Virus record (IMG/VR): IMGVR_UViG_3300048606_000075
Span: 1-64,000 of that record
DNA: 64,000 nucleotides
Source: a virus
Taxonomy: Duplodnaviria > Caudoviricetes
Strand: one strand, 5' to 3'
Shown: piece after piece, positions 1 to 64,000 of the stretch
How the letters are laid out: every line of letters starts with the position of its first letter
Numbering within the stretch: position 1 is the stretch's first letter
Program-made: the position numbers and the translations under genes
The notes under the pieces: model-generated
The model's database searches: none
Told to the model about the DNA's origin: nothing
Seen by the model: only the letters and a program-made list of their open reading frames with translations

Positions 1-84
1 TGCCTTGTGCGAGCAGGCTGGCCCGGTGCTCCTCGGGGCTCTGGTCTTCCTGCGCAACGAACTTGAACTCGCTATCCCAGCTGG

Positions 85-291
85 TCACGACTTGTCCCCT
101 TCCTCGGCCGCCAACGCCATACGGGCACGGATCTTGATCTGCGCGACCGGGCGGTCCTGATACTCGATCAGCTCCAGGATGTGGGTCAGCGCACCCTCCA
201 GCGTCTCCACCCGGGCCCGCAACCGGTCGATCTCCACAAGGGCGAAGTCCTGACCACCGTGCTGGGTGGCGCGGTACTCGTTAACCGGCAT
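85..291 (-). CDS. hypothetical phage protein (coiled-coil)
   Basis: ORF track 85..306; start moved to ATG 291, which follows a GAGGAG Shine-Dalgarno. Confidence 0.65.
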   Translation of the reverse strand: MPVNEYRATQHGGQDFALVEIDRLRARVETLEGALTHILELIEYQDRPVAQIKIRARMALAAEEGDKS

Positions 292-634
292 CGGGCTTCT
301 CCTCACCAGCAGACAGCGCTAGTTGCGCACGCCGCTGCAAGAGATACCCGGGGTCTTGGTCGTTGTGGGCGATCTCCGTCAGGGCGGCGGCCAGCAGGTT
401 GACACGGGCCTCCAGTTCCCCGATCCGAACCTGCATGGAGAGTTCGCGCACGCGGGGATGTGAGCCGGCCGACCGTTCGGCGGCTAGTACCACGGCCACC
501 GCATCGACATGCCCGCGCCACTCGTCACGGTCCTTCTCAGACAGTTCAGCCATCGGCGTGCGGAAGCGGCACCGCTCCCTGAGTACTTGGGCGGCGAGAT
601 CTCGCAGTTGATCAATCGGGTCTGGTGTCGTCAT
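281..634 (-). CDS. hypothetical phage protein
   Basis: 117-aa ORF preceded by GGTATGAC-N6-ATG; co-oriented with neighbours. Confidence 0.7.
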   Translation of the reverse strand: MTTPDPIDQLRDLAAQVLRERCRFRTPMAELSEKDRDEWRGHVDAVAVVLAAERSAGSHPRVRELSMQVRIGELEARVNLLAAALTEIAHNDQDPGYLLQRRAQLALSAGEEKPDAG

Positions 635-656
635 GACGATGTCATACCCCGCTAGG

Positions 657-1058
657 CTACTTGCTCCCCGGGGCGGGCCGGTCGATGTCGGGCAGCAACG
701 CCTCCGGCTTGAAGATCAGCTTGTACTGGAGGGTGGACACGTCGACGCCGTTGAGCTGCTGGGAGAACCAGGTGACGTTGTCACTCAGGCCCTCGCTGTG
801 CTTGATGAAGGTGCCGTTCGGCAGCTTGCAGATGACGTCAACCTGAGTGCCGGTCGGCGTGATCGAACAGTTGCCCTCGATGGACAAGATGTATTTGTCG
901 GTGATCCCGTTGAAGAACACCACCCTTCGGGCGACCCGGAACTGATCCGCGTCTTGGGACAGGTTCCGGCTCGCCACGTCGGCGTCGGTCGAGCAGCCGG
1001 TGAGTGCGAGCAGGGCGATGGCCGTCAGCGCGGCGAGCTTCTTAGACATGTTCTTCAT
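657..1058 (-). CDS. lipoprotein of a widespread phage family (SxDADVASRNLS type)
   Basis: Signal peptide MKNMSKKLAALTAIALLALTG with lipobox LTGC, then STDADVASRNLSQDADQFRVARRVVFFNGITDKY. Confidence 0.8.
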   Translation of the reverse strand: MKNMSKKLAALTAIALLALTGCSTDADVASRNLSQDADQFRVARRVVFFNGITDKYILSIEGNCSITPTGTQVDVICKLPNGTFIKHSEGLSDNVTWFSQQLNGVDVSTLQYKLIFKPEALLPDIDRPAPGSK

Positions 1059-1399
1059 GACGTTGTCCTACCCTGCTCGTGGTTCTCTTCGTACCACTTG
1101 TTCCATCGACGCATCTCTGTTGATGAAGACATCAGTCCATGCGAGAAAATGTGATTCGAACACAGATCACCGCTCTCTGTGTAGTCGTCAGCACCCGCCC
1201 CGTTCCGGTGGCCTTCCGGAGCTTTCAGTGCCTCGTAGTGCCAGCGGGCCAGCATATGGCACTGGTTGTAGGGGTGACCCGGGGGCTTGCGACCGGAGAC
1301 CCGGCTCCACGCGAAGCCCTCGCACGGGACCCGGACGGCCAGCTCCGAGATCCACGGCACCGACCGGCACACCCAGATGACCGGGCCATAGAGTGTCAT
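1055..1399 (-). CDS. hypothetical protein (Cys/His-rich)
   Basis: 114-aa ORF, motif-associated start, 4-nt overlap with next gene. Confidence 0.65.
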   Translation of the reverse strand: MTLYGPVIWVCRSVPWISELAVRVPCEGFAWSRVSGRKPPGHPYNQCHMLARWHYEALKAPEGHRNGAGADDYTESGDLCSNHIFSHGLMSSSTEMRRWNKWYEENHEQGRTTS

Positions 1400-1406
1400 G
1401 GCTGTG

Positions 1407-1613
1407 TCATACCGCGCTGTCGGGCTCGCGGGTCTCCTTGAGCAGCCCGGACTCGGCCAGCATGTGCGCCTGATGCGACGGATGATTGAGCAGCCGCATC
1501 GCCCGGGGCAGCACCGCGCCCTGCGACCAGCCGCACGAGCAGCCCTTGCGCGTAGCGCGATGAGCGTGCAGCACGGCCGTCACGCAGTGCTTGACTGTCA
1601 AGAACTTCTCCAT
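1407..1613 (-). CDS. small putative metal-binding protein (H...CSCG...H..H)
   Basis: Frame of ORF 1407..1634; ATG 1613 overlaps the upstream TGA (1613..1615). Confidence 0.6.
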   Translation of the reverse strand: MEKFLTVKHCVTAVLHAHRATRKGCSCGWSQGAVLPRAMRLLNHPSHQAHMLAESGLLKETREPDSAV

Positions 1614-1894
1614 CAGCTCGGGTCCCTCTCCCACACACGACCACGCTGCTCACCATAGATCATGTACGGCCTATCCAACTTAGAAAAACTGGCGCCCTTG
1701 TCGGTAAACCACGCTTGCAAGGTGTTCTGCACGACGCCCGATTTGTAGTCCACATACCCGCGCGTAGCGAGCCGAGCCAACGCCGGCCCTACCTGGGTCG
1801 GGAACGTCCAGCCGTCATCCCCGAGCCGGTAGCGGGCGACCATGACATCCAACACCAGGTACTCGGTGGGGGTGAGACCGTCGAGGATGTCCAT
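1613..1894 (-). CDS. hypothetical protein, possible winged-helix
   Basis: 93-aa ORF LTPTEYLVLDVM...LARLATRGYVDY; GGCATGAC-N6-ATG start. Confidence 0.65.
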   Translation of the reverse strand: MDILDGLTPTEYLVLDVMVARYRLGDDGWTFPTQVGPALARLATRGYVDYKSGVVQNTLQAWFTDKGASFSKLDRPYMIYGEQRGRVWERDPS

Positions 1895-1901
1895 GATCGT
1901 G

Positions 1902-2084
1902 TCATGCCCCGTCGATTTGCCACGCCGCTGACACCCGGACGCGATGCGACGCCTCGTGGTGGGTCAGCAGGGTGCGCAGCTCCTCGACCATCAGTCCCGC
2001 CGCCTTGAGGCGACAGTTGTCGCTGAAGCAAGCCACGCTGTACTGCGCATCATCTGTTGGTGTTCCAACATCAAGAATCTCCAT
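1902..2084 (-). CDS. small hypothetical protein (C..C..HH)
   Basis: 60-aa ORF with GGTAGGAC-N6-ATG. Confidence 0.6.
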   Translation of the reverse strand: MEILDVGTPTDDAQYSVACFSDNCRLKAAGLMVEELRTLLTHHEASHRVRVSAAWQIDGA

Positions 2085-2093
2085 GGATATGTC

Positions 2094-2291
2094 CTACCCG
2101 GAGGCAGGACCAGCTGTCAGTACAGGCCAGTCCGCAACCTCGTCATCGTTAAGGACCAACAGGTTGAGTTGACCGTTCTCAGCGTATGTCAACAGCCACC
2201 ATCCGTGGCCGTTCATCTCCTCCTGCATGCGCTGCGCGACGAACCCGGAGGGAGCTTGGCGGACCTGCGGGACCCACTCAGTACTAGTCAT
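2094..2291 (-). CDS. hypothetical protein
   Basis: Frame of ORF 2094..2330; start moved to ATG 2291 near the upstream stop, after AAGGA. Confidence 0.6.
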   Translation of the reverse strand: MTSTEWVPQVRQAPSGFVAQRMQEEMNGHGWWLLTYAENGQLNLLVLNDDEVADWPVLTAGPASG

Positions 2292-2472
2292 GTTCAGTCC
2301 TTTCGCCGGTCTCCCGACCGTCCAAAGCATGGTGCACGATCACCCAGCCGCAGCTGCCGTCCGCCCGGAACGTCGGCTCGATGCGGGGCCCGCATAGGCA
2401 GTCCTGCCCGGACTCCTCGCTCCAGTCATGCTCGATCAGATCACCGGTGGGGAGCACGTGCACGACGGCCAT
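2284..2472 (-). CDS. small hypothetical protein (H.....C.CGP...HH)
   Basis: 62-aa ORF with GGAGG SD. Confidence 0.65.
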   Translation of the reverse strand: MAVVHVLPTGDLIEHDWSEESGQDCLCGPRIEPTFRADGSCGWVIVHHALDGRETGERTEHD

Positions 2473-2586
2473 TGGGGGGCCTCCAGGGGAGCGGCGGCGA
2501 GGTGTAATAGGTATTAATAGCTAGTCCACCATACCCAGCTATTGTGTAGCAACTACTACCTATGCCCTGGCCCCGAGGAGAGGGTT

Positions 2587-3369
2587 CTACCCGGCAAGGG
2601 ACCGGTTTGAGCGCTCTGAGACCAACTCTTTTCTGACCACCTCAGTGATCAATGACGCACCCTGTTCTCGCAGGCAGGCGACCCAAGCGAGGGAGTGTCG
2701 ACCCATGTCCGGGTCGGCTCTAATCTCGGGCATTCGCTGCACGATCTCTTCATCTGAGAGATCCAGATAATAGGCAAGGGCGATCACCAACTGATGGATC
2801 TGCGGCAGCCGTTGGATGACCGCGACGACCTTGCCGCACAGCCCGGACTCCAGGGCGTCCTCAGAGACATCCACCGGGTCGGCGGGCCAACAGTCCTCGG
2901 TTGTCTCCTCCAGAGACACCGGCATGCGCACCAGGGCAGAGACGGCGCGGCGCACGTCCTCCACCGGCATCTGCGCCTTCGCGGCGATGGACTCGGCAGA
3001 CTCGTGTTCCCAGGGAGATGAAAGATCTACACCTGCCGCGATGATCTGCTTGATCAGCGCCCGCTCACGACGAGTCGCCGGATCGGATGATCGTAATGCG
3101 TCAATGATCGACCCGTTGATCCGGCGACTCGCGTACGTGTCAAACCACGAACCTGCCTCACCCTTATAAGGTTCGTAGTCATTCTCTCTACAATAGTCTT
3201 CCCAGCGCAGGGCAGCCGCAACTAAGCCTAATGTGGCGTACGAAATAATCTCATCGCGCTCATAACCAACCAACATCTGCCAACGTCGATGACCTATAGC
3301 ACGGGCTAAGCCCACACGGTCCTCAACTAGCTTCCGTTGGTTGGCATTGAGCGGAACCACATCTGCCAC
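2587..3369 (-). CDS. RNA polymerase sigma factor, sigma70 group 3 (WhiG/FliA-like)
   Basis: Region 2 motifs DEIISYATLGLVAAALRW and FDTYASRRINGSIIDALRSSD; region 3 IAAKAQMPVEDV; region 4 LPQIHQLVIALAYYLDLSDEEI. Confidence 0.85.
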   Translation of the reverse strand: MADVVPLNANQRKLVEDRVGLARAIGHRRWQMLVGYERDEIISYATLGLVAAALRWEDYCRENDYEPYKGEAGSWFDTYASRRINGSIIDALRSSDPATRRERALIKQIIAAGVDLSSPWEHESAESIAAKAQMPVEDVRRAVSALVRMPVSLEETTEDCWPADPVDVSEDALESGLCGKVVAVIQRLPQIHQLVIALAYYLDLSDEEIVQRMPEIRADPDMGRHSLAWVACLREQGASLITEVVRKELVSERSNRSLAG

Positions 3370-3387
3370 AGCATGCTCCTGTTAATG

Positions 3388-6144
3388 TCAGCTACACCCA
3401 CTTGTGTCGCCGCATGAGTCGCATGTGTAACAGACACCAGCCCTGCGCATTGACGTGCCGCAGCGATTGCACAGCGGCGCATTGACACTGAACCGAGGGA
3501 CCGTCGCTACGGGCAGCTGTGCGGGCGTCAGAGCCACGGGCATCGCCTGCGGAGTCGGGAAGGACTCCACCTCAGTGGCGACCGGCTCCAGAGCAGCAGC
3601 GCGCTCCGCGACCGAGAGAACCCCCAGGCCCTCACGGACACCACGGTCTAGGTAGTCAATGGCAAGTCTCTTGAAAACGTAGTCCAGAACCGACGTCGAC
3701 AAACGAACCTCTGGATCGTTTGTCATGCCGCGCGGCTCGAACTGCATTCCGGTGAACTTCTCCACAAACGTCTCAAGCGGTATTCCATACTGCAATCCGA
3801 TCGACACTGCGATAGCAAAGGCGTCCATCACTCCCGCAAGAGTGGATCCCTGCTTCCCAAGCTTCAAGAAAATCTCGCCTAGATCGCCATCTTCAGTGTT
3901 TGACCCGGTCAGATAGCCGCTGGCTCCTCCCACGCTAAACGACGTGGTCAAAGACGCACGGCGTGCCGGAAGACGTCGTCTAACCGGCTTGGGGGACTCC
4001 ACCACATCCACGACCGATGCGGCCTTCTTCTGCGACGAACCGCCGGTTGCGAGGGGCTGAGCGGCCTTGCAGTTGTCTCGGTAGACAGCAAGAGCCTTCA
4101 GCCCGAGCTTCCAGCCGAACAGATAGATCTCCGAGATCTCCTCCACCGTGGCTGACTCCGGCAGATTCACCGTCTTAGAGATGGCGCCGGACAGGAACGG
4201 CTGCACCGCTGCCATCATGTCAATGTGTCCGTGTGGGGAGATGTAACGCTCGCCCATCGCACAGTCGAACACCTCGTAGTGCTGCTCCTTCAGCCCCGGA
4301 GCGCCCACCACATGACCATGCTCGGCGATGAAGTCCACGATCCCCGGCACATCGGTGGCGCTGTAGCCCAGCGTGCGCAGCGCGAGCGGGATAGTCTGGT
4401 TCACGATCTGCATGGAACCGCCGCCGTGCATCTTCTTGTTCTTGACCAGACTGAAGTCCGGCTCCACGCCGGTGGTGTCACAGTCCATCATGAATGAGAT
4501 CGTCCCCGTAGGCGCCAGCAACGACACCTGCGCGTTGCGGAAACCGTGCTCGCGTCCCAGATCCGTAGCGATGAGCCACTGCCCGGATGCCTCATCGAAG
4601 ATGCGCATGTCTAGAGCGTTCACACGCGGAGCGGACCTGCTGGCATCACCATGGCGGACCACCACCGCCCGATGCGCGGCGGCGTTGCGCTTAAAGCCCT
4701 CGTAGGCCCCCACCGACCCAGCCAGCTCGGCTGACCGGCGGTAGCTCACCGCGCTCATCAGCGACGTGATCGCGCCGGCCAGGGCCCGACCACCCTCGGA
4801 GTCGTACGCCTTGCCCATGGCCATCAGCAGCGCGCCCAGGTTGCTGTAGCCGATGCCCAGCTGGCGGAACTTCCGTGACGTCACGCCGATATTCTCAGTG
4901 GGGAAGTCCGCGAACGACACCGAGATGTCCATCGCCGTGATGATCAGCTCCACGGCCTGGGCGAACTTCGCTGAGTCGAACCCGATGTCCGGAGTCAAGA
5001 ACTTCAGCAGGTTCAGCGACGCCAGGTTGCAGCTCGAGTTGTCCAGGTGCATGTATTCGCTGCACGGATTCGAGGTGGTGATGCGACCGGACTCCGGGCA
5101 CGTGTGCCACGAATTGATCGTGTCATCATATTGGATGCCCGGGTCCGCGCAGTCCCAGGTCGCCTGGGCCATCTGCCGGAACAGCTCCCGAGCCGGCAGC
5201 GTCTTGGAGACCGACCCGTCTACTCGATTGTGCAGGGAGAAAGGCTTGTCCTCCTCCACCGCGCGCATGAACTCATCCGTCACGCGGATTGAGTTGTTGG
5301 CGTTCTGGTACTGCACCGAGGACGAGTCCTCGCCGCCTAGATCCATGTCGAACCCGGCATCCCGGAGCGCGCGGATCTTGCGCTCTTCCCGAGCCTTGAT
5401 GCTCACGAAGTGCTCGACGTCGGGGTGGTCCACGTCTAGGCAAACGAGCTTCGCGGCCCGACGATTCGCCCCGCCGCTCTGAATTGTCCCAGCGGACGCA
5501 TCCGCGCCCCGCATGAACGAGACCGGACCCGAAGCCATGCCACCGGAGGAGAGCAGCTCGCGCGAGCCTCGCAGCCGGGACAAGTTCACCCCGGCTCCGG
5601 AGCCACCTCGGAAGATCATGCCCTCCTCTTTGTACCAGTCGAGGATGGACTCCATATCGTCCTCGACAGACAACAGGAAACACGCGCTAACCTGCTGCTT
5701 GCTCTTGGTCCCCACGTTGAACCAGACCGGCGAGTTGAACGCGAAGATCTGGTGCAAGAGCATGTACTTCAGCTCATCACGGAAGATGTCCGCATCCTCG
5801 GGAGTAGCGAAGTAGTCCCGAGCGGCACCCTCGTCTGCGTACTTGTCCGCCACCCGATCGATGACCTGCTTCAGCGACCACTCACGACCAGGGGTGTTCT
5901 GCTTGCCACGGAAGTACTTCGAAGTCACGATCTGCCGTGCGTTCAGCGACCAGGACTCCGGAAACTCCACGCCGCGCTGCTCGAAATTGATCGAGCCGTC
6001 ACGGAAGTTCTTCAGAATTATGTCTGTTCGCTCCCAAGAAACTTCATCGAAAGGATGAACTCCAGGCTTGGTGTAGACCCTCGCTACGCGCAGACCTGCA
6101 TCTGGGGTAGCCGAAACTCCATGCGTGTGAACAGACACGAACAA
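3388..6144 (-). CDS. nrdJ: class II adenosylcobalamin-dependent ribonucleotide reductase
   Basis: FNSPVWFN, QQVSACFL, GGSGAGVN, ASGPVSFM, RRAAK, TTSNPCSEY (thiyl Cys), LLAPTGTISF; C-terminal TSCPD-like domain and CxxC..CxxC ribbon. Confidence 0.95.
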   Translation of the reverse strand: MFVSVHTHGVSATPDAGLRVARVYTKPGVHPFDEVSWERTDIILKNFRDGSINFEQRGVEFPESWSLNARQIVTSKYFRGKQNTPGREWSLKQVIDRVADKYADEGAARDYFATPEDADIFRDELKYMLLHQIFAFNSPVWFNVGTKSKQQVSACFLLSVEDDMESILDWYKEEGMIFRGGSGAGVNLSRLRGSRELLSSGGMASGPVSFMRGADASAGTIQSGGANRRAAKLVCLDVDHPDVEHFVSIKAREERKIRALRDAGFDMDLGGEDSSSVQYQNANNSIRVTDEFMRAVEEDKPFSLHNRVDGSVSKTLPARELFRQMAQATWDCADPGIQYDDTINSWHTCPESGRITTSNPCSEYMHLDNSSCNLASLNLLKFLTPDIGFDSAKFAQAVELIITAMDISVSFADFPTENIGVTSRKFRQLGIGYSNLGALLMAMGKAYDSEGGRALAGAITSLMSAVSYRRSAELAGSVGAYEGFKRNAAAHRAVVVRHGDASRSAPRVNALDMRIFDEASGQWLIATDLGREHGFRNAQVSLLAPTGTISFMMDCDTTGVEPDFSLVKNKKMHGGGSMQIVNQTIPLALRTLGYSATDVPGIVDFIAEHGHVVGAPGLKEQHYEVFDCAMGERYISPHGHIDMMAAVQPFLSGAISKTVNLPESATVEEISEIYLFGWKLGLKALAVYRDNCKAAQPLATGGSSQKKAASVVDVVESPKPVRRRLPARRASLTTSFSVGGASGYLTGSNTEDGDLGEIFLKLGKQGSTLAGVMDAFAIAVSIGLQYGIPLETFVEKFTGMQFEPRGMTNDPEVRLSTSVLDYVFKRLAIDYLDRGVREGLGVLSVAERAAALEPVATEVESFPTPQAMPVALTPAQLPVATVPRFSVNAPLCNRCGTSMRRAGVCYTCDSCGDTSGCS

Positions 6145-6200
6145 ACCTCTTCTGCAAAATGTGCGCTCAGGGCGTCACAACGTGGTGCTACCAGCCCCAG

Positions 6201-7904
6201 CTAGCTGGCAACTCGTGCTTCAGTCCTCCGAGAACGTCCCTGCTGAGGAGTAATGAGAGTCAACTGCTCCAGCGGTGACAAAGAGCCGTACAGCGCGTCC
6301 TCTTCCAGCCATACGGCGGAGGAGAGACCTGCCTCCTGACTCAACTTTGCCAACGCCCGCTCCTCGTGAGTGTCAACAGTCAGCAAGTTATGTACGTACA
6401 CCGAACGAAAGCGCGACCCCTGCCGCCTTACCCGCCCGGCCAACTGAGTCATCCGTGCTGGGTTTGGCAACTGATCGATATTCACGAGATGTCTTGCAAT
6501 CTGTAAGTTGAGCGACTTCTCAATAGCTGACGTGCCTAGCAGAACCTGGCAAGCCGGGTCCTCCCGGAACCTCTCCAGGGAAGCGTCGCGGATCTTGGAG
6601 CGCCGCTCTTCCCCCCAGATCAGCTCATACCCCACACCTTCGACCTGCAGACGTGATGTCAAAGCACGAATGCCAGCCTTATACTGGCAGAAGATGACTA
6701 CCTTCTCAGCTGGCTTACCATCCTCGTCGCTGGCCCAGTCCACTTGCAAGCGGTGCATAATCCAGTCAAACTTCACCGAAGTACCAGGGCCATCCTCACC
6801 ACCGATGGTGGCGAGACCCTCACAAATCTGCTGGCCACGCAGCAGGCTGTTACGCGCGGCGATCCGTTGCGCGCCACCCTCTTGGATTAGTCCACGTACA
6901 TCCCGTTGCAGAGACCCGTACTCCGCCCGTTGCGCGGGATGCAGCTCCAGCCAGACATTTTCCGGCACGATCGCGGGCAGCTCTACGTCATCGATCTCAT
7001 CAAGCGATCGACGCAACACCATAGGCGCAATTCGCTCCCGGAACTCGGGAAGTCGACGGTGACCTGTGACCTCCATATTTGTGTGCTTAACCGCACGGCG
7101 CTCACGAGCATCATATGTGTAGTACGGAACTGGTTCCTTGATGAGATACCGGCGCTCGCAGTCCTCCCGCTTACCCAGGCGATGCGGCTGCGAGCCACCA
7201 ATTTGAGTCAGCGTGTCATACAGTTCCATCAGCTTTTTCTGCAGCGGCGTCGCATTCATCAGAATGACCCGCTTGCAATCGTTATTGTCAAAGCCCAGCC
7301 GCTTAATAGCGCCAGCGGTCTGCGTTTGCGAGTGGCGCAGCGGGTCCACGTCATCCACGACAATCGTATGGATGCCAAGGTTACTGAGCTGGTATCCATC
7401 TTGGAGGATCATCTGATGTCCGATGATCAAAACATCCCATGGTTGCGAGTACTTGTCTTCACGCTTCCGGCGAGTCCCCTCGGCTAGCTCTGTGATCAAC
7501 CCGGGGATGGCGCGGCGCATCTCCCGCTGCCACTGCCGGGTGGCGGTCGGCTCACAGATCACCAGAGCACGACCGCCACCGCGCGCACGTCCCAACTCGC
7601 CTGTCTCTGACAGAATGGAGAACAAACCAGTCACTACATGGGTCTTGCCTGTACCTACTGGATCAGCTATCAATCCATTCTTCACCAGCCACAGCCACAT
7701 GACCGCAACACGCTGGTGTCGACGTAGCTTGATCCCGCAACGATTACAATATGGATTGGGATCTGGCCCGTCTCCTGCATGCTCCTCACAAGGCTGCGCA
7801 TTGAAGTGCCGCAACGGTGGCATGCCCGTAATGTCATACGACGTACGAACTTGCTCGGCTCTTAAGGCGAGTTTGACTGGGTCAACTCGGTCTAACACCG
7901 ACAC
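6201..7904 (-). CDS. SNF2/SF2 helicase
   Basis: Walker A ADPVGTGKT, motif III NATP, KVVIFCQY, motif VI QLAGRVRRQG; Walker B reads DDVD. Confidence 0.88.
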   Translation of the reverse strand: MSVLDRVDPVKLALRAEQVRTSYDITGMPPLRHFNAQPCEEHAGDGPDPNPYCNRCGIKLRRHQRVAVMWLWLVKNGLIADPVGTGKTHVVTGLFSILSETGELGRARGGGRALVICEPTATRQWQREMRRAIPGLITELAEGTRRKREDKYSQPWDVLIIGHQMILQDGYQLSNLGIHTIVVDDVDPLRHSQTQTAGAIKRLGFDNNDCKRVILMNATPLQKKLMELYDTLTQIGGSQPHRLGKREDCERRYLIKEPVPYYTYDARERRAVKHTNMEVTGHRRLPEFRERIAPMVLRRSLDEIDDVELPAIVPENVWLELHPAQRAEYGSLQRDVRGLIQEGGAQRIAARNSLLRGQQICEGLATIGGEDGPGTSVKFDWIMHRLQVDWASDEDGKPAEKVVIFCQYKAGIRALTSRLQVEGVGYELIWGEERRSKIRDASLERFREDPACQVLLGTSAIEKSLNLQIARHLVNIDQLPNPARMTQLAGRVRRQGSRFRSVYVHNLLTVDTHEERALAKLSQEAGLSSAVWLEEDALYGSLSPLEQLTLITPQQGRSRRTEARVAS

Positions 7905-7927
7905 GAAAGAGCCTCACCTTCGACAGC

Positions 7928-8128
7928 TTACTGAGCAGACGTTAGATCCGTTCTACCCAGTGGTCCTCGGCCGGCGACGAAGCGGGGCGGACAACCCCAC
8001 ACCACACGCTGAGGCTGAGCTGCGGATTTGCGCGGTGTCACCACCGCGACCGCATAGTTCAGATCCCTCGAAAATGCTTGAATAGCTTCAGAAACCAAAG
8101 ACGTACGCCAGTCAACCTTCATGGACAT
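7928..8128 (-). CDS. small hypothetical protein
   Basis: 66-aa co-oriented ORF upstream of helicase. Confidence 0.45.
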   Translation of the reverse strand: MSMKVDWRTSLVSEAIQAFSRDLNYAVAVVTPRKSAAQPQRVVWGCPPRFVAGRGPLGRTDLTSAQ

Positions 8129-8328
8129 CTCCCAGATGATGTCTAACCGAACAGGTCTAAGACCTGATGAAGGCGGTAGTGGCGACGTGCTCTACGGCGG
8201 CATCCCTGCACCGCACCGCTGGGGGAAGAGTAGCCCTTCGGACAACAAGTCTCTACTCGGGTTCAACCGACAGAGAAACCCCTTCTGACCAGGGACAACT
8301 CTCCATGAGAGGTGTCTTCAGCATTAAC

Positions 8329-9042
8329 TCACACAGGAAGTCGCCCGTATGATGTCATGTTATTGTACACACGACGTAAACCTACTTCTTGGCCATAGTC
8401 TGGCGCATCAATCATCATGCCTCCGCCCGCATAGATACCGACATGTCCTGGGCCGAACACCAGGTCACCCGGCAGCGCGGCCGAGCGCGAGACGGGCCGT
8501 GTCCAGTCCCTGAGGGCATCCGAGGTCCGGTACTGACTAGACAACCCAGCACGTTTCAACACCAGATACACCAACCCCGAGCAGTCGACCCCCGCCGTGC
8601 TCCTACCGCCCCACCTGTAGGGCGTGCCGGAGAGCGACTTGGCGACGGACACCACCTCCGCACGGCCCGCAGGAGACAGCAGAGAGCCCGCTGTGTGCCC
8701 CGCTGGCGAGCCGGGAGACAGCAGTGCGTGCGAGGGGCCGGACGGTTTCGGAACTGAATATTGTCTCTGGGGAATCGCGCTAGGAATAGGTCGCGGAGGC
8801 GTTGGCACAGACTCCGGAACCACCCTAGCGGGAGTCGGGGCGGCAGGAGTTATCGGAGCGATACGACGCTCCACTCGAATGGCACGTGGAATAGCTGCGG
8901 GCGCCCGCGCGGAAACAGTTTTCGCTGAATCCGACGCGGGCGGTCCACTAGAACCCGATGACAACCCGGCAGTCACCGCACTGACCGCAGCGATGACCGA
9001 CTTACCGGGGGACCGAGTCTTTCCCTTACGGTGACGTCCCAT
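8329..9042 (-). CDS. NlpC/P60 peptidoglycan endopeptidase with N-terminal leader and Pro-rich linker
   Basis: GTPYRWGG..GVDCSGLV..PGDLVF..GHVGIYAGGGMMIDA; MGRHRK leader followed by hydrophobic stretch. Confidence 0.92.
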   Translation of the reverse strand: MGRHRKGKTRSPGKSVIAAVSAVTAGLSSGSSGPPASDSAKTVSARAPAAIPRAIRVERRIAPITPAAPTPARVVPESVPTPPRPIPSAIPQRQYSVPKPSGPSHALLSPGSPAGHTAGSLLSPAGRAEVVSVAKSLSGTPYRWGGRSTAGVDCSGLVYLVLKRAGLSSQYRTSDALRDWTRPVSRSAALPGDLVFGPGHVGIYAGGGMMIDAPDYGQEVGLRRVYNNMTSYGRLPV

Positions 9043-9080
9043 GGCGTGACCCTCCAGTCACGGCCAAAGACGTCAGGCGT

Positions 9081-9809
9081 TCACACTGGCCGATGATCCT
9101 TCAAACGGCGAGAGCGAGACTCGCCTCTCTGCTTCATTTCCATGAGCCACTCCGGCGGGGGAACAGCACCGTAGTAGGTGTTGATCTCGCCGCCCTCGTA
9201 GTTCAGTACATAACCACCCTTAGCAATGCTGAATGGCTTCTTCAACACGCCCATCCAGTCGTACTGATCTCCACGTGTCACAACCGGAGAAAAGAAGTCT
9301 GGAGTGACGAAATCAGACACTGCTACACCATCGATGGTGTAGCAGTCACTCTGAACTGGATCACAAAGCTCGGTTGCTACTAGCCATCCCTTACCAGAGT
9401 CAGACCACCCGGAGGTGTGGGGGTTGACAAAGGTCTCACAGATCTCATGAGAGAGCACAGCGGACACCGACATCTCGCCGTCGAACATCGTTCCCTTGTT
9501 CTCCAGCACGGTGCCCACTCCGATGACGCCCGACACGATGTCGCCGGAAAGCTCCTCGTGATAGCCCAACGAGCCGGCTTCACTTTGGTCACTCAGGACG
9601 AGCACATAATCTCCGGTCGGCACCTTCTTGGTGCTGGACGGGAGCACCTTCACCGGGCTGGGGAGCATCGCCCACACCGGGGCCACGTGCTCGGTGATCT
9701 GACGATCGCAAGCGGCAACCATCTTGGCCGCTTGCGCGTCAGTGATCAGCTTGGTGTTGCGGGCGATCCAAATCGTAGGACCGACCTTGGTGTACTTAGG
9801 GATTGTCAC
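9081..9809 (-). CDS. putative zincin-like metallopeptidase
   Basis: LGYH and VLSHEICETFVNP (HExxE), ELCDPV. Confidence 0.55.
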   Translation of the reverse strand: MTIPKYTKVGPTIWIARNTKLITDAQAAKMVAACDRQITEHVAPVWAMLPSPVKVLPSSTKKVPTGDYVLVLSDQSEAGSLGYHEELSGDIVSGVIGVGTVLENKGTMFDGEMSVSAVLSHEICETFVNPHTSGWSDSGKGWLVATELCDPVQSDCYTIDGVAVSDFVTPDFFSPVVTRGDQYDWMGVLKKPFSIAKGGYVLNYEGGEINTYYGAVPPPEWLMEMKQRGESRSRRLKDHRPV

Positions 9810-9810
9810 G

Positions 9811-10101
9811 TTAGCCCTTCGCGGCCACCTTGGAAGAGTTCTGACCGTTCACTCCTGTTCTCGGCCGCTTCTCCTGAGAAGGCTCAGCCTGGACACCCGG
9901 AGCCGGGGCAGCTGACTCCGTTGTCAATCCCAGAATCTCAGCATTGGCTCGGATGAACGCTTCCAGCTGCGTAACGCGAGCGCCCTTCACCGCCAGGTCA
10001 CGAGACAAGCCGGCAATTTGCTGAGACAGATCGTTGATAACCAGGTCGGCTATCGAAACTTCTTGGTCACCAGATGGCTGAGACATGAAAATATCCTCCA
10101 A
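9811..10101 (-). CDS. small coiled-coil protein (possible fibre chaperone)
   Basis: Heptad-like LSQQIAGLSRDLAVKGARVTQLEAFI; position after fibre genes. Confidence 0.55.
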   Translation of the reverse strand: MEDIFMSQPSGDQEVSIADLVINDLSQQIAGLSRDLAVKGARVTQLEAFIRANAEILGLTTESAAPAPGVQAEPSQEKRPRTGVNGQNSSKVAAKG

Positions 10102-10134
10102 GGATCAAATTAGATGCTTGCACTGCAGATGATA

Positions 10135-10749
10135 CTAAAATCTTCCTGGTCCTTCGTTCATCAGTTGTCGTTTTAACTCCTCTGGTGAAATACGATTCCG
10201 ACGACCACGCACGGTCCGAGCAGCACGCTTCACTTCTCGTTGTTTATGCTGTTGTCTAGTTTCTTTAAGAACAGCATTAATATACTGTCGCTTGACAGCA
10301 AGATGATCCGAACTAATGACAATTTCTCTTTTGAGAAACTCAATTGGGTCTTCGTCACCACTGCTAGCTACAACTACATCTTTTTCTGTAGTAGGAACAT
10401 AAGGGGAGTTTCCTGGTATCCCAATTAACTTCCCATTACCACGTTGCTTACGAATTCGTCTAAGAAGCTCTTTACGTGCAATCTCCTTAGTAGGAGCAAA
10501 ATGAAGAACCTTAGATTTATCTTCATCAGATATCTGTAAAAACATCTCATAGAATATAATTTCTATGAGAAGATCTATGTCATCCGCATCCAAATCATAC
10601 TCAGCCGCTCTCGTCTCAAATACATCCAAAGGTCGTATCATAACTAATCTTAAAGGAGAACCATCACCATCTAAATACTCGATAGCCATCACTAACATCT
10701 CTTGCTCATCTTGATCTACAATATCAACTTGATGTAGAATAATATCCAT
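10135..10749 (-). CDS. hypothetical protein downstream of fibres (AT-rich)
   Basis: Frame of ORF 10135..10773; ATG 10749 overlaps fibre TAA (TAATG). Confidence 0.7.
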   Translation of the reverse strand: MDIILHQVDIVDQDEQEMLVMAIEYLDGDGSPLRLVMIRPLDVFETRAAEYDLDADDIDLLIEIIFYEMFLQISDEDKSKVLHFAPTKEIARKELLRRIRKQRGNGKLIGIPGNSPYVPTTEKDVVVASSGDEDPIEFLKREIVISSDHLAVKRQYINAVLKETRQQHKQREVKRAARTVRGRRNRISPEELKRQLMNEGPGRF

Positions 10750-13700
10750 TACGGCTGCCTCCTCCAAAACCATGAAATAATTTGTCGAGTTTTGCCGCCT
10801 TCGATGCCAATAGAAATCGAAGTTCTTGACCTGCTCTCACACCAGGCATAGCATTCATCATCAGCTTTGGCTTGCGCGACTCCAGTAACAATAGGAGAGA
10901 TATCACTCTGCATAGTGAATCCACCAAAATCTGTATCTAATCCACCGAAAGCATCTGGAATGCTATCCCAAAAGGTCAAAACAGCTTGTCCAGCAGACCA
11001 CAAAGCATTAACAAAACTGCCAGAAGTAAATTGAATTTCACCAGTTGTAAAAGCACTAAACCCAGCGCCCGTCCCTGGAGAATCAATTGCTCCAATCTTC
11101 AACCCCACAAACGTATGCGTAGCGTCACAGATGACACAACCACCATCTAGATTGTTAGCATCATTTGCTGCAGTTAATCCTAAAAACACCTGATTAGGTT
11201 GAACTCGTAATCTAGAAATCATTGACACAGAAGAAGAGTTAATAGACTTCAACTCTACTGAAATATCATTAGGTAATCCTGTAGGAACGTACGAAGACAA
11301 TGTCGCATATCTAGATTCATCAGCTTGTGGCATGAATCTAATTTCATTGTTTGGACCAGAAATAAGAATCCGACGACCAGTAACACCAGTCTGCAATGAA
11401 ATACCAGATATTAATGTATTAGCTTGAAATTTATCACCAGTAATTGTATTGGCTACAATTTGATCGCCAGTAATATAGTTACCCTGTAAAATAGAACCCT
11501 TGATTACACCGCCACGAATCTCAGACGCTGACAATAATCCAGCAAAGAAGCTGGCTGCCGTAATAGAACCACCCACGATCGCGCCGGACACAGTGACACC
11601 CAACGAGGGAGAAAGCTGGGTAGTCACTACATCTACATCTCGTACAGATGCCGACGCGTAAGGTACACCCTCCCAATACGAACCCGGCTCAGACCCCGCA
11701 CAAAACGGGGTGGGAACCACAGTGTCCCGTTCAATCTGTACAGCTGAATACCACAAGTAAGATGTCAAACGGATCTGGCGAGCAGCATCCGAAGATGGTG
11801 CATACAATCGAACTTTGTCTATGACTCCCGTGCACGACACGAACACCCGGGTCCACTGGTTGGGGATGAGCTGCGCCGCTGCGGACAGCCCACGCGAGAC
11901 CCCCGCGACAGAATCCCTGCCCTCGATCTGGGTCCAACAAGAGACGTCCGACCAGGCATAGATCGAAACAAGGTTGTTCGATGAGTCCGGAATGGAAACG
12001 GGGATCAGATTAGACACCGAGTTGCCCGCGATGCCGGCCCACTGGAATCCAGACGAGTCACCGTCTACATACTCATCAAAACCGTTGACACGTTCATAGA
12101 GTGCGTTACTGGCTTCGACAGTAGCGCCAGGTGTCATAGTCACAAGTAGCTTCAGTCGAACCTTAGTAGTATTCACTGGAGCAATTCCTGTAACATAAAC
12201 AGGTTCTACAATACCTGCTCGCAATGTAAACGGAAGAGACGAAGATTCTGAAAGAACTACATCAGCTGAATTAATCCACTGAATAACTGCAACAACTGGA
12301 AACTGGAAATTAACTCTAACATTGCAAGACAGTGTCCATTGATCACTTGCTGTCAGACCAGTTGTAACCGGAGCCAGCACCAATGCATCACCAGCTGATA
12401 GGACAGTCAACTGGATCACGTTGTCGCGCTCAAACCCCACCGTAGACGCCCGGGTCCCCTGCACAGAGCCCAGGGAAGCGGACCAACCGTTGATGACGGT
12501 AGCCAACGATGGATTCGTACAGTAGTTAGTTCTGGTGAGAGTGAAAGATGACCCAGTACCGATCGTACTCTTAAATGGAACATCCACATAGCTTGGCGTA
12601 GCAGGGTTAGTAACTGTCGCCTTCATACGAACCGCAAACTCACCAGCAAAGGTGTGTTGCTGATCGTCTACAGCTTCCGCGTTAACCCCCGGATCGCGGC
12701 CCGACCCGCCGACAAACCCGGGGTTGGCGGCCATGTTCCGCGTCGGTGCCGCGATGAAGCGGAGACCATCCTGGGCATCCAAGACTGTTCTAGAATTCGA
12801 GTATTTACTATTAAGACTAAAAATTCCTGTAGGTGCTAATTGAGCGACAACGCTGTTATCAGCAGCATAGATTGTCAATCCAGTATCAGACGCCAGATTC
12901 ATCCGTGACCCGGAGAGGGCGGATCGCAGCATGAACGAGCCGGGGAGAACCTCAGCGACAGTGTTATTACTTGAATTGTAAGAACGAAGTCCGACTGCAT
13001 CGAGTTGCACACGAGCATTGTTAATCTGAGAAAAATTGGATGGTCCCGCATAAATAGTTCCATTAGGACCCATGAAAATCTCGTTAGCATCTAGAACACC
13101 AGACAGAAGCTTCGAGATAGTAACATCAATGACTTTAGAATCTATGACCGAAAGATCCTCAAACTGAGGAGTTCCAACAGCTCCAGCAGCTATCTTCGGT
13201 TGGGTAACTGATGTATCCTTGATGTTATAAGCTTGAATAGTCTTAAAAGCAATGTTGCCTTGATTCGAAGCCGAGCCGCCGGTGATTGTGTCATGTGCGA
13301 TCTGGGAGCCCAGCAGGCCGCCGGGGGGTGTCGTCACGGCCTTAGCGGTACCGATCCACAAGCTGAAGGCGTCGCCCGTAGCGCTGCGCAGCACCGGGCC
13401 GCCAGACCCTAGCTGGACCTCACCCACGTCAGCGGTCGTGACACCCTCGATGATCGCCCGGTTGGGGGAGCCGACCAGCGATCGCAACCACGCCGCCGTG
13501 CCTAACTTGGCACTGTAATCTGTTGGAAGTAGTAGAGATGCAACAAAAGAAACTTGGCCACCGAAAGATACTGTTCCGTCAACATGCAGATCCTCACCAA
13601 CCTGCGCGCCACCAGCAATTGTCGCTTGTGCTGTAACAGTAAGTGGTCCATTAACTGCTAAACCACTCTGTGAAGTAATCATTCCATCAGCAGTAAAATC

Positions 13701-14363
13701 ACCAGAAATGACTGTGTCACCAGTCTCATTCATGGTGAAAATAGGATCTTCAGTAACTTCATTCGTAAAGTTAATATAGTTACCGTGAGCACGACCACGC
13801 AGCAAAGTGTGGTCTCCGAGCAATGAGTGGATAGAGAAGGCGGAGTCTGGAACGTCCGTCCTTCCCACCGCTGCCGAATCAGGACCAACTCGAAACTTCT
13901 GCTCGTCTCCAGACTTAACTACAAAAACCTGTGTATCCGGCGAAAGGAACGGAACATCTAAGGTGAGAGGTGTCAAACCCTCGCCTGGACTATTAAAACG
14001 GAACTGAGATACAGCATTAATTTCCTCGTTAAACTTAGGTCCAGTAATAGAACCGTCTGCCAACTCACTCGAAGTAATACTATCAAGAATGAAACGGTTA
14101 CCCGGGAGGGTGCCAGAGGTGATCTTGCTGCCCGGGATTTCAGTGGAAGGTGTGCCAGAGCCAGTAGTGCTTGTTAAATCGATAGTAGTTGTCGAATTCA
14201 GCTGAAAGAAAACCTTCTGGTCATCTTCACTGGCATAGATAGTCCCGTTAGGAACTGCTTCCGGCAAACCTCCGCTGAAGATGGGAACACCAGGAAGCCG
14301 TTGCGAGCCCAGCGCAGCATCCGAAGCCATCTTCTTTAAGCCAGCTTGCAGCTGATTAACCAT
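10749..14363 (-). CDS. tail fibre/receptor-binding protein, paralog 3 (1204 aa)
   Basis: Same architecture as the two upstream genes: ITxxKIAAGAV repeats, beta-rich shaft, CBM-like RTNYCTNPSL module, divergent C-terminal tip. Confidence 0.8.
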   Translation of the reverse strand: MVNQLQAGLKKMASDAALGSQRLPGVPIFSGGLPEAVPNGTIYASEDDQKVFFQLNSTTTIDLTSTTGSGTPSTEIPGSKITSGTLPGNRFILDSITSSELADGSITGPKFNEEINAVSQFRFNSPGEGLTPLTLDVPFLSPDTQVFVVKSGDEQKFRVGPDSAAVGRTDVPDSAFSIHSLLGDHTLLRGRAHGNYINFTNEVTEDPIFTMNETGDTVISGDFTADGMITSQSGLAVNGPLTVTAQATIAGGAQVGEDLHVDGTVSFGGQVSFVASLLLPTDYSAKLGTAAWLRSLVGSPNRAIIEGVTTADVGEVQLGSGGPVLRSATGDAFSLWIGTAKAVTTPPGGLLGSQIAHDTITGGSASNQGNIAFKTIQAYNIKDTSVTQPKIAAGAVGTPQFEDLSVIDSKVIDVTISKLLSGVLDANEIFMGPNGTIYAGPSNFSQINNARVQLDAVGLRSYNSSNNTVAEVLPGSFMLRSALSGSRMNLASDTGLTIYAADNSVVAQLAPTGIFSLNSKYSNSRTVLDAQDGLRFIAAPTRNMAANPGFVGGSGRDPGVNAEAVDDQQHTFAGEFAVRMKATVTNPATPSYVDVPFKSTIGTGSSFTLTRTNYCTNPSLATVINGWSASLGSVQGTRASTVGFERDNVIQLTVLSAGDALVLAPVTTGLTASDQWTLSCNVRVNFQFPVVAVIQWINSADVVLSESSSLPFTLRAGIVEPVYVTGIAPVNTTKVRLKLLVTMTPGATVEASNALYERVNGFDEYVDGDSSGFQWAGIAGNSVSNLIPVSIPDSSNNLVSIYAWSDVSCWTQIEGRDSVAGVSRGLSAAAQLIPNQWTRVFVSCTGVIDKVRLYAPSSDAARQIRLTSYLWYSAVQIERDTVVPTPFCAGSEPGSYWEGVPYASASVRDVDVVTTQLSPSLGVTVSGAIVGGSITAASFFAGLLSASEIRGGVIKGSILQGNYITGDQIVANTITGDKFQANTLISGISLQTGVTGRRILISGPNNEIRFMPQADESRYATLSSYVPTGLPNDISVELKSINSSSVSMISRLRVQPNQVFLGLTAANDANNLDGGCVICDATHTFVGLKIGAIDSPGTGAGFSAFTTGEIQFTSGSFVNALWSAGQAVLTFWDSIPDAFGGLDTDFGGFTMQSDISPIVTGVAQAKADDECYAWCESRSRTSISIGIEGGKTRQIISWFWRRQP

Positions 14364-17300
14364 TATGGCTTCTTCCTATAGAGCCAACAATTTACTGCTC
14401 TAGTCTGACCTGACTGTCCGAATACAGCAACGAACATACCAGTTCTAGTTATTTGCTCAACCCAAGACTCATTGGGATACACACCAGAACCTATTCGAAC
14501 ACCTGTAACGAGCGGAGCCATATCGCCTGACATAGTAAATCCATTAAAAGATAGATTTATATCTAAAGCTGTACCAGGAATATTTGCCCATATAGCCATG
14601 CAAGCTTGGTTAGCACTAAAAGCTCCGTTTCTAAACCAACCATTGAACTGAAGCTCACCAGTTGTAAAAGCACTGAATCCAGCACCATTACCTGGCGTAT
14701 CTATGGAACCAGTCTTCACTCCTACAAACGCGTGTGTATCATCACAGTAAACAACTCCACCAGCTAAATTAGCCCCGTCATTAGCTGCAGTTAATCCTAA
14801 GAATGCCTCATCAGGTCTAATGCGTACTCTAGAAACCATTGTCACTGCAGCAGAGGTAATAGACTTCAACTCTACTGAAACGTCATTAGGAAGATCTGCC
14901 GGAATGTATGAGTACAAACTTGCATATCTAGATTCATCAGCTGAGGGAAAGAACCTAATCTCATTGTTAGGTCCAGAAAGAAGAATACGTCGCCCAGTAG
15001 TACCAGTCTGGAGTGAAACATTAGATATCAGAGTATTAGTCAAAAACTTATCACCAGTAACAGTACCGGCTACAATCTGATCACCAGTAATATAATTACC
15101 TTGTAGTAGCGAGCCTTTGATCAAACCACCATGGATCTCAGACGCCGAGACCATGCCGGCAAAGAACGTGGACCCAGTGACAGACCCACCCACGATGGCG
15201 GCCGAGACCGTCACACCCAGAGCTGGTGACAGCTGAGCGGTCACCACGTCTACATCGCGCAATGATGCCGACGCGTATGGCACACCCTCCCAGTAGCAGC
15301 CCGGCTCGGTACCCGAGCAGAACGGAGTGGGCCGGATGCCATCACGCTCGACCTGCACCCCGGAATACCACAGATACGTCTTCACACGAACCTGACGGGC
15401 TATATCCGAGGTAGGTGCATGTAACCGAACCTTGTCCATCACACCCGTGCAGACCACATACACCCGGGTCCACTGGTGGGGAAAGATCCGCGTAGCTGCC
15501 GACATCCCACGACCCACGCCGGCCGTCGAGTCACGGCCTTCAATCTGGGTCCAGCACGGGACGTCCGACCAGACAAAGATCGAAACAAGATTACTGGTGG
15601 AGTCAGGGATGGAAACTGGAATTAAAGTAGATGCTGAGTTTCCAGAAGTTCCACTCCATTGATACCCAGATGTGTCACCATCAAAGTATTCATCAAAACC
15701 ACTGGCTCGCTCATAAAGTGCGTTACTGACTTCTAGAATGTCAGTATTAACCATGCTCACTAGTAGCTTCAGTCGAACCTTCGCCGTGTTCGCCGGGGCG
15801 GTAGCCGTCACCGAAACAATCTCGATGATGCCGGCACGCAACGTGATGGGGAGCGCGGACACCTCAGCGAGGACAACGTCTGTCGAACTCAACCACTGGA
15901 TAATGGGAGTAACAGACTGAGTAGTTGTCGTTCGAACGTTGGCGGATAACGTCCATTGCTGTGCAGACGTCAAGCCTGTCACGACCGGAGCTAACACGGT
16001 AGCCACGCCTGTCACCGCTGCTGTCAGCTTCAAAACGTTGGTTCGAGCAAACCCGATCGAAGACGCCCGGATCCCAGCGGCGGCCCCTATCGTGCCCGAC
16101 CAGCCGGTGATGACCGTGGCCAGTGACGGATTCGTGCAGTAGTTAGTTCTATTTCTAGTAATGGTTGTGCCAGTACCTACTGTACTCTTATACGTAACAT
16201 CCACATAGCTCAGGGTTACTGGATTAGTAACAGTAGCTTTCATGCGTATGGCGTACTCACCAGCAAAGACATGTCGCTGGTCATCCACTGCCTCAGCATT
16301 GAAGCCAGCCTCGTGCTGAGATCCTCCGTTGAACCCGGGGTTGTAGGCCATGTTCCGGGCGGGAGATGCGATGAAACGCAAACCATCTTGTGAGTCTAGA
16401 ACAGTCCTAGCACCAGAGTACTTGCTGGTGAGACTAAAGATTCCTGTTGGCGCCAGCTGAGTAGTAATGCTGCCATCTACATCATACAGAGTCAAACCAC
16501 TATCGGAAGATAACAAAATCCTAGATCCAGTAGTTGCGGATCTAAGCATGAACGAACTAGGGAGAACCTCAGCAACAGTGTCATTATTAGTGTTATAAGC
16601 ACGAAGCCCGAAATGATCTAACTGAACACGCTGGTCAGTAATATGTGCGTGGTCAACAGGCCCCATGTAGATAGTTCCATTGGGACCCATGAAAATCTCA
16701 TTAGCATCTAGAATACCAGAAATAAGTCTGGTAGCTCTGATATTTAAGATCTTATCATCTGTTAAAGATCCATCTTCAATATTAAGTTCAGCTACAGCAG
16801 CAACAGCTAACTTCGATCGAACAACAGAACCATCCTTGATGTTATATCCTTGGACAGTCTGTAAAGCAATGTTTCCTTGTCCAGATGCTGATCCGCCAGT
16901 GATTGTGTCAAAAGCGATCTGAGACCCCAGGATCCCGCCCGGGGAGGTGGTCAGGACTTTGTTGGAGCCAACCCACAACCCAGTGAGATCGGTGGACGTG
17001 TTCCGCAGCACCGGACCGCCGGTGCCCAGCTGAACCTCACCGATGGTGGGATCCGTGACGCCTTCGATGACCACTCGATTGGGGAACGAGGCCGGTGAAC
17101 GGAGCCACGCAATGTTGCCTACACGAGCACTGTAATCTGGTGGGAAAATCAATGCTGACGAGAAGGTAGCTTGACCACCGAAGGCAGCGGGCCCGGCAGC
17201 GATGAGGTCATCAGCGATACTTACGTTACCGTTGATGGTGGCGTGTGACGTGACAGTAAGCGGGCCGTCAATCACCAATCCATCTTGTGACGTAATGACT

Positions 17301-17989
17301 CCGCCAGAAGTAAAGTCACCGCCAACGAACGTGTCACCATCGTGATTGATAGTAAAGATGGGCAGTGAGATAGCATTGTCAAAATAGATAAAGTCGCCGC
17401 GCGCTCGACCGCCCAGTAAAGTCTTGTCTTCATCAGATGACTGCACGGAAAAGACAGCTCCGGAGACATCATTTCCGACAGCCACTGAATCACGGCCGAC
17501 TCGAAACTTCTGATCACTAAGTGCTTTAGCTACAAATGATTGTGTATCTGCTGAATCAAACGGAACATCTAAAACTAACGGAGTTAAATCTTCGCCGGGG
17601 CTATCAAGATGTATTGCAGAAAAAGCTTCAATCTCAGCAGCTAACTTTGGACTTGTAACAGAGCCGGGGCCTAACTCGGCAGCAGTGATAGAACTGCTTG
17701 CGATAGCGATAGGCGGGAGAGATCGAGATATGATTCGATGACCATCGATGTTAGTCTCAGGAGGCTGTCCAGATTCTCCATCGTCACCCGCAGGTGCTGT
17801 TAGGTCAATAGTAGTTGTAGCATTAAGTTGAAAGAACACCTTTTGATCAGTTGAATTTGCATATATAGTTCCACTAGGAACTGCTTCTGGCAAAGCACCA
17901 CTAAAGATTGGCACAGAAGGTAAGCGTTGCGATCCTAGCTTGGCTTTGGATGCAATGCTTTTTAACCCTGTTTCCAACGGATTGGCCAC
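14363..17989 (-). CDS. tail fibre/receptor-binding protein, paralog 2 (1208 aa)
   Basis: Collinear homology with both neighbours over the full length; 1-nt stop/start overlaps. Confidence 0.8.
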   Translation of the reverse strand: MANPLETGLKSIASKAKLGSQRLPSVPIFSGALPEAVPSGTIYANSTDQKVFFQLNATTTIDLTAPAGDDGESGQPPETNIDGHRIISRSLPPIAIASSSITAAELGPGSVTSPKLAAEIEAFSAIHLDSPGEDLTPLVLDVPFDSADTQSFVAKALSDQKFRVGRDSVAVGNDVSGAVFSVQSSDEDKTLLGGRARGDFIYFDNAISLPIFTINHDGDTFVGGDFTSGGVITSQDGLVIDGPLTVTSHATINGNVSIADDLIAAGPAAFGGQATFSSALIFPPDYSARVGNIAWLRSPASFPNRVVIEGVTDPTIGEVQLGTGGPVLRNTSTDLTGLWVGSNKVLTTSPGGILGSQIAFDTITGGSASGQGNIALQTVQGYNIKDGSVVRSKLAVAAVAELNIEDGSLTDDKILNIRATRLISGILDANEIFMGPNGTIYMGPVDHAHITDQRVQLDHFGLRAYNTNNDTVAEVLPSSFMLRSATTGSRILLSSDSGLTLYDVDGSITTQLAPTGIFSLTSKYSGARTVLDSQDGLRFIASPARNMAYNPGFNGGSQHEAGFNAEAVDDQRHVFAGEYAIRMKATVTNPVTLSYVDVTYKSTVGTGTTITRNRTNYCTNPSLATVITGWSGTIGAAAGIRASSIGFARTNVLKLTAAVTGVATVLAPVVTGLTSAQQWTLSANVRTTTTQSVTPIIQWLSSTDVVLAEVSALPITLRAGIIEIVSVTATAPANTAKVRLKLLVSMVNTDILEVSNALYERASGFDEYFDGDTSGYQWSGTSGNSASTLIPVSIPDSTSNLVSIFVWSDVPCWTQIEGRDSTAGVGRGMSAATRIFPHQWTRVYVVCTGVMDKVRLHAPTSDIARQVRVKTYLWYSGVQVERDGIRPTPFCSGTEPGCYWEGVPYASASLRDVDVVTAQLSPALGVTVSAAIVGGSVTGSTFFAGMVSASEIHGGLIKGSLLQGNYITGDQIVAGTVTGDKFLTNTLISNVSLQTGTTGRRILLSGPNNEIRFFPSADESRYASLYSYIPADLPNDVSVELKSITSAAVTMVSRVRIRPDEAFLGLTAANDGANLAGGVVYCDDTHAFVGVKTGSIDTPGNGAGFSAFTTGELQFNGWFRNGAFSANQACMAIWANIPGTALDINLSFNGFTMSGDMAPLVTGVRIGSGVYPNESWVEQITRTGMFVAVFGQSGQTRAVNCWLYRKKP

Positions 17990-20900
17990 TATGGCTGCTT
18001 CCTAAAAATCCAGGCAGAAACTTCGTTCGATCCCGTGCCAGCAAGATCAATCCAAGATCGAAAAATCATTGAAGTTCTTGTCAAAGACTCAATATGGGAT
18101 GCACTATTTCCTGCCCAACCATTCATCTTTGTACCTGAAATAACAGGGCCTAGGTCACTAGCCATAGTAAAACCCTTATTAATTATAGAGTAATTAATTC
18201 CACCAAAACCAACAGGTACAAGAATAAAAACATGCAATACAGCTTGCTCTGCACTCCAAGGACCGTTTCTAAACCAACCATCGATCTGGATCTCATTGCT
18301 TGAATGTGCGAGAATTCCAGCACTGCCGTCACCTTGGTGAGACAGTGCTCCAACCTTCACTCCAATGTAAGCAAGAACGTCATTGGCATAGACAATGCCA
18401 CCCTTCAAAAGAGTAGCGTCACTAGATCCAGTTAATCCAATGAACGCTTCATTAGGTTGTAGTCGTACTCTAGAAATCATTGACACAGCAGCAGAGTCAA
18501 TAGACCTAAGCTCTACTGAAATATCATTAGGTAACCCAGTAGGAACATATGAGTATAATACTGAGAATCTAGACTCATCCGCTGCAGGAAAGAATTTAAT
18601 ACTATTGTCTGGTCCAGAAAGAAGAATTCGTCGACCAACAGTACCTGTCTGCATTGAGACATTAGAAATTAAAGTATTAGCTTGAAGCCTATCGCCAGTT
18701 AATGTATTAGTTACAATCTGATCACCAGTAATCTTAGTACCCTGTAGAACAGATCCTTTGATTGTGCTACCACGAATATCAGCGGCAATCACTAACCCAG
18801 CAACGAAGTTAGATGCTGTGATAGAACCGCCCACCACGGCACCCGAAACCGTGACCCCGAGCGACGGAGACAGCTGTGCGGTCGTGGTATCCAGGTCTCG
18901 CAGCGACGCCGACGCATACGGAGCGCCCTGCCAATAGCAACCCGGCTCAAAACCTGAGCAGAACGGGGTTGGCAACGTACGGTCTCGTTCTACCTGCACA
19001 GCCGAGTACCACAGATACGACAGCAGCCGCAGCGTGCGCGCCGCGTCCGAGGTCGGCGCGTGCAGGCGGACTCGGTCTATCACACCCGTGCAGGACGCGT
19101 ACACCCGGGTCCACTGCCCCGCGATCAGCCGGGTGGGATCGGAGAAGCCGCGAGACGTGCTGGCGTCTCGCCCCTCGATCTGGGTCCAGCACGGCGTGTC
19201 CGACCAGACAAAGATCGAGACCAGGTTGCTGGTGGAGTCAGGGATGGAGACGGGAGTCAGGTTGGACGCTGAGCTGCCCGCTGTGCCGGCCCAAGTGTAG
19301 CCGGGGGTAGCACCATCAGCGTACTTGTCCAGCCCGCTAGTGCGCTCATAGAGGGCGTTGCTGACCTCCAGCACATCCCCGGTCACCATGGCCAGGGAGA
19401 GCTTCAGACGCAGCTTGGTGGTGTTCGCGGGCGCCGTCGCGGTCACGAACACCCGCTCCACCACACCCGCGCGGCACGTGATGGACGCGGCGGCGGACTC
19501 CGAAAGAACGACGTCCGTAGCACTGATCCACTGAATGATGGGGATGACACCCTGGGCCAACGACACCCGGGCGGAACACGACAGTGTCCACTGCTGCGCG
19601 GCGACGATACCGGTCACAACCGGACCCAGGACGGTACCGGCGCCCGAGGCCGCCACGGTCAACCGCAAGACGTTGTCTCGTTGAAATCCTAGAGCCGTAG
19701 TACGAACACCCGTGGTGGCCCCCACAGTCGCGGACCAACCGGTCGCATCGTTGGCGAGCGATGGGTTAATGCAAGCATTGGTTCGTGTCAGACTAGAGCT
19801 AGTCCCAGTACCAACTGTATTCTTGAAAGGAACTTCCACATAACTTGGTGTAGCTATAACAGAAGTTAGTGCCCTAGTGCGGACCGAAAACTCTCCAGCA
19901 AACACATGCTGCTGGTCATTCGTCGCTTCGCAGTTCGTAGCGGATACGAACCCGGAGCCTCCGTTAAAGCCGGGGTTATACGCTGCATTTCTCGTTGGAG
20001 CTGCGATGAAACGCATTCCATCTTGGGAATCTAGAACTGCTCTGGTGCCGGCGTACTTACTAGTAAGACTGAACACCCCAGTTGTAGCGAGCTGCGCGGC
20101 GACACTGTTATCAGGAGCAAAAAGTGTCAAACCGCTATCAGAAGCCAAGGATAGCCGCGCCCCCGTGGTCCCGGACCGCAGCATGAACGACCCAGGGAGT
20201 ACTTCCGCTACAGCTGTATTGATTGAGTTATAGGAACGCAGACCTTCAACATTAAGCTGTACACGTTGATCAGTGATATGTGCGTGGTCAACAGGACCGA
20301 GATAAATAGTCCCGTGTGGTCCTAGGTAAACTTCATCGGCATCCAGCACGCCGGACAACAGCTTAGAGACAGCGAAGCTCACAAGCTTGTCATCGGGGAT
20401 AGACCCGTCCGCGATCTGCAGCGTGCCCACCGCGCCGGCCGACAGATTCGCACGGACGATCGTCGCATCCTTGATGTTGTAAGAATCGACGGTCTGCGCG
20501 GCAATATTGCCCTGACCTGCTGTTGCACCACCTGTGAGTGTGTCAAACGCGATCTGGGACCCCAGGATCCCACCCGGCAGCGAGGTCAGGATCTTGTCTC
20601 CGTTGACCCGGACAACACCGGGCTCAGAGAACGCGCCCGACAGGACCGGACCGCCGGTGCCCAGCTGGATCTGACCAACGCTGGAGTCACTGACACCCTC
20701 CAGGATGATCCGGTTAGGCGAACCCCCCAGCGAGCGCAGCCACACGTTCGATCCGACGCGGGCGGCGTAGTTGGTCGGCAACAGCAGCGGAGCCCCGCTG
20801 AACGTGACCTGGTCGCCGAACGATGTCGGGCCACCCACCGACAGATTGCCGCCGATCTGCAAGCCATCGATGATGTTGAACTGGGACACGCCAGACAGCG

Positions 20901-21618
20901 GTCCCGTAACCGACACACCCTCCTCGGCGAAAAGCTGACCTTCGGCAACAAAATCCCCGCCGACAAATGTGTCACCAAACCTACCCATGGTGAACATAGG
21001 TAGATCAGTATCTACATCTCGAAAATCGAAAACAGCTCCACGCCCGCGACCACGCAGCAAAATCCTGTCTTCAGAAGTCGAGCTGATAGAGAAGGCAGAG
21101 TCCGGGAGGTCCACTCCCACGGCAACAGAGTTGGGGCCGACCCGGAACATCTGGGCGCCGCCGGATCTGGCTATAAAAACATTGTCATCTGTTCCGAACG
21201 GAATGTCTAAGGTAAGAGGAGCTAATCCCTCTCCTGGACTGTTGATAGTTATCTGTCCAGCATACTGAATTAACGACGCTAGCTCGGACCCCGTTACAGC
21301 ACCATTAGCTAACTCGTTCTGCTGTAGAGAGTTCGATTGAATTCGGTCGCCCGGCACGGTGCGGGGGGTGAAGAATTGACCATCGATGTCATCGGGGTTC
21401 CCGCCACCCACAGGTGCTGTTAAATCGATAGTAGTTGTTTCATCTAACTGAAAGAAAACCTTCTGAGCAGCTTCATCAGCATAAATTGTCCCCGGAGGCA
21501 TTGGACCAAGGGCATCCGGCTGGGCCGCAGGAATGATAGGCACAGCAGGTAGACGTTGCGCGCCAGTCTTAGCATCGGCTGCAACGCCCTTCATGCTAGA
21601 AGCTAATGAAAAAGCCAC
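17989..21618 (-). CDS. tail fibre/receptor-binding protein, paralog 1 (1209 aa)
   Basis: Collinear homology; follows minor tail genes. Confidence 0.8.
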   Translation of the reverse strand: MAFSLASSMKGVAADAKTGAQRLPAVPIIPAAQPDALGPMPPGTIYADEAAQKVFFQLDETTTIDLTAPVGGGNPDDIDGQFFTPRTVPGDRIQSNSLQQNELANGAVTGSELASLIQYAGQITINSPGEGLAPLTLDIPFGTDDNVFIARSGGAQMFRVGPNSVAVGVDLPDSAFSISSTSEDRILLRGRGRGAVFDFRDVDTDLPMFTMGRFGDTFVGGDFVAEGQLFAEEGVSVTGPLSGVSQFNIIDGLQIGGNLSVGGPTSFGDQVTFSGAPLLLPTNYAARVGSNVWLRSLGGSPNRIILEGVSDSSVGQIQLGTGGPVLSGAFSEPGVVRVNGDKILTSLPGGILGSQIAFDTLTGGATAGQGNIAAQTVDSYNIKDATIVRANLSAGAVGTLQIADGSIPDDKLVSFAVSKLLSGVLDADEVYLGPHGTIYLGPVDHAHITDQRVQLNVEGLRSYNSINTAVAEVLPGSFMLRSGTTGARLSLASDSGLTLFAPDNSVAAQLATTGVFSLTSKYAGTRAVLDSQDGMRFIAAPTRNAAYNPGFNGGSGFVSATNCEATNDQQHVFAGEFSVRTRALTSVIATPSYVEVPFKNTVGTGTSSSLTRTNACINPSLANDATGWSATVGATTGVRTTALGFQRDNVLRLTVAASGAGTVLGPVVTGIVAAQQWTLSCSARVSLAQGVIPIIQWISATDVVLSESAAASITCRAGVVERVFVTATAPANTTKLRLKLSLAMVTGDVLEVSNALYERTSGLDKYADGATPGYTWAGTAGSSASNLTPVSIPDSTSNLVSIFVWSDTPCWTQIEGRDASTSRGFSDPTRLIAGQWTRVYASCTGVIDRVRLHAPTSDAARTLRLLSYLWYSAVQVERDRTLPTPFCSGFEPGCYWQGAPYASASLRDLDTTTAQLSPSLGVTVSGAVVGGSITASNFVAGLVIAADIRGSTIKGSVLQGTKITGDQIVTNTLTGDRLQANTLISNVSMQTGTVGRRILLSGPDNSIKFFPAADESRFSVLYSYVPTGLPNDISVELRSIDSAAVSMISRVRLQPNEAFIGLTGSSDATLLKGGIVYANDVLAYIGVKVGALSHQGDGSAGILAHSSNEIQIDGWFRNGPWSAEQAVLHVFILVPVGFGGINYSIINKGFTMASDLGPVISGTKMNGWAGNSASHIESLTRTSMIFRSWIDLAGTGSNEVSAWIFRKQP

Positions 21619-22757
21619 TAGAACAACCCAACAGCTGAATCATCAACTAGATTCTCGAACGAGTATCGAACGGTCTCCGCACCCAGTGCATCGGCGGCAC
21701 CATCAGGAACTGACACCTCGATTTTGTCTACTACAAATCGGCCGCCAACCTGCACATACCCATCATCGATGTCAACTTCCAATTCATACCCTGGCATGAC
21801 TTCGCCCAGGTCTGGCTTAGAAGATGCCTGCATGATAATCGTAGGTTGAGCAGGAGCACCTGACATCTTCTTGATTGTCGAAACAGCTAAGGACTCAGTA
21901 GCTTCATCGGAAAGGATGTCACGGTTGCTGACGCTCATCTCCACCCGGGGCTGCGTTACCAGTGCATCCAGGTTCTGCGCGGAGCGGCGGAGCATGGCAG
22001 GTCCGTCGAAGCCGCCGAACGCGTCCACCTGATTAGGCGACGGAGCGATGGGCTCCCACTCGTATTCATCCGCGTTTCCGCCGTACAGCAGCCGGTGTGG
22101 AGAGACAACAGGATGTATAGGATCTATGACTAGCTTAAATCCTAGTACGTTGCCGGGCAACCACTCGCCTTCGATACGAAAAGTGAACTGCGGCTCGATA
22201 GATGCAAGACTCTCGATCTCGGAAGATATAATCTTGTCTTCCCACCACGGATAGAACGCCTCACCCAACGGGGGGCCGGACGAGACCTCGATGCCGGTCT
22301 GCACGTGCAGGTTGCCGCCCAAGCCGAGCTGCGCGTACTCCACCAAGGTTCGTGCGATCACCACACGATCAGTGTTGAAGAATGACTTGGTTTCTCGGAT
22401 ATGTCTGTTACCGAACAGACTCCATACATCCAAGGCGCCGATCTCTAAAGTGTTGCCGTTCCGCTGAGGCTTCCACATGAAGCCGCACCAGAAAGGCTTA
22501 CCCGATCTCTCGACAACCAAGAATGTCTCTTGTGGAATCAAGAACTTCGCATCTGGAGAGTACAAGTCTAAAATAGCATTAAACTCTCCAGTGCCGTTTC
22601 GCTCGAAAGAATACTTAACCTCAGAAAACTCAAACTCGTTGGTGACACGCATAGTCGCGTACTCAACCGACAAGTATCGATAGCCTCGATTTCTTGACGG
22701 AGCATCGCGCTTTAATGTACCTATCGGAATATAATCCGGAGACGGTTCATCAGGCAC
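21618..22757 (-). CDS. minor tail protein (baseplate hub/Tal-like)
   Basis: 379 aa; FSEVKYSFERNGTGEF, LVVERSGKPFWCG, GEVMPGYELEVDIDDG pattern typical of siphovirus hub proteins; position. Confidence 0.7.
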   Translation of the reverse strand: MPDEPSPDYIPIGTLKRDAPSRNRGYRYLSVEYATMRVTNEFEFSEVKYSFERNGTGEFNAILDLYSPDAKFLIPQETFLVVERSGKPFWCGFMWKPQRNGNTLEIGALDVWSLFGNRHIRETKSFFNTDRVVIARTLVEYAQLGLGGNLHVQTGIEVSSGPPLGEAFYPWWEDKIISSEIESLASIEPQFTFRIEGEWLPGNVLGFKLVIDPIHPVVSPHRLLYGGNADEYEWEPIAPSPNQVDAFGGFDGPAMLRRSAQNLDALVTQPRVEMSVSNRDILSDEATESLAVSTIKKMSGAPAQPTIIMQASSKPDLGEVMPGYELEVDIDDGYVQVGGRFVVDKIEVSVPDGAADALGAETVRYSFENLVDDSAVGLF

Positions 22758-22804
22758 TATTAATCACTCCTAGCATCCAGTGCTCCAAGGAATTAACTCT
22801 ATTC

Positions 22805-23728
22805 CTAAGTTGGTTGCTCGAACACTCGAACAGTGTGGGTCGTCGTACTTTGTTGCTGGTCGAACACCAAAGCGGTAGAAGACTGGCCAGCTTGCACAGC
22901 CTGCATCTGAGAGAACACCTGCTCCATGGGCGGGAGGTCATACTCACCGGAGGCCAGATACGCAGCCGAACCGGGAGACTGCAGCAGGTTGTAGAACGGC
23001 GGACCGGCCACCTGCACGTCGTTGGGCGAGATGCCCAGTACCGACCGCATCAGGGCTTCACCAGCGGCGATGACCCGGCCCATGCTCTCGCAGCGGTGGA
23101 ACATGCGGCAACCGCCCAGGCGTGCCCAGAACGGCCAGCGAGGCAGCTCAAACTGATTCACAGTGATGTACTGATTCACGTTCACTGTCACTGTGACATT
23201 CTGAATTACCGTGATCTGATAGAAATACTCGCGAGGCTTGACCAAGTCACGACGATCCGTAATCAGCGAAGGCGTGGACGCGTTGGGGTTGATCAAGATA
23301 TCCGAGATCAAGAAACACCGGTCGGGCAGCGCGGCAAGCGGTGGATTACCATCCGTAGTAAAGGCACCGGGAACATAGTCAATGTTGAAACCTGTGTCAC
23401 CATCTCCAGACACCAGGGACTGATCCCGCACCCGAGCGATGATTGCGTCACGTCGATACTGAGTGGTAGACGAAGTCTGTAAATCAATGATGACGTCTTC
23501 GTCTTGCGTGATGTGATACGAACCATTGAAGGGCACATCCGAGTAGACAACCCCCCGACCGGGGCTGATTGTCACACTCATAGGCGTGGCGCCGCCGCCC
23601 GCCACGGTTCGATACGAGTCCGGAGTGACACACCCGGAGGCGCCCTGCCCCCACTGATCCTCGATCTGCAGGCGATCGGTAACGGCGTCCACACCGCCCA
23701 ACTGCGCGTACGCCAAACGACCAACCAT
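22805..23728 (-). CDS. minor tail protein
   Basis: MSVTISPGRGVV...YHIT..TSSTTQYRRDAIIARVRD..LPDRCFLISDI pattern of actinophage minor tail proteins. Confidence 0.7.
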   Translation of the reverse strand: MVGRLAYAQLGGVDAVTDRLQIEDQWGQGASGCVTPDSYRTVAGGGATPMSVTISPGRGVVYSDVPFNGSYHITQDEDVIIDLQTSSTTQYRRDAIIARVRDQSLVSGDGDTGFNIDYVPGAFTTDGNPPLAALPDRCFLISDILINPNASTPSLITDRRDLVKPREYFYQITVIQNVTVTVNVNQYITVNQFELPRWPFWARLGGCRMFHRCESMGRVIAAGEALMRSVLGISPNDVQVAGPPFYNLLQSPGSAAYLASGEYDLPPMEQVFSQMQAVQAGQSSTALVFDQQQSTTTHTVRVFEQPT

Positions 23729-23740
23729 GTCTATCTCCTT

Positions 23741-26320
23741 CTACAGATAGGACGGACGCCACTGCCACTCGACAGTGCTGTCTTCGTCCCAACCCTCATG
23801 AGTAAATCGGAAACGCGTGTACCCAGGCCGGAGCTTGAGCCAATCAGTGTTCCTGTCCATCCACCAATATCGAGACTGCTGTCCATTCAACAAAATCGAC
23901 TTCTCCCAGAAATCGATCTCGATGTATGTACCCTTCTCGATAGGCACATCAGGGACGAGACGGAAGCTCTCTCGTGTCTCAACATCGGTGAGAGTAGGAT
24001 TAATAAACGGACCTCGTAAAATGGCCTTCAATCTAGCGTTATGCGTTCCCTCATTGTTAACTAGAACAATGCCGGGCGCACCATGAGCGCTATACACCAA
24101 CCGGTACGTGCGTGGATAGTTTCGGAGTCCGCCTTCAGCACGTACAAACGTCGGGTCGGTCTTCAGCTCAGGCCCGAACCAGAACGGGTCGGACATGATC
24201 AAGTCTATGGAGAACGTCGCCCGCATCGGACCTGTCGGGTTGAGGTCCATTCTAGATACAGGCTCAACAAAGGTGTACATCTTCGATATACCAAATCGAG
24301 TGGGAGTTCGTCGAGTCAGCAATAACTGACGATCCCATACTGCAAACAACTGCTTTAGCTTGTTATAGTTCTCCCAGAACCTAGTCCTCAGATAAATATC
24401 AGAAGGGAACCGGCCTTCTGTGTCTGAGCCCAACACCCACATCGCAAACGACAGCTGCTTCTGCTCCGGGGTCTTGGGAATCCAACGGCGACCCGGACGG
24501 GTGGCGATTCGGACGTTCTCTGTGTCGGACTGGGGGATGCCCTCACGGCCAGCCAGAGTAGAAATGTTGTAAGCAAGAGTAGACAGTGGAACTGGAGTGT
24601 CATAAATCCACTGACCCTTGAGCAACCGGCCCTGGTCAATTTCCCAGTACTCATGGGTAGTAGCTACAAGTTGTTTCTCAAAAGTAATCGGATTGACTTG
24701 ATAGACAAAATGCTGTGAATCATCCGAATAAACTTGTCGATCAAAGTCAGACGGTAAGAACTCAGGAGTCAAGACCGTCGCACCGGCAACGGCACTTAGG
24801 CCCAGGTCTGGCATGGCCGCCGTAATGCCGGATGAACCCGGGGCGACGGCAGACAGCAGACCGTCTTCGTCAATCTCTACAACTGTTGGATCTGTAACCG
24901 ACCATACGATATTAAGTGGTGACGCTTCAGATCCATCAGCGTACTGAACAAGCACAATCATCTGCTTGTCAGTTTGACCGGCATCAAAGTTAAACGTAAC
25001 AATAGGAGGCTGAATACGTGCAGCAGTTGGATACTCTTGGAAAATCTGACTGATACCAAGATAGTGCGCTGTTACACGGCCATCATTAAGAAACTGTGTA
25101 TAAACAGCAACTTCATCGAGTGCTAGTTGAGGATTGTCCTCACTACCAGCAAAGAATAAAGTACTTGCGCCTAGACCTTCAATGTCCGTGTCAAAGAAGG
25201 TGTTAACATCTTCACCGTTGACATAGAAAGTCAAACCCTCGCCGTTGAAGGAAACGACGTAGTGGCCCCACTCATCCTGGGTCCACGCATCCGACACGGT
25301 GGGACCCGTCGAGCCCACCTGGCGGAACGTCATGTCTCCGCCGGGGAGCAGCACGATCTCCCACTGCTCAGTGGAGAACAGCAGGGCGCCGTCTACACCG
25401 ACAGGTCCATCCAGGCGAGCCAGAAACTCGATGCCCCAGGTGCCGCGCCCATAGATCTCATCCCCGGCCCCCGGCGGATTCCCCTCGATGGTCGAGAAGT
25501 TCCATGCATCCGTGCCTGCCACCACAGCCGCGCCGGCAGCCGGAGCGAACACAGCGCAGGTGTCGCCTCCCTCCGGATAGGCCAGGGCGTTATAGGTGAC
25601 ACCAGTCTCGGAATATGCTCCTCGATAGACACCGCGAGCATCTTGCATGTAGTGCCGAGTGACAATCGTCGACCAGGTAGACGAAGACTTGCCGGTGGTT
25701 CCGTCCCATACCGCGCCAGCGGAAGACCCATCAAAATAATCGCCTAGCGCCGTGCCAGGCTCATACATCACATTGGTGACATCGAGTGTGTCGCCAACCT
25801 GCAAAGTCTCCAGCACCGCTATGCCATGCATCTTCGCGGTGTTCGCGGGCGTGGTGGCCGGGCGCGAGATGCGAGTCCACGTGTTGGCGGCGAGCGGGAT
25901 GGGATCAGAAACCGACAGACCAGAAACCGAATTGTCAGTTCGTAATGACTCAACCTGACAAATCACATTCTGTGCTCTGTTCACACGAACATACATAGAA
26001 ACCATGTATGTCTGAGCAACTACCGGTACAATCTCAGCTACAGAAATCCAGGAACGGAATCCCCACACCTGGGTGGACGTCGCACGATAGAAGGCGCTGT
26101 TGTTGATCGGTCCGCCGGTGACCTGACGAGTCCCGGCAAACTGGGACTGATTCTTACCGCCGTTGAATCGATATGTGTACCAGTTCCCTGAAGTGTCAAC
26201 TGACAGAGCAGGGTTGACTGACTTGTTGTAGCGATGCAGAGTCTCGTCAAACGGAGTATCCGATAAACGCCAATATGCAATCGGACTATCTCGTACAATC
26301 TCAGCATTAAGCATGCTCAT
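23741..26320 (-). CDS. distal tail (Dit-like) protein with N-terminal LamG-like and CBM-like domains
   Basis: PIAYWRL..WGHYVVSF..FYVNG..LDEVAVY (LamG); C-terminal IDLIMSDPFW..GPFINP..IEIDF..LKLRPG..WRPSYL (Dit); ATG 26320 overlaps TMP stop (ATGA). Confidence 0.75.
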   Translation of the reverse strand: MSMLNAEIVRDSPIAYWRLSDTPFDETLHRYNKSVNPALSVDTSGNWYTYRFNGGKNQSQFAGTRQVTGGPINNSAFYRATSTQVWGFRSWISVAEIVPVVAQTYMVSMYVRVNRAQNVICQVESLRTDNSVSGLSVSDPIPLAANTWTRISRPATTPANTAKMHGIAVLETLQVGDTLDVTNVMYEPGTALGDYFDGSSAGAVWDGTTGKSSSTWSTIVTRHYMQDARGVYRGAYSETGVTYNALAYPEGGDTCAVFAPAAGAAVVAGTDAWNFSTIEGNPPGAGDEIYGRGTWGIEFLARLDGPVGVDGALLFSTEQWEIVLLPGGDMTFRQVGSTGPTVSDAWTQDEWGHYVVSFNGEGLTFYVNGEDVNTFFDTDIEGLGASTLFFAGSEDNPQLALDEVAVYTQFLNDGRVTAHYLGISQIFQEYPTAARIQPPIVTFNFDAGQTDKQMIVLVQYADGSEASPLNIVWSVTDPTVVEIDEDGLLSAVAPGSSGITAAMPDLGLSAVAGATVLTPEFLPSDFDRQVYSDDSQHFVYQVNPITFEKQLVATTHEYWEIDQGRLLKGQWIYDTPVPLSTLAYNISTLAGREGIPQSDTENVRIATRPGRRWIPKTPEQKQLSFAMWVLGSDTEGRFPSDIYLRTRFWENYNKLKQLFAVWDRQLLLTRRTPTRFGISKMYTFVEPVSRMDLNPTGPMRATFSIDLIMSDPFWFGPELKTDPTFVRAEGGLRNYPRTYRLVYSAHGAPGIVLVNNEGTHNARLKAILRGPFINPTLTDVETRESFRLVPDVPIEKGTYIEIDFWEKSILLNGQQSRYWWMDRNTDWLKLRPGYTRFRFTHEGWDEDSTVEWQWRPSYL

Positions 26321-29300
26321 GAGAACGTCCCTGCCCAAGACAACTTAGTCATGACATTTTCAAAAGAATCTGTGGATCGAGAAGGAACGGGATTAGTAAT
26401 CTGGACAGATCCTTCTTCGAATACCACAGACTTAGCTTGAGATGTAGTTGTGCTAGTAGAAGTACCAGCCTTCAATGCTTCAGACATAGTCTTATTGAGA
26501 CTAGTATTTGCACCAAGACGAATTTGACTACTCTTGCCAAGAGAAGAGAACAAGGTAGAGATGTCTGGAACTGGACCACCAGCCGCAAAGCCCACAGAAT
26601 CCGCATGGTTCAAACTATCAAGAGTCTGCGGTCCTATCTTGGCTGCAGCATCCTTACGAATGACGTACTCACCCGGGGTGAGGCGAGCGGGAACGGTGTC
26701 TCCACGGCCTGAGCCGGGGACAAAACCACCCCGCGCGAACGCTTCACCCTTGGCATACGCATCCAAGTTAGACAGGAACTTAGACTTGTTTGCTATAGGC
26801 ATCAGCTCGATCTGAGCACGAGCCTTAGGTTTCTGCATAACCTTAAAGATGTCAGTAGTTGCCAACTCTGTAGCCGTGGAGACTTCACGGATACCTAGAC
26901 CAGCTGTCTTCTGCAGAGCACTAATAATCTTCAGAACAGTCCCAAGATCCTCGTGCAAGGAATCCTTAGACCGCTCCAGCTCCTGCTCCATCCGCTCCGC
27001 CAGCGCACGGTTCCCCACCGCGTCTCGGGAGAGCAACAGACCGCTCTTCTTCTGCTCCCCCACATCACGAAGAGTGTAGTTAATGTCAGGTTCATCCTGA
27101 GCAGTAGCATCCTCGGTGCCTGTGGATGCCTTCTGACCTGGAATAGTAATAGATGTTGATTCATGAATGTCACCAACACCCATGTCCGCCAACGCCTGTG
27201 CCAGATCATCCAGGCCCCACCCGGCAATAGTCAAAACGTTGGACTCGAACTCTTCCTGCTCATCGTTGGTTCGGTCAGTCTCAGAAAGCCACTGGTACAG
27301 GTCGGCATAGGTCTGAGGCTCAAACGGATCATCCGGAGCCACAAGACTGGTGACCTGAGTACCATCATCGTTCATCCAGTCAAGAGAACCGTAATATGTA
27401 CCCTTAGAGATGTCATCGGCGGTAGGAACACCGGCGGCTGTCTGAGTTCCGGGCTTGTAACGAATGTCATTAATTGACTTTGGCTTAGCTGTCGCAACAG
27501 CAGCCGCCGACGCAGCCTTCTTCTTAGGAACATTGATCTCTTGGCCAGCCTTCAGACCAGCCTCATCAACTTGCTCATTAGGATTAACTGCAATGATATT
27601 AGCAGTAGAAGTCTTATTCTTCTTAGCGATAGACGCCATCGTATCGCCAGGACGAACTCTGTACTTCCTTACATTCTTCCTGGAGAACTTACCAACGCCG
27701 CCACCCTTGAAGCCCAACACCAAACCACCAGCGGCAGCCTCTGCCGGCTTACGCTTCCCGCCTGCCGCCGCGTCCATCAGCCGACCCAGGCCCGCGACCG
27801 GAGGACCGTCCACACGCGGGCCCTGCCCGGCTGCGGATGCTCGGTTGGATGCGGACGTCGACCCGGAGCGGTTAGACGCCATCTTGTTTGCACGGATGAT
27901 GTTGCTAGCGCCAATGCGCTGCACCAGCTCCGGAACCAGGACACCCTCACCCGGAGACAGCACGGCGGGGATGGTGTCTCGGCCAGGCGAGTGACCCTTG
28001 AGCACACCGCCGGGGGCGAAGTGCGCTACGTCCTTGTCATCGGGGAGTCCACCACCCGCGAACACACCGCCGCCAGCGGCCGGGACAGTCGCGCCGGTGA
28101 CCACCACGTTAATGGTGTGGGTAGAACTGGTCGGCTGCTTCAGTTGCTCGATAACAGGAGTCGCATTGTCTACAACATTGATCGTGTGAGTAGACTCAGT
28201 GGGTTCTTTGATCTTCGTAATGATAGGTGTAGCATTATCAACAACATTAATGGTATGCGTAGAAGTAGTTGCAGTCTTAACTAGATCAAGAACACCAGCA
28301 GGAGCAATGACAGCAGTAATAGTATGAGTAGAAGTAGTAGCAAGCTTATTAGCAGTAATTGCAGCTAATGCATTATTTGTAACATTGATCGTGTGAGTAG
28401 AAGTAGATGGCGCTATTATAGTATTCTTAGCAGGAGTTACGTTATCTGTACCAACGGTAAAGTTAACCGGAGCATTAACAGCGGGTGGTGCTGCTGGAGC
28501 AGCGAGCGGTCCAGGGACAACCGGGATAACGATCGGAGCGCCAGTGTATGCGGGCGCCGGCATCGCGTCTGGCTTGGTTTCAACGGGGGTTGGCTTAGCC
28601 GGAGTTTCCGGTGTGGGAAGTGGATTAGGTGCAACGTTAGTCGGTGTTGGGGTGGCTGGAGTTTCAGGTGCGGGGAGTGGATTAGGCGCAACGTTAGTCG
28701 GTGTTGGGGTGGCTGGAGTTTCCGGTGTAGGAAGTGGATTAGGTGTGACGTTAGTCGGTGTCGGGGTGCCCGGAGTTTCCGGGGCGGGGAGTGGATTAGG
28801 CTTAACGTCGACCGGAACTTCAGTCTTAGTTGTCTTGTACTTATCAAGCAATCCCTGCAGTTGCTTGTCATCACCATCCAGCTGAATGGTTGTAGTCTTA
28901 CCATCAGCACCAGTGATAACTGCCTGAATCTTACCGTCAACCAATTGAGTATTGGCATCGATTGCCATGTTGACAATCTTGCCATTACCTAGATCAACAG
29001 CAGCCTGAATCTTGCCATTAACAAGCTCAGGGTTTGCATCAATCTTAAGTTCAGCAGTCTTGCCGTTAGCCAACTGAATTGTTGCATTAATCTTACCGTC
29101 TGCACCAGCAGTGTTAGCGTCAAGCTTAACAATTGCCGCTTTACCAGTGATCAGCGACATCATGTTATTGAATGCCGCTAAAGCAGCCTTATCCTCAAGG
29201 TTAATAGTAACAGTGCCGTCAGGCATTGTTGTAACTTGAAGACCAATAGCTTGCAACTGAGAAATAACTGTCGGATCCGACAGCTTAATGTTAATTGACT

Positions 29301-32300
29301 TCTGAGTAGCAGGAACCTTACTAATTGCAGTTTGAACTGCCTGCAACTGTGGCAAGATAGTCGCAGCGTTAGTAACGAATGTAAGTGATGGGAGATCCTT
29401 AGGGATAAGTCCCATCTGCTTAATCAACTGATCAATAACCGGGCCAGGAACGCCAGCATCGGTCGCCATCTGACGGAACGCGTTAGCTGAATTCACCAAC
29501 TCATTGTTAAACGCCATAGTCTGCTGGACAGCATCACCGCCAGCAGCCTTCATCTGACTCGACATAATGTCAGCTGCTTGCTTTGCTGCCTGACCCAACT
29601 GCGTCATATTCGCTAGCAACTGCTGGGTCGGCTGAGCACCAGCGGCAAGCCCCGTCAAAGCCAACTTGACACTGTCTAGCTTAGTCTTAAAGTCTAGCGC
29701 AGCCGCCGCAGCTAGCTTCTGTTGGTCAACAGCCTCCTTCAACTTGCCATTAGAGATACCAAGCTCGTTACCAAGATCGCCCGCATTCTTAGCAGACAGC
29801 AACAGACCATCAACAAGCATCTGCATGCCTGGTCGAGCTTCACCAAACTTATCCAACTCTAAACTAATTGCTGCTAATGCAGCTGGGTTGCCCTGCGCGG
29901 CAGCTGTCAGCTGTTCAAGTGTAATTCCAGCATTCTGAAGCTGGACTCCAGAGTCTTTCCAAGCATTATTGCTAGCAATAGTCGTCGAAATATTTGCATC
30001 AAGCGCTGCTTGAACCCGGGCAAGGGCATCAGCATTACCCAGCGAAGCTTGGGTGTAGTCAGCAGTACTAATACCCAAGTCTGAAACAGCCTGCAAATAT
30101 GTCTTAGAGCCATCAGCAAGCATCTTCGTAGAAAGCTCATTGGCCTTCTGTGTAACCGTTTGCTGAGTAATAGCACCCGTAGCTTGATCTAGAGTCGTAC
30201 GAAGATCCTCAACAGCCTGCTTGTGCTCTTCAGCCTTCTTCTTTGCGTCTTCCTGCGCGGCACCCAGAGCACCCAGCGCGACGACAGCGCCAGCGATGGC
30301 GATGCCCCACGGTCCTCCCAGCGCAGCCGTGATGCCGCCCAGGGCGCCCTTGATGCCCTGCCCGGCTCCGGCGATGACACCAGATACACCCTTGAATGAG
30401 TTAGCGCCGTCCGCTGCTGTCTTGAACGCAGCCTTCATCTGATCTAGAACAGGAACGTTCCCGCCCAGCGTTCGAACAGCATCCGAAACTTGCTTCATTG
30501 CCGTGCCGGCTGAACCGAAGGCACCGCCCAACCCGGAAAGGGTCGTCCCCAGGCCCTTAAATGCTGTGACTGCACCGCTCAGTGGTGCAGTCATGGTGGT
30601 AAACATACTACCAATAGGTGTAATTATAGAAGGAATCTTTGAGATTCCAGCTTGCAGTCCAGAAGAAATACTAGTGCCGAGAGTCTTAATAGTACTACCG
30701 ACAGCACTAACCGCAGTTGAAACCTTAGAAGGAATAGTCGCCATAGCGGCGCCGACACTTGTAGCAGCGCTTTTAATCGTATTAGGCAAGTTAAGTATTT
30801 GCTTACCTAAAGCATCAACACCCTTGCCGGCAGTTTGACCTGCCTTAATAAACCCATCACCCAGCTTATCAATACCAGAACTTGCCTTACCTACACCACT
30901 AAGTATCTTGCCGCCGAGGCCATCAACGCTAGAGGCAGCCTTGCCTATACCACTAATAACCTTATCAGAAAAACTATCGAAACCAGATCCAGCCTTAGAC
31001 AAACCTCCAGTAATGCCAGATCCAAGTTTATCAATACCCTTGAGAATGCCAGAACCAAGCTTGGAACCTACATTGTCAAAACCTTGTCCTAGTTTAGACG
31101 CAACATTGAGAGCCTTAGAGCTGAATGAATCAAACCCGGAACCGGCCTTCGATAGACCGCCGACCATCTTGTCCGCAAGACCATCAGCGAGCTTGCCAAT
31201 ACTCGACAAAGGTGCGGCAGCAAAGTTTGCAACAGCGGTGCCAGTCTTGGTGAGACCGGACTCAACCTTTGCACCCATCCTGTCAAAGGCAGCGGGGACA
31301 GCATCAAGCTTCGTAGTTGTGTTAGCAATAGACGTAACAAGCTTGCCGGCAAATCCATCCGCAGCCTGCTGTGCCGATGCAGTAGCTCTCTGACCAAATG
31401 CAGCAGCAGACGTAGTACCAGCAGCAAAATCTGTCTTGACCTTAGACAGTGTCTTAGATAAAGTCGATACAGACTTAGTAGCCTTGTCCGCATCCGATGC
31501 CTTAAAGAAACTAGAACCAGCGGCACCGACCTGGCGGGCCTTCTCTCCCACCGCCTGACCAGCACGACCCGTACCCGTCGCGGCGGGTGTCTTGGTCTGA
31601 CCCGCCGCACCCTTGGCAACACCACCGAGCAGAGTCTTAGCACCCTTGCCGCCTGCACCCGTCGCCTGATTCAGCGCTCGACCAAGCTTGGTAATTCCGG
31701 TGATGGCACCGACTGCCTTGATGGCCTTCATGGCACCCGCGAACGCGAGCATCAGCGCGATGAACTCACCGACACCCGGGATGCTGACCAAGAACTCCAG
31801 AGCGGAAGCAAACGCACCTAGGACAGTCACGAACGCAGACAGGAAGCTGCCATCCCCGACGTTGATCAGCCGGGTCAAGATATCCAAGAACTGGCCCGCC
31901 ATGGTGATGATCTGTGGGCCGACCGCCTTGGTGGCATCTGACAACGCCTTGGAGAATTTCTCTACAGCAGGGACTAACTTCGTCTCGATGGTCGTGAGCA
32001 TATCGGTCAGCTGAGGAGATGCGCCAGCCTTAATGATAGCAAGTGAAAGCTTGCCAAAAAGCCTGAGAATAGCCTCAACATTAGGCTGTAGCTTGGCAAA
32101 GTAGTCAGCGAGAGCGTTCTTACCCTCAGTGGACTTCATCCACTCTTCTGTCTTCTCTGCTAATGCAGTGAACTTATCGAGAAGACTCTGACCCATAGGT
32201 GTAGCAGCACTGAATACCGAACCGAGAATTCCTCCTATGGCAGCAAGTGCATGTCCAAAGGTAGTGAGCGTAGCTTGAGTCTTGGTAAAGAACGCCTGCA

Positions 32301-33954
32301 TCCGAGCAGCGCCGGCTTCACCAGACGTGATGCTGACCAAAAACTCAGAGAACCGAAGTCCAATATCAGCAAGCCACTGGGTAAACGGAGCAGCAGCCGT
32401 TGCTACGTTGACAAACGCAACACCAAGATTAATAAGAGCTTGACCAAATGTCGATACAAGCTTAGGTCCAGTATTAGTAAAGAGCGAAGTTAACTGTGGT
32501 CCTAGACCACTAATTGCTTTTGCAGCCTGTGTAGCAAGACCGCCTAACGCCGCACCGAACGCTGTCACAGCGGGGATGGCCACCGACTTGATCATCGGCG
32601 CAAGAATATTTACCGCTTGTGTTAACCCAGGGAACAACGCTCCCTGGGCAGCTGTCCGCAGCTGGGTAATTGCTGGCTTGAGTGCGATCAAAGATCGCAT
32701 GAAGTTCTGGGCAGGAGCTGGCAGCTTTGCTATTTCCTTGTTGAAAGCTGCCATTTCCTTGGGGCCGCCGGTCATGGCTTTACCCAAGGAACTGAAAGCC
32801 TTGTCCATGCCCATGGTGGCGATCTTGACGGTGGCTAACGCACCACCCATGGACAGCAACGCGGTGGGGATAGCCCCCAGCACACCCACCAGCGGGCCCG
32901 CCGCCCCCACGATGCCCACCAGGCCGCCCGCAAGGGAGACCAGGCTGCCTACCACCAACGTGATAGCCGGAGCCAGCCCAGCAGGGATCAGCCCCATCAG
33001 GAGCGTCTTCAAGCCACGTCCAGCGGTCATCGCGCGGCCCGACCCGGACGAGAAGATGTTCAGCCCGGAGACGAAGCTGGAGAACGCGTTGCCGCCCCTG
33101 CCGGACTCAGCATTAGTGTCCGCAATCGACTGGCGCAGGTTGCGCATCGCGGCGGACGAACCATCCGCTTGCGGCTTGAGCTGTGCCAACGCACGCGCGA
33201 GAGCATCCTGTCCGGCGGCGGCCTCCTGAGCGGACTGACTCGACGATGCGATGGTTGTATTATGCTTGTCAATAGATGTGCGAGCCGACTCCACAGCGGG
33301 GGCCAGGCGCTGCATCGCGCGAGTGAGCGCGTCATGCTCGGCGACCTCAGACTTGGACGCCTTCGACGACTGCTCGATGGCCTTGGCTAGGTCACGCTTA
33401 TCCTTGGACGCGGCACGAGCCGACGCGGACTCCTTGTCCAGCGCGGTCGAGTGTGAACGTGCCCCGGACGCGGCGGCCTTCTCCGCAGTCGCTGTCTTAG
33501 AAATGCTGTCGGAGAGTCTATTCAGGACCGTCGACTTACTCGACGCGGTCTTACGTTCATTGTCTAAAGCTTTAGCGTGATTCGCGGCGGCAGTAGTAGC
33601 CGCCTTCTCCGCCTTGACCAGGTTTGCCAGACTCTTAGAAGTCTGATCAACTTCAGCTCGAACCTTCTTGTGCGCTGTCGAAGATTGATTACCGTACTTA
33701 TCCGCAGCAGTGCCGGCATCCTTTAATGCCTTGTTCAGGTTTGTCTGAGCAGCAGCCAAGTCTTTAGATGACTTGGCAGACGCAGCTTGGCTCTTTGATA
33801 ACCTGTCAAAAGACTTATCGAGGTTCTCAGAATTCTTGTTGACCGCAGCAAGATCGGACTTAAGGCCCGCGATCTCTCGACGGGTACCTTTGATCGCCCG
33901 GTTGAGCGAGGCAAAATCGGCGACCGCTCTGAAAATAGCGGTTGAGCTAGCCAC
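26317..33954 (-). CDS. tape measure protein (2545 aa) with Pro/Thr repeats and LysM domain
   Basis: Length, Ala/Gly/Lys-rich helical repeats, position after chaperones; FAxGG..DTxPAxLxPGE motifs; YRVRPGDTMASIAKK..IIAVN..LKAGQEINVP. Confidence 0.93.
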   Translation of the reverse strand: MASSTAIFRAVADFASLNRAIKGTRREIAGLKSDLAAVNKNSENLDKSFDRLSKSQAASAKSSKDLAAAQTNLNKALKDAGTAADKYGNQSSTAHKKVRAEVDQTSKSLANLVKAEKAATTAAANHAKALDNERKTASSKSTVLNRLSDSISKTATAEKAAASGARSHSTALDKESASARAASKDKRDLAKAIEQSSKASKSEVAEHDALTRAMQRLAPAVESARTSIDKHNTTIASSSQSAQEAAAGQDALARALAQLKPQADGSSAAMRNLRQSIADTNAESGRGGNAFSSFVSGLNIFSSGSGRAMTAGRGLKTLLMGLIPAGLAPAITLVVGSLVSLAGGLVGIVGAAGPLVGVLGAIPTALLSMGGALATVKIATMGMDKAFSSLGKAMTGGPKEMAAFNKEIAKLPAPAQNFMRSLIALKPAITQLRTAAQGALFPGLTQAVNILAPMIKSVAIPAVTAFGAALGGLATQAAKAISGLGPQLTSLFTNTGPKLVSTFGQALINLGVAFVNVATAAAPFTQWLADIGLRFSEFLVSITSGEAGAARMQAFFTKTQATLTTFGHALAAIGGILGSVFSAATPMGQSLLDKFTALAEKTEEWMKSTEGKNALADYFAKLQPNVEAILRLFGKLSLAIIKAGASPQLTDMLTTIETKLVPAVEKFSKALSDATKAVGPQIITMAGQFLDILTRLINVGDGSFLSAFVTVLGAFASALEFLVSIPGVGEFIALMLAFAGAMKAIKAVGAITGITKLGRALNQATGAGGKGAKTLLGGVAKGAAGQTKTPAATGTGRAGQAVGEKARQVGAAGSSFFKASDADKATKSVSTLSKTLSKVKTDFAAGTTSAAAFGQRATASAQQAADGFAGKLVTSIANTTTKLDAVPAAFDRMGAKVESGLTKTGTAVANFAAAPLSSIGKLADGLADKMVGGLSKAGSGFDSFSSKALNVASKLGQGFDNVGSKLGSGILKGIDKLGSGITGGLSKAGSGFDSFSDKVISGIGKAASSVDGLGGKILSGVGKASSGIDKLGDGFIKAGQTAGKGVDALGKQILNLPNTIKSAATSVGAAMATIPSKVSTAVSAVGSTIKTLGTSISSGLQAGISKIPSIITPIGSMFTTMTAPLSGAVTAFKGLGTTLSGLGGAFGSAGTAMKQVSDAVRTLGGNVPVLDQMKAAFKTAADGANSFKGVSGVIAGAGQGIKGALGGITAALGGPWGIAIAGAVVALGALGAAQEDAKKKAEEHKQAVEDLRTTLDQATGAITQQTVTQKANELSTKMLADGSKTYLQAVSDLGISTADYTQASLGNADALARVQAALDANISTTIASNNAWKDSGVQLQNAGITLEQLTAAAQGNPAALAAISLELDKFGEARPGMQMLVDGLLLSAKNAGDLGNELGISNGKLKEAVDQQKLAAAAALDFKTKLDSVKLALTGLAAGAQPTQQLLANMTQLGQAAKQAADIMSSQMKAAGGDAVQQTMAFNNELVNSANAFRQMATDAGVPGPVIDQLIKQMGLIPKDLPSLTFVTNAATILPQLQAVQTAISKVPATQKSINIKLSDPTVISQLQAIGLQVTTMPDGTVTINLEDKAALAAFNNMMSLITGKAAIVKLDANTAGADGKINATIQLANGKTAELKIDANPELVNGKIQAAVDLGNGKIVNMAIDANTQLVDGKIQAVITGADGKTTTIQLDGDDKQLQGLLDKYKTTKTEVPVDVKPNPLPAPETPGTPTPTNVTPNPLPTPETPATPTPTNVAPNPLPAPETPATPTPTNVAPNPLPTPETPAKPTPVETKPDAMPAPAYTGAPIVIPVVPGPLAAPAAPPAVNAPVNFTVGTDNVTPAKNTIIAPSTSTHTINVTNNALAAITANKLATTSTHTITAVIAPAGVLDLVKTATTSTHTINVVDNATPIITKIKEPTESTHTINVVDNATPVIEQLKQPTSSTHTINVVVTGATVPAAGGGVFAGGGLPDDKDVAHFAPGGVLKGHSPGRDTIPAVLSPGEGVLVPELVQRIGASNIIRANKMASNRSGSTSASNRASAAGQGPRVDGPPVAGLGRLMDAAAGGKRKPAEAAAGGLVLGFKGGGVGKFSRKNVRKYRVRPGDTMASIAKKNKTSTANIIAVNPNEQVDEAGLKAGQEINVPKKKAASAAAVATAKPKSINDIRYKPGTQTAAGVPTADDISKGTYYGSLDWMNDDGTQVTSLVAPDDPFEPQTYADLYQWLSETDRTNDEQEEFESNVLTIAGWGLDDLAQALADMGVGDIHESTSITIPGQKASTGTEDATAQDEPDINYTLRDVGEQKKSGLLLSRDAVGNRALAERMEQELERSKDSLHEDLGTVLKIISALQKTAGLGIREVSTATELATTDIFKVMQKPKARAQIELMPIANKSKFLSNLDAYAKGEAFARGGFVPGSGRGDTVPARLTPGEYVIRKDAAAKIGPQTLDSLNHADSVGFAAGGPVPDISTLFSSLGKSSQIRLGANTSLNKTMSEALKAGTSTSTTTSQAKSVVFEEGSVQITNPVPSRSTDSFENVMTKLSWAGTFS
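28095..28420 (-). repeat. ~22-aa repeat containing (S/T)STHTI(N/T)V, 5 copies, in TMP
   Basis: STSTHTINV, TTSTHTITA, TTSTHTINV, TESTHTINV, TSSTHTINV in the translation. Confidence 0.85.
28589..28800 (-). repeat. 57-bp (19-aa) tandem repeat PNPLP(A/T)PETP(A/G)TPTPTNV(A/T), about 4 copies
   Basis: agtggattagg recurs at 28619, 28676, 28733 and 28790 (period 57). Confidence 0.95.
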
Positions 33955-33977
33955 CGATATTCACCCCCATCTCCGCG

Positions 33978-34400
33978 CTACTTGGGTTGAGCGCCTCGGC
34001 GACCAAACAACATCGCTAACTTCTCAGCGGAGCCGGCTCGTGGCTCCGGAGCGGAACCTCCAGTAGTGAGAGATTTCTTATCCGACTTATCACCAAAGAT
34101 AGAAATCTTCTGAACTGCATCATTCATGGCCTTCATAGCTTCAGTACTCTGAGCTGTCAAAGCCAAGAAAGTAGCGATAGTCTTAGTCTGCCATTCCACC
34201 GTTTCAAGATGTCGGACAATAGTGTAGGAACTACGTTCCTTAATTAACTCCACCATTTGTCGTATCCGACAAATAGGAATATCCAGAATTAATTCGTCTG
34301 ACCATCCGTACTCGGAGGAGATGATGTCGAAGACTCTTGCGAAAGAACCGGCGATTGAATCGTCTGCACGGTGGATCCGGTCGGTGCGTTCGCCTTTTCC
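33978..34400 (-). CDS. tail assembly chaperone, frameshifted C-terminal extension (lambda gpGT-like)
   Basis: The -1 frame is open across GGAAAAG (34394..34400) and reads ...FARVFDIISSEYGWSDELILDIPICRIRQMVELIKER into ORF 33978..34256. Confidence 0.75.
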   Translation of the reverse strand, partial: GKGERTDRIHRADDSIAGSFARVFDIISSEYGWSDELILDIPICRIRQMVELIKERSSYTIVRHLETVEWQTKTIATFLALTAQSTEAMKAMNDAVQKISIFGDKSDKKSLTTGGSAPEPRAGSAEKLAMLFGRRGAQPK

Positions 34401-34915
34401 TCCAGATCCTTCAGCTGACCCGTCTTGGTCATCATCGAGATCGCCGTCCCTACTCGTTTTCCCAGGGCAGCCAGGTCGGACTTCTCCCTATCCACAACGG
34501 CCTCGATGATGGCGATGGCGTCCTCTGGCTCCGGATTGGCTAGCTCCTTGTCCAGAGCGTCATACGCCTGTTCCCGAGCAGCCTTCGTAGCCTTGTCCGA
34601 GCCAACAGGCATACCGCTGGGCTCGATCACCGAGCGCAGGAAATCGATAGCCTCGTTCTCCGCCTCCGGCAACGCGATGATGGCGATCGCCATCAACTGG
34701 ATGCCCACCGCTTCCGACCGCTCTTCATCGTCGGCGGCCATGAAAGCTTCGCGGAGCATGGGCATGTACTGCGCACCGCCACGGGTGATGATGCGCAGCA
34801 GACGGAACAACTGACGAAGCTTCAACCGCTGGATGTCGACCTTCATACCCGACACCAAAGTGATGGAGGTCGGAACTGGGTCAAGACGGTCGATCTCAGA
34901 TGTTGGAGAAGACAT
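34289..34915 (-). CDS. tail assembly chaperone (lambda gpG-like)
   Basis: Lies between major tail protein and TMP; AAGGAG SD. Confidence 0.8.
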   Translation of the reverse strand: MSSPTSEIDRLDPVPTSITLVSGMKVDIQRLKLRQLFRLLRIITRGGAQYMPMLREAFMAADDEERSEAVGIQLMAIAIIALPEAENEAIDFLRSVIEPSGMPVGSDKATKAAREQAYDALDKELANPEPEDAIAIIEAVVDREKSDLAALGKRVGTAISMMTKTGQLKDLEEKANAPTGSTVQTIQSPVLSQESSTSSPPSTDGQTN

Positions 34916-34965
34916 TAGCGCTCCTTGGCGTCCAGATATTTACAATGAATTGAGAAATCAGCCGA

Positions 34966-35511
34966 CTACGATACTGGCCTGTTCAACAGCCGGCCGATAG
35001 CACGCGGGTCGAGGGTGTCACCGGTCTCATCCACGGATGAAATAACCGCACGACCAGAATAGTTCAGAACCAGACCGTCCTTGTACGTAGGACCATCGAA
35101 CGAGATCGGCATGAACTGCACGCGGAACAGCACGATGTCCATCGTTCGAATGGCGCCCAGGGAGTCCTTCGAAGGCACCCGGATCAGCACCGGACGGGGC
35201 GGCTGGTTCAGCGACGGCTCCGTCCAGAGGTCCATCGTCCAGTTGTCGCCGGTGGAGGTGACCGGAGCACCGGTCAGCAGGCTGATGACGTTGAACGGCA
35301 CGTACCCCGAAGAGATCGTGACCTCCGCGTAGTTGAACCAGAACCAGTTCGACAGCACGGCGTCATCACCGGTGTTGTCGTAAGAGTCCGAGTCCACCGA
35401 TACCGAGCCTTCACGCACACCGTAGATGTCCGCTGCTTCTGCTCCAGATGAACCATCAAGAATTGCTGCATGCGAGACCGAGAAGGCCTCGAAGATCCCA
35501 GTACTTGGCAT
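34966..35511 (-). CDS. major tail protein
   Basis: Beta-rich ~181 aa upstream of chaperones; start moved to ATG 35511 (AGGGGA SD). Confidence 0.75.
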   Translation of the reverse strand: MPSTGIFEAFSVSHAAILDGSSGAEAADIYGVREGSVSVDSDSYDNTGDDAVLSNWFWFNYAEVTISSGYVPFNVISLLTGAPVTSTGDNWTMDLWTEPSLNQPPRPVLIRVPSKDSLGAIRTMDIVLFRVQFMPISFDGPTYKDGLVLNYSGRAVISSVDETGDTLDPRAIGRLLNRPVS

Positions 35512-35629
35512 TTGTTTGCATCCCCTTCCGTATATCACGCACAGGTGGGGTTACTGGCATGCAGTGCTCGGAACGCCCTTCACGGAAGGTATTCGACCCG
35601 GCGCGCCTCAAAGACTGTGTGGAGATGCA

Positions 35630-36091
35630 TCAAAGACACCGGCGACATTCAGCACACAGACCGCTGGGCAACAAGGCTCCTTCTAGAGTCAAAATATGGT
35701 TCTGCTCGCAGATAATATCTTGCAAGCCTAACTTGGAACAGATTTCTGCTCTATGAATAAAGAACCGTGAGTTGTATAGAGAGCGCTTTAAACGTCTACG
35801 GTTTCCTATATCAGCAGGAGATACAACTTCAAGATGATCTGTACTCACACATCTACGGATTTCACAGACACCTATTTTACGGTCAAGAATCTCTTCAGGT
35901 CCGAGTGGTCGTACTGAGTACTCAAAAATCCAAAGATGAGCTGCTACAGTCTTGTACTTTCCATCTACTTTAATAGAAAAACGGCCATATCCCTGACGGG
36001 TTATATGGCCGATCCAATACGAATGTCCATCTCTAACTTCAACTCTACGCATGAACTTATCTACTAAAGGCTCATTGCGTGGTCCATACAC
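35630..36091 (-). CDS. HNH endonuclease-like protein, possibly degenerate
   Basis: YWIGHITRQGYGRFSI..VAAHLWIFE..ILDR..C..RRCVSTDHL (HNH_3-like; expected DH and N altered); AT-rich. Confidence 0.7.
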   Translation of the reverse strand: MYGPRNEPLVDKFMRRVEVRDGHSYWIGHITRQGYGRFSIKVDGKYKTVAAHLWIFEYSVRPLGPEEILDRKIGVCEIRRCVSTDHLEVVSPADIGNRRRLKRSLYNSRFFIHRAEICSKLGLQDIICEQNHILTLEGALLPSGLCAECRRCL

Positions 36092-36093
36092 AA

Positions 36094-36423
36094 CTAACCC
36101 TCACGGTCAACTACAATAGTCTCGATCAAATCGCCTACAATATTGAATCTGTGCAACACCAGCTGTACATCGCGGCCTTCAGTTTTAAATCGTCTCCTGC
36201 AATCTTGGCACGCGAGCTCAATTAAGTTGTCTGTAGTGACAGATGGCTGGATGCCAGCTAGGCGCAACTTGGCGAACAGCTTCCGGGGCCCGGTGGGGCA
36301 GCGCAGCTCGACCTCTTGAAGTGACTGCTCTTGAACCGGCACGCCTACGGCTTCGACGTCACTTCGAGATAGCAAATAGCTACCTGTAGAGAAACGAGCT
36401 ACCACTTGCTCCTCCTCTGTCAC
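36094..36423 (-). CDS. hypothetical protein (ELRCP..IELACxxC)
   Basis: Frame of ORF 36094..36591; GTG 36423 overlaps glycosyltransferase TGA (GTGA). Confidence 0.65.
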   Translation of the reverse strand: MTEEEQVVARFSTGSYLLSRSDVEAVGVPVQEQSLQEVELRCPTGPRKLFAKLRLAGIQPSVTTDNLIELACQDCRRRFKTEGRDVQLVLHRFNIVGDLIETIVVDREG

Positions 36424-37619
36424 GTAGGTGTTCCGTGTAGAGATCCTCGCTTCAGCAATGCGTCCACCGACAACGTCCCCATGTCGTCCTCTTGACGACG
36501 ACACGCCCGCATCAACGCGGACACCTCCGCACCGCGCCCGCCAGCCAGGCTCTCCAGCCGAAGCTGCAGCCGCTCCAACACCCGATCCCACGACACCATG
36601 CCCGGCAGCGAGCGAGCGGCTACGCCGGCTCTACGCGCCGTCTCAGCGCGATTGGTGTACAGCTCCAGCATTGTCTCCGCGAGGTGGTCTTCCGATACCA
36701 CCGCGCCGCGCGCACCGGAGGAGATCTCTTTCAGCTCGTACTTCAGCGGCCAGGAGAACTCCGGGCTCATCCACTGCGCATGTCCCCCGACGTTCGTAGC
36801 GGCCACCGCCCCGCCCGAGGTGGCGAACTCGATGGCCGGTCGGTTCTTGCCCTCTCCCCAGGACGGAGCGAGCAGCACATGGGAGCTGCGGTACAGCTGG
36901 TAGATCTTCTCGATCGGCCACACCTCGCCGAAGATGCGCAACCCGGGGCACCACTGCTCCATCGCTGGATGCAGTCCTGGATAGGTTGTCTTCAGAACAA
37001 GCTCAGCGTCCTGCAGCTCGCCCGCATCGCGGAGTGACTTGAATGCGTTGATGGCCGCGAACGGATTCTTCCGATGTGAGAGCGCGCCCACCATGACGAA
37101 CCGGAACGGGGAGGCATTCCAGTCACGCTGCATCGGAGCCAGCGGGTCTACCCCGCCCTGCAAGATGTCTACGCGTTTGTGGTAAGGATCAAGTGCCTGT
37201 TTCGACACTTCGTCATACGCGAGTACCGCATCAAACCGCGACAGCGCCTTCTCCAGATGCTCTGTCACACGGAAAGAATGCTCGCAGTTCTTAGCATTGA
37301 GTGTGTCAACGTTGTCTAGAGAATCCCATTCCCACATCGACCAGGCCAGTGCCACCGTGGCCACCGAGTACAGCCCAGCGGACTCCGGAGAAGCCGCGAG
37401 TTCCTGCGGGCACCGATGCGAGATCAACAGATCCACGTGCTCCGGGATCTCTTTGGTCAGCAACGCCGCTACCAGCGGGGGGAGCGGTGGATGAACGCTG
37501 GATGGATGCAGGTACAGATCCACACCCCAGCGCGCCAAAGCTCGTGCCAACTCAACAATATCATTACCATAACCGGTTATTACATTCGCCGGCCCTGATA
37601 AGAGCACTTTCATTGTCAT
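36420..37619 (-). CDS. GT-B fold glycosyltransferase (GT4-like)
   Basis: MKVLLSGP..TGYG, FRFVMVGALSHRKNP, YRSSHVLLAPSWGEGKNRPAIEFATSGGAVAATNVGGHAQW; start moved to ATG 37619 (ATGA overlap). Confidence 0.88.
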   Translation of the reverse strand: MTMKVLLSGPANVITGYGNDIVELARALARWGVDLYLHPSSVHPPLPPLVAALLTKEIPEHVDLLISHRCPQELAASPESAGLYSVATVALAWSMWEWDSLDNVDTLNAKNCEHSFRVTEHLEKALSRFDAVLAYDEVSKQALDPYHKRVDILQGGVDPLAPMQRDWNASPFRFVMVGALSHRKNPFAAINAFKSLRDAGELQDAELVLKTTYPGLHPAMEQWCPGLRIFGEVWPIEKIYQLYRSSHVLLAPSWGEGKNRPAIEFATSGGAVAATNVGGHAQWMSPEFSWPLKYELKEISSGARGAVVSEDHLAETMLELYTNRAETARRAGVAARSLPGMVSWDRVLERLQLRLESLAGGRGAEVSALMRACRRQEDDMGTLSVDALLKRGSLHGTPT

Positions 37620-38137
37620 CCTATCGAAAGGCCATAGCGAGCAGAAAGATGAACTCCGCCCTCCCAGTCTCCAACTGGATAAATATCTGGCAAGGCTTGT
37701 AACTGAGAACCCCACACTCGCATGCCCGGGTCGGAAGACGTCGACCCCCAGATCTCTGAGAACGCATCTGTCCGATGCAGGACAGCCTGGAAGTACTCCC
37801 AGACGGCACGGGCTCGGGGCTCCGCATCCTTCTTGATTATCGTCTGACTAGAATTCCTAGTACAGTCAGCATAGATGTCGACATAGAGACGGGGAAATCT
37901 AGCGGTGTTGTGGGAATTAGGCCGAGTCCACGAACCCTCCTCCCGCAGCACCGCCGCTGCCGCACCTGAGCCTTCCACCACGGTCTGAAGCTCGCGCACA
38001 AACAACCACACCCCAGCAGGCGTGAACCCGACAGGCGAGCCCAACGCCGCCGCGATGCCGCTCACGGCGGAGAGTCTGCGGTGAGCGGCGGTCGCCAAAT
38101 CTGTCGCCGCTAACAACTGTAGAAATGGACCGCTCAT
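37616..38137 (-). CDS. putative tail terminator/completion protein
   Basis: Position after neck genes; FPRLYVDIYAD motif. Confidence 0.55.
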   Translation of the reverse strand: MSGPFLQLLAATDLATAAHRRLSAVSGIAAALGSPVGFTPAGVWLFVRELQTVVEGSGAAAAVLREEGSWTRPNSHNTARFPRLYVDIYADCTRNSSQTIIKKDAEPRARAVWEYFQAVLHRTDAFSEIWGSTSSDPGMRVWGSQLQALPDIYPVGDWEGGVHLSARYGLSIG

Positions 38138-38163
38138 CGCATCCTCTGACAGGAATTTCTGGA

Positions 38164-38514
38164 TTAACCCTTCACAGAAGCGAACATCGCTTCTTCAAAC
38201 TGAGAATCCAACACCTCCATAGGTGCTAAGAAATCGTGGTCGCCACCACGTCGCTGCTCGTATCCGGCATATCCACTACCGTGGTGCACCGCGTCATACG
38301 TGACTTCGCCGTGCCACTCATCACCATGCACCGAAGACCTAGACGACCCGGAGGCTTTCAACCGTCCGGAGATCACGTGGGTGACCGCCTGGGTCTGGGC
38401 AAAGCCCTCCGCGAGCACGGCGTTCAACGCCTCGCGTACCAGCGGGTGCACCTGCTCGTGTCTGTTGAGCGTCAGCGTCCACTGATGATCATCCAACCAG
38501 ATACGGAACATCAC
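38164..38514 (-). CDS. neck/tail completion protein (HK97 gp10-like)
   Basis: TQAVTHVISGRLKASG..YAGYEQRRG..HDFLAPM; GTG 38514 overlaps upstream TGA. Confidence 0.65.
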   Translation of the reverse strand: MMFRIWLDDHQWTLTLNRHEQVHPLVREALNAVLAEGFAQTQAVTHVISGRLKASGSSRSSVHGDEWHGEVTYDAVHHGSGYAGYEQRRGGDHDFLAPMEVLDSQFEEAMFASVKG

Positions 38515-38912
38515 GACTCCCCAGCCGAGAGCGCACCCGAAGCAATGCTGGGCGCGACCTCTATGCATTGACCTTCAAGATGATGAAGATGACGCATGTT
38601 TTGCGCACGATCAGGGGCCGTCCGTACCTGCCAGGTGCCGATGATGGGCCCAGAGACGCACTCCAAGTGATCCCCCGGCTGCAGTCGCGTGCCGGGGGCA
38701 ACCCAATAGACCGCGACCCGATCCGGAGCGCGGCCAGCTTGGATCGGCATGGGCATGTCTTTGCCAGGACGATAGAAGTTGACCTCGATGCGGCAGTTGA
38801 GCCGGGTCAGCCCCGCCACCTCTACCCAGGTCGACTCCAAGACGCCGTCCACCATCACCGCGCGTGGCCGCAGCACACGCACGAGACTCGGAAGTAGCCA
38901 GGTGGAAATCAT
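38511..38912 (-). CDS. head-to-tail stopper
   Basis: Position; PGTRLQPGDHL..WQV..HHLE pattern. Confidence 0.65.
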   Translation of the reverse strand: MISTWLLPSLVRVLRPRAVMVDGVLESTWVEVAGLTRLNCRIEVNFYRPGKDMPMPIQAGRAPDRVAVYWVAPGTRLQPGDHLECVSGPIIGTWQVRTAPDRAQNMRHLHHLEGQCIEVAPSIASGALSAGES

Positions 38913-39439
38913 TAGTCAGGCTGCTCGCTCACACCCAGGTAGCGCTTCGGGCCTTGCGTGAAGTGCTCGGTGTCCGCCGGCCCGATCAGGATGTAGTCTT
39001 GACCGATCTTGCGCACATCGCCGGAACGATCGAAGGCAGCAATCGAGGTGCTCGAAATGCTCTGGCTGGCATCGCTGGAATTCCACGCCAGCCGCTCCAC
39101 GGCCAGGTCAAACCACGAGATCCCGGTGGGGATGCCCTGCAACACGCTGCCCTCAACGAGGGTGTACGTATACGAACCGATTGTCTCAGACTTGAATGGA
39201 GACGTTCGAAGATCCCGATAATTGTTACCCTCGAACAGCGCTTCCGCCATAGACAAAATGCCACGGACAGCGAGTCTGCCGTCTAAAGTATTGCGGTCAG
39301 GCAGGGTGGGAATCCGGGTTGCGATCTCAAACAAGTCACCAGCTTGAGCGAGAGCCTCCATGACATAGTTATTGTCATAGTGCTCGATGTCCTTACCAGT
39401 AAACTGACTTAGATCAACTTCTGTCAACCCGGAGTCCAC
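38912..39439 (-). CDS. head-to-tail adaptor
   Basis: SETIGSYTYT motif; position. Confidence 0.7.
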   Translation of the reverse strand: MDSGLTEVDLSQFTGKDIEHYDNNYVMEALAQAGDLFEIATRIPTLPDRNTLDGRLAVRGILSMAEALFEGNNYRDLRTSPFKSETIGSYTYTLVEGSVLQGIPTGISWFDLAVERLAWNSSDASQSISSTSIAAFDRSGDVRKIGQDYILIGPADTEHFTQGPKRYLGVSEQPD

Positions 39440-39452
39440 CGCAGCCTCCCGA

Positions 39453-40169
39453 CTACCTATTTTCTAACGAAGTGGATGTCAGCCTGGTAATAGTCGGGGC
39501 AGCACGGCCACGACTGCGCTCAGCGGCTGCAGCGGAGTCGTTGTCCCATTCCGATCCAGGCCACGGCCCGAGCCCGAACATGATCCGCTTGTAGCGTCGG
39601 AGCTGCTCCGACTCCGTGAGCAGCACCCAGGAGTTACCCTTGATATCCTTGGTGTCTTCCCAGGCGGGGTCACCTACGACGAACTCCAACTCCTGGCCGC
39701 GATACCACACCCGACCGTTGGCGGTGAAGCCGTCTTCACGGATGTGGATGAGCACGATCTGCCCATCTTTCAAATCCTGGGACACCGGGGCAGCAGCCCA
39801 GGTCGACGGATCCAACTGCTTGCCGGTCACCCGCGAGCGCGCCTCGGCCAGCTCCTGCTCCAGCCGACGCACCAGCTCGGTGTCAGCGGTTGTCACAGCT
39901 CTAGACGTAGGAGGTTCAGGAGCGCTAGGAGCGTTAGTAATCACGTTCTCGGGTGATGCGGGGGGAGCGGGCTTCGAAGCCGCCACAGGAGCGGCTGGGG
40001 GGCCATCCGGCACCGGCTCAGGGTCTGGCGGCACGATGTAATCCGCCAGATCATCGTCGGGCTCGGTGGACGCGATCACGTCCGGCGCATCCTCTGGAGT
40101 CACCTGCCCCTTGGCACGGGCAGTGGTGCCGCGCCCGGGTGGTGGTCCGAACTTTGGTTCGTTGGGCAT
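39453..40169 (-). CDS. hypothetical protein with Pro-rich N-terminus
   Basis: 238-aa co-oriented ORF between holin and adaptor; AGGAG SD. Confidence 0.7.
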   Translation of the reverse strand: MPNEPKFGPPPGRGTTARAKGQVTPEDAPDVIASTEPDDDLADYIVPPDPEPVPDGPPAAPVAASKPAPPASPENVITNAPSAPEPPTSRAVTTADTELVRRLEQELAEARSRVTGKQLDPSTWAAAPVSQDLKDGQIVLIHIREDGFTANGRVWYRGQELEFVVGDPAWEDTKDIKGNSWVLLTESEQLRRYKRIMFGLGPWPGSEWDNDSAAAAERSRGRAAPTITRLTSTSLENR

Positions 40170-40189
40170 TTATATGCTCCTGGTCGATG

Positions 40190-40546
40190 CTAGTAGTTGC
40201 CGACTGCGGTGTCGTCATGCGACACCGTCTGACCGATGTTGGGCACGGCCCACACACCCAGCGCGCCGGCCGCCGCGATCAGCATCTGGATCACTTCGAC
40301 CGTCTGGATGCCGCCGGTGATGGCTGACGCCAGCACGGTCAAGATTGCCGCCAGAGCGGACAGCACCAGCTTGGTGACCGGGGCACCCGGGATGTTGGGG
40401 CCGTAGAACACGGCAGCCGCACCCACGCCGACGATCGCCACGTTGACCCACTCAATGGAGTCAACGATGTTGTCACCGGCCAGTGCCGCTACGACAGCAA
40501 CAGCGATGGTGACCAACACCTGCATGAGGAGCTTGGCGTACTTCAT
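40190..40546 (-). CDS. putative holin (4 TM, internal duplication ending PN)
   Basis: Two similar hydrophobic halves ending FYGPN and WAVPN; GGAGGA SD before ATG 40546. Confidence 0.7.
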   Translation of the reverse strand: MKYAKLLMQVLVTIAVAVVAALAGDNIVDSIEWVNVAIVGVGAAAVFYGPNIPGAPVTKLVLSALAAILTVLASAITGGIQTVEVIQMLIAAAGALGVWAVPNIGQTVSHDDTAVGNY

Positions 40547-40632
40547 GACTTGTCCTCCTTCGAGCACGGAGAATCCGAGCCTCATGGAGGACTTCGACCT
40601 AGTGATCCGCGAGTCGAAGTCTCGTCATAACG

Positions 40633-40809
40633 CTAAACTCCACCCCTGACCAGATGCACCACACACAAGATCAAGAGGACGGCGGCGGCGATCCAACAGA
40701 TGATCGCCACAATCGAGCTGATCGGATATGGGAATAGTGGTGCGAGCAGGAAGGCGATCAGCAGACACACCACACCGCCGATGAGGCAACCAACCCAGTT
40801 CGTTCTCAT
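40633..40809 (-). CDS. small 2-TM membrane protein (58 aa), below ORF track cut-off
   Basis: Read by hand: MRTNWVGCLIGGVVCLLIAFLLAPLFPYPISSIVAIICWIAAAVLLILCVVHLVRGGV. Confidence 0.65.
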   Translation of the reverse strand: MRTNWVGCLIGGVVCLLIAFLLAPLFPYPISSIVAIICWIAAAVLLILCVVHLVRGGV

Positions 40810-40816
40810 GCATTAG

Positions 40817-40824
40817 TCTTCGGC
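40817..40824 (-). promoter_or_regulatory. candidate sigma28-like -10 element GCCGAAGA
   Basis: Just downstream of a terminator and 7 nt before an SD-less ATG (40809). Confidence 0.4.
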
Positions 40825-40833
40825 TTTTCAGAC

Positions 40834-40860
40834 AAAAGGACCGGACATGGTGTCCGGTCC
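40834..40860 (-). terminator. rho-independent terminator
   Basis: Perfect 10-bp stem GGACCGGACA/TGTCCGGTCC, 3-nt loop, TTTT on minus strand, just after stop at 40865. Confidence 0.85.
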
Positions 40861-40864
40861 TCTG

Positions 40865-41116
40865 TCATTCAGGAAGTTCCCCAGTTGACTTCCAATGTTC
40901 TAATTCTCTCTTCGTCCACCCCAGATACCAGTGTAATGGCTCACGGGAAAACTGAGATTGTCCACTCCACGCAAGGATTAAATTATGTACTTCTTCTAGA
41001 TTGAGAATCCTACGAGGTTCTCCGCCTGCATGAAGATGAAACTCGTTCCAACGTGCCGCCGCTGCCTCTGGGTCTTCCGTACTCAACAAATGCAGTAGTT
41101 GTATGGCCGTCCGCAA
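40865..41116 (-). CDS. hypothetical protein
   Basis: 83-aa ORF ending at a terminator; TTG start uncertain. Confidence 0.5.
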   Translation of the reverse strand: MRTAIQLLHLLSTEDPEAAAARWNEFHLHAGGEPRRILNLEEVHNLILAWSGQSQFSREPLHWYLGWTKRELEHWKSTGELPE

Positions 41117-41234
41117 TGCGTGCAGCTATCACGGCCTAGCCACTTGAGAAACTTTCGCACTTCATCTCCCCTCAGCATCAGGGCTGAAGTTCTACCCCTT
41201 ACACCACAGGAAACGTACGAACTTGTATAACAAA

Positions 41235-41597
41235 TCAGCCTGGAGGACCCGGCGGACCAGCGGGGCCCCGGTTAGCGATCAACAGCAGGTGCACACAGTC
41301 GATCAACTGAACCGCGTCATCATCCAGCAGTACAGGAGATTCTTCGTCGTCATCGTCGTAGTAACCCAGTCGCCGCTCGGCCATCTCCCGGTGCAGGTCC
41401 CACAGCAGCCCGCAGACACTACACACCACGGACGCGACGGGGCACGGCTCGTCTTCTTCGATCACTGGTGTTACCTCAATGATTTCCGTGACAGTATCTA
41501 CGGGGCCATCCGCATCGGGGACATATGACGGCGGATCTTCCGAGTCCGATCGCACACAGCCCAACCTTCGCACCCAGCCGCACGGCGAGAAACGCAT
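41235..41597 (-). CDS. hypothetical acidic protein with CxxC and collagen-like GPAGPPGPPG end
   Basis: ORF translation. Confidence 0.55.
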   Translation of the reverse strand: MRFSPCGWVRRLGCVRSDSEDPPSYVPDADGPVDTVTEIIEVTPVIEEDEPCPVASVVCSVCGLLWDLHREMAERRLGYYDDDDEESPVLLDDDAVQLIDCVHLLLIANRGPAGPPGPPG

Positions 41598-41603
41598 GCA
41601 TAG

Positions 41604-41891
41604 CTACTCGACACCTTCAGTGATCAAAACCTGCGCCACCGCTTGTAGCGCGGCTGACTGGCACCGAGCGAACACCTCATCGGAAAGAAACCGATTCCCC
41701 ACGGCCAGCACCATCGCTCGGTCCCCCTCATTGTGGTGGTGCTCGGCCAGCGCCTTCTCCACGGTGCGCGCGACCGGCTCGGCCCAGCGTGGATGGGAGT
41801 CCAGGTCAGTGGCGTACAGCCGCGTGCTCTCCGGGCCGGTGTCCGGGTTGGACCAGCCCAACACGGCGGGGATCAGCGTCAAGATACTCAC
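41604..41891 (-). CDS. hypothetical protein
   Basis: 95-aa co-oriented ORF. Confidence 0.6.
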   Translation of the reverse strand: MSILTLIPAVLGWSNPDTGPESTRLYATDLDSHPRWAEPVARTVEKALAEHHHNEGDRAMVLAVGNRFLSDEVFARCQSAALQAVAQVLITEGVE

Positions 41892-41893
41892 TG

Positions 41894-42106
41894 TTAACCA
41901 TTTTCTGGATTGGTATGAATACTATTCACTTTGGAGAAATTAATGTTAACAAACTCTCCAGAAGGAATATCTGTCACTTCAAAGTAAGCGGAGAAGCTGT
42001 CTCCATCCAAGAATTCCTTGAATGCAATACTAACTAAGATAGCTGTATCGTCCTCAACAACTACCTTAAGCTCATACATGTCAAAACGAAATGCAACACG
42101 CTTCAC
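41894..42106 (-). CDS. hypothetical protein (AT-rich)
   Basis: 70-aa ORF with GTGA overlap to upstream gene. Confidence 0.6.
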   Translation of the reverse strand: MKRVAFRFDMYELKVVVEDDTAILVSIAFKEFLDGDSFSAYFEVTDIPSGEFVNINFSKVNSIHTNPENG

Positions 42107-42330
42107 TTAGAGAACCTCTCCAGATAGTCCACGAACAGCTGAGGGTCCCCCGCCAGCTCGATAGCGATCACCGCGCACAGACACGGCAGGCACAGCAGGG
42201 CTCGCTTCTGATCCGGGACCAGCGCGGACACCCTCCGGTCGCCTCGCTCGAAGTACTCCGGCTCTCCACAAGCCGCACAGACCCCGCCCTGCTTCTCGAA
42301 CAGCTTGCGATAACGCTTGGTAGAGATCAC
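42103..42330 (-). CDS. degenerate endonuclease VII-like zinc-binding protein
   Basis: YRKLFEKQGGVCAACG..RALLCLPC..YL; VDH replaced by VPD. Confidence 0.6.
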   Translation of the reverse strand: MISTKRYRKLFEKQGGVCAACGEPEYFERGDRRVSALVPDQKRALLCLPCLCAVIAIELAGDPQLFVDYLERFSK

Positions 42331-42363
42331 CGGCTAAACCTCCTGGTTTAGCCTTCGCTCCGG

Positions 42364-42585
42364 TCACATCAAAGACACAGGAGACTTAGGCGACCCGACC
42401 ACCACATAGACCCAACCACCAGCTATGTCGAACGGGTAGTGCTCGATCGTCCGGACCGTCGCCCGCTCCCCACCCGGGAGAACAATTAGCTCGCCCTCAC
42501 GCGGCAAACAGTCCAAGAGCACGACCAGACTGGAATCTCGGTACTTCACCGCGTGCTCGCCCACAACGGAGAACTGAACCCTCAT
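42364..42585 (-). CDS. hypothetical protein
   Basis: Frame of ORF 42364..42705; start moved to ATG 42585. Confidence 0.55.
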   Translation of the reverse strand: MRVQFSVVGEHAVKYRDSSLVVLLDCLPREGELIVLPGGERATVRTIEHYPFDIAGGWVYVVVGSPKSPVSLM

Positions 42586-42659
42586 GACCCGGACAACCCT
42601 AACCAGAGAACGACGACAGCACCGAGAATCACCAAGAACCAGCCAATTCCGTTCATGAC

Positions 42660-42854
42660 TCAGCCTCCCCACTTCGCGGGCAGAAACCCGCCTCGACCGA
42701 CCCACTCGTTCAGCGCATCGGCATGCTCGGTGAGCACCCGACCAGCGTTGGCCAGCGCTTCCAGGGTGTCCGGGTTCGCCAACGAATCTCGACGAAGCTC
42801 GTCTATTTCTGCCAAGCTACGTTCGATCTGGAGCAACGCCTCATCCGGGTCCAT
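42660..42854 (-). CDS. small MDP...W..GGFLP family protein, copy 1
   Basis: 64 aa; paralog of next gene; motif start. Confidence 0.7.
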   Translation of the reverse strand: MDPDEALLQIERSLAEIDELRRDSLANPDTLEALANAGRVLTEHADALNEWVGRGGFLPAKWGG

Positions 42855-42869
42855 ACAGTCGTTCTACCC

Positions 42870-43079
42870 TCAGTAGCGGCTTGCCCCGCTGTCCAACTGC
42901 GCGGGACGCACCCCGCCGGCCGCGAGCCACTCGCTCAGGTCGCTGCCCAGCTCATAGACCCGCTGCCCAGCGAGGGCCACGGCGGCAATCGCCTCCGAGT
43001 TGGCCCACATGTTCGCGCGCAGCTCGTCCAGCTCCACTAACGCAGCCATCAACAAGCGGTACGTCTCTTCAGGATCCAT
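42870..43079 (-). CDS. small MDP...W..GG.RP family protein, copy 2
   Basis: 69 aa; motif start. Confidence 0.7.
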   Translation of the reverse strand: MDPEETYRLLMAALVELDELRANMWANSEAIAAVALAGQRVYELGSDLSEWLAAGGVRPAQLDSGASRY

Positions 43080-43088
43080 GTGCCTGTC

Positions 43089-43301
43089 CTACCGTTGCTC
43101 TTCTTCATACGCGCGGGCTTCCGCTTCGTAGGCCGCCTCGACGGTTTCGGGCGTACAGCCCTGCTCACACGGCCACGGATCGGCCGGGACCACACCCGGG
43201 TAGGGGCTGAAATCATCGGTGTCTATCACATAGATGTGATGGCCGTGTGGGCACCAAACTCCGTAGATGAACGCCGGTACGCCCTTGATCAGCTCTTCCA
43301 T
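43089..43301 (-). CDS. hypothetical protein
   Basis: Frame of ORF 43089..43385; start moved to MEELIKG. Confidence 0.55.
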   Translation of the reverse strand: MEELIKGVPAFIYGVWCPHGHHIYVIDTDDFSPYPGVVPADPWPCEQGCTPETVEAAYEAEARAYEEEQR

Positions 43302-43478
43302 GTCACGATTCATTCCCCGCGTTGGATAGCACAACAAGCCCCAACTCATGCGCCCGCGCCAAGATATACCAGTGAACAGTTGCACAGTGAAGACAGATGA
43401 ACGGATATCTCGGAGTGGCAGTCAGCTGACGCAACCAACCTTTGTCTTCGACAAGGGGACGGAAGAGATGCTCACAAT

Positions 43479-43682
43479 TCATCGTAAGTAATACTCCAAG
43501 ATTTTCTTACTTGCCAAGTCTATACGCTGAGCAGCACACCGAAGCTCCGTGATTCGCTGGGCCACTGTGTAATGCCGAGACCCCTCAGCACGAGGGATGT
43601 CTTGCATGCTCTCTGTAATCTCATCAAAAGCACGATCAACGTCATAAATGAATCGTTGATACGCTTCTTCAAAAGTCGCCAC
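43479..43682 (-). CDS. hypothetical helical protein
   Basis: 67 aa; GGTAGTAC-N6-GTG. Confidence 0.65.
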   Translation of the reverse strand: MATFEEAYQRFIYDVDRAFDEITESMQDIPRAEGSRHYTVAQRITELRCAAQRIDLASKKILEYYLR

Positions 43683-43691
43683 AATCGAGTA

Positions 43692-43796
43692 CTACCGCCA
43701 ATGATAGAGCGCCAACCCGAGCAGCAACGCGACCATGAGGACGAACCAGAACTGCCCCGCGCTGGTGATGCACTGCCCCAACACCACACATGTCAC
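43692..43796 (-). CDS. 34-aa single-TM peptide, below ORF track cut-off
   Basis: GGTAGAAC-N6-GTG start; MTCVVLGQCITSAGQFWFVLMVALLLGLALYHWR. Confidence 0.55.
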   Translation of the reverse strand: MTCVVLGQCITSAGQFWFVLMVALLLGLALYHWR

Positions 43797-43826
43797 GGAC
43801 ACGTTCTACCCGGATAGCTCAGCCCC

Positions 43827-43915
43827 GGACCGGGGTGGGACTCGAACCCACATCCTATGCCGCGCGGTCCGGGACCTAGGCGCGGTGGCTTGGCCTTCGC
43901 TTCTACGCCCTGGCC
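43827..43915 (-). tRNA. tRNA-like element, probably degenerate (possible Leu-TAG, long variable arm)
   Basis: Perfect T arm GTGGG-TTCGAGT-CCCAC, D-loop-like GAAGGCCAA, anticodon arm CCGCG-CCTAGGT-CCCGG (one mismatch), imperfect acceptor stem, no CCA. Confidence 0.45.
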
Positions 43916-44012
43916 GGTCGGTGCACTACGACCAGCTGTGCCGGCAAGCTTACAGACAACCGCCCTCCGCTGGATCTATCAACGAAGGGCGGCGTAGCGC
44001 AAGATGAAACGG

Positions 44013-44020
44013 TATTCGGC
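44013..44020 (-). promoter_or_regulatory. candidate sigma28-like -10 element GCCGAATA
   Basis: Intergenic, about 100 nt upstream of the tRNA-like element; GCCGAATACC identical to the copy before the protease gene. Confidence 0.35.
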
Positions 44021-44049
44021 ACAGCTTGTAATGTCTAAATACTACCCGC

Positions 44050-44397
44050 TCAGTACTCAAACGTGTCCGGGGAGAAGCGCTGCGGGGGAGCATCTTCCAC
44101 CTTCAGCTCGGGATCCACAAACTCCCGGACCCGCGCCCGGCGATTCCGGCACCGCTCGGCGGTGTGCTCGTCGGGTGGATAGCAGCCGAACGAACACGGT
44201 CGCATCTCCAACGGCAACCCAGAGATGCCCTCGGTGCGCAGCTTCGCCCCGCAGTTCTCGCACTTGTCATCTTCATCCCGACACCCGGTGCAGAGCCTCC
44301 AGCGCGACGGAGACTTCTCCGCTTCACGGACTGCTCTGTCATAAGAAAACTCTGGATGACCGGGGTTGTAGAACATATCAAAATCGGTAGTAGGCAT
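44050..44397 (-). CDS. Cys-rich hypothetical protein
   Basis: Frame of ORF 44050..44469; GGTAGAAC-N5-ATG 44397; CxxC pairs. Confidence 0.65.
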   Translation of the reverse strand: MPTTDFDMFYNPGHPEFSYDRAVREAEKSPSRWRLCTGCRDEDDKCENCGAKLRTEGISGLPLEMRPCSFGCYPPDEHTAERCRNRRARVREFVDPELKVEDAPPQRFSPDTFEY

Positions 44398-44405
44398 ATA
44401 CGGTT

Positions 44406-44630
44406 CTACCCTTTGTCGGGCTCGAATGCCGCGTCGATTGCGTCGTAGAGCTTGCGCTTCAACTCCCAACGCAGCTGATCCCGGGCCACCGCATCGGTGT
44501 AGTCGGCCACCCTCGGGGTCACCGAGACCACCCCGGACACCATGCGCAGCGCGGTCGTGATGGCGTCGATGTCATCGATACGGCGGTCCTTGTCCAGGAC
44601 AACCAGGAAAGAGTTCACACGTTCAGTCAT
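44406..44630 (-). CDS. hypothetical protein
   Basis: 74 aa; motif start. Confidence 0.7.
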   Translation of the reverse strand: MTERVNSFLVVLDKDRRIDDIDAITTALRMVSGVVSVTPRVADYTDAVARDQLRWELKRKLYDAIDAAFEPDKG

Positions 44631-44896
44631 AGCCGTGTCCTACCGTCACGGCGGGGGCGACCAAACCGATTCTCGAAGTCCTGGACCATGTCCTCCACGA
44701 CCATGCGCTGCTCAGGTGTGATGTGAGTGAGAACCACACCCTCACGGTGATACACGGCGTGCGCAGCCTTCCGCTCGGACAGACCCCACGACTCACAATG
44801 ATTGAAGTTAAACGTCAGCGTGATCTCGCCGCGCGCTTCAGCCTGCTCCTTGGTGTCCCAGGTGAAGGTTCCGTGCGATGTAACTAAGCTAGGCAT
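44627..44896 (-). CDS. hypothetical protein
   Basis: 89 aa; GGAGG SD; ATGA overlap. Confidence 0.65.
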   Translation of the reverse strand: MPSLVTSHGTFTWDTKEQAEARGEITLTFNFNHCESWGLSERKAAHAVYHREGVVLTHITPEQRMVVEDMVQDFENRFGRPRRDGRTRL

Positions 44897-44897
44897 G

Positions 44898-45089
44898 TCA
44901 CCCTCCGTCGCGTGGCATCAGCACGCCATCCAGCCGGGTCGCCCAATCCAGCTCCACCGGCACATCGGTAGGCATATGAAACTGGATATACTGATCGAAG
45001 TCACCGGAATCCTGCCACACCTGCACACCATCGTGCAGCACGGCGCAGCCATCGGTCTCATCGTCCCAGGTCACAAAGGTAATCTTCAT
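44898..45089 (-). CDS. hypothetical protein
   Basis: 63 aa; variant motif CATAGGAC-N6-ATG. Confidence 0.65.
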   Translation of the reverse strand: MKITFVTWDDETDGCAVLHDGVQVWQDSGDFDQYIQFHMPTDVPVELDWATRLDGVLMPRDGG

Positions 45090-45412
45090 GCCCGTGTCCT
45101 ATGCGATCGGAAAATCCTGCGCCCACCTGAACCAAGACCTGGCCACTCCTGCGCAGCCTTAGCTGCTTTACGGTGCGGCGTGTTACGTACAGAGTCCGGA
45201 GCCAACCAAAAACAGGCGCCGCCATATTTCCGTATATCACATTTAATATGAAGACTGCGACCAGTGAGTGCCCAGTACAAGGCACGCTCAAAGGTCGAAA
45301 AAGCTAGCCCTATTTCAGTATCTGAATGATAAACTAACCAAGGACGATCGTCAGCCGCAGGAGTATCAAAGCCAGGATCGCCATGACGAATCTTCCGTAT
45401 GATGCATCTCAT
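45086..45412 (-). CDS. hypothetical protein
   Basis: 108 aa; motif start. Confidence 0.6.
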   Translation of the reverse strand: MRCIIRKIRHGDPGFDTPAADDRPWLVYHSDTEIGLAFSTFERALYWALTGRSLHIKCDIRKYGGACFWLAPDSVRNTPHRKAAKAAQEWPGLGSGGRRIFRSHRTRA

Positions 45413-45421
45413 GTCATTGTC

Positions 45422-45649
45422 CTACCCAAACAGCTTCTTGAACAGCACCTCGGTGTGGTTCTTCGCCGCTGCCAGCGTCTCCCGGCGGGCCTGGGCGCCA
45501 CCACCCCATCCATCGGTGACCACCGCCAGGAACGGGTACGGACCACCATCAGGATCCTGGCGCACCGACAAGGTGGCCGGGAACATTCCACCGTGGTCAC
45601 GCTCCTCTGACCACACCGGCTCGATGCGCCGTAGATTCTCGTTGTTCAT
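45422..45649 (-). CDS. hypothetical protein
   Basis: 75 aa; motif start. Confidence 0.65.
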   Translation of the reverse strand: MNNENLRRIEPVWSEERDHGGMFPATLSVRQDPDGGPYPFLAVVTDGWGGGAQARRETLAAAKNHTEVLFKKLFG

Positions 45650-45658
45650 GTCAATGTC

Positions 45659-46084
45659 CTACCGTTGATACCCAGCCCAGTCACGAACCTGGTCCGGATC
45701 GAGCGCCATCAGCAGAGAAAGCTCTTCCGGCTCTGCAGAGATGAAGTCCAACGCGCACGCCTGGCACAGCTTCGTTGCGTAAGCCCTGCTCAGAAAATCA
45801 GCGGGCCGTCCACACTCAAAACACTCACCGTGATGGTACGAACCTATTTTCTCCGCAGAGTTAGGCACAGATCGAAACATTGCATAGAGAATATTGTTTC
45901 GGATGACAACGTTAAACGCGCCAAGCGGAGCCCAACGGCCCCGGGCTTCCCAGATCTCCCGGGCGGTCTCCAGCACCTCACGCGCGGGGATGTGCGGGAA
46001 TTCCGGGTACGGAGGTGGGTCATCGTTGAGCTGTGCCCACACATTGGGCTTCTTACGAAGCTGGTCAGCAAGATGATTACGCAT
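45659..46084 (-). CDS. hypothetical protein with CxxC...CxxC zinc ribbon
   Basis: 141 aa; ECFECGRPA..LCQAC; motif start. Confidence 0.7.
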   Translation of the reverse strand: MRNHLADQLRKKPNVWAQLNDDPPPYPEFPHIPAREVLETAREIWEARGRWAPLGAFNVVIRNNILYAMFRSVPNSAEKIGSYHHGECFECGRPADFLSRAYATKLCQACALDFISAEPEELSLLMALDPDQVRDWAGYQR

Positions 46085-46093
46085 GTTCCGATC

Positions 46094-46327
46094 CTACCCG
46101 GGGCCGTAGAGACCATCACGGAAGTCGAGGTGCCGCTCCTTCCACGCCTTCTTCAGCAGCTCCCAGGACACCGCCGAACGATCCCGGAACGGCGCCGACT
46201 CCCACGCCTCCATGATCTCTGGATAGAGCCGGTGATATTCCGTCCAGTCTTCACACTGCGCGGCCCGATCAGCCTGATCGTTGAGGTCCGACCACTCCTG
46301 CAACCCAGGCGGAACTACATATCCCAT
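46094..46327 (-). CDS. hypothetical protein
   Basis: 77 aa; motif start. Confidence 0.65.
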   Translation of the reverse strand: MGYVVPPGLQEWSDLNDQADRAAQCEDWTEYHRLYPEIMEAWESAPFRDRSAVSWELLKKAWKERHLDFRDGLYGPG

Positions 46328-46344
46328 AAGGACGTACTACCGCC

Positions 46345-46557
46345 TCACGCGGCTCGTTCGTCTCTACGCTCACGCACGTCTCCTACCCGGGAGACCGCCT
46401 GCCAGACGTTCGAGCGGTCCCGGAAGATGATGAAATCCCCCAGCTGCAGGCAGCGATCGGTCACCCGCTCCGCGTCGGCGGGAACCAGCTGCCACCAGTC
46501 TCGGCCAGCCTTGTTGAATACGCGCACGTAGTAAGCGGCGCGATGGATGTCTGCCAT
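46345..46557 (-). CDS. hypothetical protein
   Basis: 70 aa; motif start. Confidence 0.65.
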   Translation of the reverse strand: MADIHRAAYYVRVFNKAGRDWWQLVPADAERVTDRCLQLGDFIIFRDRSNVWQAVSRVGDVRERRDERAA

Positions 46558-46558
46558 G

Positions 46559-47176
46559 TTAAGGTTCTACCCCTACGTCAGTCTCTGGCTTGTGCGTCTC
46601 ACACACCACCAGCGGACACCCTGAAGAAAACCAATGCTTCCCCTCAGGATGTCCATGGTAAGAAACGCAATGTGCAGTATGGCCATCAAATGGAACAGCA
46701 TAACAACGTGGACCAGGTTTATTCTGTGCATAGAACTCAGACTGCCAAACTGCAACTCTCTCTCTAGCTGCTATCATCTTCGGGCAACCATAACGATGCT
46801 TAAATCTTATAGCGTTGCCACAGCAATCAAATTTTGGCTCAGAATAGGCAACAACATCACGTGCTGGCAAAATGAGTTCTTCTTTATCAGAAATTAGAAA
46901 AAGAAGAGAAACCAATTCGCCATCGTAATCTGAACCAATACTAGTTACTTCACAAGTTCTACTACTAGTATTACCCTGAGCACGATCAACCCAACTAAGC
47001 GGGACAACAACCCGATCACCGACACGAAGCTGCCCGGGTCCGGGCCAAGTATAAGCATACCTACCTACACAAACAATTTGATGTCCTTTATCAGTAACTA
47101 AACGGAACTTAGGGTTCTTCTGCTGCAAAGCGGCTTCAAGAGCAGCCACGCGAGCTTCAAGGTCTGAAACATTCAT
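46559..47176 (-). CDS. hypothetical protein (SH3-like YTW..LRVGDRVVVP plus Cys/His-rich tail)
   Basis: 205 aa; motif start. Confidence 0.65.
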   Translation of the reverse strand: MNVSDLEARVAALEAALQQKNPKFRLVTDKGHQIVCVGRYAYTWPGPGQLRVGDRVVVPLSWVDRAQGNTSSRTCEVTSIGSDYDGELVSLLFLISDKEELILPARDVVAYSEPKFDCCGNAIRFKHRYGCPKMIAARERVAVWQSEFYAQNKPGPRCYAVPFDGHTAHCVSYHGHPEGKHWFSSGCPLVVCETHKPETDVGVEP

Positions 47177-47182
47177 GTCATG

Positions 47183-48154
47183 TCATACCCTACGAGCTTC
47201 GCGCTTGCAGTCCTTGCACGCCGTCTGGTAGCCGGACGCCACAGTCTTGTCGGTGTAGTACTCGGACACCGGCTTGTTTTCCTCACAGGTCAGGCACACC
47301 CGATGCCCGTCCACCACCGGGTGGATGTGGTCCTTAGGTACGCGAGGCACGTAGTCCGGACCACGCTGCTTGGCCCGAATCGCAGCAACCTTGTCACGTT
47401 CCCTCTGCTGAGCGCACGGAACACACCATCCAGTCCGACGCCGCTTCTCACCCTTGCCAGACCTGTGTGCTTCCGCCATGGGAAGCACTTCACGGCAGAT
47501 CGTGCAGGTGAACTCCGGGTCATCGTCAGTGAGCCCGCGATTGGGCTGCGCAGCAGTGGGAGATGAAAACGCTCCGGGACGCGAGACGCCAGGGAGCCCG
47601 GAGCCAACACGGCGGACGATCTCTTCCTGCTCGGGCCACACGAACGTGGTCTCCAGGTACTCCCGGAAGGGCTCCACGGATCCGACACGCTCGATGACAC
47701 CTATAGCGTGGTTACAGAGACCACAGAGGAGACGACGAATACAACCTGTCTTGCCACACGAGCGTGGGCCGGGGCAACACGCGTGGTTGTGGTCAACTGA
47801 CAAGGCAGCGACCTTGTCACCGAACTTCACGGTAGTCTCAGGCTGCTTGCAAATAGCGCAGACGCCGCCTTGTTCCTCAAGAACAGATTGATACTGCTTG
47901 TATGTGATATTGAATTTATGCTTAAGAAATCGGTCAAGCTTAATTTCAATAGGCAAAGCCTGATGACGAGCTGACTCACGATCGTTAAAACACTTCTTGC
48001 ATGCAGAGTGATAACCACTCTTACGGCCAGTGTTCTTGTAAAACTCTTCTACTGGCTTGACCTCAAGGCAAACGTTGCACTCAAGCTTGCCGTCCACAAC
48101 CTGGACGACAGAACGAACAGAACGTACTAGTTCCACTGAACTCTCCTCAGACAC
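47183..48154 (-). CDS. endonuclease VII-domain (homing-type) endonuclease with three C4 zinc-finger repeats
   Basis: KFNITYKQY..QGGVCAIC..LSVDHNH..RRLLCGLCNHAIG; flanking CxxC..KP..EFY..G....CxxC repeats. Confidence 0.85.
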   Translation of the reverse strand: MSEESSVELVRSVRSVVQVVDGKLECNVCLEVKPVEEFYKNTGRKSGYHSACKKCFNDRESARHQALPIEIKLDRFLKHKFNITYKQYQSVLEEQGGVCAICKQPETTVKFGDKVAALSVDHNHACCPGPRSCGKTGCIRRLLCGLCNHAIGVIERVGSVEPFREYLETTFVWPEQEEIVRRVGSGLPGVSRPGAFSSPTAAQPNRGLTDDDPEFTCTICREVLPMAEAHRSGKGEKRRRTGWCVPCAQQRERDKVAAIRAKQRGPDYVPRVPKDHIHPVVDGHRVCLTCEENKPVSEYYTDKTVASGYQTACKDCKREARRV

Positions 48155-48155
48155 G

Positions 48156-48197
48156 AAACCGGGGTAGCACCCCTTGACTGCAGAGGTACTACCCCGG
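48156..48197 (-). terminator. probable terminator after major capsid gene
   Basis: Hairpin CCGGGGTAG...CTACCCCGG (14 of 16 pairs) followed by TTT on minus strand. Confidence 0.65.
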
Positions 48198-48234
48198 AAT
48201 GCGCCAGAAGAGTTTCTGGCTAGGTACCTACGGA

Positions 48235-49224
48235 CTAGGTCACGTCACTGATCACAAATTGTTCCGGTCGGTACACTACCGGAAGGAACGATTGCTCCAA
48301 GAGGTACTGCCGAGACGAGGGGTCTTTTTCTTTCCAAGTCTTCGCAAATCTCCCTGTGAAATCAGTAGGAGCTTCGTCGTCAGCGGACGGGCCGAGCATG
48401 AACTCCATCGGCCGGTTGTCCGACAGGTTGGCAAAGATGATCTTGCCATCCGCCAAGAACAGCGTCTCGTTGCCGCCCGCGTCCTCGTAGACGGACTCCG
48501 TGGAGGTCCAGTTCAGACCCATGAAGCCCGGCATGGTGCCCGAGGAGTAGTACTCGTCACGCATGCGGTCCGACATCAGGCCAGCGGCGTTACCGTCGCG
48601 GGCGAAGGCGTCGAAGACCAACGAGAGGGTCTTCTCCGTGCAGAACGCCTCCTTGGTGGGCACCTGTCCGTCGCGGGCGATCAGGCGCTTCCACGTCCGG
48701 ATGTCGGCCACGATCTGGGAGGCCGAAGCCGATGCCCACGGCACGGCGGCCGTTGGCTTGTGGCTGGACGAGAACTTGTAGTCGATCGACGCCTGGACGT
48801 CGTCGTAGTCGAACACGAGCGAGCCCTGCATGGCCTGCCACGCGCAGAACTCCATGAAGTTGTCGAACCGGATGTTGAGGTCATTGACCTCCCGGAGTAC
48901 GGCGGCCTCGGCGTTGCGCGCGGCGAGCTGACCCGGGGTACGCAGCCAGTGGATCGTGGTCGGCTCGAATACCTTCTTCTCCCGAAGGTAGACGAACGCG
49001 GCACTTTCCTGGCTCCGACCGAGCCGGGGCACGATGTGCGCCTCGGAGTTCGGCACGTTCGGCTTGGCGACCGCTCGTGATCCCTTGATCACGTCCCACT
49101 TCGCCACCGGGTATGGCCATGGCTGGGTGGAAAGCCGGTTCTTGAGGATGAGATTCTCAGGAGCCTTGAGCTTCTCCACGACCCCCATAAGGACCGTTGG
49201 CTCCAACAGACTGATGTCCGGCAC
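48235..49224 (-). CDS. major capsid protein (lambda gpE-like family)
   Basis: 329 aa; VKYDI-type KWDVI..AKPNVPNSEA, E..AWQAMQG, WKEKDPS..LEQSFLPV; position after decoration gene. Confidence 0.88.
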   Translation of the reverse strand: MPDISLLEPTVLMGVVEKLKAPENLILKNRLSTQPWPYPVAKWDVIKGSRAVAKPNVPNSEAHIVPRLGRSQESAAFVYLREKKVFEPTTIHWLRTPGQLAARNAEAAVLREVNDLNIRFDNFMEFCAWQAMQGSLVFDYDDVQASIDYKFSSSHKPTAAVPWASASASQIVADIRTWKRLIARDGQVPTKEAFCTEKTLSLVFDAFARDGNAAGLMSDRMRDEYYSSGTMPGFMGLNWTSTESVYEDAGGNETLFLADGKIIFANLSDNRPMEFMLGPSADDEAPTDFTGRFAKTWKEKDPSSRQYLLEQSFLPVVYRPEQFVISDVT

Positions 49225-49291
49225 TCTGTCACCTTTCCCGCTGACGCAGTCACCGGATACCAGGACTGCTTATCCCAAATCTTTTGTCAGC

Positions 49292-49325
49292 GGGTCCGTC
49301 CCATATGCCGAATTGGGACGGACCC
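49292..49325. repeat. perfect 12-bp inverted repeat upstream of capsid gene
   Basis: GGGTCCGTCCCA-N10-TGGGACGGACCC. Confidence 0.85.
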
Positions 49326-49383
49326 CGGCCTGCGCCACACTTACGTGTCAACCGGCTGGCCTGAGTATTAAGTTGTATGACTA

Positions 49384-49788
49384 CTAGAACGTGAAGGTAT
49401 CGAAGCTGTCGTCCACCCGTGCGTTGAGATCCGCGATGGCGGCGGAGTCCGCACCCACGATGAGCTGATTCTTCAGGATGCCGGAGATCACGATGTTGCC
49501 CTGGAACTCCGGGCCAGCCGCGTCGGCTCCGGTGTCCACGCCACGGCGCAGCACGCCACGGGCCACACCAGCGCCATCGGAGCCACCGTTGTCGTAGGCG
49601 ACCCACTTCTTGGTGGTCGACAGCTGAGCGAGCACGGTGCCCAGCTTGAGGATGCCCTGACCCGCCTTGAGCGTGACGCCCTTCTGGGTAAACCGGGCAG
49701 TGCTGTAGAGCAACTCCGGGTCATCAAGGACGTTGCCCTTGTAGAACCCGGGAGACGGGATCAGATTGCCAACGTACTCATTAGCCAT
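49384..49788 (-). CDS. head decoration protein (lambda gpD-like)
   Basis: VTLKAGQGILKLGTVL..WVAYD..GSDGAGVARGVL..ISG. Confidence 0.8.
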   Translation of the reverse strand: MANEYVGNLIPSPGFYKGNVLDDPELLYSTARFTQKGVTLKAGQGILKLGTVLAQLSTTKKWVAYDNGGSDGAGVARGVLRRGVDTGADAAGPEFQGNIVISGILKNQLIVGADSAAIADLNARVDDSFDTFTF

Positions 49789-49836
49789 GACCTATAAGCT
49801 CCTTGAGAAATAGTCGCTGCCGCGATCTGTAGTGGA

Positions 49837-51036
49837 CTACTTGACGTACTGCGCGGCAGGACCATCGGTGCCGAGCAGGCGAGCAAGCTCCGCCTCGACA
49901 TCCGTCTCCTGCTTTTGCTGCTGCTCGGCGGTGGGGGCGGTGCCCTTCTCCACGGAGAGCTTCACGACCGGCTCATCGGGGATGAGCGCGTCGAACGCCT
50001 CCCGGTTGGACAGCGCCAGCCCGAGGTAGACGTCCTTCTTGGCCGGGACGATGTAGCCGGTCTGGATCAGACCGTCCACCTCGGTCTCGATGTTGCGCTT
50101 CTCCAGCGCGGCGATCCGCTCGATAGCCTGCTCGCCGGCGTTGGTCAGGCGAACATTCTGCTGAGCCAGCTCACCCACCGCAGCCACGATGGTGTCGGTG
50201 TCTACCGAACCATCGGAGTTGGTCAGCTTGGTCTCGGCCTCGGTACCGACCAGCGCGGCCCGAACCTTCTCGGCCAGCTCGTCGACATCGGGCTTGGCGG
50301 CCAGCTCGTCCTGCGCAGCAGTGAGCTTGGCTTCCGTGTCGGTGACCGAAGTCTGGGCCGTCGACAGCTGCTCCTGTAGAACAGCGACGTCGATCTTGTG
50401 ATCGGCCTTCAATTCGGCCAGAATCTCTTCTAGCGTGCGGGGCACCGCAGCCTCCTCCTGATCGCTTGCTGCGCTCAACTGCAGGAGCGCGGGCTCCTCT
50501 GTGTATTCGGCCGACGCTGCCACGATCTCCTCATAGGGATCGAGGCCAGTCACATATGGACGATTCGTGACCGCAACGTGCAAAAGCGTCGGTCCTGACT
50601 TTTTGCCAGTCTTTGTATTCGTATAGTTCAAATGCATAAAAGCGGAAGCACCAAGATAGGTCTTACCGAACTTGTCCGCATCCTGGCGAGCATCAACCTG
50701 GGCGTAGATCTTGCCTGCCTTGTCGTCCACCCGGAGGCCGAGCACCTCGCCGAGGTTGGCGGCGGGGCTCTCTACGTGGTCATTCTGGTCATTAGCCAAC
50801 GGGACCTGAACGATGTCACAGACGCTGGCGTCGAAGTTCGCCTTGAGAACCTTAGCGAACTCGCTATCAATCTTGATCTTCGTTCCCGTTACCGGGTGAA
50901 GCAATTCTCCATACGAAAGGATGTGCTTCTCAAAGATGCGTCCCTGCTTGGTGCGAGCGAGCTGAACCTCGCCCTCCAGCTCCGTCCAGTCCGCAGACGG
51001 ACTCGGCGCGATAACCGTGCTCAGCAACTCGCCCAT
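49837..51036 (-). CDS. capsid maturation protease/scaffold (Mu gpI-like)
   Basis: N-terminal domain with H and SA..LHVAVTNRPYVTGL, followed by coiled-coil scaffold. Confidence 0.8.
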   Translation of the reverse strand: MGELLSTVIAPSPSADWTELEGEVQLARTKQGRIFEKHILSYGELLHPVTGTKIKIDSEFAKVLKANFDASVCDIVQVPLANDQNDHVESPAANLGEVLGLRVDDKAGKIYAQVDARQDADKFGKTYLGASAFMHLNYTNTKTGKKSGPTLLHVAVTNRPYVTGLDPYEEIVAASAEYTEEPALLQLSAASDQEEAAVPRTLEEILAELKADHKIDVAVLQEQLSTAQTSVTDTEAKLTAAQDELAAKPDVDELAEKVRAALVGTEAETKLTNSDGSVDTDTIVAAVGELAQQNVRLTNAGEQAIERIAALEKRNIETEVDGLIQTGYIVPAKKDVYLGLALSNREAFDALIPDEPVVKLSVEKGTAPTAEQQQKQETDVEAELARLLGTDGPAAQYVK

Positions 51037-51044
51037 GCACCGGG

Positions 51045-51052
51045 TATTCGGC
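51045..51052 (-). promoter_or_regulatory. candidate sigma28-like -10 element GCCGAATA
   Basis: Between terminator and SD-less ATG 51036 (8-nt spacer). Confidence 0.4.
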
Positions 51053-51075
51053 CAGAGAGTGTCTGATCAATGCAC

Positions 51076-51112
51076 AAAAGAGCCGCCCCCACCACATGAG
51101 TGAGGACGGCTT
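51076..51112 (-). terminator. rho-independent terminator closing the terminase-portal-MuF unit
   Basis: Minus-strand AGCCGUCCUCAC/GUGGGGGCGGCU 12-bp stem with two G-U pairs, then UUUU. Confidence 0.8.
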
Positions 51113-51122
51113 TGGTGTCAGA

Positions 51123-51422
51123 CTACGATTGCTCTCGGTTCGACACGGCTTCCATGGCCACCGCGCGGGCGAGCACGTGTCGGGGCTCTTCCCCATCTCG
51201 ACGGTCGATCGCCTGCCAGGCCGCCACGGTGGGTGTCTTGCTCGCCAGGTGCTGGCACCACTCATCCCACGTCGGTGCGGGGCCGCGTGCATCCATGATG
51301 GACTGAGCGATTGTCTTGGATTCAGGTGAGGTGGTGCGCAGATATGCACTGCGGTCCGGGGAGAGCCAGACGCCCTGCACCTGAAGGGTGTCCGGATCGA
51401 TGTGCACCAGCGCTAGAACCAC
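51123..51422 (-). CDS. hypothetical protein, candidate MuF immunity/partner 2
   Basis: 99 aa; TAGTG coupling to upstream ORF; ends at terminator. Confidence 0.65.
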   Translation of the reverse strand: MVLALVHIDPDTLQVQGVWLSPDRSAYLRTTSPESKTIAQSIMDARGPAPTWDEWCQHLASKTPTVAAWQAIDRRDGEEPRHVLARAVAMEAVSNREQS

Positions 51423-51823
51423 TAGACGCCCCCATCGTCAACAACGGAAGCGTCGGCCAGCTGCATTAGATAATCCCGCTGAGAGTCCCGCAGCGGCGCC
51501 ATCAACGCCACCTGCTCAGGAGTCAACCAGGACGACAACTCGTATGGCCCATCTACTGTGTCAATCTTGCAAGCATAGTGGCCGTCTCGATCAATCTCAG
51601 TCCACGAAGTGGGGCGGAGCTGCACGTCCCGGCCATCGTTGACGCCCAGACTCACCAGGTGCGGCCAGCCGTCTTCCATCGACATCACCACCAGAACCGG
51701 CGCGGACGACTGTCCCTCCGCCGCCAACGTCCCATCCGCGAGCAACGGAGCGACCTGCACGCCTTCCGGGAAATGCTCGTCTAACAACTGCTGCCATTCA
51801 ACAGCAGTGGTAGGTAATGTCAC
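51422..51823 (-). CDS. acidic hypothetical protein, candidate MuF immunity/partner 1
   Basis: 133 aa; GTGA overlap with MuF stop. Confidence 0.7.
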   Translation of the reverse strand: MTLPTTAVEWQQLLDEHFPEGVQVAPLLADGTLAAEGQSSAPVLVVMSMEDGWPHLVSLGVNDGRDVQLRPTSWTEIDRDGHYACKIDTVDGPYELSSWLTPEQVALMAPLRDSQRDYLMQLADASVVDDGGV

Positions 51824-54800
51824 AGTTCATCCTCTGGATTCCAAGTCAATTGGTGTTCCTTAATCTTATGCAAAGCCGAAGCTCTATTAGCAGGCAATAC
51901 TAGCCTATCTTCAATCGGAAGTCCACGGATCTCCGTTACACCATGGCTGTGAAGATAAGCGATAGCTTCTTGTCTATCGGCTTGGTTAGCAAACGTAATC
52001 ATTTCGATGTCATCAAGCAACGACACAGTGTTCTTAATCAATGTCTCGTTAGAACTGCCAGTGTGTGATAACTGCTTCTTCATGTTGAAGTGAGCCGAAG
52101 ACTTCTTATTGTCAATCTCTCCGAAATTGTCTCCACCATAACTATAATTAGAAGTACGCGCCAACACCTCGGTAGACAACAAGATCTGTGCGTGTGGAGA
52201 CACCCCGTTGAGCCGGGTGAACACGAAGTTCGAACTACCGTGGGACTGATCCGCTTCCGAGGACGCGCCGCCGATGAACCGGCCGAGCAGCTGCATCCGG
52301 TTCTCCGTCGAGAGCAGCCCGCCTGCCTTGACCAGCAACGGCGCGATCGACGGATTACTCAGCGAGTGTGTCGGCATAGATTGCTGGCGCAGCCAGTCAT
52401 CATCGATGTCGAAGCGCCGCCAATACGGCTGGCCACCGAACAGCTGCGGGGCCGCCGGGTTCACTCGACCAAAGCGAGGCATGTAACGCTGCTCATGCAA
52501 GAACGTATTGAACTTAGTCTTGTCCAAACGAGACCAGGCTTCGTGCCACTTCGCCAACTCCTCTTGAGCTGACATCGCGGGAGTTCCCGCTGCGCCACCC
52601 GGGATTTCCTCGGCGACGAACTTGTCGATCTCACCGTAGATGCCCTGCTTGCCATCCGAGCGCTGACCCATCGAGCCATACAGCGAGCGCCAATACTGCA
52701 ACTGTAGATCGTCTTTGGTGGCATCTTGGAGATCTAAATTCATGCCGGCCAGCGCGGCGCGGGCTTCGTTCGCGGCGGTAGGAGTGCCGTCGTAATCCCG
52801 AACCTTGATGCTCAACTGACCATGCTGAGCCTTAGCCACATTACTATGTGGATGCCAAGACTTGTAATTAATTACTGTTCCATCAGGAAGGGTAATCTCA
52901 TACGCAGTACCAGTTTGACCTTGAGAACCAGTCTTACCATTCAAAGTCAACTTGCCATCAGGGCCGATATCAGAATTCTCCAAAACAGGCTTCTTCTTAA
53001 CAACCTTGATAGGCTTGTTCTTATTCAGATCAATCGGATTATCAAGAACCTTCGCAGGTGGAACAGTCGGCTTGTACTCTGAAAAGTCTCCCATCTTAGA
53101 CTGGCCATTAGTCGCTTTGAGATCATCAACTTTCTTCATCTGGCTCTCATAGAAATCAAGAGCATTAGCATACTCTAGCTGAGCTTCTGGCCAATCCTTG
53201 AAGGCATCAGGAACCTTGCCTCCATTCAAATCATTCTGCTTCTTCTCAAGTTTAAACTTTAAATCTTCAAATTTCTCCATATGCATAGTGTTGTAATTTT
53301 TATCCCCCATCTTGTTATGATGGGAAACAGTCTTACCGGCCAGTAAGATCGCAGAAGGGAAAACCGTCAACCCGGCATCGGTGAGAAACTTCTGCTCCGG
53401 GGAAGCCGTCGAGGTATCGAACGTAGCGCCGGAAAGATCATTACTGACGTGGGCCTCCAACCAGGCCCGGAAGTTTCCGTCCGCCTGCTGCAGCAGCTGC
53501 CCGGAGATATGAAGCTCCTTGCCGGAGCCATCCTTCTTACCGATGACCTGGGAGAGCAGGTGCCCATCCTCCAGCACCGCGCCGGCAAAGAACGTGGCCG
53601 CGCCGTGGTTGCCCATCTCCTCGGCGTGATCCAGGTACTCAGAGGTGAATCCGCTGTGCACCCACTTGGACATGTTGGAGCCGGGGGCTGGCTTCTCTCG
53701 GCCCAGCTTGGAGTAGATGTCATCCCAGAATTTCTGGAACTCACCCTCCAGGCCGTTCTTGCGGGCCAGCGCCTGCTTGATCAGGTCATCCTTGTTCTTG
53801 GCCGATGTCATGCCAAAGTTGGTGCGGTTTTTCAGGCCGACATCCATGGCGTCCGACCAGGACTTATCCGGAACAGCAGCCGTCTTGCGAGCCTGGTTCA
53901 TCGACGCTCGGTACAACTCATCGACGCTGGCGTCGGGCAGCTTCTTCGCCAGGACCGCGTCGTAAACCTTCTGGTAGTAGGGCTGCTCCCAGTTCGACAG
54001 CTGACCTTGCTTCAGAGTCACCGCGCCGGGCTGTCCGAACCGCACGAACGCACGCGCGATGTCAATCGGAATGACGTGCTTACCATCTGGCGAGAGCAGG
54101 AAGTTGTCATCGTGCGCATCATCATTCGATGTCACGTAGTCCTGCACGTGTGCCTGCATGAGGTTTTTCAGTGCGGACACCGGCAGAGACGTGGGCGAGA
54201 CACCCTTCAACGTCGACTGGCTCGGGACCTTGGCCTGGAACTGACCGAACTGCCCCTCGAACTTGCCCAGCTGCGAGGTCGCCACCTGGATGCCAGCCAG
54301 CTGCGCGAGCTGGTGCGCGGCGTGCTCGATCTCCGCCCGGAACGGCTCGGGGGCGACCTTGAACAGGAACGGGTTACCATTCTCGTCTGAGACGTGGTAA
54401 ATAGTTGAGTGGCCAGCAAGAGGAGGCTGCTTAGCGTCCTTGGTGAAAGTCTTGTTAGCACCTTCAGAGAGAACGCTATACATCAACTCCTTGGTTGAAT
54501 TTTCATCCCAGTGGCTAGAAGACTTGATGGAAGTCAGCAAGTCCCCAAGCTGCTTCTTAGCCACCGCTGGCTCTTTGAATGTGTTGTCATTAGAAGTAGC
54601 GGCGGACACCGCATGTAGAGAAATCAACTCTTGCTTAGTCTGCAAAGATTGCTTTTTCAGGAAGCTAGCAACCTTCGGAGTACCCATCTTGTCCAAATAT
54701 GTATTGGCTTGAGAGTCATCCAGATTGACAGCCGCTTTCTTAGAAAGATCAATCGACGGGAAATCATGTGGCAACGGCACGACCTGACCAGGACCGTACG

Positions 54801-57800
54801 TCGGAACAGGAGCTGTCAAAGGCTTTGAAATCACACTTCCATTTTTAATATTCTTCTGGCCGAGCAAAGAGATAGAATTTGTATTATATTGATCGCCATT
54901 CTTATGGTACTTAGCCCACAACAACTTATGATGACTAGTTAAACCAGTGGGGTTCTGCATGTTAGCGTGATACAAATACGCATTAACAGTATCTTCGTCC
55001 CAACCGGTGTACTGGGACACACCACCCTCGGGCCACGAACCAGGCGGCTCTTTACCTGCGGGAAGCTCACCCGGAATGGCCGGAGCTACGGTCTTCTTGG
55101 TGAACCCGTTCTTGTTGTCTGGATGCAGTGGCGAGCCGGGGTGTCCCATCTTCCCCTTGTGACTCTTAACATTGGACGCCTCGATCTCGTACGCCTTGTC
55201 CCACTCACCTTTAGTCCAATGATCCAACCAAGCAACAACATTGGCTTTGGACTGAGTAGACATGTGCAAGCCAACGGCATGTGGATTAGGCGCCTTCTCA
55301 GCAAGCTGACCTATCTTGTACAATAAGGTAGGCTTATCAAAACTAGCAAAATTAGTATTGCCAGGAACACTGACATTAGGGATGTCAACAGTATTGCTAG
55401 ACAAGTTCGGAGTAGAAGGCTCTGGATCCTGGGGCAACGGGATCGGCTCCGAAACCGGCAGGCCGTCGAACGCACTGTCGAACTGCTTAACAATGCTTGC
55501 TGGTGAGAAATCCTTTAGTAGCTTTCCATCGCCACTTATCGACTGCATATGTCCATCAGGCGTGAACTTGTAATGCTGAACAGCAGGCGGACTAAAATAC
55601 CCATTCTTACCAGCTATGTATATATTCTGATTAAACTTTATAGCCTTCTGAAAACCCTTAGAAAGCGGAGTAGTATTAATGTCCCAAGTATCCTGATATC
55701 CAGCTTTCTTAGCCTTGACGACTAAATCATCCAACTTCTGCTGATCAGGATCCGGAACATTCACGTCCGGCGCCTTCACCTCTGGCTTGTCAGCAGCGTA
55801 TTCCACGGTGTGTGGCTTGAACCCGGCTGAGCCGCCCACCAGATAGGCCGCGAGCGCTTCCGACGACATCGAGTCGGGTCCATCCGGACCCACATGCACA
55901 GTGGATCCATCCCCCAGGGAGTACTCACCGATCAGATGCCCGTGTGAATCTTTGTTGGCACCCTTCATCCAGGAAGGGAGATCTACCTTCTCGGAAGTCG
56001 GAGACTTCCCCATCGACTGGACATGTGGCTTAGCCACATTCACATGGGTCAGCGAGTCACCGAACTCAGCGTCCTGCACCAACACCGAACCATCCGGGAA
56101 CACCGTGACACCGCCAGATTCATCTGGATAGTGTCCGACCTCTACACCATTAACATGAGGCTTACCGTTATCCTCAGATGAATCTGAAATCTTATTCCAG
56201 TTACCACTATCAATAGCTTGCTTTATAACATCAGCAGTAAGATTGGTCTTCTCTTTAGAATGGTGATTTGTCATATAACCAGTGCCGTCTGGATTGACGG
56301 TCAGCGACGAGACGGGAGCACCGGGAGATGTGTACACACCCGGACCAGGCTGATCTGGATCTGCATGCTTCGCGGTATCCGCCTCGATGCCCTTCTCAGG
56401 CTTGGCATCTTCAGGCGCGAAGTGGTCACCAATCTTCGAGATGATTTCCTGCTCAGATAGCGGACCGAAAGAATTGCCTTGATGCTTCGTAACACTGCCG
56501 TCTGGATGAATGTCATAATCTATATCAGCGGCGTTATCCGCATCATCAGAGAAACTAACACCGTGCTCGCTCTTCAATGCACTCTGGAAAGACGCGGCGA
56601 AGCCTTCTGTCTTCTTCAGGGTTGGAGCGGCCTTGGCGGCTTCGATGATTCCGGCGAGCTTCTTGGAAGACGTTCCCGAGACTTCCGTGATCGCCGGCTT
56701 GGCGCTCGAAGCCTCGGGCACAGCTGGCTCGGCATGAGCCGAATCCATCTCATCGGCCTTAGCCTGAAGTATGGTCGCAACAGCATCCTTAAGCTTGCCG
56801 TAGTGAACTTTTCCGTTGCCTCCCTTGTACGGAGCAGACAACGGATCGCTTTCGATATACGCCTTGATATCCACCTTGGACAACGGTGAATTGATGTCCT
56901 TCAACGGACCCTTCACGCCGGTCGACGGAGAGTTCTTCACCGCGTTGGCCGCGTCGATCAGATCTTGCTTAGTAACCTTCTGCCCACCGATGACCAGGTG
57001 ACCCGGAGCGGCCGGAGCCTTGGGTGGGTTCTCCTTCTGGAACGTGATGTCATCGATCTTCTTCTGCACCGCATCGGACAGCGCGGCCTTCATGCCCTGC
57101 GGGTCATCCGGAGCGGGAATGCCCAGCGCCTTGAGCATGGTTCCCGGGCCAGCCTTGGAGAACTCGTTGCCCTTGACCTGAACGGTGTGGCCCTCAGACT
57201 GCGCGCTCTCCGCGTCGACCAGGTTCTTGTACTGCTTGAGCTGATTCAGCGTGCCTGCCGGAACGCCTGGGAGATTCACCTGTGGGGAGGTGTCCTCCAC
57301 CTTCGGGGCGGGGCCCGCCGAGGTGATCGGGGAAGGCTCTGGGCTATCTAAATGCTTGTTCAGTTCCTTATGGATATTGGCGTTCTTCTCGTGCGCTGGT
57401 GCGGGAGAGCCGAACTTATCCCCGGTCATGAAGTCCCAAGACAAGCCCAGGGCCAGCGGGTTGTGTGACATCTCCTTGAGCTTCTGCTTCCAACTGGAAT
57501 CAGTGCTCATGTCAATGCCATCAAAGAACTTCTGCATCTCCAGGATCTGCGCCTGGGTCGCGTTCACACCCCACACATTCTTGGTGGGCTCCGGGGTGGG
57601 GATAGACGGCAGCGGCGTCGCGGGATGCGAAGTCTGGTGCTTGTCCAACGCATCCTGCAGCAACGCAATGACAGCTGGCTTCAACTTGCCGTAGTGAACT
57701 ACTCCGGTGCCGCCCTTAAATGCATCGGTGACGCTAGAGCTATTGGCCAAACCTTGCAGGTCCGCCTTGGCTAACGGGGAGCCGGCCGCCTTGAGCGGCT

Positions 57801-60300
57801 TCTTCACCCCGGTCTCGTTCTTAGGTGAGGCGTTCAGCGCATCCAACGCGGACGAGATCGCCGCAGGCGGATACGGAACGCCGTCCACACTGATGAACCC
57901 GGGGCCGTTGTTCTTGTGGCTATGGCCGTTGGCCTCCGGATCAACGGCATGCAGAGCACTGTGGATCGCTTCATGATCGGCGTGGCCCAGCGAGCCCTGG
58001 TGGTCCTTGAGACCGTGATTCTCCTCCAGGTGGGCAACGGCGGGCGCCTCCGACTTAGGCGTGGATCCGGTGGACGCGAGCGCGTCCTTCAGCACGTGGA
58101 TCAGCGCTGGCTTTGTCTTGTTATTGTAGTACGCCTTGAACGGCGCGGCGACCGCGTGGAAATTGCCGGCCGCGAGCGGAGAACCGACCTTCTTCAGGTC
58201 TCCCGCCACGTTGCCAGACGGGTTGTCCTCCAGCGCGTGGATCGCGTTCTGCAGCTGGCCCGAGGTCATCTCGAAGCCGCCGACCAGCGCCTTACCGGTA
58301 CCCGGAGCGGGCATTGAGTCCTTGATCGAGTCGCCATCACCCGAGACGTTGTTGAGCTTGGCGATCTGCGATGCGCGAGCGGACGGGTTGTCCGGCCCAC
58401 CGATCTTGGTGGCCTGCACGCCCGCGCCCTGCGGGTTGTACTTGATCAGGTCTCCGTCAGGGTTCAGGACATAGAGCGTGTCCTTGGACTTGCCTGACTT
58501 GTAGACCTGGGCACCCTCCTTGACCTGCACCGAGTGCTCACCAACGGAGAACAGCGACGGTCCACCCGAGACCGCGTCTCCGTGCCCGCCATCGGGTGCC
58601 TCAGCCTTGGTCGAAGCGGAAGCGCTTGCGCTGCTCTCGCCGGCCCCAGCGCCTGCTCCCGCGTCGCCTTCCGAGACATGGCCAGAGTCGGCCGAGACAG
58701 ATCCGGAATCGCTTGAAGCTGACCCGGAGTCGCCAGAAGACTTGTCTTTCTCAGCCTTCTTCTGCGCGTCCATTTCATCAAGCTTCTTGTGCCAGTCACT
58801 CTTAAAGCCCTCTGGCTCAGTCTCAACAGTCTTGCCTAAATACCCCTTAGCAATTTGCTTAATAGCTGTCTCTTTGAGTGGAATAGACTTCTCAAAGTTC
58901 TTAGAATGCAGTCTTCCGGTACCGTTATCGTGAACTTCAACGCCGCCATGAGAAGGGTGATTAGGGGTCAGATAGTGCCCAGGCGGGAGGGTGCCCTGCT
59001 TCTTCTGATCCTCGGTCGGCTCCAGCACGGGACCCGGACCGTCCGGATCAGGGACATCGGGATCGTCCGAAATCTTCTTCACGTTGCCGTGAGAATCGTG
59101 CAAAGTTAAGAACTGCGCAGTGCTCGCAGCATCAGCATCTTCGGTCTTGCCCTTATGAATGGACGTAGAAGTACCATCCTGATGCACAACAGTATGTGTG
59201 TCATCATCACTACCAGGAAGATCCACACTATAAGTGCCGGGCTTCCACGTCAAATCAGGCTTACCACCCTTGGGGGTGGCGGCCTTCGCTCCCTGTGCCT
59301 TAGCCGACAACGCCTTGGCTTGCTGTGGAGTCACAGACTTGACCTTCATAGCCGGAGCTGCGCTCTCCGGAATCTTCAGACCAGTCTGCGTGTCATAATA
59401 GTAACCAGAAACCTGCTGAACCTTGCCATCAACCACGCGCGTATAAGCACCAACATGCACGATAGTGGCAGCTATGTACTGCGAGCGATCCTTCTCGGAT
59501 GCGCTCACGAACCACTCGGCGTACGCGCGCATGCTCGCGGGCGAGGCACCGGAGCCGGACAGCGAGATCTGATCGGGGAAAATCATCACCAGACTGCACC
59601 GACAGTTCGGATGTCTCGGCGGACCTTCCAGCTTGCCCAGATAGGCAGCCGGCTCAGAAGCCGGTACAGGGAATGCATCACCCAACGGCACATGCACCCC
59701 GTGCAAGCGCAGACACAGCCCACACGGCGGCGTCAGCAGGTCGAATCGAGCCACCCAGAGCTTGTGCATCTCCGCGCCCAAGGACTCCACCACCGAGGCG
59801 AACACCAGCTCGGTAGCCACCCCACGGCCAGACTGCACCGCTGACACCACGGCGAGCACCGCACGGCGGCGCAGCTCTACCGAGATCTCATCCCTGGTAC
59901 CGCCGGCCTTCACCACAGCAACTTGCCCAACGAGAAAATCTTTAATTATCTTGTCTATGATATCCGAATTAGGAATATCAATCTGAGAAGGTGCATCGAT
60001 CGAAAGCACGCTAAGCTGTTGTTGCGCGAACCTGGTGCCCTCCTCCAACCCGGAGGACCACGCACGCCGGATCAGCGCGACCGCCGCCGCGAGCAACACG
60101 GCCGTGAGAATCGGAGAAGGATCGTCCTCCTCATCCTCCGAACCACCCGCTACAGCCACCTCCACCACCGGATAGAGCTGCTGCACCTGAGCAACAAGCT
60201 GATCCTCAGCCGTCATCGACTGAGCGCGAGACTGATCCACAAGCTGTAGCTGTTGGATCAAGTCTTGCTCGGTTTGAATGACCTGAACCGGAGCGGTCAC
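51820..60300 (-). CDS. giant MuF-family minor head protein with repeats, HipA/PI3-4K-like kinase domain and C-terminal ART-like domain (2826 aa)
   Basis: N-terminal CGLCLRLHG..GPPRHPNCRC (MuF) between portal and protease; LFK..AEIE..NDDAHDDNFLL..IPIDIARAF; THS..GGLLS..VFTR..NETLIK. Confidence 0.8.
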   Translation of the reverse strand: MTAPVQVIQTEQDLIQQLQLVDQSRAQSMTAEDQLVAQVQQLYPVVEVAVAGGSEDEEDDPSPILTAVLLAAAVALIRRAWSSGLEEGTRFAQQQLSVLSIDAPSQIDIPNSDIIDKIIKDFLVGQVAVVKAGGTRDEISVELRRRAVLAVVSAVQSGRGVATELVFASVVESLGAEMHKLWVARFDLLTPPCGLCLRLHGVHVPLGDAFPVPASEPAAYLGKLEGPPRHPNCRCSLVMIFPDQISLSGSGASPASMRAYAEWFVSASEKDRSQYIAATIVHVGAYTRVVDGKVQQVSGYYYDTQTGLKIPESAAPAMKVKSVTPQQAKALSAKAQGAKAATPKGGKPDLTWKPGTYSVDLPGSDDDTHTVVHQDGTSTSIHKGKTEDADAASTAQFLTLHDSHGNVKKISDDPDVPDPDGPGPVLEPTEDQKKQGTLPPGHYLTPNHPSHGGVEVHDNGTGRLHSKNFEKSIPLKETAIKQIAKGYLGKTVETEPEGFKSDWHKKLDEMDAQKKAEKDKSSGDSGSASSDSGSVSADSGHVSEGDAGAGAGAGESSASASASTKAEAPDGGHGDAVSGGPSLFSVGEHSVQVKEGAQVYKSGKSKDTLYVLNPDGDLIKYNPQGAGVQATKIGGPDNPSARASQIAKLNNVSGDGDSIKDSMPAPGTGKALVGGFEMTSGQLQNAIHALEDNPSGNVAGDLKKVGSPLAAGNFHAVAAPFKAYYNNKTKPALIHVLKDALASTGSTPKSEAPAVAHLEENHGLKDHQGSLGHADHEAIHSALHAVDPEANGHSHKNNGPGFISVDGVPYPPAAISSALDALNASPKNETGVKKPLKAAGSPLAKADLQGLANSSSVTDAFKGGTGVVHYGKLKPAVIALLQDALDKHQTSHPATPLPSIPTPEPTKNVWGVNATQAQILEMQKFFDGIDMSTDSSWKQKLKEMSHNPLALGLSWDFMTGDKFGSPAPAHEKNANIHKELNKHLDSPEPSPITSAGPAPKVEDTSPQVNLPGVPAGTLNQLKQYKNLVDAESAQSEGHTVQVKGNEFSKAGPGTMLKALGIPAPDDPQGMKAALSDAVQKKIDDITFQKENPPKAPAAPGHLVIGGQKVTKQDLIDAANAVKNSPSTGVKGPLKDINSPLSKVDIKAYIESDPLSAPYKGGNGKVHYGKLKDAVATILQAKADEMDSAHAEPAVPEASSAKPAITEVSGTSSKKLAGIIEAAKAAPTLKKTEGFAASFQSALKSEHGVSFSDDADNAADIDYDIHPDGSVTKHQGNSFGPLSEQEIISKIGDHFAPEDAKPEKGIEADTAKHADPDQPGPGVYTSPGAPVSSLTVNPDGTGYMTNHHSKEKTNLTADVIKQAIDSGNWNKISDSSEDNGKPHVNGVEVGHYPDESGGVTVFPDGSVLVQDAEFGDSLTHVNVAKPHVQSMGKSPTSEKVDLPSWMKGANKDSHGHLIGEYSLGDGSTVHVGPDGPDSMSSEALAAYLVGGSAGFKPHTVEYAADKPEVKAPDVNVPDPDQQKLDDLVVKAKKAGYQDTWDINTTPLSKGFQKAIKFNQNIYIAGKNGYFSPPAVQHYKFTPDGHMQSISGDGKLLKDFSPASIVKQFDSAFDGLPVSEPIPLPQDPEPSTPNLSSNTVDIPNVSVPGNTNFASFDKPTLLYKIGQLAEKAPNPHAVGLHMSTQSKANVVAWLDHWTKGEWDKAYEIEASNVKSHKGKMGHPGSPLHPDNKNGFTKKTVAPAIPGELPAGKEPPGSWPEGGVSQYTGWDEDTVNAYLYHANMQNPTGLTSHHKLLWAKYHKNGDQYNTNSISLLGQKNIKNGSVISKPLTAPVPTYGPGQVVPLPHDFPSIDLSKKAAVNLDDSQANTYLDKMGTPKVASFLKKQSLQTKQELISLHAVSAATSNDNTFKEPAVAKKQLGDLLTSIKSSSHWDENSTKELMYSVLSEGANKTFTKDAKQPPLAGHSTIYHVSDENGNPFLFKVAPEPFRAEIEHAAHQLAQLAGIQVATSQLGKFEGQFGQFQAKVPSQSTLKGVSPTSLPVSALKNLMQAHVQDYVTSNDDAHDDNFLLSPDGKHVIPIDIARAFVRFGQPGAVTLKQGQLSNWEQPYYQKVYDAVLAKKLPDASVDELYRASMNQARKTAAVPDKSWSDAMDVGLKNRTNFGMTSAKNKDDLIKQALARKNGLEGEFQKFWDDIYSKLGREKPAPGSNMSKWVHSGFTSEYLDHAEEMGNHGAATFFAGAVLEDGHLLSQVIGKKDGSGKELHISGQLLQQADGNFRAWLEAHVSNDLSGATFDTSTASPEQKFLTDAGLTVFPSAILLAGKTVSHHNKMGDKNYNTMHMEKFEDLKFKLEKKQNDLNGGKVPDAFKDWPEAQLEYANALDFYESQMKKVDDLKATNGQSKMGDFSEYKPTVPPAKVLDNPIDLNKNKPIKVVKKKPVLENSDIGPDGKLTLNGKTGSQGQTGTAYEITLPDGTVINYKSWHPHSNVAKAQHGQLSIKVRDYDGTPTAANEARAALAGMNLDLQDATKDDLQLQYWRSLYGSMGQRSDGKQGIYGEIDKFVAEEIPGGAAGTPAMSAQEELAKWHEAWSRLDKTKFNTFLHEQRYMPRFGRVNPAAPQLFGGQPYWRRFDIDDDWLRQQSMPTHSLSNPSIAPLLVKAGGLLSTENRMQLLGRFIGGASSEADQSHGSSNFVFTRLNGVSPHAQILLSTEVLARTSNYSYGGDNFGEIDNKKSSAHFNMKKQLSHTGSSNETLIKNTVSLLDDIEMITFANQADRQEAIAYLHSHGVTEIRGLPIEDRLVLPANRASALHKIKEHQLTWNPEDEL

Positions 60301-61943
60301 TAGACACTCAACTCACTTAGAGCAGCAGTCACCGCATCCTGATCTGCGGATGTCAACGCCAAAACCTCAGGGTCCAGCCACGCCCGAGCGCTGGGCAATC
60401 CGTCCGCGCTCAACTGCGACGGCAGAGCCGGCAAGTTCGTCGGGGCCGATCCTCCAGCGGGCAGCGCGGGGGCTCCACCCGGAGCGCCTCCAGGCATGCC
60501 AGGCGGCTGCTTGCCGGGGATGAACTGCATGTTCGCCGGGACACCGGGCTGCTGATCGGCCGGGACGGTGGGCAGCGGCTGGAACGGCGGCTCCGCCAGC
60601 GGCGGGCCCTGCCCCTCCATGAAGAACTTGAGAGTCTCCTCGGTCTGCTTGTCGAGAGCCTTCTCCAGCTCCTCGTACTCGATATCCAGACCCATCTCCC
60701 CGGCCATGTACTTCTCCAGCTCCAACAGGAACTTTCGAGTCACGTTCGCGCCGGTACCGATAGACGAAAGCTTATCAAACGTTGTCTTGATAGCTTCCTT
60801 CTGCTCTTCGGAGAAGGGTCCGAACTTCAGCGTTGGATACTTATCATTGCCGAAATTCCAGTCCACAAAACGTGGGGTGAGCCAGTCGTTAAAGACGGCT
60901 TCCAGCTCGGCGATGATGACATTGACCAGCACCAGGTACATGGAGTCGTTGGGGCCGCCGAAGCTAACCAACGGCGAGCCGCCACCCTGTTGGTCATCCA
61001 AGAACGGCGCCAGCACCGACTTAGACATCTGGCTGTTGTGGTGGTTGATGAAGTCCATGAACGGGAAGTCACCGAGCGACTTGCCCAGATCCTCCACCGA
61101 CCACCCGACATCCGGCACGGTCATCGACTGGGCGAGACCGAAGTCCGCCAGTCCGCGCCGGAACTCTAGAAGCTCGTTCGGGTGCGCATTCTTGGGGTAC
61201 TTACCCAGCCGAGAGCCCACGGCCCGGTGCTGCGCGGCGAGGTGCGCCAGGTAGTACAGCTTGATCTTTTTGTCATAGTGATAGAACGCGGCATTGAAGT
61301 AGGAGACACCGTAGAACGGATTCTCCTCTTCCGAGCAGGAATAATAGATCGAAGTCTTAGCGTCGATGTGTTCGTCAATTACTTTGCCGTTAGGCGTGAC
61401 AGTACGCTGTCTAAACCCGTCATAGTCACCTTGCTCTGTCACCACGAAAGATACAGTGTCAGATGGGCGGTACGCAATTTTGTCTAGTGTGTACTTGCCC
61501 TTGAGTGGGCCCTTCTTGGGCCGCGTATAGACCAGCTCGAACGGGGAGAACCCGTCCACCGTGGCCAGCAGCATCTGCGAGACCACCCGAGTGAACGGGG
61601 TCTTCATGCCGCCGTTCACCGCCGGCAGGGTGAACAGCTGGGTGACGAATTCCGCCTCTTTGTCCCCACCATCAGCGGGGATCCACGTGGCGCGCTTCGC
61701 GGCTGCCCGGGCAGGCATGGTGAGCAGCCGAAACAGCGCGCGGGCCTGCCCATCCTGGCGGCGCATCTCGGTGAGCTGCTTGACCGAGGGAACATCGGTC
61801 CGGCCCAGCGTGAACGACTTGCCGTATTGATCAAAAGCCTCAGCGAAAGGCATGCCGGCAAGCCGGACACCCATCTCCTGATTTAGATCCTTGGCTGTCG
61901 GCTTGGCCATTTCCAAGACGCCGTCATTCTTGGCCACCAACAA
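60300..61943 (-). CDS. portal protein (Mu gp29/DUF935-like)
   Basis: Follows terminase; EMRRQDGQARA, GFSPFELVY, NPFYGVSYF, HHNSQMSKSVLAPFL, WLTPRFVDWNFG. Confidence 0.88.
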   Translation of the reverse strand: MLVAKNDGVLEMAKPTAKDLNQEMGVRLAGMPFAEAFDQYGKSFTLGRTDVPSVKQLTEMRRQDGQARALFRLLTMPARAAAKRATWIPADGGDKEAEFVTQLFTLPAVNGGMKTPFTRVVSQMLLATVDGFSPFELVYTRPKKGPLKGKYTLDKIAYRPSDTVSFVVTEQGDYDGFRQRTVTPNGKVIDEHIDAKTSIYYSCSEEENPFYGVSYFNAAFYHYDKKIKLYYLAHLAAQHRAVGSRLGKYPKNAHPNELLEFRRGLADFGLAQSMTVPDVGWSVEDLGKSLGDFPFMDFINHHNSQMSKSVLAPFLDDQQGGGSPLVSFGGPNDSMYLVLVNVIIAELEAVFNDWLTPRFVDWNFGNDKYPTLKFGPFSEEQKEAIKTTFDKLSSIGTGANVTRKFLLELEKYMAGEMGLDIEYEELEKALDKQTEETLKFFMEGQGPPLAEPPFQPLPTVPADQQPGVPANMQFIPGKQPPGMPGGAPGGAPALPAGGSAPTNLPALPSQLSADGLPSARAWLDPEVLALTSADQDAVTAALSELSV

Positions 61944-61953
61944 CCTCCACTAA

Positions 61954-63861
61954 CTATAAACCTGGTAACTTCATAGCACCAGGTCGAAGCATGCTGCCCC
62001 ACACACCCTCAGCGCCTACAGGTGCTTCACCGACTAAACCTGAAGTCCAGAACAGCGAACTAGAAGAGTCTTCGTCCCGGTTCGTCGTCGACTCCGAGCC
62101 GCCCGTCGTCACGGCGGTGATGGCCGCACCGCACACCGCATCGGCGAGATCCTTGGACCCGCCGGGCGGGTGGTCAATCTTGCGCTTCTTAGGATCCTGC
62201 TGAAGGTGTAGCAGCTCGTTACGAAGTAACTTAGAGAATGGAATTTCAATTCTTCCGGATTCTATCAGTTGTCGGAGCTGTCGATAAGGCTCTTCCGTCC
62301 GGTCCATAGACAGCAACGGAGCTTCGATGCCGCCGACCTCCAAGATCTGGCGGCTATCCACCGACTGCCACCCATCCATGGAAGCGGCCATGATCGAAAA
62401 ACCACGCTGCTGCAGCTCGAACACCAGCTGGCGATAGAACCGAAGCTGGATCTCCCGAGGTGGGTCCGCGTCCAGGTCCGCGTCCAGCGCCAGAGCGGCG
62501 TCCACCTTGACGACAGGCTCCTCATCCCATTCGATGATCCTGCCTGTATCGATGTCTCGCTTAGCGTACTTATCCCACACCACCACGTGCGCCAACGCGA
62601 ACCCGGCGCGGTCTCCGTTCAGCGCGAGGTCGCAGTGTGTCGCATAAACAGCACCATCAGCCGGCTGCAGGGACTGCGGGATGACGAACCGGGGGTGCCA
62701 GGCGCCTCGGGCGTACTCCCAATGCACCTCGATATCCGGCGTGTCTACCATCGCCGAGTCCACCGCGTTCTCCGAGCGGAAGTACGGCGGCAACATGGTG
62801 CGCTCGGGCATGCACAGATAGGCGGCACGGGCCCACGCCGGCTCTCGCTCGAAGTCCGCCACCAACTCCTCGGGCACTGGCACCGGAGAGATGGTGGGAT
62901 CTAACGTCTTGAATGTAGTACGCGCCAACAGTGGATTAAAATTCCACGATGGCATAGGACCAATGATGAAATGCTTAGACTCGTCTCCCTTTGCCTCGAT
63001 ATCATCCTTAGACTCCTCGTGCAACTGCAAGATAGGAGATCCGTGATACCGAGGATACGAAATACGGACATTCTTAAATGTCCGTGGGAAACGAGTCACA
63101 GAGGATGACCGGAGCATCTTGATGATGCCCTCCGCCGAGCGCATCGGAGTGCGCGTACTGCCACCACCGGTGCGGGCGATGTCCTCCGCTGTGCGGAAGG
63201 CATCGATCTCATCCGCCACACCGAGGATCAGGTTCAGGCCCTCCTGGGTCTCCGCATCGCTAGACCCAGAGACGGACGCGAGCCCGCCCTGCCATTCGAT
63301 CGTGTTCTTAAGTGGATTGCACTTATCTCTGAACCAGCCTCTGCGCACGATACGTGTCATAGGCTCGAAGTACGCTCGACGTGCCTGGTCCTTGGTCGAG
63401 GCCACGTTGAGCATGTGGATGGACTCGCTGTCCGGCATACCAAAGTAGCCACGCGGGTCTTTCAGGCATAACAGCAGGTACGCGATACGCAACGCCATGA
63501 GCCGGGCGATCAAGTCCTTGCCACCGCCCTTACCTACCAGCAAGGTCAGGAAGTTCTTCATCGGGATCGGCGCCCAGTAGTCGCCGAACTCTTCCTGCAT
63601 GAGTGGGTACAGCTCGGGATAGAACACCCGCTCCGCGACCCGGAGAGCGGTCGCCTGTGGGGCCGACAGCGGGGACATGCCGATGAACTTCTTGTCTTGG
63701 ATGAAGACATCCAGGGTCACCGGCTCTTCCGCGAACAGGTCATCCACCGCCGCACGGGCGGTGGACATGCCGGTGGTGTCACCCTCGTTGGCCAGCGACA
63801 TCAGCCAGGCACTGGGTGAAACCGAGTCAGGCTGCTCTAGGGCACGTCGACGTGGAGGCAT
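61954..63861 (-). CDS. terL: terminase large subunit
   Basis: Walker A GKGGGKD, Walker B ADEID, nuclease acidic residues HCDLA, MDGWQS, KDLADA; start moved to ATG 63861 (GGAG SD). Confidence 0.9.
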   Translation of the reverse strand: MPPRRRALEQPDSVSPSAWLMSLANEGDTTGMSTARAAVDDLFAEEPVTLDVFIQDKKFIGMSPLSAPQATALRVAERVFYPELYPLMQEEFGDYWAPIPMKNFLTLLVGKGGGKDLIARLMALRIAYLLLCLKDPRGYFGMPDSESIHMLNVASTKDQARRAYFEPMTRIVRRGWFRDKCNPLKNTIEWQGGLASVSGSSDAETQEGLNLILGVADEIDAFRTAEDIARTGGGSTRTPMRSAEGIIKMLRSSSVTRFPRTFKNVRISYPRYHGSPILQLHEESKDDIEAKGDESKHFIIGPMPSWNFNPLLARTTFKTLDPTISPVPVPEELVADFEREPAWARAAYLCMPERTMLPPYFRSENAVDSAMVDTPDIEVHWEYARGAWHPRFVIPQSLQPADGAVYATHCDLALNGDRAGFALAHVVVWDKYAKRDIDTGRIIEWDEEPVVKVDAALALDADLDADPPREIQLRFYRQLVFELQQRGFSIMAASMDGWQSVDSRQILEVGGIEAPLLSMDRTEEPYRQLRQLIESGRIEIPFSKLLRNELLHLQQDPKKRKIDHPPGGSKDLADAVCGAAITAVTTGGSESTTNRDEDSSSSLFWTSGLVGEAPVGAEGVWGSMLRPGAMKLPGL

Positions 63862-63881
63862 GCTCCAGTCTTCGCGCAGGG

Positions 63882-64000
63882 TCAGATGGCCCAGCCCGGG
63901 AGCCAGCCTGGAGGAGGCGACCACATGTTCTGGAAGGCTTCTAGCACCGTGGCGGGGAACGGATCCTTCGAACCAGCACGAGCCGCGACAAACGCCTCCG
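63882..64000 (-). CDS. 3' end of an upstream ORF (partial)
   Basis: Open frame ...EAFVAARAGSKDPFPATVLEAFQNMWSPPPGWLPGWAI* runs off the window edge. Confidence 0.35.
   Translation of the reverse strand, partial: EAFVAARAGSKDPFPATVLEAFQNMWSPPPGWLPGWAI

Follow-up and report, generated by a model that had tools for sequence, protein, structure and literature searches.

The gene directly downstream of the portal gene in the 64,000-nucleotide stretch of viral DNA analysed here (the window) encodes a 2826-aa protein, P0001, whose C-terminal ~1200 residues join an atypical kinase fold and a DarT-like ADP-ribosyltransferase (ART) fold in one conserved module. We put a probability of roughly 0.6 on the reading that a large siphophage carries P0001 inside its virion as 'polyvalent' enzyme cargo and ejects it with the DNA to modify the host. 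The idea of head-delivered enzyme cargo has already been published; what is new is that a kinase paired with a DarT-like ART is widespread without annotation.

A preliminary description of this DNA had proposed a single giant gene, and the ORF was recovered at exactly its coordinates. The GTG start overlaps the portal stop (TAGTG), and the TGA stop overlaps the GTG of a 133-aa ORF (GTGA). Because full-length relatives with 45–57% identity come from independent metagenomes, P0001 is a real gene. The gene order is terminase, portal, P0001, two small ORFs, protease and capsid, and this head-module synteny (terminase, portal, giant gene, protease, capsid) is kept in 18/18 related IMG/VR loci. The source is probably a large siphophage, with actinobacteria as the likely host. 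Its nearest cultured relative is Microbacterium phage Magritte (133 kb; portal 45% and capsid 60% identical), in which the same slot is filled by a 265-aa MuF protein (gp15) and a 1991-aa protein (gp17). Similarity of gp17 to P0001 or to the family profile was not detected, and gp17 gave a faint GNAT hint, nothing more.

Table 1. Features of P0001 and its neighbours in the window.
Feature	Residues	Coordinates	Strand	Basis
Portal gene, directly upstream (context)		60300..61943	-	PHROG 113 portal, 3e-31
Whole gene P0001: MuF, variable spacer, conserved kinase-ART module	1-2826	51820..60300	-	ORF, 2826 aa
MuF-like head domain	1-260	59521..60300	-	Pfam, PHROG 115, phmmer
Variable region, Pro/Gly/Ser/Thr/Ala/Lys/Glu/Asp-rich	261-1630	55411..59520	-	Composition, motifs
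Repeat copy 1	667-743	58072..58302	-	Self-BLAST of chunks
Repeat copy 2	799-907	57580..57906	-	Self-BLAST; E 2.5e-16 to copy 3
Repeat copy 3	1099-1206	56683..57006	-	Self-BLAST of chunks
Conserved pre-kinase domain	~1650-1860	54721..55353	-	Conservation profile
Predicted atypical protein-kinase-like domain (PI4K-II/CtkA/AFK/HipA branch)	1946-2201	53698..54465	-	AF2, structure search
Conserved alpha/beta and helical region between the enzyme folds	2202-2426	53023..53697	-	AF2 secondary structure
Beta-sheet and helical subdomains ahead of the ART core	2427-2629	52414..53022	-	AF2 pLDDT ~90
Predicted ADP-ribosyltransferase fold, closest to DarT	~2630-2809	51874..52413	-	VIA, Foldseek
133-aa ORF, start overlapping the P0001 stop		51422..51823	-	ORF list
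99-aa ORF, small-protein family		51123..51422	-	phmmer network over 16 loci

For the HipA/PI3-4K-like atypical kinase that the preliminary description placed at about 53,700–54,420, the fold was confirmed by an AlphaFold model and structure search. Two colinear Pfam matches fell below their cut-offs, HipA_C at aa 1971–2016 (E 2e-4, 21.4 bits) and PI3_PI4_kinase at aa 2052–2086 (E 0.028, 14.8 bits). The AF2 model of the region, with pLDDT mostly above 90, matched PI4KIIalpha best (VIA Z 16.2, rmsd 3.6, 226 aligned), followed by CtkA (15.3), AFK (13.0), and HipA and MavQ (both 12.3), and Foldseek returned at least 500 kinase matches at E≤1e-3. The positions of the ATP-Lys, the Glu, the D-x-H-x-x-N loop and the metal-Asp are retained: K1981, E1992, D2061, N2066 and D2080 are kept in 141–153 of the 162 family representatives (sequences at ≤50% identity), and H2051, D2054, N2059 and H2063 are likewise conserved. 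K1981, D2061, H2063, N2066 and D2080 had thus been named correctly, but the Glu under strong conservation proved to be E1992 (141/162) and not E1990, a position that holds 77 E and 53 D. From these catalytic-type residues the modelled kinase would appear to be active. PI4KIIalpha, Helicobacter pylori CtkA, Physarum actin-fragmin kinase, HipA and Legionella MavQ share with it the bilobal fold and the D-x-H-x-x-N catalytic loop followed by a metal-binding Asp; unlike HipA, P0001 has neither the HipA N-terminal domain nor HipB.

An ART-like C-terminal end had likewise been proposed, and here the backing comes from fold search and not from profiles, since every profile library tried, the DarT profile included, failed to recognise this end. 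The eight best structural matches were all ARTs. The best four in VIA were all DarT of DarTG (PF14487; PDB 8BAQ, 7OMU, 7YK3 and 7OMV), with Z 9.4 (rmsd 3.6, 158 aligned), 8.6, 8.0 and 7.8 over 153–158 residues, and below these ranked SopF (6.5), Tpt1 (5.4), CopC (5.4) and OspC3 (5.2); the best Foldseek match was also DarT (probability 0.94, E 0.05). E2752, which opens a predicted strand, is kept in 160/162 representatives, an invariant Glu where the ART catalytic Glu is expected, and F/Y2694 and R2696 are kept in 156/162 and 150/162. The ART motif positions expected to carry the H/R and Y/S residues did not map to individual residues. This conservation, taken together with the fold, suggests an active, DarT-like ART. 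Identity to DarT is, however, only ~10%, P0001 has no macrodomain or NADAR partner, and this ART sits in a virion-module protein of a phage, while DarTG serves bacteria as an anti-phage defence. Ahead of the ART core, aa 2427–2629 carry the conserved motifs E/Q2533-x-x-Y-W-R and G-x-P-x-W-x-R-x-D; fold matches to this part were weak (Z≤4.5), apart from the SopF, CopC and OspC3 alignments, which extend into its helical portion. In the interdomain-region entry of the conservation profile, R2180/K2181, G2233, H2328 and Y2384 stand out. P0001 itself deviates from the family consensus at E2050A, K2081I, G2521N, E2533Q, R2670Q and P2710T, of which the two kinase-domain changes, E2050A and K2081I, are common to its ten closest relatives.

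The preliminary description had pictured enzymatic payloads on a MuF carrier, which proved to be the wrong picture. The module, comprising the kinase, ~430 aa between and the ART, is matched by 717 clusters, mostly proteins of 1000–4000 aa; the two folds occur together in 159/161 relatives, the remaining two being fragments; and MuF is a separate gene in 10/18 syntenic phage loci. Judged by sequence comparison, the kinase-ART end is one conserved module and not a variable payload. Its ART end was absent from all cultured phages among 50,697 records, and the kinase family was found in two giant mycobacteriophage proteins that adjoin virion or packaging genes, as P0001 does. These share with the P0001 family the kinase motif D-W-x-L-S-N-H-D-x-H-x-G-N ... 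G-I-D-K-G, and both lack the region corresponding to aa 2202–2629. In Onyinye gp16 (QHB37422.1, 1340 aa; 106 bits to the family profile) the kinase is again joined to a C-terminal ART, but one of VIP2/C3 type (PF03496, E 6.6e-8) and not DarT-like, and there is no MuF fusion; on its sequence, this is an independent pairing of kinase and ART. The record is annotated 'ADP-ribosyltransferase', and its kinase is unannotated. In Phrappuccino gp195 (YP_010059884.1, 2030 aa, hypothetical; 114 bits) the kinase is N-terminal and no ART is recognisable.

The claim of a MuF-type N-terminus right behind the portal also held. Phage_Mu_F matched aa 169–237 below its cut-off (E 1e-3, 20.3 bits; cut-off 29.6), PHROG 115 (minor head protein) matched at 1e-5, and the region is homologous to MuF genes that stand alone behind the portal in relatives (phmmer E 1e-6 to 1e-18). 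Phage_Mu_F was the top Pfam family in 8/8 such genes scanned, one of which passed the cut-off with 46 bits. In P0001 itself MuF, kinase and ART all fall below profile cut-offs, and their assignment rests on predicted structures and transitivity. Fusion of MuF to the module varies among the relatives and is a peculiarity of P0001's subclade. The ~1700 aa of repeats and linkers described between MuF and kinase were borne out in part: aa 261–1630, which align to the closest relatives only, contain three repeats of ~80–110 aa each, eight short h-x-P-D-G motifs and a Ser/Gly/Ala tract (aa 521–580), but the conserved domain at aa ~1650–1860 had been overlooked. This domain was found in 114/161 relatives and gave no lead in Pfam, NCBIfam or ESM Atlas. 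A single copy-3 repeat unit occurs at the N-terminus of the short-form relatives P0032, P0043, P0050, P0055, P0083 and P0102 (rep621 matches).

Homologues of the 133-aa ORF follow the giant gene in three loci (L003, L018 and L016); the ORF has no PHROG family, and its best Pfam match was BARF1_ig2 (E 0.0073, 16.9 bits; cut-off 26). The 99-aa family, with conserved H7, G17, Y27 and W52 (alignment A4), was found behind the giant gene and ahead of the protease at almost every related locus of the 16-locus network. When modelled as a complex with aa 1946–2826, the 99-aa protein reached a median score of 0.32 (runs 0.28, 0.32 and 0.63; best control 0.00), with contact agreement between runs of at least 74% and partner pLDDT of at least 81. 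In the calibration of the method, the mark was reached by 58/80 solved complexes and 2/110 mismatched pairs, scores passing at ≤0.60 comprised 7/80 solved complexes and both passing mismatches, and a pass at such a score is oftener wrong than right unless the pairing is likely beforehand. The two small genes might conceivably silence the enzymes or aid loading in the producing cell.

In the reading of P0001 as ejected cargo, P0001 would enter the procapsid at the portal by means of its N-terminal MuF domain, as SPP1 gp7 and other MuF proteins suggest. The repeat-rich, low-hydrophobicity spacer of ~1400 residues would come next, followed by the module with its putative kinase and DarT-like ART. 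P0001 would then exit the capsid together with the DNA, and the two enzymes may alter host molecules in the first minutes, consuming ATP and NAD+, as modelled on T4 Alt and the T7 kinase. Phosphorylation and ADP-ribosylation of host targets upon entry, for the takeover, anti-defence or competitor killing suggested in the preliminary description, would be hypothetical roles. We infer packaging, ejection, catalysis and the targets, whether protein, DNA or lipid; SPP1 gp7, T4 Alt and published predictions make, by analogy, a multi-enzyme protein that is packaged and then ejected the most economical reading. We counted against it that a core gene with this conservation and synteny might just as well have a part in assembly, and that the module is unfused to MuF in most relatives.

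P0001 could instead act late in infection in the producing cell or capsid rather than in the next host, on phage DNA or virion proteins (e.g. in restriction protection), or mainly organise the head interior or the DNA end. This we consider unlikely, although P0001 is a conserved, syntenic head-module core gene in every relative found and is expressed with assembly genes, and the long stretch of repeats might have a structural function. The non-homologous 1991-aa protein in the Magritte slot points to a need for some giant protein at this position. The nearest ART structures are DNA-modifying DarT enzymes, but fold likeness at such low identity, with no DarT-profile match, leaves the substrate unfixed, and published head-module ART precedents are injected enzymes (PMC9503650). 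Conservation of catalytic-type residues across hundreds of diverged clusters speaks against a role in structure only but is compatible with enzymes that act late. It is harder still to credit that the enzyme folds are relics and P0001 a non-catalytic spacer or scaffold: every profile match is sub-threshold and several consensus residues are altered in P0001, but K1981, D2061, N2066, D2080 and E2752 are kept in it and in 142–160/162 representatives, and the AF2 models are confident (pLDDT 88 and 91).

Distinctly improbable, too, is a MuF polymorphic toxin that leaves lysed lysogens and kills competitors, with the two small ORFs as immunity proteins. As in the polymorphic toxins of Jamet et al. 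2017 (PMC5576092), MuF follows the portal, the C-terminal extension with its toxin-type folds greatly exceeds 100 aa, and small coupled ORFs stand downstream. At almost all loci the module comes with a member of the 99-aa family, whose complex prediction gives weak support, and both DarT and HipA act as the toxin in toxin-antitoxin systems (PMC11543638). Competitor killing, as the preliminary description had suggested, is nevertheless a poor fit: conservation is highest at the C-terminus while the N-terminal part varies, the reverse of a polymorphic toxin. P0001 also has two enzymes and ~2500 extra residues, and whereas those toxins belong to temperate phages and are fused to MuF, most relatives of P0001 encode MuF separately. 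The 89.8-kb record yielded no integrase and 185,579 species genomes no close copy, both weak tests; thus there is no sign of prophages, and the nearest cultured relative is the 133-kb Magritte.

Precedents for injected enzyme cargo are close in outline. Head-packaged ARTs, Nudix domains and kinases have been predicted for MuF-fused and polyvalent proteins, including polyvalent proteins of 2–15 domains, MuF-ART and MuF-Nudix fusions and polyvalent kinases (Iyer et al. 2017, PMC5512222; 2022, PMC9503650). Like P0001, these are giant polypeptides in head context with MuF and several enzyme domains; ARTs are their commonest domain, alongside Nudix and kinase domains, the architecture differs from relative to relative, and they are predicted to be packaged and injected. 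The view that the size and combination of P0001 were undescribed is therefore overtaken for multi-enzyme MuF/polyvalent head effectors, published in 2017, and stands for this kinase family with a DarT-like ART. Polyvalent kinases are truncated Ser/Thr/Tyr-type enzymes of Verrucomicrobia-Chlamydia and Bacteroidetes phages, whereas that of P0001 is of PI4K-II/CtkA/HipA type; the MuF-fused ARTs are Alt/VIP2 and N4-ART, not DarT-like; and polyvalent domain sets are shuffled, whereas the P0001 pair is fixed and conserved. T4 Alt, a head-carried, injected ART (PMC5512222, PMC9503650), and the T7 gp0.7 protein kinase offer a model for ADP-ribosylating and phosphorylating host proteins at the start of infection. 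Neither has a sequence relationship to P0001, which puts kinase and ART in one chain; Alt, of the R-S-E clade, reaches the head through a capsid-targeting sequence instead of MuF, and gp0.7 is expressed early and not packaged. In the close relatives P0003 and P0005 a Nudix domain is inserted in the spacer, an observation that fits an NAD/ADPr theme.

The 2826-aa giant protein (P0001) is encoded on the minus strand, which carries the head-to-tail structural module of the window. The portal stop codon overlaps the GTG start of the giant ORF (TAGTG), placing the gene immediately downstream of the portal gene, and the TGA of the giant ORF overlaps in turn the GTG of a 133-aa ORF. The preliminary description treated this stretch as a single gene, and that proposal is borne out: full-length relatives with 45–57% identity are present in independent metagenomes, and their N-termini align from residue 1–3. 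Because these independent relatives align from the very start of the protein, the giant ORF, its start codon and its MuF fusion are real and not an assembly artefact. For the ORF at the terminase position, no PHROG match reached E≤1e-3. Among cultured phages, Microbacterium phage Magritte (133 kb) is the closest, sharing 45% identity in the portal and 60% in the capsid, and this similarity, together with one MAG label, ‘Candidatus Nanopelagicales’, suggests that the host is probably actinobacterial. A single-protein scan of species-representative genomes returned no close copy of the giant protein, and no integrase was found in the virus record (89.8 kb, 66% complete by CheckV). We also noted an endonuclease VII or HNH-type gene that lies within the structural module, directly after the capsid gene.

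Features of the minus-strand structural module and neighbouring genes
Feature	Position	Strand	Remarks
Terminase-position ORF	61954-63924	-	656 aa; clearly homologous to the pre-portal ORF of related loci (E about 1e-137 to 1e-160)
Portal	60300-61943	-	PHROG 113, 3e-31
Giant ORF	51820-60300	-	2826 aa; GTG start, TGA stop
133-aa ORF	51422-51823	-	start overlaps the stop of the giant ORF; homologues in a subset of loci
99-aa ORF	51123-51422	-	follows the 133-aa ORF
Protease/scaffold gene	49837-51036	-	
Major capsid gene	48235-49224	-	PHROG 29, 2e-40
Endonuclease VII / HNH-type gene	47183-48154	-	323 aa; PHROG 2633, 4.5e-37
Tape measure protein	beyond the capsid gene	-	2545 aa
Three consecutive ORFs	10749-21618	-	1204, 1208 and 1209 aa; downstream of the tail genes

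The giant protein itself matches Phage_Mu_F (PF04233) at aa 169–237 with 20.3 bits (E 1e-3), below the curated cut-off of 29.6 bits, and PHROG 115 (minor head protein) at 1e-5. In 10 of 18 related loci from IMG/VR, a separate gene encoding 260–390 aa follows the portal and matches aa 1–260 of the giant protein (E 1e-6 to 1e-18); Phage_Mu_F was the top Pfam family for all eight of these separate proteins that were scanned, one of them scoring 46 bits. The earlier assignment of the N-terminus to MuF is therefore accepted by transitivity through these relatives and from the post-portal position, the protein's own score being below the cut-off. Pro, Gly, Ser, Thr, Ala and charged residues abound in the spacer that follows (aa 261–1630), which contains a Ser/Gly/Ala tract (aa 521–580), eight short h-x-P-D-G motifs and a unit of ~80–110 aa present three times; it can be aligned to the closest relatives only. 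Two of these close relatives carry a Nudix domain (PF00293, E 1e-14) inserted in the spacer, at aa 581–710 in P0003 and aa 924–1052 in P0005, and the insertion site corresponds to the position of the Ser/Gly/Ala tract in the giant protein. A further conserved domain at aa ~1650–1860 is present in 114 of 161 relatives; the profile libraries gave no lead for it, and an ESM Atlas search with aa 1640–1900 gave no usable match.

The domain at aa 1946–2201 was modelled with AlphaFold from 35 sequences (mean pLDDT 88). In the structure comparison search VIA, the model matched PI4KIIalpha (4PLA) with Z 16.2 (rmsd 3.6, 226 residues aligned), CtkA with Z 15.3, actin-fragmin kinase with Z 13.0, and HipA and MavQ with Z 12.3; 79 chains reached Z≥8, the top matches listed were all kinase-fold enzymes, and Foldseek returned at least 500 kinase matches at E≤1e-3. 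On this model the domain is a bilobal kinase fold of the PI3/4K-HipA-CtkA-AFK branch, as had been proposed from the sequence. Both HipA_C (PF07804; 21.4 bits, cut-off 30.5) and PI3_PI4_kinase (PF00454; 14.8 bits, cut-off 27.1) align colinearly with scores below their cut-offs, and for this reason the domain is placed in the superfamily branch and in neither family. Residue roles were placed by motif order and by these colinear partial Pfam alignments, and conservation was counted over 162 family representatives at ≤50% identity. The ATP-binding Lys K1981 is kept in 148 of the 162, the residues of the catalytic loop D-x-H-x-x-N in 149 (D2061), 95 (H2063) and 142 (N2066), and the metal-binding Asp D2080 in 153; H2051 (157/162), D2054 (159/162) and N2059 (151/162) are also kept. 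The kinase residues named previously were thus correct except for the glutamate: the strongly conserved helix-C Glu is E1992 (141/162), not E1990. Between the kinase and ART folds, aa 2202–2629 form conserved alpha/beta, helical and beta-sheet subdomains.

A model of aa 2427–2826 (mean pLDDT 91.4) indicates that aa ~2630–2809 very probably adopt an ART fold with its split beta-sheet core. The top four VIA matches were all DarT, with Z 9.4 (rmsd 3.6, 158 aligned; moderately higher than the usual background of Z 7–8), 8.6, 8.0 and 7.8, followed by SopF (6.5), Tpt1 (5.4), CopC (5.4) and OspC3 (5.2). The eight best matches, from Z 9.4 to 5.2, thus all belong to the ART superfamily, in agreement with the ART-like end expected earlier, and unrelated folds appear from Z 5.0 down. 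Foldseek, of which the VIA search is independent, likewise placed DarT on top (prob 0.94, E 0.05). E2752, kept in 160 of 162 representatives, opens a predicted strand (model residues 326–330), the position expected of an ART catalytic Glu, and is our candidate for that residue; measured to the end of the aligned region, its distance is similar to that of E152 in DarT1. The first two positions of an H-Y-E or R-S-E motif could be filled by S2664/T2665, which follow the first strand, F/Y2694 (156/162) or R2696 (150/162); R2668, D2684, Y2719 and D2724 are also near-invariant in the region. H2645 was considered as the ART histidine and rejected as a family feature, being kept in only 53 of 162. Searched against all six frames of the entire record, the DarT profile (PF14487) gave nothing at E≤10, nor did it appear in the Pfam scans; a search of solved-structure sequences with the giant protein and the family profile returned nothing meaningful. 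The BFVD viral structures yielded nothing at E≤1e-3; the weak local matches there, though compact, were to proteins of iridovirus, baculovirus and giant viruses, all of them uncharacterised, which may represent the DarT-related ORF28 family mentioned in PMC9503650.

A HMMER scan of 1.84 billion representatives with aa 1627–2826 found 717 clusters at E≤1e-3, 226 of them at E≤1e-30, and nearly all module-bearing clusters are proteins of 1000–4000 aa. The kinase and ART regions occur together in 159 of 161 retrieved relatives, the other two being fragments, and the distance from the end of the module to the C-terminus has a median of 8 residues. All 18 IMG/VR loci share the gene order terminase, portal, MuF, giant protein, small ORF(s), protease and capsid. 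Taken together, the number of clusters, the co-occurrence and the shared order show that the kinase-ART end is a conserved, syntenic component. It belongs to a large clade of uncultured phages in which the N-terminal part and the MuF fusion vary. This corrects the preliminary picture of enzymatic payloads on a MuF carrier: the supposed payload is the constant part and the N-terminal part with its MuF fusion is the variable one. The sources of ten sampled homologue clusters give all of them as ‘hypothetical protein’ or leave them unnamed, and the precomputed Pfam domains of sampled homologues comprise Nudix only.

The ART end is absent from 50,697 phage records, in which tblastn of the module finds the kinase part only, and weakly. 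The kinase family is nevertheless present in two cultured mycobacteriophages. It matches the family profile at aa ~190–448 (106 bits) of Mycobacterium phage Onyinye gp16 (L021:5140-9162 in the Onyinye locus), a 1340-aa protein named ‘ADP-ribosyltransferase’ in GenBank, whose C-terminal end is a canonical VIP2/C3-type ART (PF03496, E 6.6e-8). It is also found at aa 28–272 (114 bits) of Phrappuccino gp195 (L023:1-6093 in the Phrappuccino locus), a 2030-aa ‘hypothetical protein’ whose gene adjoins that of a ‘virion structural protein’. Giant proteins of actinobacterial phages thus combine one kinase family with two ART families that are unrelated to each other, which argues that the kinase-ART pairing is functional and not accidental. 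In Magritte, gene 17 (L002:7049-13024 in the Magritte locus) encodes a 1991-aa protein that occupies the slot of the giant protein, flanked by MuF and the scaffold gene. A faint GNAT match (PF00583, E 1.2e-3) is the only lead for it, and it was rejected as a homologue, showing no detectable similarity to the giant protein or to the family profile.

Systems of this kind are already known, published as computational predictions. As in the polyvalent proteins (Iyer et al., 2017), at least two effector-type domains are carried on one polypeptide in a head-module context, and the architecture differs between relatives in the presence of Nudix, in the fusion to MuF and in the N-terminal part. The impression that this size and combination had not been described holds for the particular families and their pairing and not for the kind: the literature searched and four profile libraries contain no description of this PI4K/HipA-like kinase family, of this DarT-like ART family, of the constant combination of the two across ~430 conserved intervening residues, or of a kinase-ART protein as a core head-module gene.

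A MuF polymorphic toxin with immunity genes, in the sense of PMC5576092, would have small ORFs in this place, and here the 133-aa ORF (<150 aa) overlaps the giant ORF's stop and the 99-aa ORF follows it. The small downstream ORF is indeed shared with the MuF polymorphic toxins (Jamet et al., 2017), but their C-terminal polymorphism is not: the C-terminal module is conserved and the region before it is variable, the reverse of what is expected, and we consider this explanation improbable. The 133-aa ORF matched no PHROG family, its best Pfam match being BARF1_ig2 (E 0.0073, 16.9 bits, below the cut-off), the 99-aa ORF had no significant match in the libraries searched, and neither of them matched a macrodomain (DarG) or NADAR. 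In nearly every one of the 18 related loci, a member of the 99-aa family, with conserved H7, G17, Y27 and W52, is encoded between giant gene and protease. Complex prediction for the 99-aa protein with aa 1946–2826 gave weak support, with a median of 0.32 (runs 0.28, 0.32 and 0.63; best control 0.00). In the calibration of the method, 58 of 80 solved complexes and 2 of 110 mismatched pairs passed the mark; of these, only 7 of the complexes, but both mismatches, did so with scores of 0.60 or under. The runs share at least 74% of contacts, and the pLDDT of the 99-aa partner is at least 81. As a hypothesis only, the 99-aa protein could be an inhibitor or a loading helper.

The reading that we favour, at a probability of roughly 0.6, is that the giant protein is a head-packaged polyvalent enzyme cargo that is ejected and acts on the host. 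MuF would bring the protein to the portal and procapsid, the protein would leave the capsid together with the DNA, and the kinase and ART would modify molecules of the host as infection begins; we infer every step beyond the presence of the folds and of catalytic-type residues. T4 Alt and the T7 kinase are parallels for early host modification. [quoted passage not shown] It is also conceivable, if rather unlikely, that the targets of the enzymes are the phage's own DNA or virion, late in infection, or that the protein mainly organises the head; that the kinase and ART are relic domains is highly improbable. A more specific form of the ejected-cargo reading, speculative and as a whole quite unlikely, would combine a DarT-like DNA ADP-ribosyltransferase with a PI4K-II-like kinase, the phage turning a defence weapon round. 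The ART would mark host DNA to stop replication, or the phage's own DNA as a shield; the kinase substrate could be phosphatidylinositol lipids peculiar to actinobacterial membranes; and the small conserved partner protein would silence the enzymes in the producing cell.

Proteins injected with phage DNA act before any phage gene expression, and to our knowledge only a handful of them have been studied, among them T4 Alt, the N4 RNA polymerase and P1 Dar. The present family adds hundreds of unannotated giant head-module proteins whose constant part is a confident kinase fold with a DarT-like ART fold. DarT-type enzymes are so far known to us as a defence against phages; if the proposed reading is true, a DarT-type enzyme would here be used by phages. 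Should both enzymes prove active and be injected, siphophages would have in them a common two-enzyme device for takeover or counter-defence; in one survey only about 3% of siphophages carried ARTs (PMC9503650). Kinase-carrying phages of M. smegmatis are in culture, so that part of the model is testable now.

Elsewhere in the window, the three consecutive ORFs that follow the tail genes are of nearly equal length, which suggests that they are tandem paralogues; they may encode fibre or receptor-binding proteins. GC content is 0.44 at 10001–12000 and 0.50–0.64 in the rest of the window.
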